A stretch of DNA of 37,929 bases from Candidatus Nanohaloarchaea archaeon (GCA_046497485.1 JAWOFP010000023.1:1-37929); one strand, 5' to 3'. Counted from the first letter of the stretch, positions 1 to 37,929 are shown. Numbers and translations are program-made. Notes: generated by a model from the letters alone, not told the origin.

Positions 1-3
1 GAA

Positions 4-77
4 GGGTTCGTGGTCTAGTTGGTTATGACACCGCCTTGACATGGCGGAGATCCCCAGTTCGAATCTGGGCGAACCCA
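4..77 (+). tRNA. tRNA-Val(GAC)
   Basis: Acceptor stem GGGTTCG/CGAACCC; anticodon arm CCGCC-TTGACAT-GGCGG with GAC at 38-40; T-loop TTCGAAT; CCA not encoded. Confidence 0.97.
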
Positions 78-82
78 TCAAA

Positions 83-583
83 TTAGTTGAACGTTTCAAA
101 ATTACCTCTTACATAATCGTAAATGTCTTGAGGCTCGAGATTATCCGATTCTAGAAAGCTAGGGGCTTCCACTACTCTGAAAATCTCTTCGAGATCTTTT
201 TCAAGCATATCATCTTTTTCTAAATGGAAAAGTACATTTGACAGGCCTATTATTTTCATTAAATCTCTCATGTCATCGGGTTTTACTAGGAGAAATTCCT
301 CACCAAGCTTTCTGTATAAGCTACCTTCTATCCATATTGCTTCATAGTGCGGGCCGTAGTCTAGCTGAGTGATAAATTCTTCTTCGTCATCAAATGTCTT
401 GATATCTCCCTGGTCAATTTCTAAATCTTCCAACTTTTTCGTCGGCAAATCATTATCTGTGATCTCTCCTGCATCGTAGATATCAGCTATTATCTCCTTT
501 ATTCCAGTAGCACCATATTTATGCGACCAATAACTTAATGATCCATCTTCATTAGTTTTTACTATTATTCCGCGCTCAGCCAT
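83..583 (-). CDS. Hypothetical acidic protein (166 aa), paralogue of the gene at 672-1163
   Basis: Clean ORF; shares the M-x-x-RG-x-I start, EA(I/V)WI(E/D)G and DIxxYxxxNF motifs with the neighbour. Confidence 0.8.
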   Translation of the reverse strand: MAERGIIVKTNEDGSLSYWSHKYGATGIKEIIADIYDAGEITDNDLPTKKLEDLEIDQGDIKTFDDEEEFITQLDYGPHYEAIWIEGSLYRKLGEEFLLVKPDDMRDLMKIIGLSNVLFHLEKDDMLEKDLEEIFRVVEAPSFLESDNLEPQDIYDYVRGNFETFN

Positions 584-671
584 ATGACCTTTATTGAAAC
601 GAAGAATAATAAAATTTCATTATCGTAAGAGCGAGAAATTTGAATAAGACGTCAAAGTTGGCTATGAACAA

Positions 672-1163
672 TCAAGTCTCTCTAAAGTCTTTATATTGAA
701 AGTTCTGTTTTAGATAGGTTAGTATGTCATCTTTAGTGGCAGGAAACTCTATCTGCTGGAAGGTCTATGGATAACGCCTTCTAAAGTCAATTATATTGTT
801 GAAACTGTCTAAGAAATCCTCAAATTCTTGATCTTTAATATCTACTTGGCTTCGTCCTATACGATTATAATCTTCAGAGGTTTCACATTCTATGAGTAAT
901 CCTCTAGTATAAGGATAGTAACAAGTTCCGTCAATCCAAACTGCTTCATGAAACACATAATTAATATGGTTTAAAACAAAATCTTTCAAGTTATCTGCAA
1001 TATCAGTGTTGCTAGAATCTTCTATCATCCTTTTAGGAATTTTATCTCCATCAGTTTCTATGCATGTCTCAGCATCAAAGGCAGAAATTGCAGCATGATT
1101 ATTTTTTTCATATTCGACGCTGTTATCTTCCCTTATTTCTGCTATTAGTCCTCGATCACCCAT
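672..1163 (-). pseudogene. Paralogue of 83-583 interrupted by an in-frame TAG at 765-767 (132 aa to the TAG; 163 codons if read through)
   Basis: The frame continues past the TAG as TFQQIEFPATKDDILTYLKQNFQYKDFRET to a TGA at 672-674; DILTYLKQNF matches DIYDYVRGNF of the intact paralogue. Confidence 0.7.
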
Positions 1164-1217
1164 ATAAAATTAGTAAAAAGAGAGATTCATAAAAGTTTTA
1201 TTTAAATCCTAGATAGA

Positions 1218-1383
1218 GGGAAAGTAGCTCAGGGGTTAGAGCGCTGCGCTCATAACAACTGTTTATGAGCGATGAGGAATCAGGCCTTATTCTGGAGAGG
1301 CCTTTTTTCCGATGATTAAAGACTCAGTTCCAGAAGAATTGTGAGATACGCAGAGGTCCCGGGTTCGATTCCCGGCTTTCCCA
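1218..1383 (+). tRNA. Elongator tRNA-Met(CAT) with a 93-nt intron at position 37/38 (intron 1255-1347)
   Basis: GGGAAAG/CTTTCCC acceptor stem; CTGCG/CGCAG anticodon stem; CAT at 1251-1253; bulge-helix-bulge with CTCA(1249-1252)/TGAG(1342-1345) and bulges TAA and ATA; T-arm CCGGG-TTCGATT-CCCGG. G1-C72 argues against initiator; Ile2 is not strictly excluded. Confidence 0.92.
1255..1347 (+). ncRNA. tRNA intron encoding a putative box C/D 2'-O-methylation guide RNA
   Basis: Guide TTATGAGCG (1263-1271) is complementary to the anticodon arm (1247-1255); D-like ATGA 1272-1275, closing stem GGAA/TTCC and C-like ATGATTA 1312-1318 form a K-turn; the D+5 position pairs with C34. Confidence 0.7.
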
Positions 1384-1384
1384 T

Positions 1385-1402
1385 CCTTCTCATGTGAGAA
1401 GG
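1385..1402 (+). terminator. Hairpin directly 3' of tRNA-Met (possible termination/processing signal)
   Basis: CCTTCTC-ATGT-GAGAAGG, perfect 7-bp stem; function not shown. Confidence 0.35.
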
Positions 1403-1472
1403 TTGTTCAAGAAATCATTTCTGAATGAATATTTCCTAAATTATATTTCTCGAAAATAAAGAAGTTGGAGGC

Positions 1473-1601
1473 CTATAAGGCCTTTGATTCCGAAATACAG
1501 TTGTGGTGGCAGTAGCCTTCTGAGGCCTCTAAATAGTTATCGTTTGTGAAAACTCGGCTGCCACAGATAACGCAGATTCCCAATTTATTTTTCTGATGCA
1601 T
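1473..1601 (-). CDS. Small zinc-finger protein (42 aa), absent from the ORF track
   Basis: MHQKNKLGICVICGSRVFTNDNYLEASEGYCHHNCISESKAL; CxxC...CHxxC; SD-like GGGAGGGG 8 nt before the ATG; TATA-like TTAAATA near 1648-1654. Confidence 0.8.
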   Translation of the reverse strand: MHQKNKLGICVICGSRVFTNDNYLEASEGYCHHNCISESKAL

Positions 1602-1684
1602 TATTTCAACCCCTCCCAAGGATGTAATCAGTAATTGGAGATCTGACTATTTAACCAAAGTTCCAGTAAGATAAATGTATAAGG

Positions 1685-1701
1685 CTCCGATAGTATCGGA
1701 G
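1685..1701 (-). terminator. Inverted repeat just downstream of the gltX stop
   Basis: CTCCGATA-G-TATCGGAG, 5 nt after the stop codon. Confidence 0.35.
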
Positions 1702-1706
1702 GGTAA

Positions 1707-3371
1707 CTAACCGTGCGTGAAGTAAAACACGCTACTTGAGTCCTTTCTGGCGAACCCGAATCTTTCAAACTGGACTACTTCATCAACTTCGATATCGACT
1801 GGCTCTACTAGGCCTTCAAAGTCCTCGCCATCTGGCATCCTCACAGTAACTTCTTCGGACCCTTGTGGAACCCAGTGAATGAACTCGGCATCATTCTCCA
1901 ATGCATCCTTGTGGTCTCCAGGCCTGTACTCTACTGAACCGTCCTCTACCTCGATGTTGCAAAGGCCTTTCAGCCGCATAAAACCATCTTCCAGATCGCT
2001 TTCCTCAACAAAGATCTCGACTTTACCGTCTCCAACTTCTAAATCGTATTCTCTGTGACCTCTCTCAGGGAAATCAGGATGGACAGGTATCTCAGCCTTC
2101 AAATCCGCTGGAACATCGTTAATCTCGATTTTTACAGGATCTCTAACCAGGAAGGCTCTATCACTTTCCTCGTCAATCAATCTAGTATTCTCTTTTTCCA
2201 GTCCTTCAATACTGGCTTCTACATCGTTTTCAGTTACTCCCATCTCTCTAAAGAAGTTCCTAATAGCTTCAGGCCTGAAACCTCTTCGCTTTAAGGCCCT
2301 AATTGTCGGTGCTCTAGGATCATCCCATCCATCAAGCTCTCCCTCCTCCACCATTTCTCCTAGCGTCGAGGAACTTACAGGCGCGTTAAATCCAGAGATT
2401 CTGACATTCCCCCAGTACCGGATATCAGGATAGTCCCATTCAAAGTACTCGTACACAAACTTCTGTCTCTTTGTGGAGGCTCGAAGATCCTTTCCTCTAA
2501 CAATATGAGTGGTTCCCATCAATTTATCTTCAATAGCTCCCTGGAAATCAAGTAGAGGCCACACACGGTATTTATCTCCTGTAATCGGGTGGTCAGCATC
2601 ATCAATTATTCTGAAAGCCACAAAGTCTCTGACAGCAGGATTCTTATGATCCAAATCAGTTTTAACTTTGAGAACTGCTTCTCCTTCTTCAAGGCCTCCA
2701 TTCTTCATTTTCTCCCAGAGCTCCATGTTTTTCTCAATGCTCTGGTCTCTATACTCAGAAGCTGTCCCTTCTCTTCTATGCTTTTGCATCTCTTCTTGAG
2801 AAGCTTTCGATACATAGGCCTTACCTTTCTCAATCAATTCTTCAGCATACTCAATGTATTTATCGAAGTTTTTCGAGCTGTAACGAACTTCATCCGGTTC
2901 ATAACCGAGCCATTCATAGTCCTCCTCGTACATCTGGTAGGCTTCTTTCATAGGCCTCTTGGTCACTGGATCGGTGTCGTCAAATCTTAGTATCAGTTTT
3001 CCATCGTATTTCTCTTTGAGTTCTCCATTGATTGTCATTCCTCTTGCGTGTCCTAAGTGCGGAGGTCCGTTCGGGTTAGGGGCGAATCTTACAACTACTT
3101 CTTCATCCTCATCTACATCCAAGTCGGGGATCGGATCGTGTTCATGTTCTTCTTCCTCGTATTCGTAGGCCTCCATCTCTTCTTTCTGTTCTTCCAGGCT
3201 CATCTGGTTGATTGCTGCACATACTTTTCCTGCGGCTCGGCCAACCTTTCCTTTGTCCTCGAACTCGCCTTCTGAGAATATCTGTCCCATCACAGCGTTA
3301 GTATTACATTCTCCATCATGTTCTACAGCGTTCTGAAGTGCGTATTTCCGGGCGAGTTCTTCAAGTTCCAT
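1707..3371 (-). CDS. gltX: Glutamate--tRNA ligase (archaeal, probably non-discriminating)
   Basis: RFAPNPNGPPHLGH (HIGH motif), LRFDDTDP, THIVRGKD, GWDDPR, QFERFGF; archaeal N-terminus (ALQNAVEHDG); gatDE in the same window. Confidence 0.97.
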   Translation of the reverse strand: MELEELARKYALQNAVEHDGECNTNAVMGQIFSEGEFEDKGKVGRAAGKVCAAINQMSLEEQKEEMEAYEYEEEEHEHDPIPDLDVDEDEEVVVRFAPNPNGPPHLGHARGMTINGELKEKYDGKLILRFDDTDPVTKRPMKEAYQMYEEDYEWLGYEPDEVRYSSKNFDKYIEYAEELIEKGKAYVSKASQEEMQKHRREGTASEYRDQSIEKNMELWEKMKNGGLEEGEAVLKVKTDLDHKNPAVRDFVAFRIIDDADHPITGDKYRVWPLLDFQGAIEDKLMGTTHIVRGKDLRASTKRQKFVYEYFEWDYPDIRYWGNVRISGFNAPVSSSTLGEMVEEGELDGWDDPRAPTIRALKRRGFRPEAIRNFFREMGVTENDVEASIEGLEKENTRLIDEESDRAFLVRDPVKIEINDVPADLKAEIPVHPDFPERGHREYDLEVGDGKVEIFVEESDLEDGFMRLKGLCNIEVEDGSVEYRPGDHKDALENDAEFIHWVPQGSEEVTVRMPDGEDFEGLVEPVDIEVDEVVQFERFGFARKDSSSVFYFTHG

Positions 3372-3410
3372 AACAATAATAGGCCTGAAAAGTTCTAAAT
3401 ATCCAACGAT

Positions 3411-4136
3411 TTAACGGGAGCTAAAACGAGTTCTCAAATAGAAAGGCCTGAACTCCAGCAAGTTCATTGTCCGTTGTTCAAAACTCTTCATATAACTGCT
3501 TTCGATAAACCTGCAGCTCAGGTAAGCAAGGCCTAAACCAAAGGCTGCATCTGTCAACCAATGGATTCCGAGATAGAAAGTAGAGATCATTATGAGGAAG
3601 GTTGCGACCCATCCAACTATTGAGATAAGTTTGCCTTCATTATGTAGATGGATAGCTGCTACAGCTGCTAGTCCTGTATGTAGGCTCGGGAATGCTGCAT
3701 GGAAGTCTCCTAGAGAAGTGAAGAAATCTACTGTTAGAGGATTGAAGTTATACAGTATTGGCTCTAGTCCTGGGATATAGTGTCCTGAAACCTTCACAGG
3801 TACGAAATAGAAGAATCCTGCAGAGATTATTATCAGGAATGCATATGATTTTGCATAGTTTATGTGGAGATCTTTCTGCTTGAGATAGTAGTATGCTCCG
3901 AGAAGCAGTAAAGGATACAAGAAAAGGTATACTGCTACCATAAAGTTTGTTAAAATTGGATTAACTACTGACTGGAAGATTAGAACTGCCGAGCCTTCAA
4001 GCGCAAAAATTAGCTCTGTAAAAACAATAGTGTTTCTGTTTATCAGACCTAAGTTATTGACTATAGCTGAAAGAATCATTACTCCGCCAAATATAGCTAT
4101 ATCTTCCTTCAAACTTGGAACTCTTTCAAGTATCAT
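3411..4136 (-). CDS. PAP2-superfamily membrane phosphatase/phosphotransferase (Aur1/Ipt1-like)
   Basis: Multiple TM segments; AFPSLH and STFYLGIHWLTD motifs. Confidence 0.85.
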   Translation of the reverse strand: MILERVPSLKEDIAIFGGVMILSAIVNNLGLINRNTIVFTELIFALEGSAVLIFQSVVNPILTNFMVAVYLFLYPLLLLGAYYYLKQKDLHINYAKSYAFLIIISAGFFYFVPVKVSGHYIPGLEPILYNFNPLTVDFFTSLGDFHAAFPSLHTGLAAVAAIHLHNEGKLISIVGWVATFLIMISTFYLGIHWLTDAAFGLGLAYLSCRFIESSYMKSFEQRTMNLLEFRPFYLRTRFSSR

Positions 4137-4158
4137 GGCCTATGCGATAATGTACATG

Positions 4159-4650
4159 TTATCTATTAAATAAGGTCCACTTCTTCTCCACATCAGAGTT
4201 ATTAAGAACCAATGTATTGCCGCTCTCCAGCTTCAAACGAGACTTTCTCAGGCCTACATCAATGATCTCTCCCTCTTGGCCATCGACTTTCACTTGATCG
4301 CCGTTGTTGAAGTCCTGATCCTTTGCTAAATAGATTCCTGCTACAGTATCTGCAAGCACGTCTTTCAGTGCGAAAGAGATTCCCAGTGCGATAAATCCTG
4401 TAGCTGTGCCTAGAGCCGCTGCAATCTCACTGAAACCCAGAATACTCAATATTATTAAAACTGCTGAAAACCACATAAGGCCTTTACTTAAGCTTTCCAG
4501 AAGATTTACGATTGTGTCTTCAGAATACTTTCTCTCAAATATCTTTCTAAGACTCCTGCTTACTATCTTTATCGCTATCGAGGCAAAAATCACGAAAGCC
4601 AGTGCGGTCAAAATCCTGTAACCTGCCAGAGTCGCAAGCTCTCTAATCAC
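4159..4650 (-). CDS. Small-conductance mechanosensitive channel (MscS-family, short form)
   Basis: Three TM helices; GISFALKDVLADTVAGI, FNNGDQVKV and GEIIDVGLRKS patterns; GTG start. Confidence 0.85.
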   Translation of the reverse strand: MIRELATLAGYRILTALAFVIFASIAIKIVSRSLRKIFERKYSEDTIVNLLESLSKGLMWFSAVLIILSILGFSEIAAALGTATGFIALGISFALKDVLADTVAGIYLAKDQDFNNGDQVKVDGQEGEIIDVGLRKSRLKLESGNTLVLNNSDVEKKWTLFNR

Positions 4651-4675
4651 ATCGAACTTTAGAGTTCAAAGTCTT

Positions 4676-5923
4676 TTAGCTTTTATCCTCATAACGGCAA
4701 TTGATTTCTAGAGATTTCTTTTTTCTAATCTCAGAGGCCTCTTCCTCGTTTTCAGGCAACATCCTTTCACCGTAATCGCCACCGCCTCCCGGAATCATTA
4801 TGATTTCATCGTCTCTGAACTTTCGGATCGATTCTGCGAATTCCTCATCAACTCTTTCTAGATTCTCGATTTCTTCATCAATAAGGATCGAGGCCTCGTC
4901 ACCAAACTCTTCATTAAAGGCCTTCCACTTTTTCTGCACCGTCTTAGTCGTCGGAGAAGCATGGTCGACAGTCATCTGAATTATTTTTGCCAGCGGAGGC
5001 AGATGAAGATAATCAACTTCGTAACCTGCTTCCCTATTGGAAAGTTCATTTACTCGATCATTAACTCCTTTCTTGATGGTTCCGGAACATTCCTGACAGC
5101 TCCATTCAAACTCCTTGGCCTCTTCCATAGAATATTTTTGATGACATGAATTACACGCAGAACAGTGATACTTTCCCTCTCTTGGGTCTAGGCCTACATT
5201 TAACTTCATTTCACCTTCTTCTCCAGCGAATAACTTTTTCAGGCCTTCAAAACTTTCCTCTGAAAGCTCTGCTCTATTGAATTCTCTTCCTAATCTGTGA
5301 GGCCAAGGCGAGTGCGCATCACTGTTCGAGAGAAAAGTCAGGTCATCGTGATCTGAGATTCTTGATGCCATCTCTGAGTCTGCGGAGAGGCCTAACTCTA
5401 GAAAGTCTATATTTTCAACTTGGTCCCCATAACATTCTTCAAGAGAGTCCTTCTTTCCGTAGATCGCGGTGTAAGGAGTAAATGCGTGACAAGGACCTAT
5501 TAAAGCATCTTGCTTCTTGGCGATTTCTACTATTTTCTCTCCATCCGCTTTGATCCTAGGTCTTCCCTCTCTACGAATATCATTGCTTAACTGTTTGAAG
5601 TCCTGATACGCGTCTTCTACAGCCTCAAGGTCTGGAAAGATTATCAAGTGATGAATCCTGTCCTCATCCTCCACTTCAGTAGTTGGAATAAATTTGATAT
5701 TGTCTCGTTTAAGATATCCATCTTTTTCTTCTGTCTCTTCTCTGACATGGCGCAGCCATTTAGGATTTAGAATATCGCCGGTTCCAACTATGTCAAGGCC
5801 TTTCTTTTCGGCTTCTTCCGCGATTACTGGTATCTCCATCTTGGGTGATACCCCACCAGAATGCTTTCCATGGATGTGGAGGTCGAAATCTGTCACAGTA
5901 GAAAATTCTCTCATGGCTTTCAA
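4676..5923 (-). CDS. Endonuclease Q family (PHP domain + Zn ribbon, TIGR00375-like)
   Basis: DLHIH, GTGD, HAFTP, ELGLSAD, SNSDAHS, LGREFN, GKYH followed by CxxC...CxxC, PGGGGDYG; SD-like GGAGTGA before the TTG start (alternative ATG at 5914). Confidence 0.9.
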   Translation of the reverse strand: MKAMREFSTVTDFDLHIHGKHSGGVSPKMEIPVIAEEAEKKGLDIVGTGDILNPKWLRHVREETEEKDGYLKRDNIKFIPTTEVEDEDRIHHLIIFPDLEAVEDAYQDFKQLSNDIRREGRPRIKADGEKIVEIAKKQDALIGPCHAFTPYTAIYGKKDSLEECYGDQVENIDFLELGLSADSEMASRISDHDDLTFLSNSDAHSPWPHRLGREFNRAELSEESFEGLKKLFAGEEGEMKLNVGLDPREGKYHCSACNSCHQKYSMEEAKEFEWSCQECSGTIKKGVNDRVNELSNREAGYEVDYLHLPPLAKIIQMTVDHASPTTKTVQKKWKAFNEEFGDEASILIDEEIENLERVDEEFAESIRKFRDDEIIMIPGGGGDYGERMLPENEEEASEIRKKKSLEINCRYEDKS

Positions 5924-5948
5924 ATAGGTTTCACTCCCAAATTATTTC

Positions 5949-7160
5949 GTGGCGGAAAACCATAACTTGAGAACACTGTTTCTGACAGTGGTGGCGGAGG
6001 TAATCAGTTTCGGAGTACTTATACCTATCGTACCGCTACTTTTTACTGAACCAAGTTCCAGATATTTTATACTGCCTGAAGGCCTCTCAATAAACCAAGG
6101 CTACCTAATACTTGGACTGTTAATAAGTCTTTATCCTCTAGGACAGTTCGTTGCTACACCGATTCTTGGAGAGATAAGCGACATATACGGCAGAAAGAAA
6201 GTCATCCAGATCTCGATTCTGGGAACCATTATCTCAAGCCTTATATTCGCTTACGGGATATTAGTTGCAAGCATTCCAATCCTGCTGTTCTCCAGAGTTA
6301 TCAACGGATTAACTGGAGGCCTTATTTCCGTGGCTCAGGCCTCTATAGCAGATCTCAGCGACAAAGCACATAAATCAAAGAACTTCGGAATTATAGGGAT
6401 GGCTTTCGGCATAGGATTCATCTTCGGGCCTTTCCTCGGAGGGTTTCTGTCTTCAGGGTTTTCAAAATACTTTACATCGATTACTCCGTTCATCTTCGCA
6501 GCTGTAATCTCTTCGATCAGTCTGATCTATTCAAATAGAAAGTTAGTCGAGACTTCGCCTATGGAAGACAAGAAAATCAACTGGAGAAAACCGATGACAC
6601 AGCTATCCAAAGGCCTGAAGATTCCAGGCCTCAAGAAACTGTTTGCAGCCAACTTTTTCTACTTCTCAGGGTTCGCGTTCTTCACTACTTTCATCCCAGT
6701 CTACCTAGTTCAGGAGTTTAACTTCACACAGTTCAGCACCGGTAACTTCTTCCTCTACATCGGAGTTTTACTGATAATCGGTCAGGGATTCATTGTTCCA
6801 AGACTGTTTTCCAGAACCACGGAAGAAAAGGTCATGCCGTTTACACTCTTCATGACAGGCCTCTTTGTATTCCTGCAGCCGATTCCGACCACACTTCTTC
6901 CTTTCATGGCCGCAGTAACACTGTTTTCACTGAACAATTCGATCACCCAGATTTCATTGAATACCCTGGTCTCCAACAAGGCCTCTGGAAAGGATCAGGG
7001 TCTGGCACTGGGAACAAATCAAAGTGTTCGGGCTCTGGCGAATGCAATTCCCTCGATGCTTTCAGGGGTAGCGGCTGCCGCATTTGATCCTTCTGCACCT
7101 CTGATTATCGCAGGAATCTTGATCATGATTACTGCTACAGTCTATAAGTTGACCCAGTAA
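5949..7160 (+). CDS. MFS transporter (TetA/DHA1-like efflux)
   Basis: About 12 TM segments; GEISDIYGRKK motif A; GFIFGPFLGG antiporter motif C. Confidence 0.9.
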   Translation: MAENHNLRTLFLTVVAEVISFGVLIPIVPLLFTEPSSRYFILPEGLSINQGYLILGLLISLYPLGQFVATPILGEISDIYGRKKVIQISILGTIISSLIFAYGILVASIPILLFSRVINGLTGGLISVAQASIADLSDKAHKSKNFGIIGMAFGIGFIFGPFLGGFLSSGFSKYFTSITPFIFAAVISSISLIYSNRKLVETSPMEDKKINWRKPMTQLSKGLKIPGLKKLFAANFFYFSGFAFFTTFIPVYLVQEFNFTQFSTGNFFLYIGVLLIIGQGFIVPRLFSRTTEEKVMPFTLFMTGLFVFLQPIPTTLLPFMAAVTLFSLNNSITQISLNTLVSNKASGKDQGLALGTNQSVRALANAIPSMLSGVAAAAFDPSAPLIIAGILIMITATVYKLTQ

Positions 7161-7177
7161 CTCCCGAGAAATTTACT

Positions 7178-8875
7178 CTAGTCTTCGACATAGTCCTTGA
7201 TCTTTTCGGATAGCTTTTCTCCTATACCTTCGACTTTTTCCTCTATATCCTCAGGACTTGCTTCTCTGAGCTCTTCGATTGTAAATTCCTGCATCAAGGC
7301 CTTCCTTTTTTCCCCTCCCAGGCCTTCGATTTCCTCTAGGATAGGATTTATCTTATCTCTCTTGGATTCATGATAGCTTTTAGCAAATCTATGGGCTTCG
7401 TCCCTAATAGCCGAGAGTATCTGAGATGTTTCCTCCGGTATCTCGGGGTTTCTGTGTAGTCCCAAAATTTTATCATCAGGTTTGACAATTCCAAATACCG
7501 GCATCGACCAGCCTACTTCCCTCAGAGCTTTTGCTGCGGCTTTTAGCTGTCCTCGACCTCCATCGATCAAAAGCAGGTCTGGTTCCGGCCTTTCATCTCT
7601 ACCGTGAATCTGTCTCTCTGCACGCCATTTCAGAAGCTGATACATGTTTTCATAGTCATCATTTTCCTCAATCAATTTCTTTTTCCTGTAATCCGATTTT
7701 ACGGGTTCATCGTCTTCAAATACCACATTCGAACCCACAACATATTTTCCGCCGGTATGTGAGACATCAAAACACTCCATCCTCTCTACCTTAAGATCCA
7801 GTATATCTCCTAGATCCTTCATCTTTGTATCCTGTGGTCTTTGAGCCGCAGTCTTCGCTGAATCAAGTAAGACTCTTTCACGACCGTCCTTTGGTTCAGT
7901 ATACTTTACTCCTTCACTTTCAAGCCATACAAGCATCTCCTCGTCCTCTATTTTTTTCTCTGTAATTATTTTCTCCGGAAGAGAGTCCGAAGCATAGAAC
8001 TGAGTGATAAAGGCCTTGAGAGCGTCTTCTACACTTTCTGCGTTTTCATTAAGCCGATAAAAATCTTTTTCTTGGATAGTAGATTCCTCCATAACTATCA
8101 GGCCTACTCGGTCTAGGGCTTTGTTCAAAGCGATTACGTGGGTAAGACCTGACTCGGAGAATCCTGTATCCCCTCCAAGGCTCTCCAAGTTCTCTATATA
8201 GTCTCTGAGTGTCCCGGCGCGTTCAAACCTTTTTTCTCTCGAGGCCTCTTCCATCTCAGATCTAAGTTCTTTTACTAAGTCCTTTGGGCCTTTTTCAAAT
8301 AATTTTCTGGCGTTTTCCAGATTCTCCATGTATTTTTCCGGCTCTATCTTTCCTGCATAAGGTGCTGAGCATAGACCTATTTGGTAATCCATACAGGGAT
8401 CTCCTTTCGATTCCTTGCGTTTACATTTTGGAGAAGTTATACCATAGATATCTCTAACTGCCTTTATCGAGTTCTGTACTCTCTTCATCGAAGTATAAGG
8501 TCCAAACACTGTGGCAGATTCCTCCGGATCTCTTGTGGCTTCGATCGCCGGAAACTTATCAGAAGTAAACTGGATTACCGGATACGATTTAGAGTCCTTG
8601 AGCCTGGTGTTGTATTTTGGCTGGAACTTCTTAATCAGGTTAGCTTCGAGTAGAAGTGCTTCTTTTTCATCTCCTGTCACCCTATAATCTATAGAATCGG
8701 CAATTTCTATCATTTTACCGATCCGGGTGCTTCTGGGGTCCTTATAGGATTTCAGCCTGTTCTTGATATCGACAGCTTTTCCAATGTAGACAGGTACTTC
8801 TCCGTCTCTGAAGATGTATATTCCGGCTTTCTTAGGTTTTCCCTCTATTTCTTCATTCAGTTTTTCTCTATCCAT
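7178..8875 (-). CDS. uvrC: Excinuclease ABC subunit C
   Basis: GIY-YIG N-terminus (GIYIF...YIGKA), EALLLEANLIK, ECFDVSH, LIDGGRGQ, IRDEAHRFA, C-terminal HhH. Confidence 0.96.
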   Translation of the reverse strand: MDREKLNEEIEGKPKKAGIYIFRDGEVPVYIGKAVDIKNRLKSYKDPRSTRIGKMIEIADSIDYRVTGDEKEALLLEANLIKKFQPKYNTRLKDSKSYPVIQFTSDKFPAIEATRDPEESATVFGPYTSMKRVQNSIKAVRDIYGITSPKCKRKESKGDPCMDYQIGLCSAPYAGKIEPEKYMENLENARKLFEKGPKDLVKELRSEMEEASREKRFERAGTLRDYIENLESLGGDTGFSESGLTHVIALNKALDRVGLIVMEESTIQEKDFYRLNENAESVEDALKAFITQFYASDSLPEKIITEKKIEDEEMLVWLESEGVKYTEPKDGRERVLLDSAKTAAQRPQDTKMKDLGDILDLKVERMECFDVSHTGGKYVVGSNVVFEDDEPVKSDYRKKKLIEENDDYENMYQLLKWRAERQIHGRDERPEPDLLLIDGGRGQLKAAAKALREVGWSMPVFGIVKPDDKILGLHRNPEIPEETSQILSAIRDEAHRFAKSYHESKRDKINPILEEIEGLGGEKRKALMQEFTIEELREASPEDIEEKVEGIGEKLSEKIKDYVED

Positions 8876-8877
8876 AT

Positions 8878-11703
8878 CTAGATATACTCTTTCAGATATT
8901 CTCCGGTATATGAATCAGGGTTTTCCACGATCTCTTCCGGAGTTCCTTGAGCCACGATCTCTCCGCCATTCACTCCTCCTTCTGGACCTAGATCGATGAT
9001 ATGATCGGCAGATTTAATCAATTCCATCTCGTGTTCGATTACAAGTACAGAGTTGCTGTTATCGACCAATCGATGCAGTACATCAATCAGTTTTCTCTCA
9101 TCCTCCCAGTGAAGGCCTGTAGTCGGTTCATCCAGTAGATAAAGCACATCATCTCTCTGTGTCTTTCCTAGTTCCTCACTGAGCTTTACTCTCTGGGCCT
9201 CTCCACCAGATAGTGTCGTAGAAGGCTGACCAAGCTCCATATAACCGAGACCTACATCTTTCAAGAGTCCAAACCTTCTCTTGATCCTTCTATCGTGTTC
9301 GAAGAATTCATAGGCCTCTTCAACCTCCATATTTAGTACTTCAGCGATCGATTTGCCTTTATACTTCACCTGTAGAGTCTCCTCGTTGTATCTCTTTCCT
9401 TTACACTGTTCACATTCTACATATACATCGGAGAGGAAGTTCATCTCAATTTGGACAGTTCCCTGGCCTTTACACTCTTCACACCGTCCGCCTTTAACAT
9501 TGAAGGAAAATCGGCCTTTATCATATCCTCTTTTCTGAGCCTCCTTTGTCTCAGCAAAAAGTTCTCTCACATAATCGAAAACTCCTGTATAAGTTGCAGG
9601 GTTCGAACGCGGGGTTCTTCCGATCGGAGATTGATCTATCATTCTAACAGATTCAATGTTGTCGAGACCTTCTATTTCTTCGTGTTCTCCGACTTTCACG
9701 GACTTGTTCCTGTTGAGCTCCTTGGTCAACTGATTGTAAACAATGTTATGCATCAAAGTGGACTTTCCAGAGCCTGAGAGACCTGTAATAGCTGTAATAA
9801 TCCCAAGCGGTATATCTACATCCAGATTCTTGAGATTGTGCTCCTTCGCTCCTTTAACCTTGATGGAGTTCTCTGATTCTCTGCGTTCATCCGGCACTTC
9901 AATTTCTTTCTCTCCTGCAAGATACTGGCCGGTAACTGAGTTTTCTGCATCTTCAATCTCTTCTGGTTTTCCCTGTGCTACGATTTCTCCGCCTCTTTTT
10001 CCTGGGCCTGGCCCGATATCGATTACATTATCGGCTCTTTCCACAGTGTCTCTATCGTGTTCTACAACCAAGAGGGTGTTTCCAAGATCACGAAGGTTCT
10101 CCAGTGTATTGATCAGTTTATCATTGTCGTGGCTATGAAGGCCTATAGACGGTTCATCCAGTACATAGAGCACTCCTGTCAGTCCGGAACCGATCTGGGT
10201 AGCGAGTCTAATTCTCTGGGTTTCTCCTCCGGAAAGTGTAGAAGCCTCTCTATCCAAGGTAAGATAATTAAGTCCTACTTCGTTGAGGAATCCCAGTCTT
10301 TCCCGTATCTCTTTGATAATCTCTTTCCCGATTTCGTATTTTCTACCTTCTAGGTCTTCCTCTAGGCCCTGGAATATCTCATAAGCTGTTCCTATATTTT
10401 CACTGTTGATCTCCTGTAATCTGTAACCAGCGACTTCTACATGTCTGGACTGTTCCGAAAGCCTTGTGCCGTTACACTTCGGACAGGTATCTTCTCTCAT
10501 GTAATCTCTCAGACGGTTTCGAACATTGTCGCTGGAGGTTTCATGGAAACGCCGGTTGATATACTCCATAACCCCTTCAAACTCCTTTTCCCTAATCCCG
10601 TTTCCCCGCATCTTCTCTACAGTATAGTAAAACGGAGTTTTCGGGCCGTGAAGAACAGCTTTCTGTACTCTATCGTCTAATTCCTCAAAGAGAGTATCCA
10701 CATCGACGTTAAACTGATCTGCAAAGGCATTAATACCTCTACGATAGTAATCTTTACTGTAATCCCAGGGAGCTAAAGCATTTTTCAGCGGTTCGGATTC
10801 ATCAGGCACAACTAACTCTCTATCTGCTACCTCGGATTTTCCAAGGCCTTCACACTCACTGCATGCTCCAAGAGGAGAGTTAAACGAGAAGTTACGCTGT
10901 TCAAGTTCTGAAAACTCTCTATCATTTCCAGGCTCGGAAAAACCCTGAGAAAACCTCATCAAAAATCTATCATTAATTTGCTCTACTTTTTCATTTTCAA
11001 GGTCTTCCTGTAACTCTATCCATACTTCGTCCTCTGATTCCTCTATCGCAGACTCGATCGCCTCTATAAGCCGCGAACGAGACTTATCTAAGGCCTTAAT
11101 CCTATCTATTACTATTTCAAATTCATCAGCCCGTTCAGGATCATCCAAAGTAAGATCGTACTCCTGATCTGTATTTACCCTTGTGAAACCTCTTTCCTGT
11201 AACTTTTCCAGTTTGTCCTCGAAGTCTGCAGTCTCTATAGGAGCCAAAATCTTGATCTTTGTGCCTTCAGGTAGTTCTAGTACTTCATCTGCGATGTTGT
11301 CCGGTGATTTCTCTTCTATTTTTCTTCCTGTCTCCGGTGAGTACTGAGTTCCTACCCGGGCGAAAAGCAGTCTAAGGTGATCGTGGATCTCCGTGACTGT
11401 TCCCACTGTAGATCTGGGTGTGGTTCCGGATGTATTCTGTTCTATGCTGATTGCTGGTGAAAGGCCTTCTATTTTCTCGACTTCCGGTTTATCCATCTGG
11501 TCGAGGAACTGCCGTGCGTAGGAGGAAAGACTTTCCATGTAACGGCGCTGTCCCTCAGCAAAAACTGTATCAAATGCCAGTGTGGATTTTCCTGAGCCTG
11601 AAAGGCCTGTAACTACATTAAACTTTCCTCTCGGGATCTCCAGATCGATGTTTTTCAAATTATTTTCCTTGGCTCCTGTGATCTTTATAGATTCGTGTCT
11701 CAA
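8878..11703 (-). CDS. uvrA: Excinuclease ABC subunit A
   Basis: Two GLSGSGKS Walker A motifs, LSGGE signatures, LDEPSIGLH/LDEPTTGLH, CxxC zinc modules; TTG start. Confidence 0.98.
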   Translation of the reverse strand: MRHESIKITGAKENNLKNIDLEIPRGKFNVVTGLSGSGKSTLAFDTVFAEGQRRYMESLSSYARQFLDQMDKPEVEKIEGLSPAISIEQNTSGTTPRSTVGTVTEIHDHLRLLFARVGTQYSPETGRKIEEKSPDNIADEVLELPEGTKIKILAPIETADFEDKLEKLQERGFTRVNTDQEYDLTLDDPERADEFEIVIDRIKALDKSRSRLIEAIESAIEESEDEVWIELQEDLENEKVEQINDRFLMRFSQGFSEPGNDREFSELEQRNFSFNSPLGACSECEGLGKSEVADRELVVPDESEPLKNALAPWDYSKDYYRRGINAFADQFNVDVDTLFEELDDRVQKAVLHGPKTPFYYTVEKMRGNGIREKEFEGVMEYINRRFHETSSDNVRNRLRDYMREDTCPKCNGTRLSEQSRHVEVAGYRLQEINSENIGTAYEIFQGLEEDLEGRKYEIGKEIIKEIRERLGFLNEVGLNYLTLDREASTLSGGETQRIRLATQIGSGLTGVLYVLDEPSIGLHSHDNDKLINTLENLRDLGNTLLVVEHDRDTVERADNVIDIGPGPGKRGGEIVAQGKPEEIEDAENSVTGQYLAGEKEIEVPDERRESENSIKVKGAKEHNLKNLDVDIPLGIITAITGLSGSGKSTLMHNIVYNQLTKELNRNKSVKVGEHEEIEGLDNIESVRMIDQSPIGRTPRSNPATYTGVFDYVRELFAETKEAQKRGYDKGRFSFNVKGGRCEECKGQGTVQIEMNFLSDVYVECEQCKGKRYNEETLQVKYKGKSIAEVLNMEVEEAYEFFEHDRRIKRRFGLLKDVGLGYMELGQPSTTLSGGEAQRVKLSEELGKTQRDDVLYLLDEPTTGLHWEDERKLIDVLHRLVDNSNSVLVIEHEMELIKSADHIIDLGPEGGVNGGEIVAQGTPEEIVENPDSYTGEYLKEYI

Positions 11704-11829
11704 GTTATCAGCTTCTCGAATTAATTCTTCTAAGTTTTTTCCGGCGGTCAGAATTTTTTGGCCGGATCTAAGTCACTGTCAAATAACTCAACTGTTAATC
11801 ATAAATTACTAGGCTTTCGAGAAATTTTC

Positions 11830-13821
11830 ATGGAAGACGATCAAAAGCAGGAGAAAAGTTTTCGTGTCGAAGCCCCTTTTACACCGGCTGGAGATCAGCC
11901 TAAAGCAATAGAGAAACTTTCTGAAGGTTTCAATGATGAACTCAAGGAACAGACTCTTCTCGGGGTTACAGGTTCAGGAAAGACCAACACAGTTTCATGG
12001 GTTATAGAGAACATTCAGAAGCCAACCCTGATTATAGCCCATAACAAGACCCTGGCAGCCCAACTTTATGATGAGTTCAAAGAGCTTTTCCCGGACAATG
12101 CTGTCGAGTACTTTGTTTCTTACTATGATTATTATCAACCGGAGGCATACGTCCAGAGCTCCGATACCTACATTGGAAAAGACGCCAGCATAAACGAAGA
12201 TATTGAAAAGTTAAGACACTCAGCTACTAACTCTCTTTTAACGCGCGATGATGTGATCGTGGTTGCTTCTGTCTCCGCTATCTATGGATTGGGAGATCCA
12301 GAGAACTATGTTGATCTTGCTACAGAAATTTCAGTCGATTCCGAGATGACTCGGGACGAGATTGTAGAGGAACTGGTAGATATCCAGTATGAGAGAAGCG
12401 ATGAAGATTTTAAACAGGGAAAGTTCAGGCTTCGTGGCGATACACTGGATATTTTTCCGATGTACTCCCGCAATGCCTACAGAATAAGTTTCTGGGGAGA
12501 CGAGATCGAAAAAATTCGGGAGTTCAAGCCGCTGGAAAACGAGATGATCGAGGAAAAAGAAAAAATATTGATCAGGCCTGCAACTCATTACTCTGCACCG
12601 GATGAAAGGATGGAAAACGCGATCGAGGAGATTGAAGAGTTGATGGAGGAACAGATCCAGCATTTCAAAGATCGTGGAGACGAAGTAGCTGCCCAGAGAA
12701 TCGAGGAAAGGACAAAATTTGATTTAGAGATGATGAGAGAGGTAGGCTATACCTCCGGCATTGAAAACTACTCAGTTCACCTCTCAGATAGAGAGCCAGG
12801 AGATCCGCCCTATACACTTCTCGATTACTTCCCTGATGATTTCTTGACTGTGATCGATGAATCTCACCAGACCGTGCCTCAGATCAAAGGCCAATATGAG
12901 GGCGATCGCTCCAGGAAAGAGAAACTGATCAAAAACGGTTTCAGACTACCAACAGCTCAGGATAACCGCCCTCTGAAGTTTGATGAGTTCAAGGAAAAGA
13001 CTGATAAGACCCTCTATGTCTCAGCAACCCCAGCAGATTACGAACGGGAACAGTCAGACCAAATTGTAGAACAGATAGTAAGACCTACTTACCTTGTCGA
13101 TCCGACAATCGAGATAAGGGAAACCGAAGGACAGGTAGAAGATGTGATATCTGAAATTGAAAAAAGGGCAGAAAAAGATGAAAGAACATTGGTAACAGCA
13201 CTTAGTGTCAACATGGCAGAGAACCTAGCAGAGTTCCTACAGGATTCCGGTGTCGATGCTAAGTATATGCATCATGAGACTGATACACTGGAGAGACATG
13301 AGATCATCCGTGAACTACGCCTCGGTGAAATCGACGCTATCGTAGGCATCAACCTATTGAGAGAAGGCCTGGATATCCCGGAAGTCTCTCTCGTAGCTAT
13401 ACTTGAGGCTGACCAGACCGGGTTCCTGCGTTCGGAGACTGCTTTGGTCCAGACCATGGGGAGAGCAGCAAGAAACAAGGAAGGTCATGTACTGCTTTAC
13501 GCAGATGAAAAATCAGAGGCCATGAAATCAGCAATTTCAGAGACCCAGAGAAGAAGAGAGATCCAGAAAAACTTCAATGAGGAAAATAACAAGACTCCGA
13601 AAAGCATAGAGAAAGAAATAAACGAATCCACTCTTCCAGGCTCCGATGATGAAGATGATATTACAGAGACAGATTTCAATGATAAAGATGAGGCCCTGGA
13701 AAGGATTGAAGAGTTAGAGGATGAGATGGATCAGGCCGCAGAAAACTTAGAATTCGAATTAGCAGCTGAGATTAGGGATAAGATAGAGGAAATCAAGAAG
13801 GAAAACGACTTAGAAGAATAA
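11830..13821 (+). CDS. uvrB: Excinuclease ABC subunit B
   Basis: [25 protein letters not shown] beta-hairpin, [19 protein letters not shown]-terminal UVR domain; ATG at 11830 preferred over the track's upstream TTG. Confidence 0.98.
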
Positions 13822-13822
13822 A

Positions 13823-14467
13823 TTAAATTTTAGGCCTCTTAATCGACATCTCAAGGCCTTCTGAGTCCTTATCAGGATCTTCTGGGATACGCTCTAATTC
13901 AAATTCAGATCCAAGAGAAAGAACCATCGCATCAATTATATCATCCTCAGAGACATCTTTTCTTTCAAACTCTTCAATTATTGAGATATCTCCAAATCTC
14001 TTGAGAACTTCTTTCCTGTCTTTCAGTCCTCTCTCTGAGATTTTTGATTCTATAACTGAGTCTTTATGCAAGGATTTGAAAAATACTTCAGGATGCGACT
14101 CCTTCAGATTTCTTTTCTGAGCCTCTACATCGGCCTCTCTAATCTTTGGAACTATGTTCCAGGCCTGTTTTGAGATCCGCTTACCAGTCTTTTCCTCATT
14201 GATATCACAGGCCTGTTCATAGCTTTCCGCATAGACAGCATCCCTAACAGGACAGTTAAAGATCGAGTAATGTCTCTCAGGCGCTAAAAAGTCTCTTGCG
14301 TCTTCATCACACTTTCTGGTAGAGTCTTCAGGCAGCCCGATCGGAATATCTATCAAGGCCTGATTAAAATCTATTTCCGAAAGTTTTTCGTAAAACCCTA
14401 TCTTCCAAGCGTCTCCTGTGTATTCTGCTGTAATCCAGCCGTTTCTTGTTCCATCAATTCCTTTCAT
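13823..14467 (-). CDS. DUF429-family predicted nuclease (RNase H-like fold)
   Basis: GIDG, IDIPIGL, ESHPE and DDIIDA motifs. Confidence 0.8.
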   Translation of the reverse strand: MKGIDGTRNGWITAEYTGDAWKIGFYEKLSEIDFNQALIDIPIGLPEDSTRKCDEDARDFLAPERHYSIFNCPVRDAVYAESYEQACDINEEKTGKRISKQAWNIVPKIREADVEAQKRNLKESHPEVFFKSLHKDSVIESKISERGLKDRKEVLKRFGDISIIEEFERKDVSEDDIIDAMVLSLGSEFELERIPEDPDKDSEGLEMSIKRPKI

Positions 14468-14733
14468 CTTCTGAAAGTATAAGAGAAGTTATCCGATTTA
14501 ACCTCTATCTCTGAATCCCTGAAAATTATCTGATCTACTTTGGAAAATTCGTTTTCATGAAGAGGCATCGCTCCAGAGACCTCTCCATCCCTTTGGATCT
14601 TCAAATACTCTCCATTCCTAGAGTATTCGATCATTTCATCTCCTATCTCTACATTTTCTGATTTGAAATGACCTTTGAAGGCCTCTTGAACCTCTTTCCA
14701 TTCAGTTTCTAAATTCAAAGTCTGTTGTGACAT
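14464..14733 (-). CDS. Hypothetical protein (89 aa)
   Basis: Acidic ORF overlapping both neighbours (ATGA coupling to the DUF429 gene); start uncertain. Confidence 0.7.
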   Translation of the reverse strand: MSQQTLNLETEWKEVQEAFKGHFKSENVEIGDEMIEYSRNGEYLKIQRDGEVSGAMPLHENEFSKVDQIIFRDSEIEVKSDNFSYTFRR

Positions 14734-15133
14734 CAGTCTTCACCGAGTTATGAATGAAACAGTTTTTCTCAGTTGCCTGAGCTACTTTTTCTGCTTTTTC
14801 TCTATCGCTTACGCCCACTACCTCAAGATTAATTTCTGCTTCCTTCATAACAGGCCTCGAGTCCTTTCCTCGATCAAGAGTGACTTCGGCTCTTGATTCA
14901 ATTCGGTTGTATTCTAGATTCTTTCTCTCTGCTATCGTTTTGAAAGTCGCAATCATGCAGGTCTGCAGCGATGCAGAAAAGAGATCTTCAGGAGATGGGT
15001 TCTCACTGTCACCGCCGAATTCCTCCGGGACCGACATCTCAGTTTTCAGGCCTTCATCGGTCTCAAGTGGCCAACTTTTCTTTCCTTTTTCTGCTTTGGA
15101 TTCAGAACTGAACTTTACAGGATAATCTACCAT
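14702..15133 (-). CDS. OsmC/Ohr-family protein
   Basis: PEEFGG, SPEDLF...C and KNCFIHNS two-Cys pattern. Confidence 0.9.
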   Translation of the reverse strand: MVDYPVKFSSESKAEKGKKSWPLETDEGLKTEMSVPEEFGGDSENPSPEDLFSASLQTCMIATFKTIAERKNLEYNRIESRAEVTLDRGKDSRPVMKEAEINLEVVGVSDREKAEKVAQATEKNCFIHNSVKTDVTTDFEFRN

Positions 15134-15184
15134 ATGTAATTTTTTGATAGGGTATTGAAATCAGTAATTCTTCAACTTTGTCTT

Positions 15185-15634
15185 ATGGATGAACAGGTAA
15201 TTTTTGATTTAGATGGAACTCTTTCTGACAACAGGCATCGGGAACACCTGATTGAATGTGAGGATAAGAAGTGGAGAGAGTACCTGGCAAATTGTATAAA
15301 GGACTCACCAGTCCAGAAAATGGTTTCTAAATTAGATCAAATGTCTGGAGAATACGAAATAATAATTCTGACCTGTAGATCGGATGAAGTAGAGGAAGAA
15401 ACTATTGAATGGCTTGAAAAACATGATGTAAATTATGACAGGTTGATTATGTTGCCTGAAGGCCGCTGGGAGATTAAAGACTCTGAATTCAAGAGAGATG
15501 AACTCAGAACCATGGAAAATCCGGTCAAGGCATTTGATGACAAAAGATCAAACTGCAGGATGTTTCATGAAGAAGGATTAGAAACTTACGAGGTAGGAAA
15601 ACTGCCTAATCCAGAGTTAAGATTAATTCAGTGA
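15185..15634 (+). CDS. HAD-superfamily phosphatase (polynucleotide kinase/phosphatase 3'-phosphatase-like)
   Basis: IFDLDGTL, IILTCR, K and FDD HAD motifs; ATG at 15185. Confidence 0.8.
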   Translation: MDEQVIFDLDGTLSDNRHREHLIECEDKKWREYLANCIKDSPVQKMVSKLDQMSGEYEIIILTCRSDEVEEETIEWLEKHDVNYDRLIMLPEGRWEIKDSEFKRDELRTMENPVKAFDDKRSNCRMFHEEGLETYEVGKLPNPELRLIQ

Positions 15635-16980
15635 CCTAAAGCGTTTTCAAACATTTTCTTTCCTACATGATACCTCTGGTTGAAGTTGATGATCGGATCA
15701 GGATAATCGACACCGTATTCGTTTCTTTCTTCATGGACCATTTCAACCCAGTTGTGAATCGAGTTCGGATCCAAGTCCCTCAGCTCCGGTATATGTCTCT
15801 TGATGTACTCTGCATGAGTATCGTACTTTCTTCCCTGTTTCACAGGATTGAATATTCTGATGGATACGGAATCGGTTCCAGTAGAAGCAGACCATTGCCA
15901 GCCACCGATGTTTGATGCGGTATCATGATCGATCAGATGTTTTCTGAAGAATCTGGCTCCTTTCCGCCAGTCAATCATCAGATGCTTTGTCAGGAAAGAG
16001 GCAACATTCTGTCTTGTTCTGTTGTGCATGTAACCGGTATTTCTTAACTCTCTGATACCGGCATCAACGAACGGCACTCCTGTCTCTCCTTTTTTCCAGG
16101 CCTCGAACTCTTCAGGATCGTTTCTCCATTGGATCTCGTTTTCAAAATCCCTGTAATTTTGTTGAACTGTCTCAGGATTGTGCCAGAGCACCTGATAGAA
16201 GAACTCCCGCCAGGCTAACTCATTCCTGTACTTCGCATAGTTTCTGATATCATCGGAGCCATCTGATTCCTCAATAAGTCTTTCCACATCATCCAAAACT
16301 TTTCTCAGGCCTAAAATTCCGGAACTGTAATACATCGAAAGTCGGGAGACTGCCTCAGGACTCTTAACTTCATCTCTTTGATCCTTGTAAGTATCAAGTC
16401 TGTTATCTCTGAAGTCTCTCCATCTCTGCAGCGCTGATTCTTCTCCGGACTGCGGAAGATCGATACTACATTCAGTGCTCACCTCGAAGCTTTCTTCATC
16501 TATATCTGCCAGATTTTCAGGCCTTCCAAAGCTTGAATCTTTTTCTATATTCTTCCATTCTCTGTAGAAAGGAGAAAAAGTATCAAACTCTTCTGAGATT
16601 TCCTGTGGCTCGACAAGCAACCTATCCTTGAAACTTTGAGATTTTACATCAAGGCCTTTTATTTCTGATTCGATTCTGCGCTTGATCGGAGTATATGAGC
16701 GGTTGAAAAAGATTTTATCGATATCATGTCGATCAATGAGTTCTTCCAGATTTTCTCCAGTTTTCCCTTTTCTGTATACCAGTCCAGAACCTCTTTCCCT
16801 ATAATTTTTATCAATTATTTCCAGCGATTTCTCCCTGAAAGCCTTTTTGTTTTTCCCTGTCCTCTTTGAGATTCTGGGGTCATCTATGTAGATCGGTAAA
16901 GTTTCTCCATCCTCTGAGGATCTTTTGAGTCCTTTATTGTCATGTATTCGAAGATCGTCTCTGTGCAGGAATATATTCAT
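15628..16980 (-). CDS. phr: Deoxyribodipyrimidine (CPD) photolyase
   Basis: RDDLRIHDN, SRLS, ELAWREF, GETGVPFVDAG, GYMHNRTR, NIGGWQWSAS, RIFNP. Confidence 0.92.
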   Translation of the reverse strand: MNIFLHRDDLRIHDNKGLKRSSEDGETLPIYIDDPRISKRTGKNKKAFREKSLEIIDKNYRERGSGLVYRKGKTGENLEELIDRHDIDKIFFNRSYTPIKRRIESEIKGLDVKSQSFKDRLLVEPQEISEEFDTFSPFYREWKNIEKDSSFGRPENLADIDEESFEVSTECSIDLPQSGEESALQRWRDFRDNRLDTYKDQRDEVKSPEAVSRLSMYYSSGILGLRKVLDDVERLIEESDGSDDIRNYAKYRNELAWREFFYQVLWHNPETVQQNYRDFENEIQWRNDPEEFEAWKKGETGVPFVDAGIRELRNTGYMHNRTRQNVASFLTKHLMIDWRKGARFFRKHLIDHDTASNIGGWQWSASTGTDSVSIRIFNPVKQGRKYDTHAEYIKRHIPELRDLDPNSIHNWVEMVHEERNEYGVDYPDPIINFNQRYHVGKKMFENALGH

Positions 16981-18137
16981 TATCTGTACCTCTGTGTGAC
17001 TGTCATCACGGCTGTACTAATCGCAGCAAATATAAAGACTGCCTTAAAGGCCGACCTTTCCCCAAGAACAATTGCTACACCGATGAATAATGTGGCTGTA
17101 AGTATTTTTCCAAGGGAGTTAAACATCATTTTGGCGGTGTAGAAGCTTCTTTCCTCTACTGCCTCTGCCCGATCCGCGAAATCAGAGAAAAGAGGTATAT
17201 CGTACAACTTGAATGCCAGACCTCCTAGAATCGAAACAAGAAAGGCCTCTACAGGCGTTGTAACTGCGATCCTGAGTAGATAAGTTACTCCGGCTATGAA
17301 AGCTCCGACCGCGATGATACTGAATCTTGAATACTTTGATGCAATGTATCCTGAGAAGTAAGCCATCACCATAAAACCTAGCGTATCCATCGACCTGACC
17401 AGCCCTGATGCAAAATTCCCTGCGATGAAGATGTATGTGAAAAGAGAGAAAATCGCTACTGATGCATAGGCCTGAGCACCTCTGGAAAGAAAGACAGGAG
17501 AATAATGCAGGTTTTTACTGGTCAAGACTGATTTCAGGCCTAAATCTTTCTTCCTGGTCTTGATATTGATGTTTCTGGCAGGAATTAGTGAAATCAGTAT
17601 AGCACAAAGTGCTGTAAGAAGCATTGCGCTAAATCCTGCCCATGCACTCACTAGGCCTCCTATAGCCGGCCCAAAAAGCCTTCCAATGTTTGGCAAGGCA
17701 TTTAGATGGGCTGCCTGTATATCTCTATTATCTTTTTCTGAACCGCTAGCGAATTCCAGATCTTTGCTCTCTGTGTGAAAAGTAACTCCAATACTGTAGA
17801 GGACTGCTACCGCTGATACCAGTAAAAGATCTATTTCCAGAAGGTAGATGAGTAAAACTGACGGCAGGAGAAAGACATAGGAGGCAGAAAGGCCTGAACG
17901 GAAGCCATATCTGTTGATAATCTTCATCACTGGGTAGCTGACAATAAATCCTGTTAAGGCCTTCACGAGGAGATAGACGCCAGGAAGCATCAGGCTCTGA
18001 GTCTCTGAGTATATTAAAATCGGAATGAAGATTCCTAAAATGCTTAAGGCAAAGTTCTTGAAGAATTCGTACAATATTAGTTGGCCGAAGTCGCTGCCGT
18101 CAGTAAGAAATTTTGGTACATAAAGATTGATTTTCAA
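16980..18137 (-). CDS. MFS transporter
   Basis: About 12 hydrophobic segments; GPAIGG motif; its stop overlaps the photolyase start. Confidence 0.8.
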   Translation of the reverse strand: MKINLYVPKFLTDGSDFGQLILYEFFKNFALSILGIFIPILIYSETQSLMLPGVYLLVKALTGFIVSYPVMKIINRYGFRSGLSASYVFLLPSVLLIYLLEIDLLLVSAVAVLYSIGVTFHTESKDLEFASGSEKDNRDIQAAHLNALPNIGRLFGPAIGGLVSAWAGFSAMLLTALCAILISLIPARNINIKTRKKDLGLKSVLTSKNLHYSPVFLSRGAQAYASVAIFSLFTYIFIAGNFASGLVRSMDTLGFMVMAYFSGYIASKYSRFSIIAVGAFIAGVTYLLRIAVTTPVEAFLVSILGGLAFKLYDIPLFSDFADRAEAVEERSFYTAKMMFNSLGKILTATLFIGVAIVLGERSAFKAVFIFAAISTAVMTVTQRYR

Positions 18138-18171
18138 TAAAGAAAGATAAAATGAGAGATTTATTTATGTC

Positions 18172-18387
18172 CTAGGCCTCTCTATGTGTGAAAGTGTGTT
18201 CGACGGCTTCAGTAGGGAACTCTACTACCACGTATTCTCCGTCTTTCATCCCCTCTGTCCTTGCAACGCCTTGATCTACATCTACCTCTGAGGTATGCGT
18301 ATGCAGATCGTATTCTCTTCCACTTTCAAGTACGACCATGAGCTCTCCGGACTGTTCCAGCTTCGTCTTCAGTCTGTCTGCGTCCAT
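18172..18387 (-). CDS. Hypothetical protein (71 aa)
   Basis: Acidic, His-containing small ORF with ATG start filling the gap. Confidence 0.7.
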   Translation of the reverse strand: MDADRLKTKLEQSGELMVVLESGREYDLHTHTSEVDVDQGVARTEGMKDGEYVVVEFPTEAVEHTFTHREA

Positions 18388-18485
18388 AGAGAATTATTAC
18401 TTTCCTAGGTTCAAGTGCTTTTCCCCATAAGATTTACTTCTGAATCCATCAAACATGTTAAACTCTCTGTGAGTAAAATAAAGAT

Positions 18486-19028
18486 ATGAAAGATCATATA
18501 ATGGATTCAGATAAGGCTGAGATGCTGGAGGAAAAAGACCGTTACAAAATTCTATCCAGAGAGGAGATACTAGCCAATATAGAAGAAGGAGAAACAGTAG
18601 CAGATATAGGCTCAGGCACAGGATTTTTCACAGATGATATGGCGGAAAAAGCCGGAAAAGTATACGCAATAGATTTCCAGGAGGAAATGCATCAGTACTA
18701 TCGGGAGAAAGGCCTACCAGCTAATGTTGAATTGATACATTCAAAGGCCTCAGAAATCAAAATACGTGATATAGATACAGTATTCTCGATACTCTCACTT
18801 CATGAAATAAATCTGGAAAAATCCCTGGAAGCATTTGAAAAAGCCTTAAATGAAGAAGGAGGCCTTTTCATAGTTGACTGGAGTCAAAACGCAGAGACAG
18901 AAAACATCCCTCCAAGAGAAAAACTCTTTACTGCACAAGAGCCCTCAGAAAAGATCTCTGACTATTTCAAAGTAGAAAAATCAGTGGAAAGATACGACAC
19001 CTTCCGGATCAAGGCTTCCAACACTTAA
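18486..19028 (+). CDS. Class I SAM-dependent methyltransferase
   Basis: VADIGSGTGFF motif I, YAID, SLHEI, GGLFIVDW. Confidence 0.9.
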   Translation: MKDHIMDSDKAEMLEEKDRYKILSREEILANIEEGETVADIGSGTGFFTDDMAEKAGKVYAIDFQEEMHQYYREKGLPANVELIHSKASEIKIRDIDTVFSILSLHEINLEKSLEAFEKALNEEGGLFIVDWSQNAETENIPPREKLFTAQEPSEKISDYFKVEKSVERYDTFRIKASNT

Positions 19029-19039
19029 AGCAATTACCT

Positions 19040-19549
19040 TTAGGAATCAAGCTTTGAAGCTATAAGAATTGAATAAGTCTGAACAACCGCTATACCTGCT
19101 ATACCTATTATCTGAAGCGAAATTACTTCTGAATACAGGCCTAAAACAAATATCGCAAAGCCTACAACCGATTCCCCTCCAAGCTTCTCATAGAGGCCTG
19201 AATATTCGTCCATATACTTTGAAGAGTAATAAAGCGCTATTCCTGGAGCTAGGAACCAGTAAGCAAGGCTAGTGAAACTCAGAATCTGAGAGTAAGAGCT
19301 TACTGTGAAACTTAATGCTCCGAGACCTGTAAATAGTATTCCTGCTCCGATAACCTTTCTCCAGATGTCAAGGACTGGATTGGATTCCATTTCCTTCCAT
19401 GAAAGAACCGTGAATCCTGCCAGGAAAAGTATCATGAAATAATGCATATGCTGGATCCAGTAGGTACTAATTCGTGGATAGATTATGGTGGCGAAAGTCA
19501 TCGCCCATGCCGCTGGAATCAGGCCTATCGGTGCGTATTCACGGATCAT
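19040..19549 (-). CDS. Hypothetical membrane protein (about 6 TM)
   Basis: Hydrophobic ORF; no recognised catalytic motif. Confidence 0.75.
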   Translation of the reverse strand: MIREYAPIGLIPAAWAMTFATIIYPRISTYWIQHMHYFMILFLAGFTVLSWKEMESNPVLDIWRKVIGAGILFTGLGALSFTVSSYSQILSFTSLAYWFLAPGIALYYSSKYMDEYSGLYEKLGGESVVGFAIFVLGLYSEVISLQIIGIAGIAVVQTYSILIASKLDS

Positions 19550-19582
19550 AAAAATTTAGTATAGAAAAAGAGTTATACATTT

Positions 19583-20038
19583 TTATGCATTTTCAGTTCT
19601 GATTTCTTCCTTCAATTTCTTCATATCTGGTAGTTTAGAGGGATCATCCAGCCTTTCCTCATAGATTATTTCTCCATCCTTTACCAGAAATACTGCTCTG
19701 TTTGCAACTTCGTATTCGAGGCCAGGCATGACAATATTTACTCCATAATTTTCTGAGATCTCTTTCGAGCTATCGCTTACAAGTGTAAAATTCAAGTTAT
19801 TCTGTTCTGAGAACTCTTTCAATGCGAAAGGTGTATCGACGCTGATTCCAATAACGTCTACATCCATCTCATTGAATTCGCTCATCGAATCCCTAAATTT
19901 ACACATTTCCTCGGTACAGGTTCCAGTAAAAGCTCCTGGGAAGAAAGCCAGCACTGAAAGGCCTTCTCCATTGAAGGAAAATCTCTGGGTTTCGCCATTG
20001 TGATAAGCTGCTGATTCAAACTCTATTTGATCTACCAT
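19583..20038 (-). CDS. Peroxiredoxin (BCP/PrxQ-like)
   Basis: FFPGAFTGTCTEEMC (PxxxTxxC plus resolving Cys), GISVD, RAVFLV; ATG at 20038. Confidence 0.92.
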   Translation of the reverse strand: MVDQIEFESAAYHNGETQRFSFNGEGLSVLAFFPGAFTGTCTEEMCKFRDSMSEFNEMDVDVIGISVDTPFALKEFSEQNNLNFTLVSDSSKEISENYGVNIVMPGLEYEVANRAVFLVKDGEIIYEERLDDPSKLPDMKKLKEEIRTENA

Positions 20039-20073
20039 ATATCCTAATAGTAGGGGAACTTCTTTTAGTTTGA

Positions 20074-21357
20074 TCAATTCTTGAGATCTGACAGCTTGGC
20101 TGTTGCGAAAGGTACCAGCATTTCGGCTCTGCTCATTCCGCCGTGATGACCCTGATAGTCTCCGTATCCGCTGTGTTCCTCGTGATCATACCAGATCATC
20201 TGCTCCTCTTTTTCAGGTATTATTATCAGATTCCCCAGTCTTGAAGGATGACTTACCTCTCCAAGCCCAAAAAATTCTTTCTCCAGTGCCTCGGATTTGG
20301 TGTATATTTTTGCCTCCAACTTCTCTTCTAGGAAACTTTTTACCTCTTCTTGTGAACCCTCTTCCAGGTTCAGGAAAACTGTCCTCGGGCCTCCTGTGGG
20401 AAGTACGGGTTCTCCGTTTTCATATGTTCTAAGATTTTCTCTGACCTTTCCAAAGCTTAGAAGATCCACGATGCCCTCAGGATCTACATCTGCTTGACCG
20501 TGATCTGCAACAACCACTAACAAGGTTTTTTCCGCTTTTTCATTGCTTATCTTTTCCAGAAGTTGTTTCTGAAGAGCCTGTGAAACTGCCTCAAGTTGCG
20601 ATAAATGTTCCTCTGAATTCGGCCCGTATTCGTGAAGTGCCGAGTCAACCTGGTCGGTATAGCAGTGGAAGTAATTCAGCCCCTCCGAATTCTCAAGCTG
20701 TCTCCTTAATTTGAGCGCCATATCGAAAGCATTCGTGAAACCTTCCTGCTCTGCATCTTCCATCATCACGGAGTTGTATTCGCTTTCATGAACTCCTTCC
20801 GGCAGAATCGCTGTGGATCTGACTTCTCCAGCCTTGAGCCTCTCAAATATATTTTCGCCATCAAAGAGTACAGAAACGTCTACATCCCCATCTATCTCGC
20901 GCGGGTCCTCCTTATCCAGCGTGGTAAATGGCAGAGTCCTCAAGGTAACATCAAGACCCTCGAAAAACACTCTCCAAGAAAAAACACTGTGCTCCTGAGG
21001 AGTCAAACCTGTATTCATAGATGTAACTGCTGCAGATGTCTCGGAAGGAAAGACGGCCGTTAAAGGTGTAACTCTACCTTTATCAATCATATTGTCGAAG
21101 AAGTCTAATTCTCCTCCGTAATGCTTCCACTGATCGTATCCGAAGGCATCAACAAATACTAGAGCCACATTTTCAACCTCTTCCAAATCAATTCCTTCAA
21201 AAACGTCTTCGGGAAGCTCTCTATCTGGTTCAAGACCCAGAACGCTTTCAACAGTACCTGGAATTCTGGAAAAATTATAGTTTCTGTAATCAGGAGTCAC
21301 TAGATTCCTGAACTTTGACTTATCCAGTAGCTCTTCCTCAATCTCTTCTCTCAGCAT
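20074..21357 (-). CDS. Alkaline phosphatase superfamily protein (nucleotide pyrophosphatase/phosphodiesterase-like)
   Basis: VDAFG, FPSET, DSALHEYGP, ADHG, GHHGG metal-binding motifs. Confidence 0.88.
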   Translation of the reverse strand: MLREEIEEELLDKSKFRNLVTPDYRNYNFSRIPGTVESVLGLEPDRELPEDVFEGIDLEEVENVALVFVDAFGYDQWKHYGGELDFFDNMIDKGRVTPLTAVFPSETSAAVTSMNTGLTPQEHSVFSWRVFFEGLDVTLRTLPFTTLDKEDPREIDGDVDVSVLFDGENIFERLKAGEVRSTAILPEGVHESEYNSVMMEDAEQEGFTNAFDMALKLRRQLENSEGLNYFHCYTDQVDSALHEYGPNSEEHLSQLEAVSQALQKQLLEKISNEKAEKTLLVVVADHGQADVDPEGIVDLLSFGKVRENLRTYENGEPVLPTGGPRTVFLNLEEGSQEEVKSFLEEKLEAKIYTKSEALEKEFFGLGEVSHPSRLGNLIIIPEKEEQMIWYDHEEHSGYGDYQGHHGGMSRAEMLVPFATAKLSDLKN

Positions 21358-21404
21358 GTAATAACTATGTATGTTCTAAATTTAAATTTTCAAAGGAAGA
21401 TGGT

Positions 21405-22880
21405 CTAGCTCTGAAAATCCTTGAGATCTTTTTGACTGTCATCAGCTTTCTCCAGAATTTCCTCTCGATCATGCCGGGAACTCAAAGAAGCTTTCCTCCA
21501 GACCTCATCGTCTCTGAAAGATGCATAGGCCTTTGAGGCTTTGGAGTTGAAAAATTCTCTGGCTTTCCGGGCCTCTCTTTCATAGTTGACGATTGGTTCT
21601 GGATAATCTTTCCCGATAATTACGCCGCATTTCTTCTGGATTCTCTCCGGCATATTCCATGGCTCATCGATGAACTCATCCGGAACCGATTCCAGCTCCG
21701 AAACGTATTTTCTGATGAACTCTCCTTCCGGGTCGTTGTCCCTGACCTGTTTGGTCGGGTTGTAGACTCGGTTTGCGTGTACTCCTATCAAACCGGATTG
21801 CATCTGCCACTGGTAGTAATTAATCGCTACATCCGCATCAATTAGATGCTTGTAGAAGAAGTCAGCACCTTCCTTCCACCACTGCTTCAGAATATATGAG
21901 TAGAAACTGGCACACATCGCCCGCATACGAAAATTCAACCAACCGGTCTCAACTAGAGCTCTCATGGATGCATCGACCAGTGGATAACCGGTTTTGCCTT
22001 TTTTCCAGGCCTTAATTTTTTCCTCATTTCTCTTTTCCCTGTGAGGTTCTTCGTAAACAGGGTTAATCGCTTTTTCAAACAGTTCTGGGTTGTCCTCAAT
22101 TTTCTGGTTAAAGTGTTGCTGCCAGAAAACCCTGTCCAGAAACATCTCTATACTTCTCTGATTATTTCTTGAATCAGTTTCTTCCTTCACTCTCTGGTAG
22201 ACCTGACGGGGAGAGATACAGCCATATCGGATGTAAGGAGATAAGTGAGAGGTAGAGCTTTCAGCCTTGGAAGGTGAAGAGATACATCCGGAGTAATCAT
22301 CAATATTTTCGATAAACTTTTCCAGCCTCTTTTCCGCCTCGAAGCTCCCACCTTTACCAAAACCTTCTTTTCCAGGGCTGATACTGTATCTTTCCCTGAT
22401 CTCATCTAATGAGGTATTACCGTCCAAATTATTCTCATTGAGTGATTCAGGCCTTTCATATTGTTTTGATTCGAACCAGTATTTGGCATTGTTAGCCCAT
22501 TTTTCAGGCCTCCCACTTTTTCTGGAAATTACTGTGTTTCCGTTCACTGGAGTAAATTTCTCCCTTAGCTTCCTCTCTTTTTCCTGGAAAAAGTGATTGG
22601 CGTCTTTATTGAAGATAACTTTGTGGTTATCAGATTTCAGTCTGGTAAGGATATCAACAGGCTCTCGATAGAAAAGCGTAAGTTCAGTACCTAACCGTAT
22701 ATATTGACGATTCAAGTCCTTCAAGGATTCAAGCACAAACTCTTTTCTTGCATCCAGCGAAAGCTCGTGATTCCATTCTTCGGGGTCAAAGATATAGATC
22801 GGAGCCGCTTTTTCACCTGCAGCTTCTAAGGCCTTGTTGTCCTGCGTTCTGAGGTCTCTGCGGTGAAAGACGATGTTCAT
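21405..22880 (-). CDS. Photolyase/cryptochrome family FAD-binding protein (second subfamily)
   Basis: RRDLRTQDN, SHLSPYI, TGYPLVDASMR, WLNFRMRAM, QWQMQSG, RVYNP. Confidence 0.9.
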   Translation of the reverse strand: MNIVFHRRDLRTQDNKALEAAGEKAAPIYIFDPEEWNHELSLDARKEFVLESLKDLNRQYIRLGTELTLFYREPVDILTRLKSDNHKVIFNKDANHFFQEKERKLREKFTPVNGNTVISRKSGRPEKWANNAKYWFESKQYERPESLNENNLDGNTSLDEIRERYSISPGKEGFGKGGSFEAEKRLEKFIENIDDYSGCISSPSKAESSTSHLSPYIRYGCISPRQVYQRVKEETDSRNNQRSIEMFLDRVFWQQHFNQKIEDNPELFEKAINPVYEEPHREKRNEEKIKAWKKGKTGYPLVDASMRALVETGWLNFRMRAMCASFYSYILKQWWKEGADFFYKHLIDADVAINYYQWQMQSGLIGVHANRVYNPTKQVRDNDPEGEFIRKYVSELESVPDEFIDEPWNMPERIQKKCGVIIGKDYPEPIVNYEREARKAREFFNSKASKAYASFRDDEVWRKASLSSRHDREEILEKADDSQKDLKDFQS

Positions 22881-22940
22881 TATCTATATCTAATTTGAGG
22901 TTGAAGAATCTTAATAGGATTAAGGCTTCCATTTTAAATT

Positions 22941-23723
22941 ATGGAAATTGATAACTCAGAGGAAAGAATCAGGAATATCCATCGAGACTTGATTGAAGTA
23001 TATGGAAAACAGGATAATCATGACCATGAAGACGGCGTCAGACAGCTTTTAATCACAATACTTTCGCAGAATGTGGCCGACACCAATACTGCCAGAGCCG
23101 CGGAAAACTTATTCAATGATTTCAAAAATTATAAAGAAATTGAACAGGCCTCAGTAGAAAACTTAGCAGACTCTATCAATCCAGCAGGATTGCCAGAAAC
23201 GAAGGCGAAAAGAATTCAGAGAACTCTGAAGGCCTTGAGAGAATACGAAAATCGAAGATTTTCTGGATCACCAGAAAATTCTTCCAAAGAATTTTCGAAT
23301 GATGGAGAAGAGGAGAGTTCTGAAGATTACAGCGTCGATTTCCTCGGCGAGATGGAGGATTCAGATGCTCAGGCCTGGCTTGAAGAGATCAAAGGAATCG
23401 GGCCAAAGACGGCCAGTGTTTTACTCAACTTCCATTTTGATGCGAATGTGATGCCAGTCGATACTCATGTAGAGAGGATAGCAAAACGGTTCAGGCTGAT
23501 TCCTTTCTCAGCTTCGAATGGAAAAGCACATGAGCTTTTGAATGAGGCCGTCCCGCACGATATCAAAAACAGCTTCCACATGCTGCTGATTGAACACGGT
23601 AAAAATAACTGCGCCGCACGGAATCCAACCTGCGAGGAGACAAAGCTGAAAAAATACTGCTCAAGATACGAACTGGTGGAGAACGGCGATTTGAGTCCTG
23701 AAGAGTATCCTCCGGAGGCCTAA
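22941..23723 (+). CDS. nth: Endonuclease III (HhH-GPD glycosylase) with an in-frame insertion
   Basis: ILSQN, GIGPKTA (catalytic Lys), PVDTHV (catalytic Asp); degenerate C-terminal Cys motif. Confidence 0.88.
   Translation: MEIDNSEERIRNIHRDLIEVYGKQDNHDHEDGVRQLLITILSQNVADTNTARAAENLFNDFKNYKEIEQASVENLADSINPAGLPETKAKRIQRTLKALREYENRRFSGSPENSSKEFSNDGEEESSEDYSVDFLGEMEDSDAQAWLEEIKGIGPKTASVLLNFHFDANVMPVDTHVERIAKRFRLIPFSASNGKAHELLNEAVPHDIKNSFHMLLIEHGKNNCAARNPTCEETKLKKYCSRYELVENGDLSPEEYPPEA
23246..23297. repeat. Compound palindromic element inside nth
   Basis: Terminal inverted repeat CGAAAAT/ATTTTCG enclosing hairpins GAAAATC-GAA-GATTTTC, ATTTTCTGG-ATCA-CCAGAAAAT and GAAAATTCTT-CCA-AAGAATTTTC. Confidence 0.75.
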
Positions 23724-23726
23724 AAA

Positions 23727-24338
23727 GTGAACTTCGAAGAACTAGTCGAAAAAAGAAGATCATATAAGGAATTCAAAGACAAAGACGTTGAGATAGAAAA
23801 ACTTCAGAAAATATTTGAACTGACAACTGAAGCTCCGACAGCCTTCAATCTTCAGGCCTACAGCTTCAAGGTTTTAGACTCCGAGGAGGCGATTAAAGCC
23901 GCAGTTGAATCGACTGTGCCTGGAAATGAATGGGTCGGAGATGCAGACAAAATCGTCTTACTTGTGGGGGATGAGAGAATTGATACTAACCTAGATAAAG
24001 TACTAGAGGATATGCTGGAAAAAGATTATCTGGATGAGGAAACCGCTGAAGAATACAGGGAGAGGATCTCAGGATACGGCGACAGAGACAAACTTTTCAA
24101 GACCGGCTGGCTGAACAGAAACACTATGATACCGGCCACATTCTTCATGCTCGCATGCGAAGACCAAGGCCTCGGAACCTGCCCGGTAAGAGGATTCTCC
24201 AACGAAAAAATATCGGAAAGCCTGGAACTGGAGGAATGGGAGAGGCCCGGCCTGATGCTCCCGATTGGCTACCCTGAAGAAGATGAAAGGCCTCAGAAAT
24301 GGCGGAGGAAAGGGAAAGAGGTTTTCGAAGTAATCTAG
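23727..24338 (+). CDS. Nitroreductase family protein
   Basis: RRSYKEF, APTAFNLQ, GLGTCPVRGF, IGYP; GTG start 3 nt after nth. Confidence 0.92.
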   Translation: MNFEELVEKRRSYKEFKDKDVEIEKLQKIFELTTEAPTAFNLQAYSFKVLDSEEAIKAAVESTVPGNEWVGDADKIVLLVGDERIDTNLDKVLEDMLEKDYLDEETAEEYRERISGYGDRDKLFKTGWLNRNTMIPATFFMLACEDQGLGTCPVRGFSNEKISESLELEEWERPGLMLPIGYPEEDERPQKWRRKGKEVFEVI

Positions 24339-24444
24339 AGAAAAAAGGGTCTGTATCTAAGTTTTAACTCTTCTTTACTCCTATATTCTGGCTGTTTCCA
24401 GGTCTTCGAAGATTTCTTAAGAAAAATAAGTGGAAAAATGTTCT

Positions 24445-24876
24445 TTAACTGATTTCGAGGTTGAGGTCAGCTTCATGCTGGAAGTTGTCGCTTACAGGGC
24501 ATCGTCCTTCAGCTTCCCCCATTATTTCTCTTTCTGTCTCTTCATCCGCATCTGTCTCTATTCTTGCCTCTACGTTGGCCTCCTGGAATCCTGCTCTCTC
24601 GTCTTCACCCATGAAGCCGGCCATGTCTAGCTCTCCTTCGACATCAATCTCCAGAGACTTAATTTCTACGCCGTGTTCCTTTGCGACCTGATGCGCGGTT
24701 ACATTCATGCAGGAGGCCAGTGCCGTGAACATGTACTCGAGAGGATTCGGTGCCTTATCGTTCCCTCCAAAGCCCTCTGGTTCATCGACCTTCAAACTGT
24801 GGCCTCTGACCTCTACATCAAGTTCTGTGTGGTTTTGAGCTTCTGATTCAATTTTGATCGGTAGTTTATCTGCCAT
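24445..24876 (-). CDS. OsmC-family protein
   Basis: DEPEGFGGNDKAPNPLEY...LASC and RCPVSD; SD AGGTGA. Confidence 0.92.
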   Translation of the reverse strand: MADKLPIKIESEAQNHTELDVEVRGHSLKVDEPEGFGGNDKAPNPLEYMFTALASCMNVTAHQVAKEHGVEIKSLEIDVEGELDMAGFMGEDERAGFQEANVEARIETDADEETEREIMGEAEGRCPVSDNFQHEADLNLEIS

Positions 24877-24891
24877 GGTTTCACCTAGTAC

Positions 24892-25377
24892 TTATTCGAG
24901 CGGGGTTTTACAGCTTTGCTCCAGGCATTCATCGATTTTAGATTCGATCTCATTGCCTATCTCCTCGTTGTAGCCGGACCAGTGTTCATCACCGATGAAA
25001 GTGCCGGGAACACCTCTTGCAGCGACCCCGTACTTCTCCGCCACGTTCTGATAGATCTTCTGGTTTTCCCTGCTGTTGTAGACCTCGTACATCTTGACCT
25101 CCAGATCTTCGTGTTCTCTGTCCAGTTCCTCGAGGAATGGCTTTTCCCTTTCACAGTAAGAACATCCCGCCCCCCAGAAAAAGTAGACTGTGGTCCTGTT
25201 CCCTGTCTCGGGCAGAAGCACTTCAGAGTTATCTGGTTCCGAATTTTTCGCCGCCTTTTCGGGACCTGTTCCGTTTTGAGGGTTTTGTACGACTTTAAAC
25301 GCAAGGCCTGTAACCAGCAGGACTGCTAGAAGGCCTAAACCGATTTTCCTGTAATTTTCCTTAATTTTCTGTTTCAC
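24892..25377 (-). CDS. Membrane-anchored thioredoxin/glutaredoxin-like protein
   Basis: N-terminal TM helix, FFWGAGCSYC (CxxC), GVP cis-Pro loop. Confidence 0.88.
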   Translation of the reverse strand: MKQKIKENYRKIGLGLLAVLLVTGLAFKVVQNPQNGTGPEKAAKNSEPDNSEVLLPETGNRTTVYFFWGAGCSYCEREKPFLEELDREHEDLEVKMYEVYNSRENQKIYQNVAEKYGVAARGVPGTFIGDEHWSGYNEEIGNEIESKIDECLEQSCKTPLE

Positions 25378-25383
25378 CGCGTA

Positions 25384-25764
25384 TCAAATCTCGTTTTCAT
25401 AGTACTGTTTTGCATCTTTTTCTGTTAGAAACTTTCCTTCGAAACTTTCTTGAGGCCTGATCTTGACTAGCCAGGCCTCGTAGGGATCTTCAATGATTTT
25501 CCTGGGTTTTTCTCCCACCTCTCTGTTCACATCGACGATCTCAGCATCTACAGGTGTTTTAAGTTCTCCGACGCGTTTCATAGCCTCGTACTCTATCAGA
25601 ATTCCTCCTTCCTCAAACTTCTCTCCTTTCTCCGGCAGTTCGATGAAGAGAAATTCCTCTGCTTTCTCTGCACAGGGTTTTGCCAGGCCTACCTTGTAAT
25701 TTTTTCCATCTTTCTTGAGCCAGAGACTGTTTTCGGTGTATTTTCTGTCCTCCGGTAGATTCAC
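25384..25764 (-). CDS. gcvH: Glycine cleavage H-like lipoyl carrier protein
   Basis: PEDRKYT, VGL, FIELP, EAMK (lipoyl-Lys position), EIVDVN, DPYEAWLVKI; divergent, and no other gcv genes in the window. Confidence 0.85.
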   Translation of the reverse strand: MNLPEDRKYTENSLWLKKDGKNYKVGLAKPCAEKAEEFLFIELPEKGEKFEEGGILIEYEAMKRVGELKTPVDAEIVDVNREVGEKPRKIIEDPYEAWLVKIRPQESFEGKFLTEKDAKQYYENEI

Positions 25765-26711
25765 TCGTCTTCACCTCCCATCTTTCTGTAAATGTAGGCG
25801 ATTGCTCCCGAAAGTATTAGGGCTGAGCCGAAGACGTAGATCGTTCCTGAGAGAGTTTCCATCAGTTCCGGCCTGATTATCAGGGTTGCTGCGAGTGCGA
25901 TCATTATCATTCCGCCGAGAAGTTTGAGGTAACGGCCGTGTTTTTCCTCAAACCTGGTCTTTTCCATCGTATAGGTTATTCCAAGGAAGACCGCCAGCTC
26001 GTCCAAAAGATAGATCAGCATGTAGAGACCTAACAAAACGAGCGCGAATCCTGTCTGGACTCCTCTATCCGCCAGTATATTGCTGTAGATCAATGGGAAT
26101 CCTGCGGTACACGGTAGTTCAACCAGGACTATACCTGCAGCGATTACAGCCGTCCCGAACAGAGTCATCGCCAAACTATCTTTTCTGACTGTCTCAGAGA
26201 GCTCTCTGGCAATCTTCGGCTTGAAGCGGTCCGGTATCGTAAATGACAGGCCTCGATTCCAGTAAAAGAAGTCCTTTACGTTGACAGCGCCGAACACCAG
26301 TGCTACTGCCGCGACTGCAACCTTTATCCACATCAGATGCGACACGTATGAGAAGATGTTGATCAATCCGTAGACAAAGGCTCCGTAGCCGATAGAGGTC
26401 ACGGTCAGAAAAGTAAAGCCTACCGCGGCCGTCTTCTTTCTTGAACCTGAGTGAACGACCAGTCCAAGCAGAAAGGTCAGGACCCACAAAGAGCAAGGAT
26501 TGAAGCCGTCCACCAAAGCAATCATAGCGGTCAAAGCCACCAGAGGCGTATCTTTAGTACTGATTTCTCCGATCAACGGCAGCTCCAAGCTTTCCTGCTG
26601 AAGTTCCGAAGTATCGCTCTGTGCAGCTTTTGGCGAAGTATTCTGAGCCGCTGTTACACCCGATAACAGGATGAAGGATATGGCTATCGCTGCAGACAGT
26701 GCTTTCTTCAT
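25761..26711 (-). CDS. CcdA/DsbD-like transmembrane electron-transfer protein
   Basis: Signal-like N-terminus, multiple TMs, two intramembrane Cys motifs DGFNPC and ELPCTAG. Confidence 0.82.
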   Translation of the reverse strand: MKKALSAAIAISFILLSGVTAAQNTSPKAAQSDTSELQQESLELPLIGEISTKDTPLVALTAMIALVDGFNPCSLWVLTFLLGLVVHSGSRKKTAAVGFTFLTVTSIGYGAFVYGLINIFSYVSHLMWIKVAVAAVALVFGAVNVKDFFYWNRGLSFTIPDRFKPKIARELSETVRKDSLAMTLFGTAVIAAGIVLVELPCTAGFPLIYSNILADRGVQTGFALVLLGLYMLIYLLDELAVFLGITYTMEKTRFEEKHGRYLKLLGGMIMIALAATLIIRPELMETLSGTIYVFGSALILSGAIAYIYRKMGGEDE

Positions 26712-26725
26712 AATTCCTCAAGGCC

Positions 26726-26762
26726 TGAAACGGTTTATATACCCTTGTTTCACGATGTGAAA
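26726..26762 (-). promoter_or_regulatory. TATA box with flanking inverted repeats (candidate promoter/operator)
   Basis: TATATAAA on the minus strand (26741-26734); TGAAAC-N15-GTTTCA around it; TTTCAC-GAT-GTGAAA just upstream. Confidence 0.5.
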
Positions 26763-26788
26763 TAACTGGTCCAGAGGCCTTCTGCAAA

Positions 26789-27289
26789 TTAGAGGAGTAT
26801 GTCCTCAAATTTTTCCTCCAGAACCACTTTATTGGTCATGCCGTTTTCCTCCCTGTGGATGATCTTCTGCCGTTCAAGATCTTTCAGTTTTCTGGAAACC
26901 TTCACCTTGGACAGGCCTGTTTCATCTGGAAGTTCGCTCTGACTGATTTCACCGCCCCTTTCAATCAGGGCCTCAACTATCTTTCTCTGATCCCCTGGTA
27001 GAAAACGGATCGTCTCACGCACTTCTTCAGGAGATATCGATTCAGGTATGATAGATTTCTTCATGTAGATGTAAACCGCCATACCAACGATCACACCGGT
27101 AGTCGACATCAAAGCCACGATCCAGGTAAGGGGAAGTGTACAGTTACAGACAGGTGCGGAAACCAGTCCATGCGCATAGTAAAAACCCGCCGTAGACAGA
27201 AGGATATACACGAAGACAAAAGAGATCACCTTGACATTGCTGTGAAGAAACCGTTCAACATCAATTGCTCTCAAACCTTTTTCCTCCAT
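26789..27289 (-). CDS. Membrane-anchored helix-turn-helix transcriptional regulator
   Basis: Two TMs flanking a CNC loop; C-terminal winged HTH (QSELPDETGLSKVKVSRKLKDLE...GMTNKV). Confidence 0.85.
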   Translation of the reverse strand: MEEKGLRAIDVERFLHSNVKVISFVFVYILLSTAGFYYAHGLVSAPVCNCTLPLTWIVALMSTTGVIVGMAVYIYMKKSIIPESISPEEVRETIRFLPGDQRKIVEALIERGGEISQSELPDETGLSKVKVSRKLKDLERQKIIHREENGMTNKVVLEEKFEDILL

Positions 27290-27401
27290 AAAACCAACTT
27301 GGAGAAACTAACTTTTTAGCATTCAACCTAGAATACAGTGAGGCCTATCGGGATTTCTCGAAATGTTTTCAGAAAGAGGAATATGGAAACAAGAATATTA
27401 T

Positions 27402-27914
27402 TTACAACGTTTCTTTTTCTATGAATCCCTCTAGAACTCTTCCATCGTACTGGTCAACCCCTTCACCTGGCTCAAAAATAGCTGATCCTACAGGAATGCT
27501 TTTGTCTTCATCGTAAACCTGGATATAAAGGTCTTCATCACCCTCATACCGAAGTGAGTTGTTTTCTAGTTCATAGTTCCAGAGCGTATCTTCCTCACTG
27601 CCGTATTTTACCGCTTTTATGCTTTGGGTGCCTTCCGCATCGTCACTGATCACCAGTTCATCCCCATCATAATTAAATTCAACTTCATCAATCTCCTCGG
27701 TATTGGAACGATCACTAACATAATCCAGAGCATCCTTACCAGGAGAATCGTTATCTTGAACTGCCGTAGCCGTAACTCCTGCGGCGCCTGCTCCCAGCCC
27801 TATGACATATTTTCTTCGTGTCAAAGCACGTGTATTCCCGGTAAATTCATCTCCACCGGAACCAAGCACTGAATCCACAAGAGACTGCAAAGTCACATTC
27901 CATCTGTAGAGCAT
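27402..27914 (-). CDS. Hypothetical exported protein with twin-arginine-like motif
   Basis: TRRKYVIGLGAGAAG followed by an acidic domain; start may be the GTG at 27896. Confidence 0.65.
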   Translation of the reverse strand: MLYRWNVTLQSLVDSVLGSGGDEFTGNTRALTRRKYVIGLGAGAAGVTATAVQDNDSPGKDALDYVSDRSNTEEIDEVEFNYDGDELVISDDAEGTQSIKAVKYGSEEDTLWNYELENNSLRYEGDEDLYIQVYDEDKSIPVGSAIFEPGEGVDQYDGRVLEGFIEKETL

Positions 27915-27936
27915 AATGCTTAAATGATCTTCCTAG

Positions 27937-29358
27937 TTATTCCAAGCCCTCAAAATCAAGACTCCGTTTAAATTCTCGGGCCTCCTCAACATGTTCTTCA
28001 ACAGTTTCCTCATTCATCCGGTTTAAAGTAGATTTCATGAAGCTCATTCTGTGAATATCTGAGATCTTCTCTTCGTATTCCTTGATGAAGTTCCAGTAGA
28101 GTCCATCCCAGCTTTCTTCCCAGTCACCACTATCGTAGTGACTCATCTTGTTGATGTAGTTTGAGGATGAGATGTATGGTTTGGTCATCATGTCGGGCCA
28201 GGAGTACTGTCCCATTCCGTAGACGTTCGGTACCATCACCCATTCATAGCTGTCGATGAACATCTCCATGAACCAGTCATAGACTTCTTCAGGATCGATC
28301 TCCAGCAACAACATTGTATTGCTCAAAACCATCAACCGTTCGATGTGATGACAGTAAGCATTGTCCTCAGCGTGCTGAATCGCGTAGTCTACTGGCGGAA
28401 GGCCTGTCTCAGCTGTGTAAAATTCTTCTGGTAGTTCGTTTTCCGCGTCCCAGAAATTTTCATTTCTCATATCCGGATGAATCTGGTACATTGCTCTGAT
28501 AAATTCTCTCCAGCCTACGATCTGTCGGAGAAAGCCTTCCAGTGAGTTCATCGGATAATCATGTTCTTCATGCGCTTCCAGAGTTTTTTCGACTACTTCT
28601 TCTGGATTCAAAAGGCCTATATTCATTGAAGAGGAAAGCAAGGAGTGGAAGCCGAACTCTAGATCTTTCTCAAAAGCGTCCTGATAATCGCCGAAGTTTT
28701 CCATCCTATTTTCTAAAAAGTCGTGGAGCATCTCCAAGGCCTGTTCCCGGGTGGTCGGCCAGAAAAAGTTCTCGAGATTCCCGGGATTGTCGGAGAAGTT
28801 TTCCTCAACCCATTCCTTTGCTTCTTCTACATATTCACTGGAAAATTCAGGTATATCAGGAGTCTCCATATCTTCAGGCATCTTCTTCCTGTTTTCTGGG
28901 TCGAAGCTCCATTTACCTCCTTCAGGCCCGTCTTCCGCCATCAAAATGTCGTGTTTCTTCCTCATCTCCTTGTAATAGCCCAGCTGGAAAATTTTGTTCT
29001 CATCAAAATAATCTCTATTATACTTCCTTGAGGCCAGAAAGTTAGGCGACTCCAGAACCTTTAATTCAACATTATTTTCATCTGCAAGGCCTCTAAACTC
29101 CTCTAAAATCTCATGATCGACAGGGTCAAAAATAGTAACTTCATCTTCTTCCTTGAAAACCTCTTCATAATCTTCCTCTAGTTGCACATAATCGGTATTA
29201 TTTCTTTCGCTGTAGGCCTGCATTGAGGATTTGTGAAGCAGTAATTTCTGTTTATGGAAATTCTTGTCGGTGAACAATTTTGGATGCTCGATTAGCGTTA
29301 CTTCACTTTCTGGAAGTTTTTCTTCAGGGAATAACTGGTTTGGGAGCAGAAGAATCAT
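27937..29358 (-). CDS. Prokaryotic (6-4) photolyase / CryPro (FeS-BCP) family protein
   Basis: HKQKL, GGKWSFDPENRK, FHSLLS, EGFLRQIVGWREF, HHIERLM, KPYISSSNYINKMS. Confidence 0.9.
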   Translation of the reverse strand: MILLLPNQLFPEEKLPESEVTLIEHPKLFTDKNFHKQKLLLHKSSMQAYSERNNTDYVQLEEDYEEVFKEEDEVTIFDPVDHEILEEFRGLADENNVELKVLESPNFLASRKYNRDYFDENKIFQLGYYKEMRKKHDILMAEDGPEGGKWSFDPENRKKMPEDMETPDIPEFSSEYVEEAKEWVEENFSDNPGNLENFFWPTTREQALEMLHDFLENRMENFGDYQDAFEKDLEFGFHSLLSSSMNIGLLNPEEVVEKTLEAHEEHDYPMNSLEGFLRQIVGWREFIRAMYQIHPDMRNENFWDAENELPEEFYTAETGLPPVDYAIQHAEDNAYCHHIERLMVLSNTMLLLEIDPEEVYDWFMEMFIDSYEWVMVPNVYGMGQYSWPDMMTKPYISSSNYINKMSHYDSGDWEESWDGLYWNFIKEYEEKISDIHRMSFMKSTLNRMNEETVEEHVEEAREFKRSLDFEGLE

Positions 29359-29457
29359 ACTCTTCGAATTGTCTGTGAATCGTTAAATTCTTTCATCATA
29401 AATTTTGGCTATTCAATTAAAAAACCGCGCACGTAAATGTTATGTGGGCGAGTATAG

Positions 29458-30129
29458 ATGTCGAATGAATCTTTTAGTTTGTATGCGCCATTGCAGGCCG
29501 AGTCGGATGCGAGCGAGCTTCAAAGAGTAATAGATAAACTGTTAGAGGAAGGGTTTTCTACTGAAAGAACTGGTGATTCAAGAGAATGCAGGTATAGTAG
29601 TAGGGAGACGGATTTTGATTATTCGAACGCTGATTTTGACTCTGCAATAGATGAGATTAAAGATGGGGGTATAGGTTCTATTCAGTTGTGGCGGGACGAA
29701 GATTTCGAATTCACCGTCACATTTAATCTTGAAGGTTATGTTTATCAGGATCAATCCAACGTGGCTATTCTATTTGATCCAGTCTATTTTAGAAGGGATT
29801 CTGATGTCGGATTTGAAGAGAATATATCTACAGTATTAAAGCTGGCGGAAATTGTGTTTGAAACTCTTCGGCCGCCATATCTTACGTCTCTGACACATTT
29901 TGAAGATCAGAACTATGGGATAAATTCGCTTGAAGATCCTATAAATCATGCTTTCTGGCTGATATGTGTATCAGATGATTATAGAGAATTAGACGCTGAT
30001 TCAATCAACGCCTGGGGAGTCCGTGATTTAGAAAACGGAAAGATGCTAGTTCTGTCAGATGACTGGATAAATAATCCTACAGGAGAAATGTCTAGAGAAG
30101 AAGCTGAGAAACGTTTATGGGAAAAATAA
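29458..30129 (+). CDS. Hypothetical protein (223 aa), possibly immunity-protein-like
   Basis: Clean acidic ORF; functional resemblance is tentative. Confidence 0.7.
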   Translation: MSNESFSLYAPLQAESDASELQRVIDKLLEEGFSTERTGDSRECRYSSRETDFDYSNADFDSAIDEIKDGGIGSIQLWRDEDFEFTVTFNLEGYVYQDQSNVAILFDPVYFRRDSDVGFEENISTVLKLAEIVFETLRPPYLTSLTHFEDQNYGINSLEDPINHAFWLICVSDDYRELDADSINAWGVRDLENGKMLVLSDDWINNPTGEMSREEAEKRLWEK

Positions 30130-30173
30130 TTTCTCAGCGAAAAATTAAATCTATTGATTCACAAATTCCTGGT

Positions 30174-30641
30174 ATGAACCATTTGAAAACTACCACGATA
30201 CTACTTATTTTCCTGTCGATAGTGCTCGGGATATCGCTGTACGACTCTCCACAGGAATTGCCTAAGGAAGACCGCGCAGAAATTATTTTCGAAAATCATT
30301 CTTTTGATGTAGAGATCGCGGACACTCCCGAAGAACGAGAAAAAGGCCTTATGAATCGAGAAAACGTTGGAGAAAATGAAGGAATGCTTTTTGTCTACGA
30401 AGAGGAAGATTACCGGAGTTTTTGGATGAAAAACACGTTTATACCTCTGGATATAATCTTCCTAGATTCGAATCTAGAAGTAATCAATATTGAGAAAGCC
30501 AATCCTGAGCCAAACACTTCAGATGATAATCTTCAGAGATATAGGAGTGAAAGCCCTGCGCAGTATGTTTTAGAAATAAATCAGAATAGAAGTGAGGAAA
30601 TAGGTTTAGAAAAAGGAAGTGAAATGAGTTTGAGGCCTTGA
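30174..30641 (+). CDS. DUF192-family protein
   Basis: N-terminal TM, VEIADTPEEREKGLM, GMLFV, FWMKNTFIPLDIIF, YVLEIN; ATG at 30174. Confidence 0.92.
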   Translation: MNHLKTTTILLIFLSIVLGISLYDSPQELPKEDRAEIIFENHSFDVEIADTPEEREKGLMNRENVGENEGMLFVYEEEDYRSFWMKNTFIPLDIIFLDSNLEVINIEKANPEPNTSDDNLQRYRSESPAQYVLEINQNRSEEIGLEKGSEMSLRP

Positions 30642-30655
30642 ATTTTGGGGTTGAG

Positions 30656-30928
30656 TTATCTGTAGGCTTTGTCTCTTGACAGTACTGTAGTAAATTTTAT
30701 TTCGTCTTCTAGTATGTCGAAGAATGCTCTATAATCTCCTATTCTAAGTCTCCAAGTTGATTTATCTGCTATGAATTTTGTGCTGTTATGGTGTTTTGGA
30801 TCTAAACCGTAATCATTGATCTGTTTTTGAAATTCTTTCAGTTTTGAAATAATTCTTTCCAGAGTTTCAGGCTCTAAACTTTGAAGTCTTTCATCAAACC
30901 TCTGAGTTCTGGTCACTCTATAACTCAT
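30656..30928 (-). CDS. relE: Type II toxin, RelE/ParE family
   Basis: 90 aa; WRLRIGDYRAFF and C-terminal RDKAY. Confidence 0.88.
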   Translation of the reverse strand: MSYRVTRTQRFDERLQSLEPETLERIISKLKEFQKQINDYGLDPKHHNSTKFIADKSTWRLRIGDYRAFFDILEDEIKFTTVLSRDKAYR

Positions 30929-31121
30929 CTAGAGGCCTACCTTCTTGGTCTCGTGCTTCCTCTATATCTTTCCTAGCTTTCTCAGAAAGATTCTTGTTTT
31001 CAGTACTTCTGACGAGGCTTCTCAAAAGTTCGCCTCTGGAAGTGAAATTCCCTTCCTCAACCGATTTATCAAGATCTTTAACCATATCTTCAGGAGCTTT
31101 GAAGCTTACAACCTTGCTCAT
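30918..31121 (-). CDS. Ribbon-helix-helix (CopG-like) antitoxin
   Basis: VVSFKAP...LDKSVEEGNFTSRGELLR; upstream of the toxin and overlapping it by 11 nt. Confidence 0.85.
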   Translation of the reverse strand: MSKVVSFKAPEDMVKDLDKSVEEGNFTSRGELLRSLVRSTENKNLSEKARKDIEEARDQEGRPLDEL

Positions 31122-31124
31122 GAA

Positions 31125-31166
31125 TTAGTAAACTAAGTAAAACTTTATAAAACTTTCTGTTAAACT
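31125..31166 (-). promoter_or_regulatory. Toxin-antitoxin promoter with phased repeats (candidate operator)
   Basis: TTTATAAA at 31144-31151; AAACT repeats ending at 31134, 31144, 31154 and 31166; TTAGT-AA-ACTAA at 31125-31136. Confidence 0.5.
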
Positions 31167-31225
31167 GGGGCGGACTAATAACTTCAAGAATTAAGTTTAA
31201 TAAGCCAAAAAAAAAAGAAGTAATT

Positions 31226-32401
31226 ATGGGTTATAGAGGCCTTTCTGGTCAGTCTGCTATTGAGTATTTGATGACTTATGGTTGGATGCTTCTAGTAGTA
31301 GCTGTAACAGGAGGAGCAATCTTCGCAACAGTAGGAGATCAAGGAGTAGAATCAACTTCAGGGTTTGATGGAGATATCGCGATAGATAATTTTGGTGTAT
31401 CTGATCAAGATGAGTTAGGCCTAGAAGTTAGAGATGGTAGCGAACAAGGCATCACTATCTCAAAAGTTAATGTTTCTGATCCTGATACTGATCAATGGAT
31501 TTACAAAGAATTTACTGGGGAAAACCGAGTTGGTGTAGGCAGCTCCAAGATCTTCGAGTTACCTAATGTGTCTAGAACTGATTCAAATAATGAGTTGAAT
31601 GTTGAGATTGTTTATGATACTGGAGGGCTCTCTAATCTGTCCGTAAGCGGCACTGTCTCAGGTTTTTTGGACCTAACTGATTCCGGGAGTTATGAAGGCC
31701 CACCGGAAGATAATCATCAAGAAATAAGAAGTCAGGAAGATTTTGAATATTTCAACTTCTCTCGCTATAGTAAGGGTTCATTTCCTTCAGATTCCGACTG
31801 GTCATTTCAGTTCTCTGATAACAACGGAGATAATGATTGGAATATAAGTAATGGTTCTGACCTAACAGCAGATCAGTCTGTATTTGATAATATTACAGGG
31901 GGTAAAGTTTTGGCTTCCGAACCTACAGATTTCAACAATGATAATCAAATAGTGTGGAATGGTCAAGAAGGTAGGAATGTAGAAATATTGATGCTACAGT
32001 ATCATTCTAGCCGAAATACGTATCTAATTTTAAGATCTAATGGCAGTCAATCTTCAGAAAGGACAGGGTATATTTGGACTTGGAATGATGGATGGACAGA
32101 ATGGATAAGACGATACGAAAATGATGGCTATAATTCAGTAGAATATGGAGAGAACACTTCGATACCTTTCGATCAATGGTATTGGATAAGATTTAGAGCG
32201 GGTGAAGATGAAATAAAGGGCAAATTCTGGGAAAAAGGTGCTCAAGAACCAGATGAATGGAATTGGAGTAGAAGTTATCAAAGTACTCAATTGAATAAAG
32301 GAGAAGTTGGAATGTCTCATGAGGATCATCATGAGTGGTATATTGATGAATTATACATAAAATTCAATGGTTCTGGCGAAAGCAAGTGGATAAGTAAATA
32401 G
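31226..32401 (+). CDS. Archaeal type IV pilin-like protein with class III signal peptide and C-terminal beta-rich (lectin-like) domain
   Basis: G/QSAIEYLMTYGWMLLVV prepilin motif; many N-x-S/T sequons; Trp-rich C-terminal domain (WYWIRFR...KGKFW). Confidence 0.8.
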   Translation: MGYRGLSGQSAIEYLMTYGWMLLVVAVTGGAIFATVGDQGVESTSGFDGDIAIDNFGVSDQDELGLEVRDGSEQGITISKVNVSDPDTDQWIYKEFTGENRVGVGSSKIFELPNVSRTDSNNELNVEIVYDTGGLSNLSVSGTVSGFLDLTDSGSYEGPPEDNHQEIRSQEDFEYFNFSRYSKGSFPSDSDWSFQFSDNNGDNDWNISNGSDLTADQSVFDNITGGKVLASEPTDFNNDNQIVWNGQEGRNVEILMLQYHSSRNTYLILRSNGSQSSERTGYIWTWNDGWTEWIRRYENDGYNSVEYGENTSIPFDQWYWIRFRAGEDEIKGKFWEKGAQEPDEWNWSRSYQSTQLNKGEVGMSHEDHHEWYIDELYIKFNGSGESKWISK

Positions 32402-32426
32402 GTTTTTAATGAACAAAAGTAAAAAT

Positions 32427-32443
32427 AGAGGCCTTAGGCCTCT
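32427..32443. terminator. Palindrome between the convergent pilin and rnj genes
   Basis: AGAGGCCT-T-AGGCCTCT adjacent to the rnj stop, followed by a T-tract on the minus strand. Confidence 0.45.
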
Positions 32444-33757
32444 TTACTCGATTTCGATTGTTCTTCCGTTTTCTGATAGGAAGATGTCTTCTTCAAGTGT
32501 GTATCCTTCTTCTCTTGCCAGTTGTAGGTAGTCTCCCTGTTTCTGGATTGGTCCGTGTGATGGGACGATGTTGTCAGGTTGTAAGAAGGTGATGAAGTCT
32601 CTGTGGTCTTCCTTCTGTGCGTGTCCTGATGTGTGGATGTTCTTGTAGAGTCTGACTCCTTGATCTGTGAGTTTCTTTTCAAGCCAGTAGCGGTTTGCTC
32701 GGCTTGGTGGTGTTGGGATTACTCTTGAGGAGAAGATTACATGGTCTCCTTTGTTGAAGCTGAATGGGTACTGCTGTGAGGCAAGTTTGTCCATCTGGCT
32801 TCCTGGTTCTCCCTGGTTTCCTGTAGCTACTACAAGCCATTCATCTCGTTCACCATCGATTCTATCCATCAGTTTCTCGCATTCATCGTAGTATGATGCG
32901 ACTTCAACATCTGAAAGATCGATTAGGTCAAGTTCTTCAGCTGATTGAGTGTACTCTTTGAGTGAGCGTCCGACGAAAGCTACTTTTCTTCTTCCGTCGT
33001 TCGCTTCTAGGATTGAGTTCAGTCTCTGGATCTGGCTTGAGAAGGTTGTTACAAAGACTGCTCCTCCTGCATCGTAGCAGTTCTCTAAGAGCTGATTCAT
33101 CTCTACTCTTACTGCTTCTTCAGGCCTTACTCTACCGTCTTTGTCCGCACTTGTGGTTCCTGGGATCATTACTTTCAGATCTTCAGAGTTGCCTACTTCT
33201 TTCATTCGTTCGATATCTGCGTTCTCTCCTACTACAGGATTTCTATCGAATTTCATGTCGTTTCCGTAGATTACTCCGCCTTCCTTAGTCTTCAGGTAGG
33301 AAAGAGTAGCGTCAGGGATCGAGTGATTGTTCCTGATGAACTCTAATTCTAGATCATCTGAGATTGTGTAACTGTCGCCAGTCTCTATCTCGATAATGTC
33401 ATTATTGATGTTCTTCCTGTCGCCTTCAAGGCCTCTTTCCACGATCTTCTTCGTGAAAGGAGTGCAGACGATAGGTGCGTCGTACTGACCTGCTAGTTTT
33501 GGAATTGCTCCAACATGGTCAAGGTGTCCGTGACCTATCACGATGGCCTTGACATTCTTGTTCATTATCTTCTTGTCTTTCGGAATTGCTCCGGTTTCTA
33601 GGGTTTGATTTGTTGTAAGTTCGTCGATTTGTTCGTCGGATCCGATAACCTCTTCCATGTTATAACCCATGTCAAAGATGACAAGTTCTCCGTCAACTTC
33701 AACTGCGGTCATATTCATGCCGACCTGTTCGTATCCTCCAATTGTGTGAATTTTCAT
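32444..33757 (-). CDS. rnj: Ribonuclease J (beta-CASP metallo-beta-lactamase)
   Basis: GGYEQVGMNMT, HGHLDHVG, HSIPD, TTFSS, TGNQGEP, HTSGHA, PSHG. Confidence 0.93.
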   Translation of the reverse strand: MKIHTIGGYEQVGMNMTAVEVDGELVIFDMGYNMEEVIGSDEQIDELTTNQTLETGAIPKDKKIMNKNVKAIVIGHGHLDHVGAIPKLAGQYDAPIVCTPFTKKIVERGLEGDRKNINNDIIEIETGDSYTISDDLELEFIRNNHSIPDATLSYLKTKEGGVIYGNDMKFDRNPVVGENADIERMKEVGNSEDLKVMIPGTTSADKDGRVRPEEAVRVEMNQLLENCYDAGGAVFVTTFSSQIQRLNSILEANDGRRKVAFVGRSLKEYTQSAEELDLIDLSDVEVASYYDECEKLMDRIDGERDEWLVVATGNQGEPGSQMDKLASQQYPFSFNKGDHVIFSSRVIPTPPSRANRYWLEKKLTDQGVRLYKNIHTSGHAQKEDHRDFITFLQPDNIVPSHGPIQKQGDYLQLAREEGYTLEEDIFLSENGRTIEIE

Positions 33758-33899
33758 AGTAAAAACCTTAATTCTAAATTAGTTCTGCAATTTTTGCAAA
33801 GCTTATACAAATTAAACGAAAACCCAGTTTTTTAAATAGAGACCAATTCAGGCCTTACCTAGTTTACATTCTTAAGATTTCACCGTTTCAAGTATAATT

Positions 33900-35189
33900 A
33901 TGTACTCTGAAGAAATCCGCGAGATGCTTTCTAACAAAAATATAGAGCTTGGAGACTGGGTAAAAGTTAACGAAAAAGAAGGAAGACTGATGCCTAAGCC
34001 GGAAACTGGAGATAAAGATATAATTAATCTCAAACTTGATTCAGGATATAATATAGGCCTAGAACCGGAAAATATAGAGCTAGTAGAAAAACAGGAAGCT
34101 TCAGAAAATCGGAGTGAAGAAATTAATCACGAAGAAGACAGGCCTGATATATTAGTGCTTCACACAGGGGGTACGATCGCTTCAAGAGTTTCTTATGAGG
34201 AAGGCGGCGTAAAACCGGCTTTTGATCCTGAAGATCTGGTTGAGATGTATCCAAAACTAGCTTCAGAAGTTAACATTCATTCAGAAGTCGTGGCTCAGAT
34301 GCTTTCCGAGGATATGGAGCCTGAACATTGGGTAGAAATCGCTGAGATGATCGATGAAGTCAAAGATGACTATGATGGCATAATTGTAGGGCATGGAACT
34401 GATACGATGCAGTACACAGGTGCAGCGCTCTCACTGATGCTGAAAGGAATCGATACAGGAGTGCTTCTAGTCGGAGCTCAGAGATCAAGCGACAGGCCTT
34501 CGAGCGATGCATCGATGAATATGTACTGTGCTGCAAAGTTTTTGACAGATACAGAGTTTACAGGATTTGGAGTATGTATGCACGCTGGGTCAAGCGATAC
34601 AGAATGCAGTATTTTGCCGTCTAACAAGGTAAGAAAGATGCATACGTCTCGGAGGGATGCATTTGAACCGATAAACTCGGAAGAGATAGCCAAAGTAAAT
34701 TACGATACAGGAGAAATAGAATACTCAGAAATTGAAGAAAAAGAATACGAGAAAAATATAGACGTCAATTCAAACATTGCGGTAGTCAAGTCAAGGCCTG
34801 GAATGAAGCCTGAGGAGCTTGAATTTGTGCTTGAAAATGATTACGATGGATTGGTGGTTGAAGGCACAGGCCTTGGTCATCTTCCTGTAAACAGTTTTGA
34901 TGATAAGACTCAGCATCATGAGGAGATTCTTGAGAAGTTAGGCCTAATAGCTGAGGAGATTCCTGTGGTGATGGCATCTCAGTGTCTAAATGGCCGGGTC
35001 GATATGAATGTGTATGATGCGGGTGTGAAGATTCAGGATTCAGGGGTTGTCTCCGCGGAGGATATGCATCCTGAACTGGCTTATGTGAAATTGGCTTGGA
35101 GTATAGGTAATTCTGATTCTAGAGATGGCGCACTGGAGCTTTTCCAGAAGGATATTAACGGCGAGATTAGTCAGAGGTCGATGATTTAA
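33900..35189 (+). CDS. gatD: Glu-tRNA(Gln) amidotransferase subunit D
   Basis: KLDSGYNIG N-domain, TGGTIAS, HGTDT, GAQRSSDRPSSD, RKMHTSRRDAF. Confidence 0.97.
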   Translation: MYSEEIREMLSNKNIELGDWVKVNEKEGRLMPKPETGDKDIINLKLDSGYNIGLEPENIELVEKQEASENRSEEINHEEDRPDILVLHTGGTIASRVSYEEGGVKPAFDPEDLVEMYPKLASEVNIHSEVVAQMLSEDMEPEHWVEIAEMIDEVKDDYDGIIVGHGTDTMQYTGAALSLMLKGIDTGVLLVGAQRSSDRPSSDASMNMYCAAKFLTDTEFTGFGVCMHAGSSDTECSILPSNKVRKMHTSRRDAFEPINSEEIAKVNYDTGEIEYSEIEEKEYEKNIDVNSNIAVVKSRPGMKPEELEFVLENDYDGLVVEGTGLGHLPVNSFDDKTQHHEEILEKLGLIAEEIPVVMASQCLNGRVDMNVYDAGVKIQDSGVVSAEDMHPELAYVKLAWSIGNSDSRDGALELFQKDINGEISQRSMI

Positions 35190-35479
35190 TGGATAGAACG
35201 TTGGACGAGTTTGATGAAAAGGCGAAAGAGTTTATTGATCAGGGAGAGCACCACAGAATAAGAGATGTTCTCAGAGAATATTCGATGTGCGCAGCCTATG
35301 AGATAGGGATAGAGTTAGAAAAACCGTCGAGATTTTTGAGGATGTCAGGCGTCGATATAGATAATATAGATGATTTTACAGAATACAGAGTAGCTAAATC
35401 TGTTATCAGAAGCGAGATACGGAAAAAGAAGAAAGGCAGCATGTTCACAAGAATCAAGAAGAAGGTGAACGGAAAATGA
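35189..35479 (+). CDS. Hypothetical protein (96 aa)
   Basis: Translationally coupled to gatD (TAATG) and to the next gene (ATGA). Confidence 0.7.
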   Translation: MDRTLDEFDEKAKEFIDQGEHHRIRDVLREYSMCAAYEIGIELEKPSRFLRMSGVDIDNIDDFTEYRVAKSVIRSEIRKKKKGSMFTRIKKKVNGK

Positions 35480-35997
35480 TTTATGGAGTCACAGGAATGC
35501 CTTTGGCTGGGAAAACTACTGTAGCAGGCCTCCTAGAGAAAGAAGGTTTCGAAGTAGTGGATATGGGCGATGTAGTCAGAAAAGAAATGAATAAGAGAGA
35601 AGTTCCAACAGAAGAGACTGGCAAATGGGTAAACCACCAGAGAAAAGAAAAAGGAATGGATGCCATCGCACAGCTTACCGCACCTTACATCGAAGAAAAA
35701 GATACTGAAGATATTGTAATAACAGGGATGAGAGGTCTCGCAGAAAAAAGGAGGTTCGAGGATGAACTAGAAGACAGCATTGAGATGATCGCAGTCTGGT
35801 CATCACCTGAGACACGAAGAAAAAGAAGAGAAGAAAGAATGAGGAAAGAGGATCGTGAAGGAGATGAATTTGAGGAACGAGACCATAGAGATTTAGAGAA
35901 TGGAGTCGGAAGATTAATGGCTTTAAGCGATTATATGATAATTAATGAAGGCCTTTCAATTGAAGAACTTGAGGAAGAGGTGAATCAAATTGTCTAG
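35476..35997 (+). CDS. P-loop nucleotide kinase (UPF0200 / dephospho-CoA kinase-like)
   Basis: GVTGMPLAGKTT Walker A, MGDVVR, DYMIINEG. Confidence 0.85.
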   Translation: MIYGVTGMPLAGKTTVAGLLEKEGFEVVDMGDVVRKEMNKREVPTEETGKWVNHQRKEKGMDAIAQLTAPYIEEKDTEDIVITGMRGLAEKRRFEDELEDSIEMIAVWSSPETRRKRREERMRKEDREGDEFEERDHRDLENGVGRLMALSDYMIINEGLSIEELEEEVNQIV

Positions 35998-36253
35998 TGT
36001 GAATAAGTCGGGCGGCACTTATGAATTAGAATCAACTGATAGAGCTGCAAATATAGCTCAGCAGGTAGCAGAAGAACTAAATTCGACATACCAAGAGAGT
36101 GGTGAGAATGGTTTTGCAGTCGATGGATACACAAGATTTGATTTTTTCCCGACTAGACATTTCAGCAGGCATGGCACAATATTGATTCCTGAGACAGAAG
36201 AGGCATCAGAAATGATAGATAGTTACCTGGAGGAAGATGAAAATGAACTATGA
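35990..36253 (+). CDS. Hypothetical protein (87 aa)
   Basis: TTG start preceded by SD GAGGTGA; overlaps both neighbours. Confidence 0.65.
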   Translation: MSSVNKSGGTYELESTDRAANIAQQVAEELNSTYQESGENGFAVDGYTRFDFFPTRHFSRHGTILIPETEEASEMIDSYLEEDENEL

Positions 36254-37929
36254 AGAACTAGGATTCAAATGCGGAATCGAAATCCATCAGCAACTAGATA
36301 CGGATAGAAAACTTTTCTGCCACTGCCCGGTCGATTTAGTGGATGAAAGCGCAAATGGCAAATTTTCTCGCTATCTGAACGCAGTTGCTGGAGAACAGGG
36401 AGAGACAGATGAAGCAGCGGAACAGGCCTCATCCAAAAACACGAAATACATCTACAAATACTATAATAGAAACAACTGCCTGGTAGAAGCAGATGAAGAA
36501 CCACCTCACAAAATGAGTGAAGAGGCCTTAAACACTGTACTCACTTTCTCACGAATGGTCGATGCAGAAGTCGTACCAGAGATCCAGATAATGAGAAAAT
36601 TAGTGGTAGATGGATCCAACACTTCTGGCTTCCAGAGGACTGCTATGGTAGGCCTAGATGGAGAACTTGAGACTGAATCAGGGACAGTAAGCATTGAGGA
36701 TATCGAGCTTGAGGAAGAATCCGCAGGAATCCATGAGCGCGATCCAGATAGAGCAGTATATGACTTGAATCGGCTGGGAGTTCCGCTTATTGAAATTGGG
36801 ACTGATGCATCGATTCAGAATCCAGAGCATGCTAGAGAAGTTGCTATGAAACTTGGAATGCTTCTAAGATCGACAGGTAAAGCTCGTAGAGGCCTAGGAA
36901 CTATCAGGCAGGATGTTAATGTTTCAATTGAAGAAGGCTCTAGAGTAGAGATTAAAGGTTTCCAAGATGTTAAGAATATTGATAAATTAATTGAACTTGA
37001 AGTACAGCGCCAGAAAAACCTGGTGGAGCTTGGAGAAGAACTAGATGATGAAGAGGTTCTTGGAGACAATGTAACACATCTATTTGATGACACAGATAAT
37101 CAGATAATTTCAACTGTGATTGAAAACGATGGCGCAGTCTACGCATTGAAACTTCCAGGCCTGACAGGAAGAATGAAGCAGGAAATTTCTGGCGATAGAT
37201 ATGTGGCAGAAGAACTAGTCGATTATGCGAAAGAGCAAGGCGTCCAGGGAATTTTACATACTGATGAAGACATAGAGAAATATGATCTTGTTGAAGAATT
37301 TGAGGAAGTCGGAGATGTACTGAAAAAGGACGAAGAAGACGTTATTGCTTTAATTGCGGCTCCAGAGAATCAGGCAAAGTCAGCAGCTCAAAGAGTTAAG
37401 AAGAGAGCTGAGATGCTTTACAGAGGTGAGATTCCAGAGGAGACAAGAGGCGCTGAACAAGACTTCACAACCAGCTACATGAGGCCTTTACCTGGTGCAG
37501 CAAGGATGTATCCGGAAACCGATATCCCCTCAGTCAGGATCACAGATGAAAGAATTGAGGAAATAGATGAGAATCTTCCTGAGACTCTAGAAGAAAAAAG
37601 AGAGAGGTTGAAGGATGAGATAGGTGAACAACTAGCTGACCAGTTAGTAAACTCGAGAAAGATAGGATTGTTCAACAAGTTTGAAGACTCAGTTGATAGA
37701 AAGGATCTTGCAAACTACATTGTTAATACTCTTCCAAGACTGGAAAGCGAAGGCCTAGAAGTAGAAGAGCAAGATGCTGAGAAAATCATCGAGGCCTTTT
37801 CTGAAGGTGAGTTGGAGAAAGGTCATTTGGAGAAGGCTTCAAAGCTTGCTGCAGAAGGGTCAGATGATCCTGTCAAAGAAGTAGTTGAATCACAGGCCTC
37901 AGAAGATGAGATTGAAGAAGCAGTAAGAG
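36243..37929 (+). CDS. gatE: Glu-tRNA(Gln) amidotransferase subunit E (3' end beyond the window)
   Basis: Not in the ORF track (no stop in window). Manual translation from ATG 36243: MNYEELGFKCGIEIHQQL, KLFC, MRKLVVDGSNTSGFQRT, RGLGTIRQDVNVSI, RPLPGAARMYPETD. Confidence 0.96.
   Translation, partial: MNYEELGFKCGIEIHQQLDTDRKLFCHCPVDLVDESANGKFSRYLNAVAGEQGETDEAAEQASSKNTKYIYKYYNRNNCLVEADEEPPHKMSEEALNTVLTFSRMVDAEVVPEIQIMRKLVVDGSNTSGFQRTAMVGLDGELETESGTVSIEDIELEEESAGIHERDPDRAVYDLNRLGVPLIEIGTDASIQNPEHAREVAMKLGMLLRSTGKARRGLGTIRQDVNVSIEEGSRVEIKGFQDVKNIDKLIELEVQRQKNLVELGEELDDEEVLGDNVTHLFDDTDNQIISTVIENDGAVYALKLPGLTGRMKQEISGDRYVAEELVDYAKEQGVQGILHTDEDIEKYDLVEEFEEVGDVLKKDEEDVIALIAAPENQAKSAAQRVKKRAEMLYRGEIPEETRGAEQDFTTSYMRPLPGAARMYPETDIPSVRITDERIEEIDENLPETLEEKRERLKDEIGEQLADQLVNSRKIGLFNKFEDSVDRKDLANYIVNTLPRLESEGLEVEEQDAEKIIEAFSEGELEKGHLEKASKLAAEGSDDPVKEVVESQASEDEIEEAVR

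Follow-up and report, generated by a model that had tools for sequence, protein, structure and literature searches.

A candidate lipoyl redox operon in a nanohaloarchaeon, in which an orphan H-protein gene follows that of a CcdA-like membrane protein

A five-gene redox operon in a nanohaloarchaeal genome

What would an H-protein do in a genome in which the P and T proteins of glycine cleavage were not found, and why should its gene stand between those of a membrane protein and an exported thioredoxin? Both questions are raised by a stretch of 37,929 nucleotides (the window) from an assembly of the Nanohaloarchaeota (~0.97 Mb, 97% complete). The ORF listing placed five co-oriented genes on its minus strand, at 24445-27289, in the order HTH, MEM, GcvH, TRX, and OsmC; they are given here by rising coordinate.

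24445-24876, minus strand: OsmC, a predicted cytoplasmic OsmC/Ohr-family thiol peroxidase (143 aa) with the Cys pair C56/C126
24892-25377, minus strand: TRX, an exported, membrane-anchored thioredoxin/glutaredoxin-fold protein (161 aa) with C72-SY-C75 and a second pair, C151/C156
25384-25764, minus strand: GcvH, an orphan lipoyl carrier (126 aa); the codon of the lipoyl lysine, K63, is 25576-25578
25761-26711, minus strand: MEM, a membrane protein (316 aa) with a signal peptide, seven predicted TM helices, and two invariant cysteines (NPC73 and LPC201), as judged from an alignment and an AF2 model
26789-27289, minus strand: HTH, a membrane-anchored winged-helix regulator (166 aa) laid out as TM1, CxC at the outer turn, TM2, and a cytoplasmic DUF7343 wHTH domain

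An earlier note on this DNA had described the last four genes as tightly coupled, and the ORF coordinates agree with it to the nucleotide: HTH and MEM are separated by 77 nt, the MEM stop is overlapped over 4 nt by the GTG start of GcvH (GTGA), and gaps of 6 nt and 15 nt precede TRX and OsmC, respectively. Since two further species of the phylum (G044 and G045; three genomes in total) show the same five-gene order, the arrangement is not a chance product, and the gene set is not unique to the host genome. The operon is surrounded in the window by genes for UvrABC, endonuclease III, three photolyase-family proteins, a nitroreductase, a peroxiredoxin, and another OsmC; none of its immediate neighbors there is an ars, cop, or mer gene.

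GcvH stands outside glycine cleavage

GcvH scored 82.1 bits against PF01597 (cut-off, 22.2) and lay below the NCBIfam GcvH cut-offs (NF002270, 90.2 against 117; TIGR00527, 73.9 against 115.85). K63 aligned with the lipoyl lysine of the solved H-proteins 1onl and 3a8i and was invariant in 12 of 12 aligned relatives, and both K63 and E60 were invariant in alignment A2. No other full-length H-protein was present in the host genome. The P and T proteins (PF02347 and PF01571) had no match in the window or in the whole 97%-complete assembly, GcvP (PF02347) was found in none of the 70 genomes of the phylum, and the L protein was encoded elsewhere in the genome, on other contigs. Thus, the lipoyl lysine is kept with no P, T, or L gene in the window, and the earlier description of an orphan H-protein holds for the genome as well. 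A remnant of glycine cleavage was rejected as an explanation, because the P and T proteins were not found in the genome.

Lipoate ligase and LpdA, unlike the P and T proteins, were found. A 2-oxoacid dehydrogenase operon (E1a/E1b/E2/LpdA) on contig C38 supplies an LpdA of 495.9 bits (cut-off, 408.8), a second Lpd-like gene (376.7 bits) lies on C64, and C4 carries LplB, LplA (279 bits to LplAB), and a second LplA-like gene. LipA was not found in the host genome, and therefore lipoate salvage is implied. The genome also encodes a thioredoxin (97.9 bits) and a TrxR-like protein (260 bits). Both types of Lpd were present in G044. In G045 (88% complete), Lpd (E ≤ 1e-60), LplA, and other lipoyl domains were not found, though the operon is present, which counts against the lipoyl pathway proposed below; a flavoprotein fragment there is cut by a contig end.

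MEM is a distant relative of DsbD and CcdA with an outward thioredoxin-fold partner

The earlier note called MEM CcdA-like. This stands by way of family links through intermediate homologues; a direct Pfam match of MEM to CcdA or DsbD_TM does not back it, as MEM matched no Pfam family even at E ≤ 10, and PF02683 (DsbD_TM) had no match in the host genome at E ≤ 1. Nanohaloarchaeal proteins of 236 aa matched MEM at E values of 1e-17 to 1e-22; all four of those tested scored 37 to 43 bits against SfLAP (cut-off, 35), and one of the four exceeded the DsbD_TM cut-off (27.9 against 27.1), the other three reaching 21 to 24 bits. The atlas neighbors of MEM carry SfLAP and DsbD_TM families too, which we take as a lead only. 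From these sequence relationships, MEM appears to be a distant member of the DsbD/CcdA superfamily.

The cysteines of MEM are consistent with such a placement. Homologues numbered 1,962, and in an alignment of 24 sequences (A1), two segments were conserved, D68-G-F-N-P-C-S74 and E198-L-(P)-C-T-(A)-G204, in which N71-P72-C73 and C201 were invariant and P200 nearly so. C73 and C201 are the only cysteines of MEM, so that one conserved Cys stands beside a Pro in each of two membrane helices, and in the AF2 model (pLDDT, 74.9) the helices are broken at both. With this model, Foldseek returned nothing at E ≤ 0.001; the CcdA structure 5vkv came at rank 30, yet with the top probability (0.84) and TM-score (0.47). 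VIA-align of MEM with 5vkv gave a Z score of 7.6 and an rmsd of 4.3 over 190 of 224 residues, at rank 10 and tied with unrelated transporters. An hhalign search for an internal repeat found that the halves of MEM share only the 4-residue NPCS/LPCT match (E = 0.34), and the A1 profile matched the Grx/Trx domain alone among PDB sequences and no membrane protein. A role in cytochrome c biogenesis was rejected, because a search of the genome for cytochrome c assembly genes, PF01578 (CcmF/CcsA/ResC) included, gave no match.

MEM also has an outward partner of the thioredoxin fold. A Trx/Grx-like match was present in 75 of 80 homologous MEM loci, nearly always in frame with MEM, as a TRX-type domain fused to its outward N terminus after the signal peptide; in the window, the partner is the separate, anchored TRX. 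TRX matched Redoxin (28.3 bits) and Glutaredoxin (22.8 bits) in Pfam, has an N-terminal hydrophobic segment at residues 9 to 27, and has Escherichia coli Grx1, StoA, and ResA as its nearest solved relatives. OsmC, in which no hydrophobic segment was found, scored 77 bits against PF02566 and 92.4 bits against the OsmC-related (seleno)protein model NF041052 (cut-off, 95). Its C56 and C126 align with the cysteines of OhrB 2bjo, and both are kept in the G044 orthologue.

A membrane-anchored regulator and a conserved candidate operator

HTH belongs to DUF7343 (46.7 bits; cut-off, 27.6 in Pfam) and scored 28.2 bits against MarR_2 and 27.7 bits against ArsR/SmtB, below the cut-off of 55 for the latter; its homologue at locus L076 scored 42.6 bits against DUF7343. 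A CxC loop between two TM segments had been noticed before, and indeed the only two cysteines of the protein, C48 and C50, lie at the turn between its two hydrophobic segments. The TM-CxC-TM-wHTH layout is kept in 8 of 9 aligned HTH homologues that adjoin MEM genes. To the conserved CxC can now be added a conserved candidate operator upstream of MEM, with the following parts.

26727-26762, minus strand: candidate operator and promoter of the MEM-GcvH-TRX-OsmC unit (palindrome, TATA box, and half-site)
26727-26731, minus strand: third half-site, GTTTC, read from the sequence
26734-26741, minus strand: TATA box, TATATAAA, starting 30 nt before the MEM ATG
26747-26762, minus strand: palindrome, TTTCAC-ATC-GTGAAAC, read from the sequence

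The palindrome at 26747-26762 is the sole exact match in the window. The GTTTCA-N5-TGAAAC palindrome with its TATA box is conserved upstream of the MEM gene, the same layout recurring in G045, G044, G019, G041, L076, and L078, and the TGAAAC, TATA, and TTTC columns were invariant in an alignment of 6 loci (A3). We infer that HTH binds the palindrome. Another palindrome-like sequence (14461-14477), which overlaps a DUF429 gene at its start codon and has no TATA layout, was judged to be due to chance.

GcvH recurs next to MEM in a few lineages

Full-length GcvH was present in 4 of the 70 phylum genomes, in 3 of them within the five-gene operon; the fourth, on a high-GC contig beside biotin carboxylase, is probably foreign. 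These counts from species genomes cover the Nanohaloarchaeota only, and the one genome of another DPANN phylum (that of G060) gave no match. In the metagenomes, 61 loci extended 400 nt or more past MEM, and GcvH lay directly downstream of MEM in three of them (L074, L076, and L080), so that the adjacency is seen again in divergent contigs of DPANN type. In L074 and L080, the genes that follow encode a CoA-disulfide-reductase-like flavoprotein, LipA (bona fide, at 383 bits against a cut-off of 203), LplA, and an LplA C-domain. An AhpD-like CMD protein occupies the place of OsmC in L080. In L074, no OsmC or AhpD-like gene was found within the 7.8 kb fetched, and therefore MEM and Trx are the sole thiol partners seen there.

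The six rows of the MEM tree with a GcvH link group together in a basal archaeal-type grade, and none of 500 label shuffles was as clustered. The linkage may thus have had a single origin, judging by this tree, and the linked loci are therefore not independent. A word-based homologue search with GcvH returned 14 proteins, each either a close relative or an ordinary GcvH, and a contig scan with the single GcvH protein found an alphaproteobacterial GcvH alone (L043; 46% identity over 45 residues).

A proposed lipoyl pathway and its alternatives

We propose, at about even odds in our own estimate, that the orphan and probably lipoylated GcvH is a cytoplasmic dithiol carrier that is reduced by Lpd and re-reduces OsmC and likely also the CcdA-like MEM. 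LplA/LplB would ligate scavenged lipoate to K63 of GcvH, and electrons would flow from NADH through Lpd to the lipoyl group. Dihydrolipoyl-GcvH would then reduce the disulfide of OsmC, with peroxide removal modelled on the L/H/OsmC system of Trichomonas, and would likewise reduce C73/C201 of MEM, from which electrons would pass outward to the anchored TRX for the repair of oxidized surface thiols. The regulator would sense the oxidation state of its outward CxC (or metal binding there) and control the promoter via the palindrome and the half-site on either side of the TATA box. The operon is likely a lipoate-driven defense that protects against oxidative damage both in the cell and outside it. 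The earlier note had already placed an orphan GcvH between OsmC and a membrane relay; its orphan status and the recurring gene set stand, whereas for the feeding of the membrane relay by GcvH, the central new claim, the support is gene order alone.

Carried over to DPANN archaea, the proposal becomes more tentative: a lipoylated stand-alone H-protein, and not thioredoxin, may be the dedicated donor to a DsbD-superfamily reductase, with lipoate powering surface-thiol repair and peroxide removal and the CxC regulator acting as the switch. In that broader form, lipoate would be either scavenged or made by operon-encoded LipA/LplA, and the membrane-embedded regulator would read the thiol state outside via the CxC at its hairpin turn.

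The same genes could instead form two modules under one regulator, GcvH serving OsmC only and Trx/TrxR feeding MEM and TRX, with the operon shared as a response to oxidative stress. The host does have thioredoxin and a TrxR-like gene, GcvH is missing beside MEM at 58 of the 61 assessable family loci (so that the family at large needs none), and H/OsmC pairing has a precedent without a membrane partner. Moreover, other nanohaloarchaea carry HTH with MEM-TRX fusions alone, no GcvH or OsmC having been found in the stretches fetched. We nevertheless consider such a division rather unlikely, given that GcvH lies between MEM and TRX and overlaps the former by 4 nt, in an order kept in G044, G045, and L074, and that MEM, GcvH, a Grx-like protein, the reductase, LipA, and LplA stand together in L074, where the fetched stretch showed neither OsmC nor an AhpD-like gene. 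The computed complex of MEM (residues 50 to 316, A1) with GcvH (A2) scored 0.00, which weighs neither way.

Defense against arsenite, copper, or mercury, in which the regulator CxC would bind a thiophilic metal while GcvH, OsmC, and the relay protect or repair dithiols, appears improbable. It draws on the metagenome loci, where an ArsR-type regulator is the commonest neighbor family of MEM homologues (8 of 80), small Trx_3-like proteins and an ACR3-like permease recur nearby, and L077 has ArsR and an ACR3-like gene beside MEM-Trx, as well as on the weak ArsR/SmtB match of HTH. That match is far below its cut-off, however, the ArsR-linked loci sit in a large clade of the MEM tree without a GcvH link, and the operon's own neighbors in the window serve the repair of UV and oxidative damage, with ars, cop, and mer absent from its borders. 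Far less probable still, and rejected, is a Bacillus/Staphylococcus-type route in which lipoate is placed on GcvH and then passed to the dehydrogenase E2. An E2, two LplA-like catalytic paralogues, and a genome in which no LipA was found would suit that route, but GcvH is grouped with redox genes and not with ligases, and 66 of the 70 phylum genomes have no full-length GcvH, while LplA occurs in 55 of the 70 and E2-type lipoyl-domain matches (in frames of ~200 to 1,000 aa) in more than 30. E2 lipoylation in the phylum therefore requires no GcvH.

Relation to known systems

A peroxide-reducing system of L-protein, H-protein, and OsmC has been described in hydrogenosomes of Trichomonas vaginalis (Nyvltova et al. 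2016, as summarized in PMC5384416 and bioRxiv 10.64898/2026.10.01.755906). As far as those summaries go, the host resembles it in that one genome encodes an OsmC/Ohr-family thiol peroxidase, dihydrolipoyl dehydrogenase, and an H-protein that lacks its P and T partners; OsmC with both cysteines, Lpd, and a lipoylation route were each found, and GcvH is the putative ligase substrate. In Hyphomicrobium, a pairing of GcvH_1 with an OsmC peroxidase has been proposed. Unlike in Trichomonas, GcvH and OsmC here share an operon with a CcdA-like protein, an exported thioredoxin, and a membrane-bound regulator, the system is known from its genes alone, and the Lpd genes are on contigs other than that of the operon. 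No paper that connects GcvH with a CcdA-like relay came up in our literature search. The earlier remark that no described system with this gene set was known to its author thus holds, within that search, for the link and not for the H/OsmC/L part.

MEM resembles the CcdA/DsbD/ScsB relays (5VKV) in being polytopic, in the single essential-looking Cys that each of two broken helices carries (xPC motifs), and in belonging to a family whose outward thioredoxin-fold domain is either a separate partner or a fusion. CcdA has six TM helices, whereas seven are predicted for MEM, which also differs in having no direct Pfam DsbD_TM match, in being followed by a lipoyl carrier gene, and in a genome in which no cytochrome c assembly gene was found. 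To our knowledge, every characterized DsbD/CcdA-type relay takes its electrons from thioredoxin.

In Mycobacterium tuberculosis, a peroxidase chain runs from Lpd through DlaT (a lipoyl E2) and AhpD to AhpC, and a lipoyl-dependent Ohr was reportedly described by Cussiol and colleagues in 2010. As in both, a protein-bound dihydrolipoyl group would here reduce a thiol peroxidase or adaptor, and the AhpD-like protein of L080 adds to the likeness with the former. In contrast to the DlaT chain, the carrier is a stand-alone H-protein and not an E2 lipoyl domain, and a membrane relay is attached. The staphylococcal GcvH-L operon contains genes for a sirtuin, a macrodomain protein, and LplA2, none of which is in the window, and we know of no OsmC or CcdA-like gene in it. 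According to PMC12440151, GcvH-L of Staphylococcus aureus is a paralogue of GcvH that works outside glycine cleavage and, by way of salvaged lipoate, promotes oxidative-stress resistance. The host GcvH likewise stands outside glycine cleavage.

One-component regulators of the ToxR/CadC type have a membrane-tethered DNA-binding domain and outward cysteines. HTH is tethered in the same way, and its outward cysteines could signal the state of thiols beyond the membrane, but its fold is unrelated (an archaeal DUF7343 wHTH), and a two-TM hairpin with CxC replaces the periplasmic domain.

Should GcvH indeed feed MEM, reducing power would enter the cell envelope by a new route, from a lipoyl protein as donor, and the puzzling GcvH, LipA, and LplA genes of ultra-small archaea without glycine cleavage would acquire a function. 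If only the H/OsmC half were true, the operon would be a prokaryotic counterpart of the Trichomonas system, an ordinary finding. Nanohaloarchaea inhabit brines that are bright and oxic, and the operon, set in a block of genes for the repair of UV and oxidative damage, is a further candidate for their defense against peroxide and the protection of their surface thiols. Moreover, the conserved operator and the CxC regulator make up a regulatory unit simple enough to test, in a phylum where hardly any regulators are known.

Origin of the operon

The operon may have been acquired by lateral transfer, with evidence on both sides. In favor of transfer, the operon was not found in four genomes of the same genus (68 to 92% complete), the GC content rises to 0.47-0.48 at 24-27 kb of the window, and the identity of MEM to its G044 and G045 counterparts (76% and 74%) is above that of GluRS (45% and 43%). 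Against it, the MEM family is slow-evolving, and GcvH (47 to 51% identity), TRX (51%), and OsmC (58%) are no more like those of the operon relatives than expected.

The operon, its proteins, and their cysteines

The five co-oriented genes at 24445-27289 encode a membrane-anchored winged-helix regulator (HTH), a membrane protein (MEM), an H-protein (GcvH), an exported thioredoxin-fold protein (TRX), and OsmC, arranged as follows.

26789-27289, minus strand: HTH, 166 aa; DUF7343/MarR-type winged helix (Pfam)
25761-26711, minus strand: MEM, 316 aa; several hydrophobic segments
25384-25764, minus strand: GcvH, 126 aa; PF01597, 82.1 bits
24892-25377, minus strand: TRX, 161 aa; Redoxin/thioredoxin-like fold (Pfam)
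24445-24876, minus strand: OsmC, 143 aa; PF02566, 77 bits

HTH and MEM are 77 nt apart, MEM and GcvH share 4 nt (GTGA), and the next two gaps measure 6 and 15 nt; the last three junctions are exactly those described in the earlier note. By hydropathy count, HTH contains two hydrophobic segments, TRX one at its N terminus, and MEM several, and none was counted in GcvH or OsmC. Apart from a single unconserved cysteine in GcvH, all cysteines of the operon are paired (C48/C50 in HTH, C73/C201 in MEM, C72/C75 and C151/C156 in TRX, and C56/C126 in OsmC). The lipoyl lysine of GcvH had been said to be retained, and indeed K63 aligned with the lipoyl lysine of solved H-proteins and was invariant in 12 of 12 relatives.

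MEM is a probable distant member of the DsbD/CcdA superfamily

MEM matched no Pfam family, even at an E value of ≤10, and a search returned 1962 scored homologues. The close ones carry the label Nanohaloarchaeota; many others, from Woesearchaeota, Nanoarchaeota, and Patescibacteria and at about 45 to 57% identity, are labeled at source as CcdA/glutaredoxin fusions. In an alignment of 24 MEM sequences, the motifs D-G-F-N-P-C-S and E-L-(P)-C-T-(A)-G were invariant, the cytoplasmic loops were strongly conserved, and most members carried a CxxC Grx/Trx domain between the signal peptide and helix 1, i.e., extracellularly. The AlphaFold model of MEM (pLDDT, 74.9; pTM, 0.69) has seven long helices past the signal peptide, with helices broken at C73 and C201, and the loop charges fit a predicted N-out, C-in topology. 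Foldseek returned no match to MEM at an E value of ≤0.001; among the matches listed above that value, the CcdA NMR structure 5vkv had the top probability and TM-score. VIA-align placed 190 of the 224 residues of 5vkv on MEM with a Z of 7.6, a score tied with those of LeuT-type transporters. Proteins of 236 aa in other nanohaloarchaea matched MEM (E values of 1e-17 to 1e-22), and these carried SfLAP in all four cases tested and DsbD_TM above the cutoff in one of the four; a protein atlas pointed, as a lead, to the same two families. The label "CcdA-like" in the earlier note was thus borne out in part: there was no direct DsbD_TM match in the genome, but the 236-aa intermediates point to kinship. 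Because the strongest evidence of kinship is transitive, we call MEM a probable distant member of the DsbD/CcdA superfamily and not a CcdA.

Lipoate and thiol supply in the genome

The genome that contains the window (as contig C12) is an assembly of 967,558 bases in 66 contigs, rated 97% complete. Neither GcvP, GcvT, nor LipA was found in it, nor were cytochrome c assembly proteins. Contig C38 carries an operon for E1-alpha, E1-beta, E2, and LpdA; about 3.4 kb upstream of this operon lies a gene (3516-4031) whose N-terminal sequence resembles that of methionine sulfoxide reductase A. LplB, LplA, and a second LplA-like gene are located on contig C4. The genome check proposed in the earlier note therefore found lipoate ligase (LplA/LplB) and LpdA but not gcvP or gcvT. 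Since GcvP and GcvT were not found, the H-protein is an orphan with respect to glycine cleavage, and since LplA/LplB and Lpd genes are present, the genome should be able to salvage lipoate and reduce lipoyl groups. A second Lpd-like flavoprotein of 450 aa, encoded on contig C64, scored 563.8 bits against NF004946 (cutoff, 634) and is a candidate GcvH reductase; its type (about 360 to 400 bits against TIGR01350) is present in many genomes of the phylum. The C64 gene stands alone, two genes from one for a 109-aa CxxC thioredoxin-like protein, in the stretch C64:5716-8097 (locus L006).

Distribution in Nanohaloarchaeota

The counts that follow cover species genomes of the Nanohaloarchaeota. MEM had protein matches in 35 of 61 genomes, with high-identity orthologues only in G045 (74%) and G044 (76%), representatives of two further families of the order. 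Uniqueness of the gene set to its own genome, named in the earlier note as grounds for refutation, did not hold, as both G045 and G044 contain all five genes in identical order. Identities to the window proteins were 51% and 47% for GcvH, 51% for TRX (G045), and 58% for OsmC (G044). The operon was not found in any of the four same-genus genomes (68 to 92% complete). In five other genomes a more distant MEM is fused to a Trx domain, preceded in three of the five by HTH. Next to the regulator in G044 is a gene (L015:3036-3491) that resembles methionine sulfoxide reductase B in its N-terminal sequence.

Full-length H-proteins (PF01597) were present in 4 of 70 phylum genomes, three of them inside the five-gene operon. 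The fourth (140.9 bits; canonical looking) adjoins biotin carboxylase on a short, high-GC contig of G056 (C129, locus L044), which is probably foreign to that assembly. The remaining PF01597 matches were lipoyl-domain matches of ~35 residues in frames of ~200 to 1000 aa, i.e., of E2 type. GcvP was found in none of the 70 genomes, Lpd in 66 (E ≤ 1e-60), and LplA in 55. In G045 (88% complete; loci L014, L162, and L163) the operon is present, yet Lpd, LplA, and other lipoyl domains were not found; among its flavoprotein disulfide reductases only one is complete, a TrxR-like protein of 314 aa, and another is truncated by a contig end. The missing genes may reflect an assembly gap. If their absence is real, GcvH in that species is left with no known route of lipoylation or reduction, and the lipoyl model as stated fails there.

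GcvH beside MEM in metagenome loci

A metagenome scan with the MEM alignment, a neighborhood search of the kind suggested in the earlier note, yielded 80 loci, 61 of them with at least 400 nt after MEM. A Trx-like match occurred at 75 of the 80, nearly always within the MEM reading frame, and GcvH lay directly 3' of MEM in 3 of the 61 (L074, L076, and L080). L076, which also carries the CxC regulator, is truncated by a contig end. The gene orders of the other two are as follows.

L074:479-6056: Trx-fused MEM, GcvH, exported Grx-like protein, CoA-disulfide-reductase-like flavoprotein, LipA, LplA, LplA C-domain
L080:1005-5991: Trx-fused MEM, GcvH, AhpD-like CMD protein, CoA-disulfide-reductase-like flavoprotein, LipA, LplA, LplA C-domain

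The lipoyl synthase of both loci is bona fide (383 bits; cutoff, 203), their GC content is 27 to 28%, and the neighbors in L080 look archaeal. This operon is self-contained, encoding a lipoyl carrier and, beside the membrane relay, the enzymes that make the cofactor. The protein closest to the window TRX was the separate Grx-like protein 3' of GcvH in L074 (E value, 5e-28); therefore, the order MEM-GcvH-TRX is common to both.

A quick maximum-likelihood tree was built from 88 MEM domains. Its six rows with linked GcvH fell in a basal grade with other HTH-linked, archaeal-type rows, outside a clade of 72 rows that contained no GcvH-linked row. None of 500 label shuffles was as clustered as the GcvH-linked rows, and the linkage may have a single origin. 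In the 72-row, mostly bacterial-looking clade and at L073 and L075, ArsR-type regulators (eight loci), small Trx_3-like proteins, and ACR3-like permeases recurred as neighbors (for example, at L073, L075, L077, and L101), which suggests that this branch works in a context of arsenic or thiol stress.

Regulator and candidate operator

The CxC motif described in the earlier note between two transmembrane segments of the regulator was confirmed: the layout TM1, CxC, TM2, and winged helix was found in eight of nine aligned HTH homologues adjoining MEM, the exception (L077) having a longer, Cys-containing loop. Because the winged helix is necessarily cytoplasmic, the CxC would sit where the hairpin turns on the outer side. 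Upstream of MEM are three elements.

26747-26762: palindrome TTTCAC-ATC-GTGAAAC
26734-26741: TATA box TATATAAA, with 30 nt from the TATA start to the MEM ATG
26727-26731: half-site GTTTC

The same layout was found in genomes G019, G041, G044, and G045 and at loci L076 and L078; in G038, overlapping genes leave no spacer. The TGAAAC, TATA, and TTTC columns were invariant in an alignment of six loci. The exact palindrome occurs once in the window, and the relaxed core TTTCA-N5-TGAAA occurs nine times in the genome versus about two in shuffles; among these nine sites, palindrome, TATA box, and half-site occur together only upstream of MEM. We infer that HTH binds this putative operator, and a site bracketing the TATA box is compatible with a repressor.

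Proposed electron relay and alternatives

We propose that LplA/LplB would attach scavenged lipoate to K63 of GcvH and that electrons would pass from NADH through Lpd to the lipoyl group. By analogy with published precedent in Trichomonas, dihydrolipoyl-GcvH would re-reduce OsmC once OsmC had reduced a hydroperoxide; it would also likely donate, via C73/C201 of MEM, to the anchored TRX outside the cell. The CxC of HTH would sense external thiol stress, and HTH would control the promoter. One report comments that TvOsmC may depend for its activity on the L protein and the lipoylated H protein (PMC5384416), and another shows that S. aureus is made more resistant to oxidative stress by GcvH-L (PMC12440151); one Nanohaloarchaeota paper touching on lipoate notes only the absence of LipS1/S2. 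No description of a GcvH-CcdA link was found in titles and abstracts on CcdA plus GcvH or DPANN plus GcvH. The earlier note named no described system with this gene set; within those sources this stands for the GcvH-CcdA link but not for the dihydrolipoyl-GcvH/OsmC part, which has precedent. Electron transfer from GcvH to MEM is the new part of the proposal, the evidence for it being gene order.

Separate modules, in which thioredoxin feeds MEM, would be a rather unlikely arrangement. A thioredoxin (97.9 bits) is encoded in the genome, as is a TrxR-like protein whose 260 bits fall under the equivalog cutoff, and neither GcvH nor OsmC was found beside the Trx-fused MEM of the five genomes within the 3.3 to 3.7 kb fetched. 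In L074, neither OsmC nor an AhpD-like gene was found across 7.8 kb, and MEM and the Trx/Grx domains are the only thiol proteins there besides the lipoyl carrier. Metal or metalloid defense, a kind of setting suggested for the MEM branch that is free of GcvH links, is an improbable role for this operon. We give very little credence to GcvH as a lipoyl relay to E2, which the genome does encode on C38. The relay from GcvH to OsmC and through MEM is the reading that we prefer.

Surroundings of the operon

The operon sits within a cluster of genes for defense against UV and oxidative damage (7178-24338 and 27937-29358).

7178-13821: UvrC, UvrA, and UvrB
14702-15133: second OsmC-family gene, 26% identical to the operon OsmC
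15628-16980 and 21405-22880: two photolyases
19583-20077: peroxiredoxin
22941-23723: endonuclease III
23727-24338: nitroreductase
27937-29358: photolyase-related DPRP protein

The GC content is 0.47 to 0.48 at 24 to 27 kb versus about 0.36 to 0.45 in the rest of the window. Immediately upstream of HTH, a very acidic protein of 170 aa (27402-27914, minus strand) matched no family and was not seen at the G044 and G045 loci; its N terminus is twin-arginine-like, with TRRKY followed by a hydrophobic stretch.
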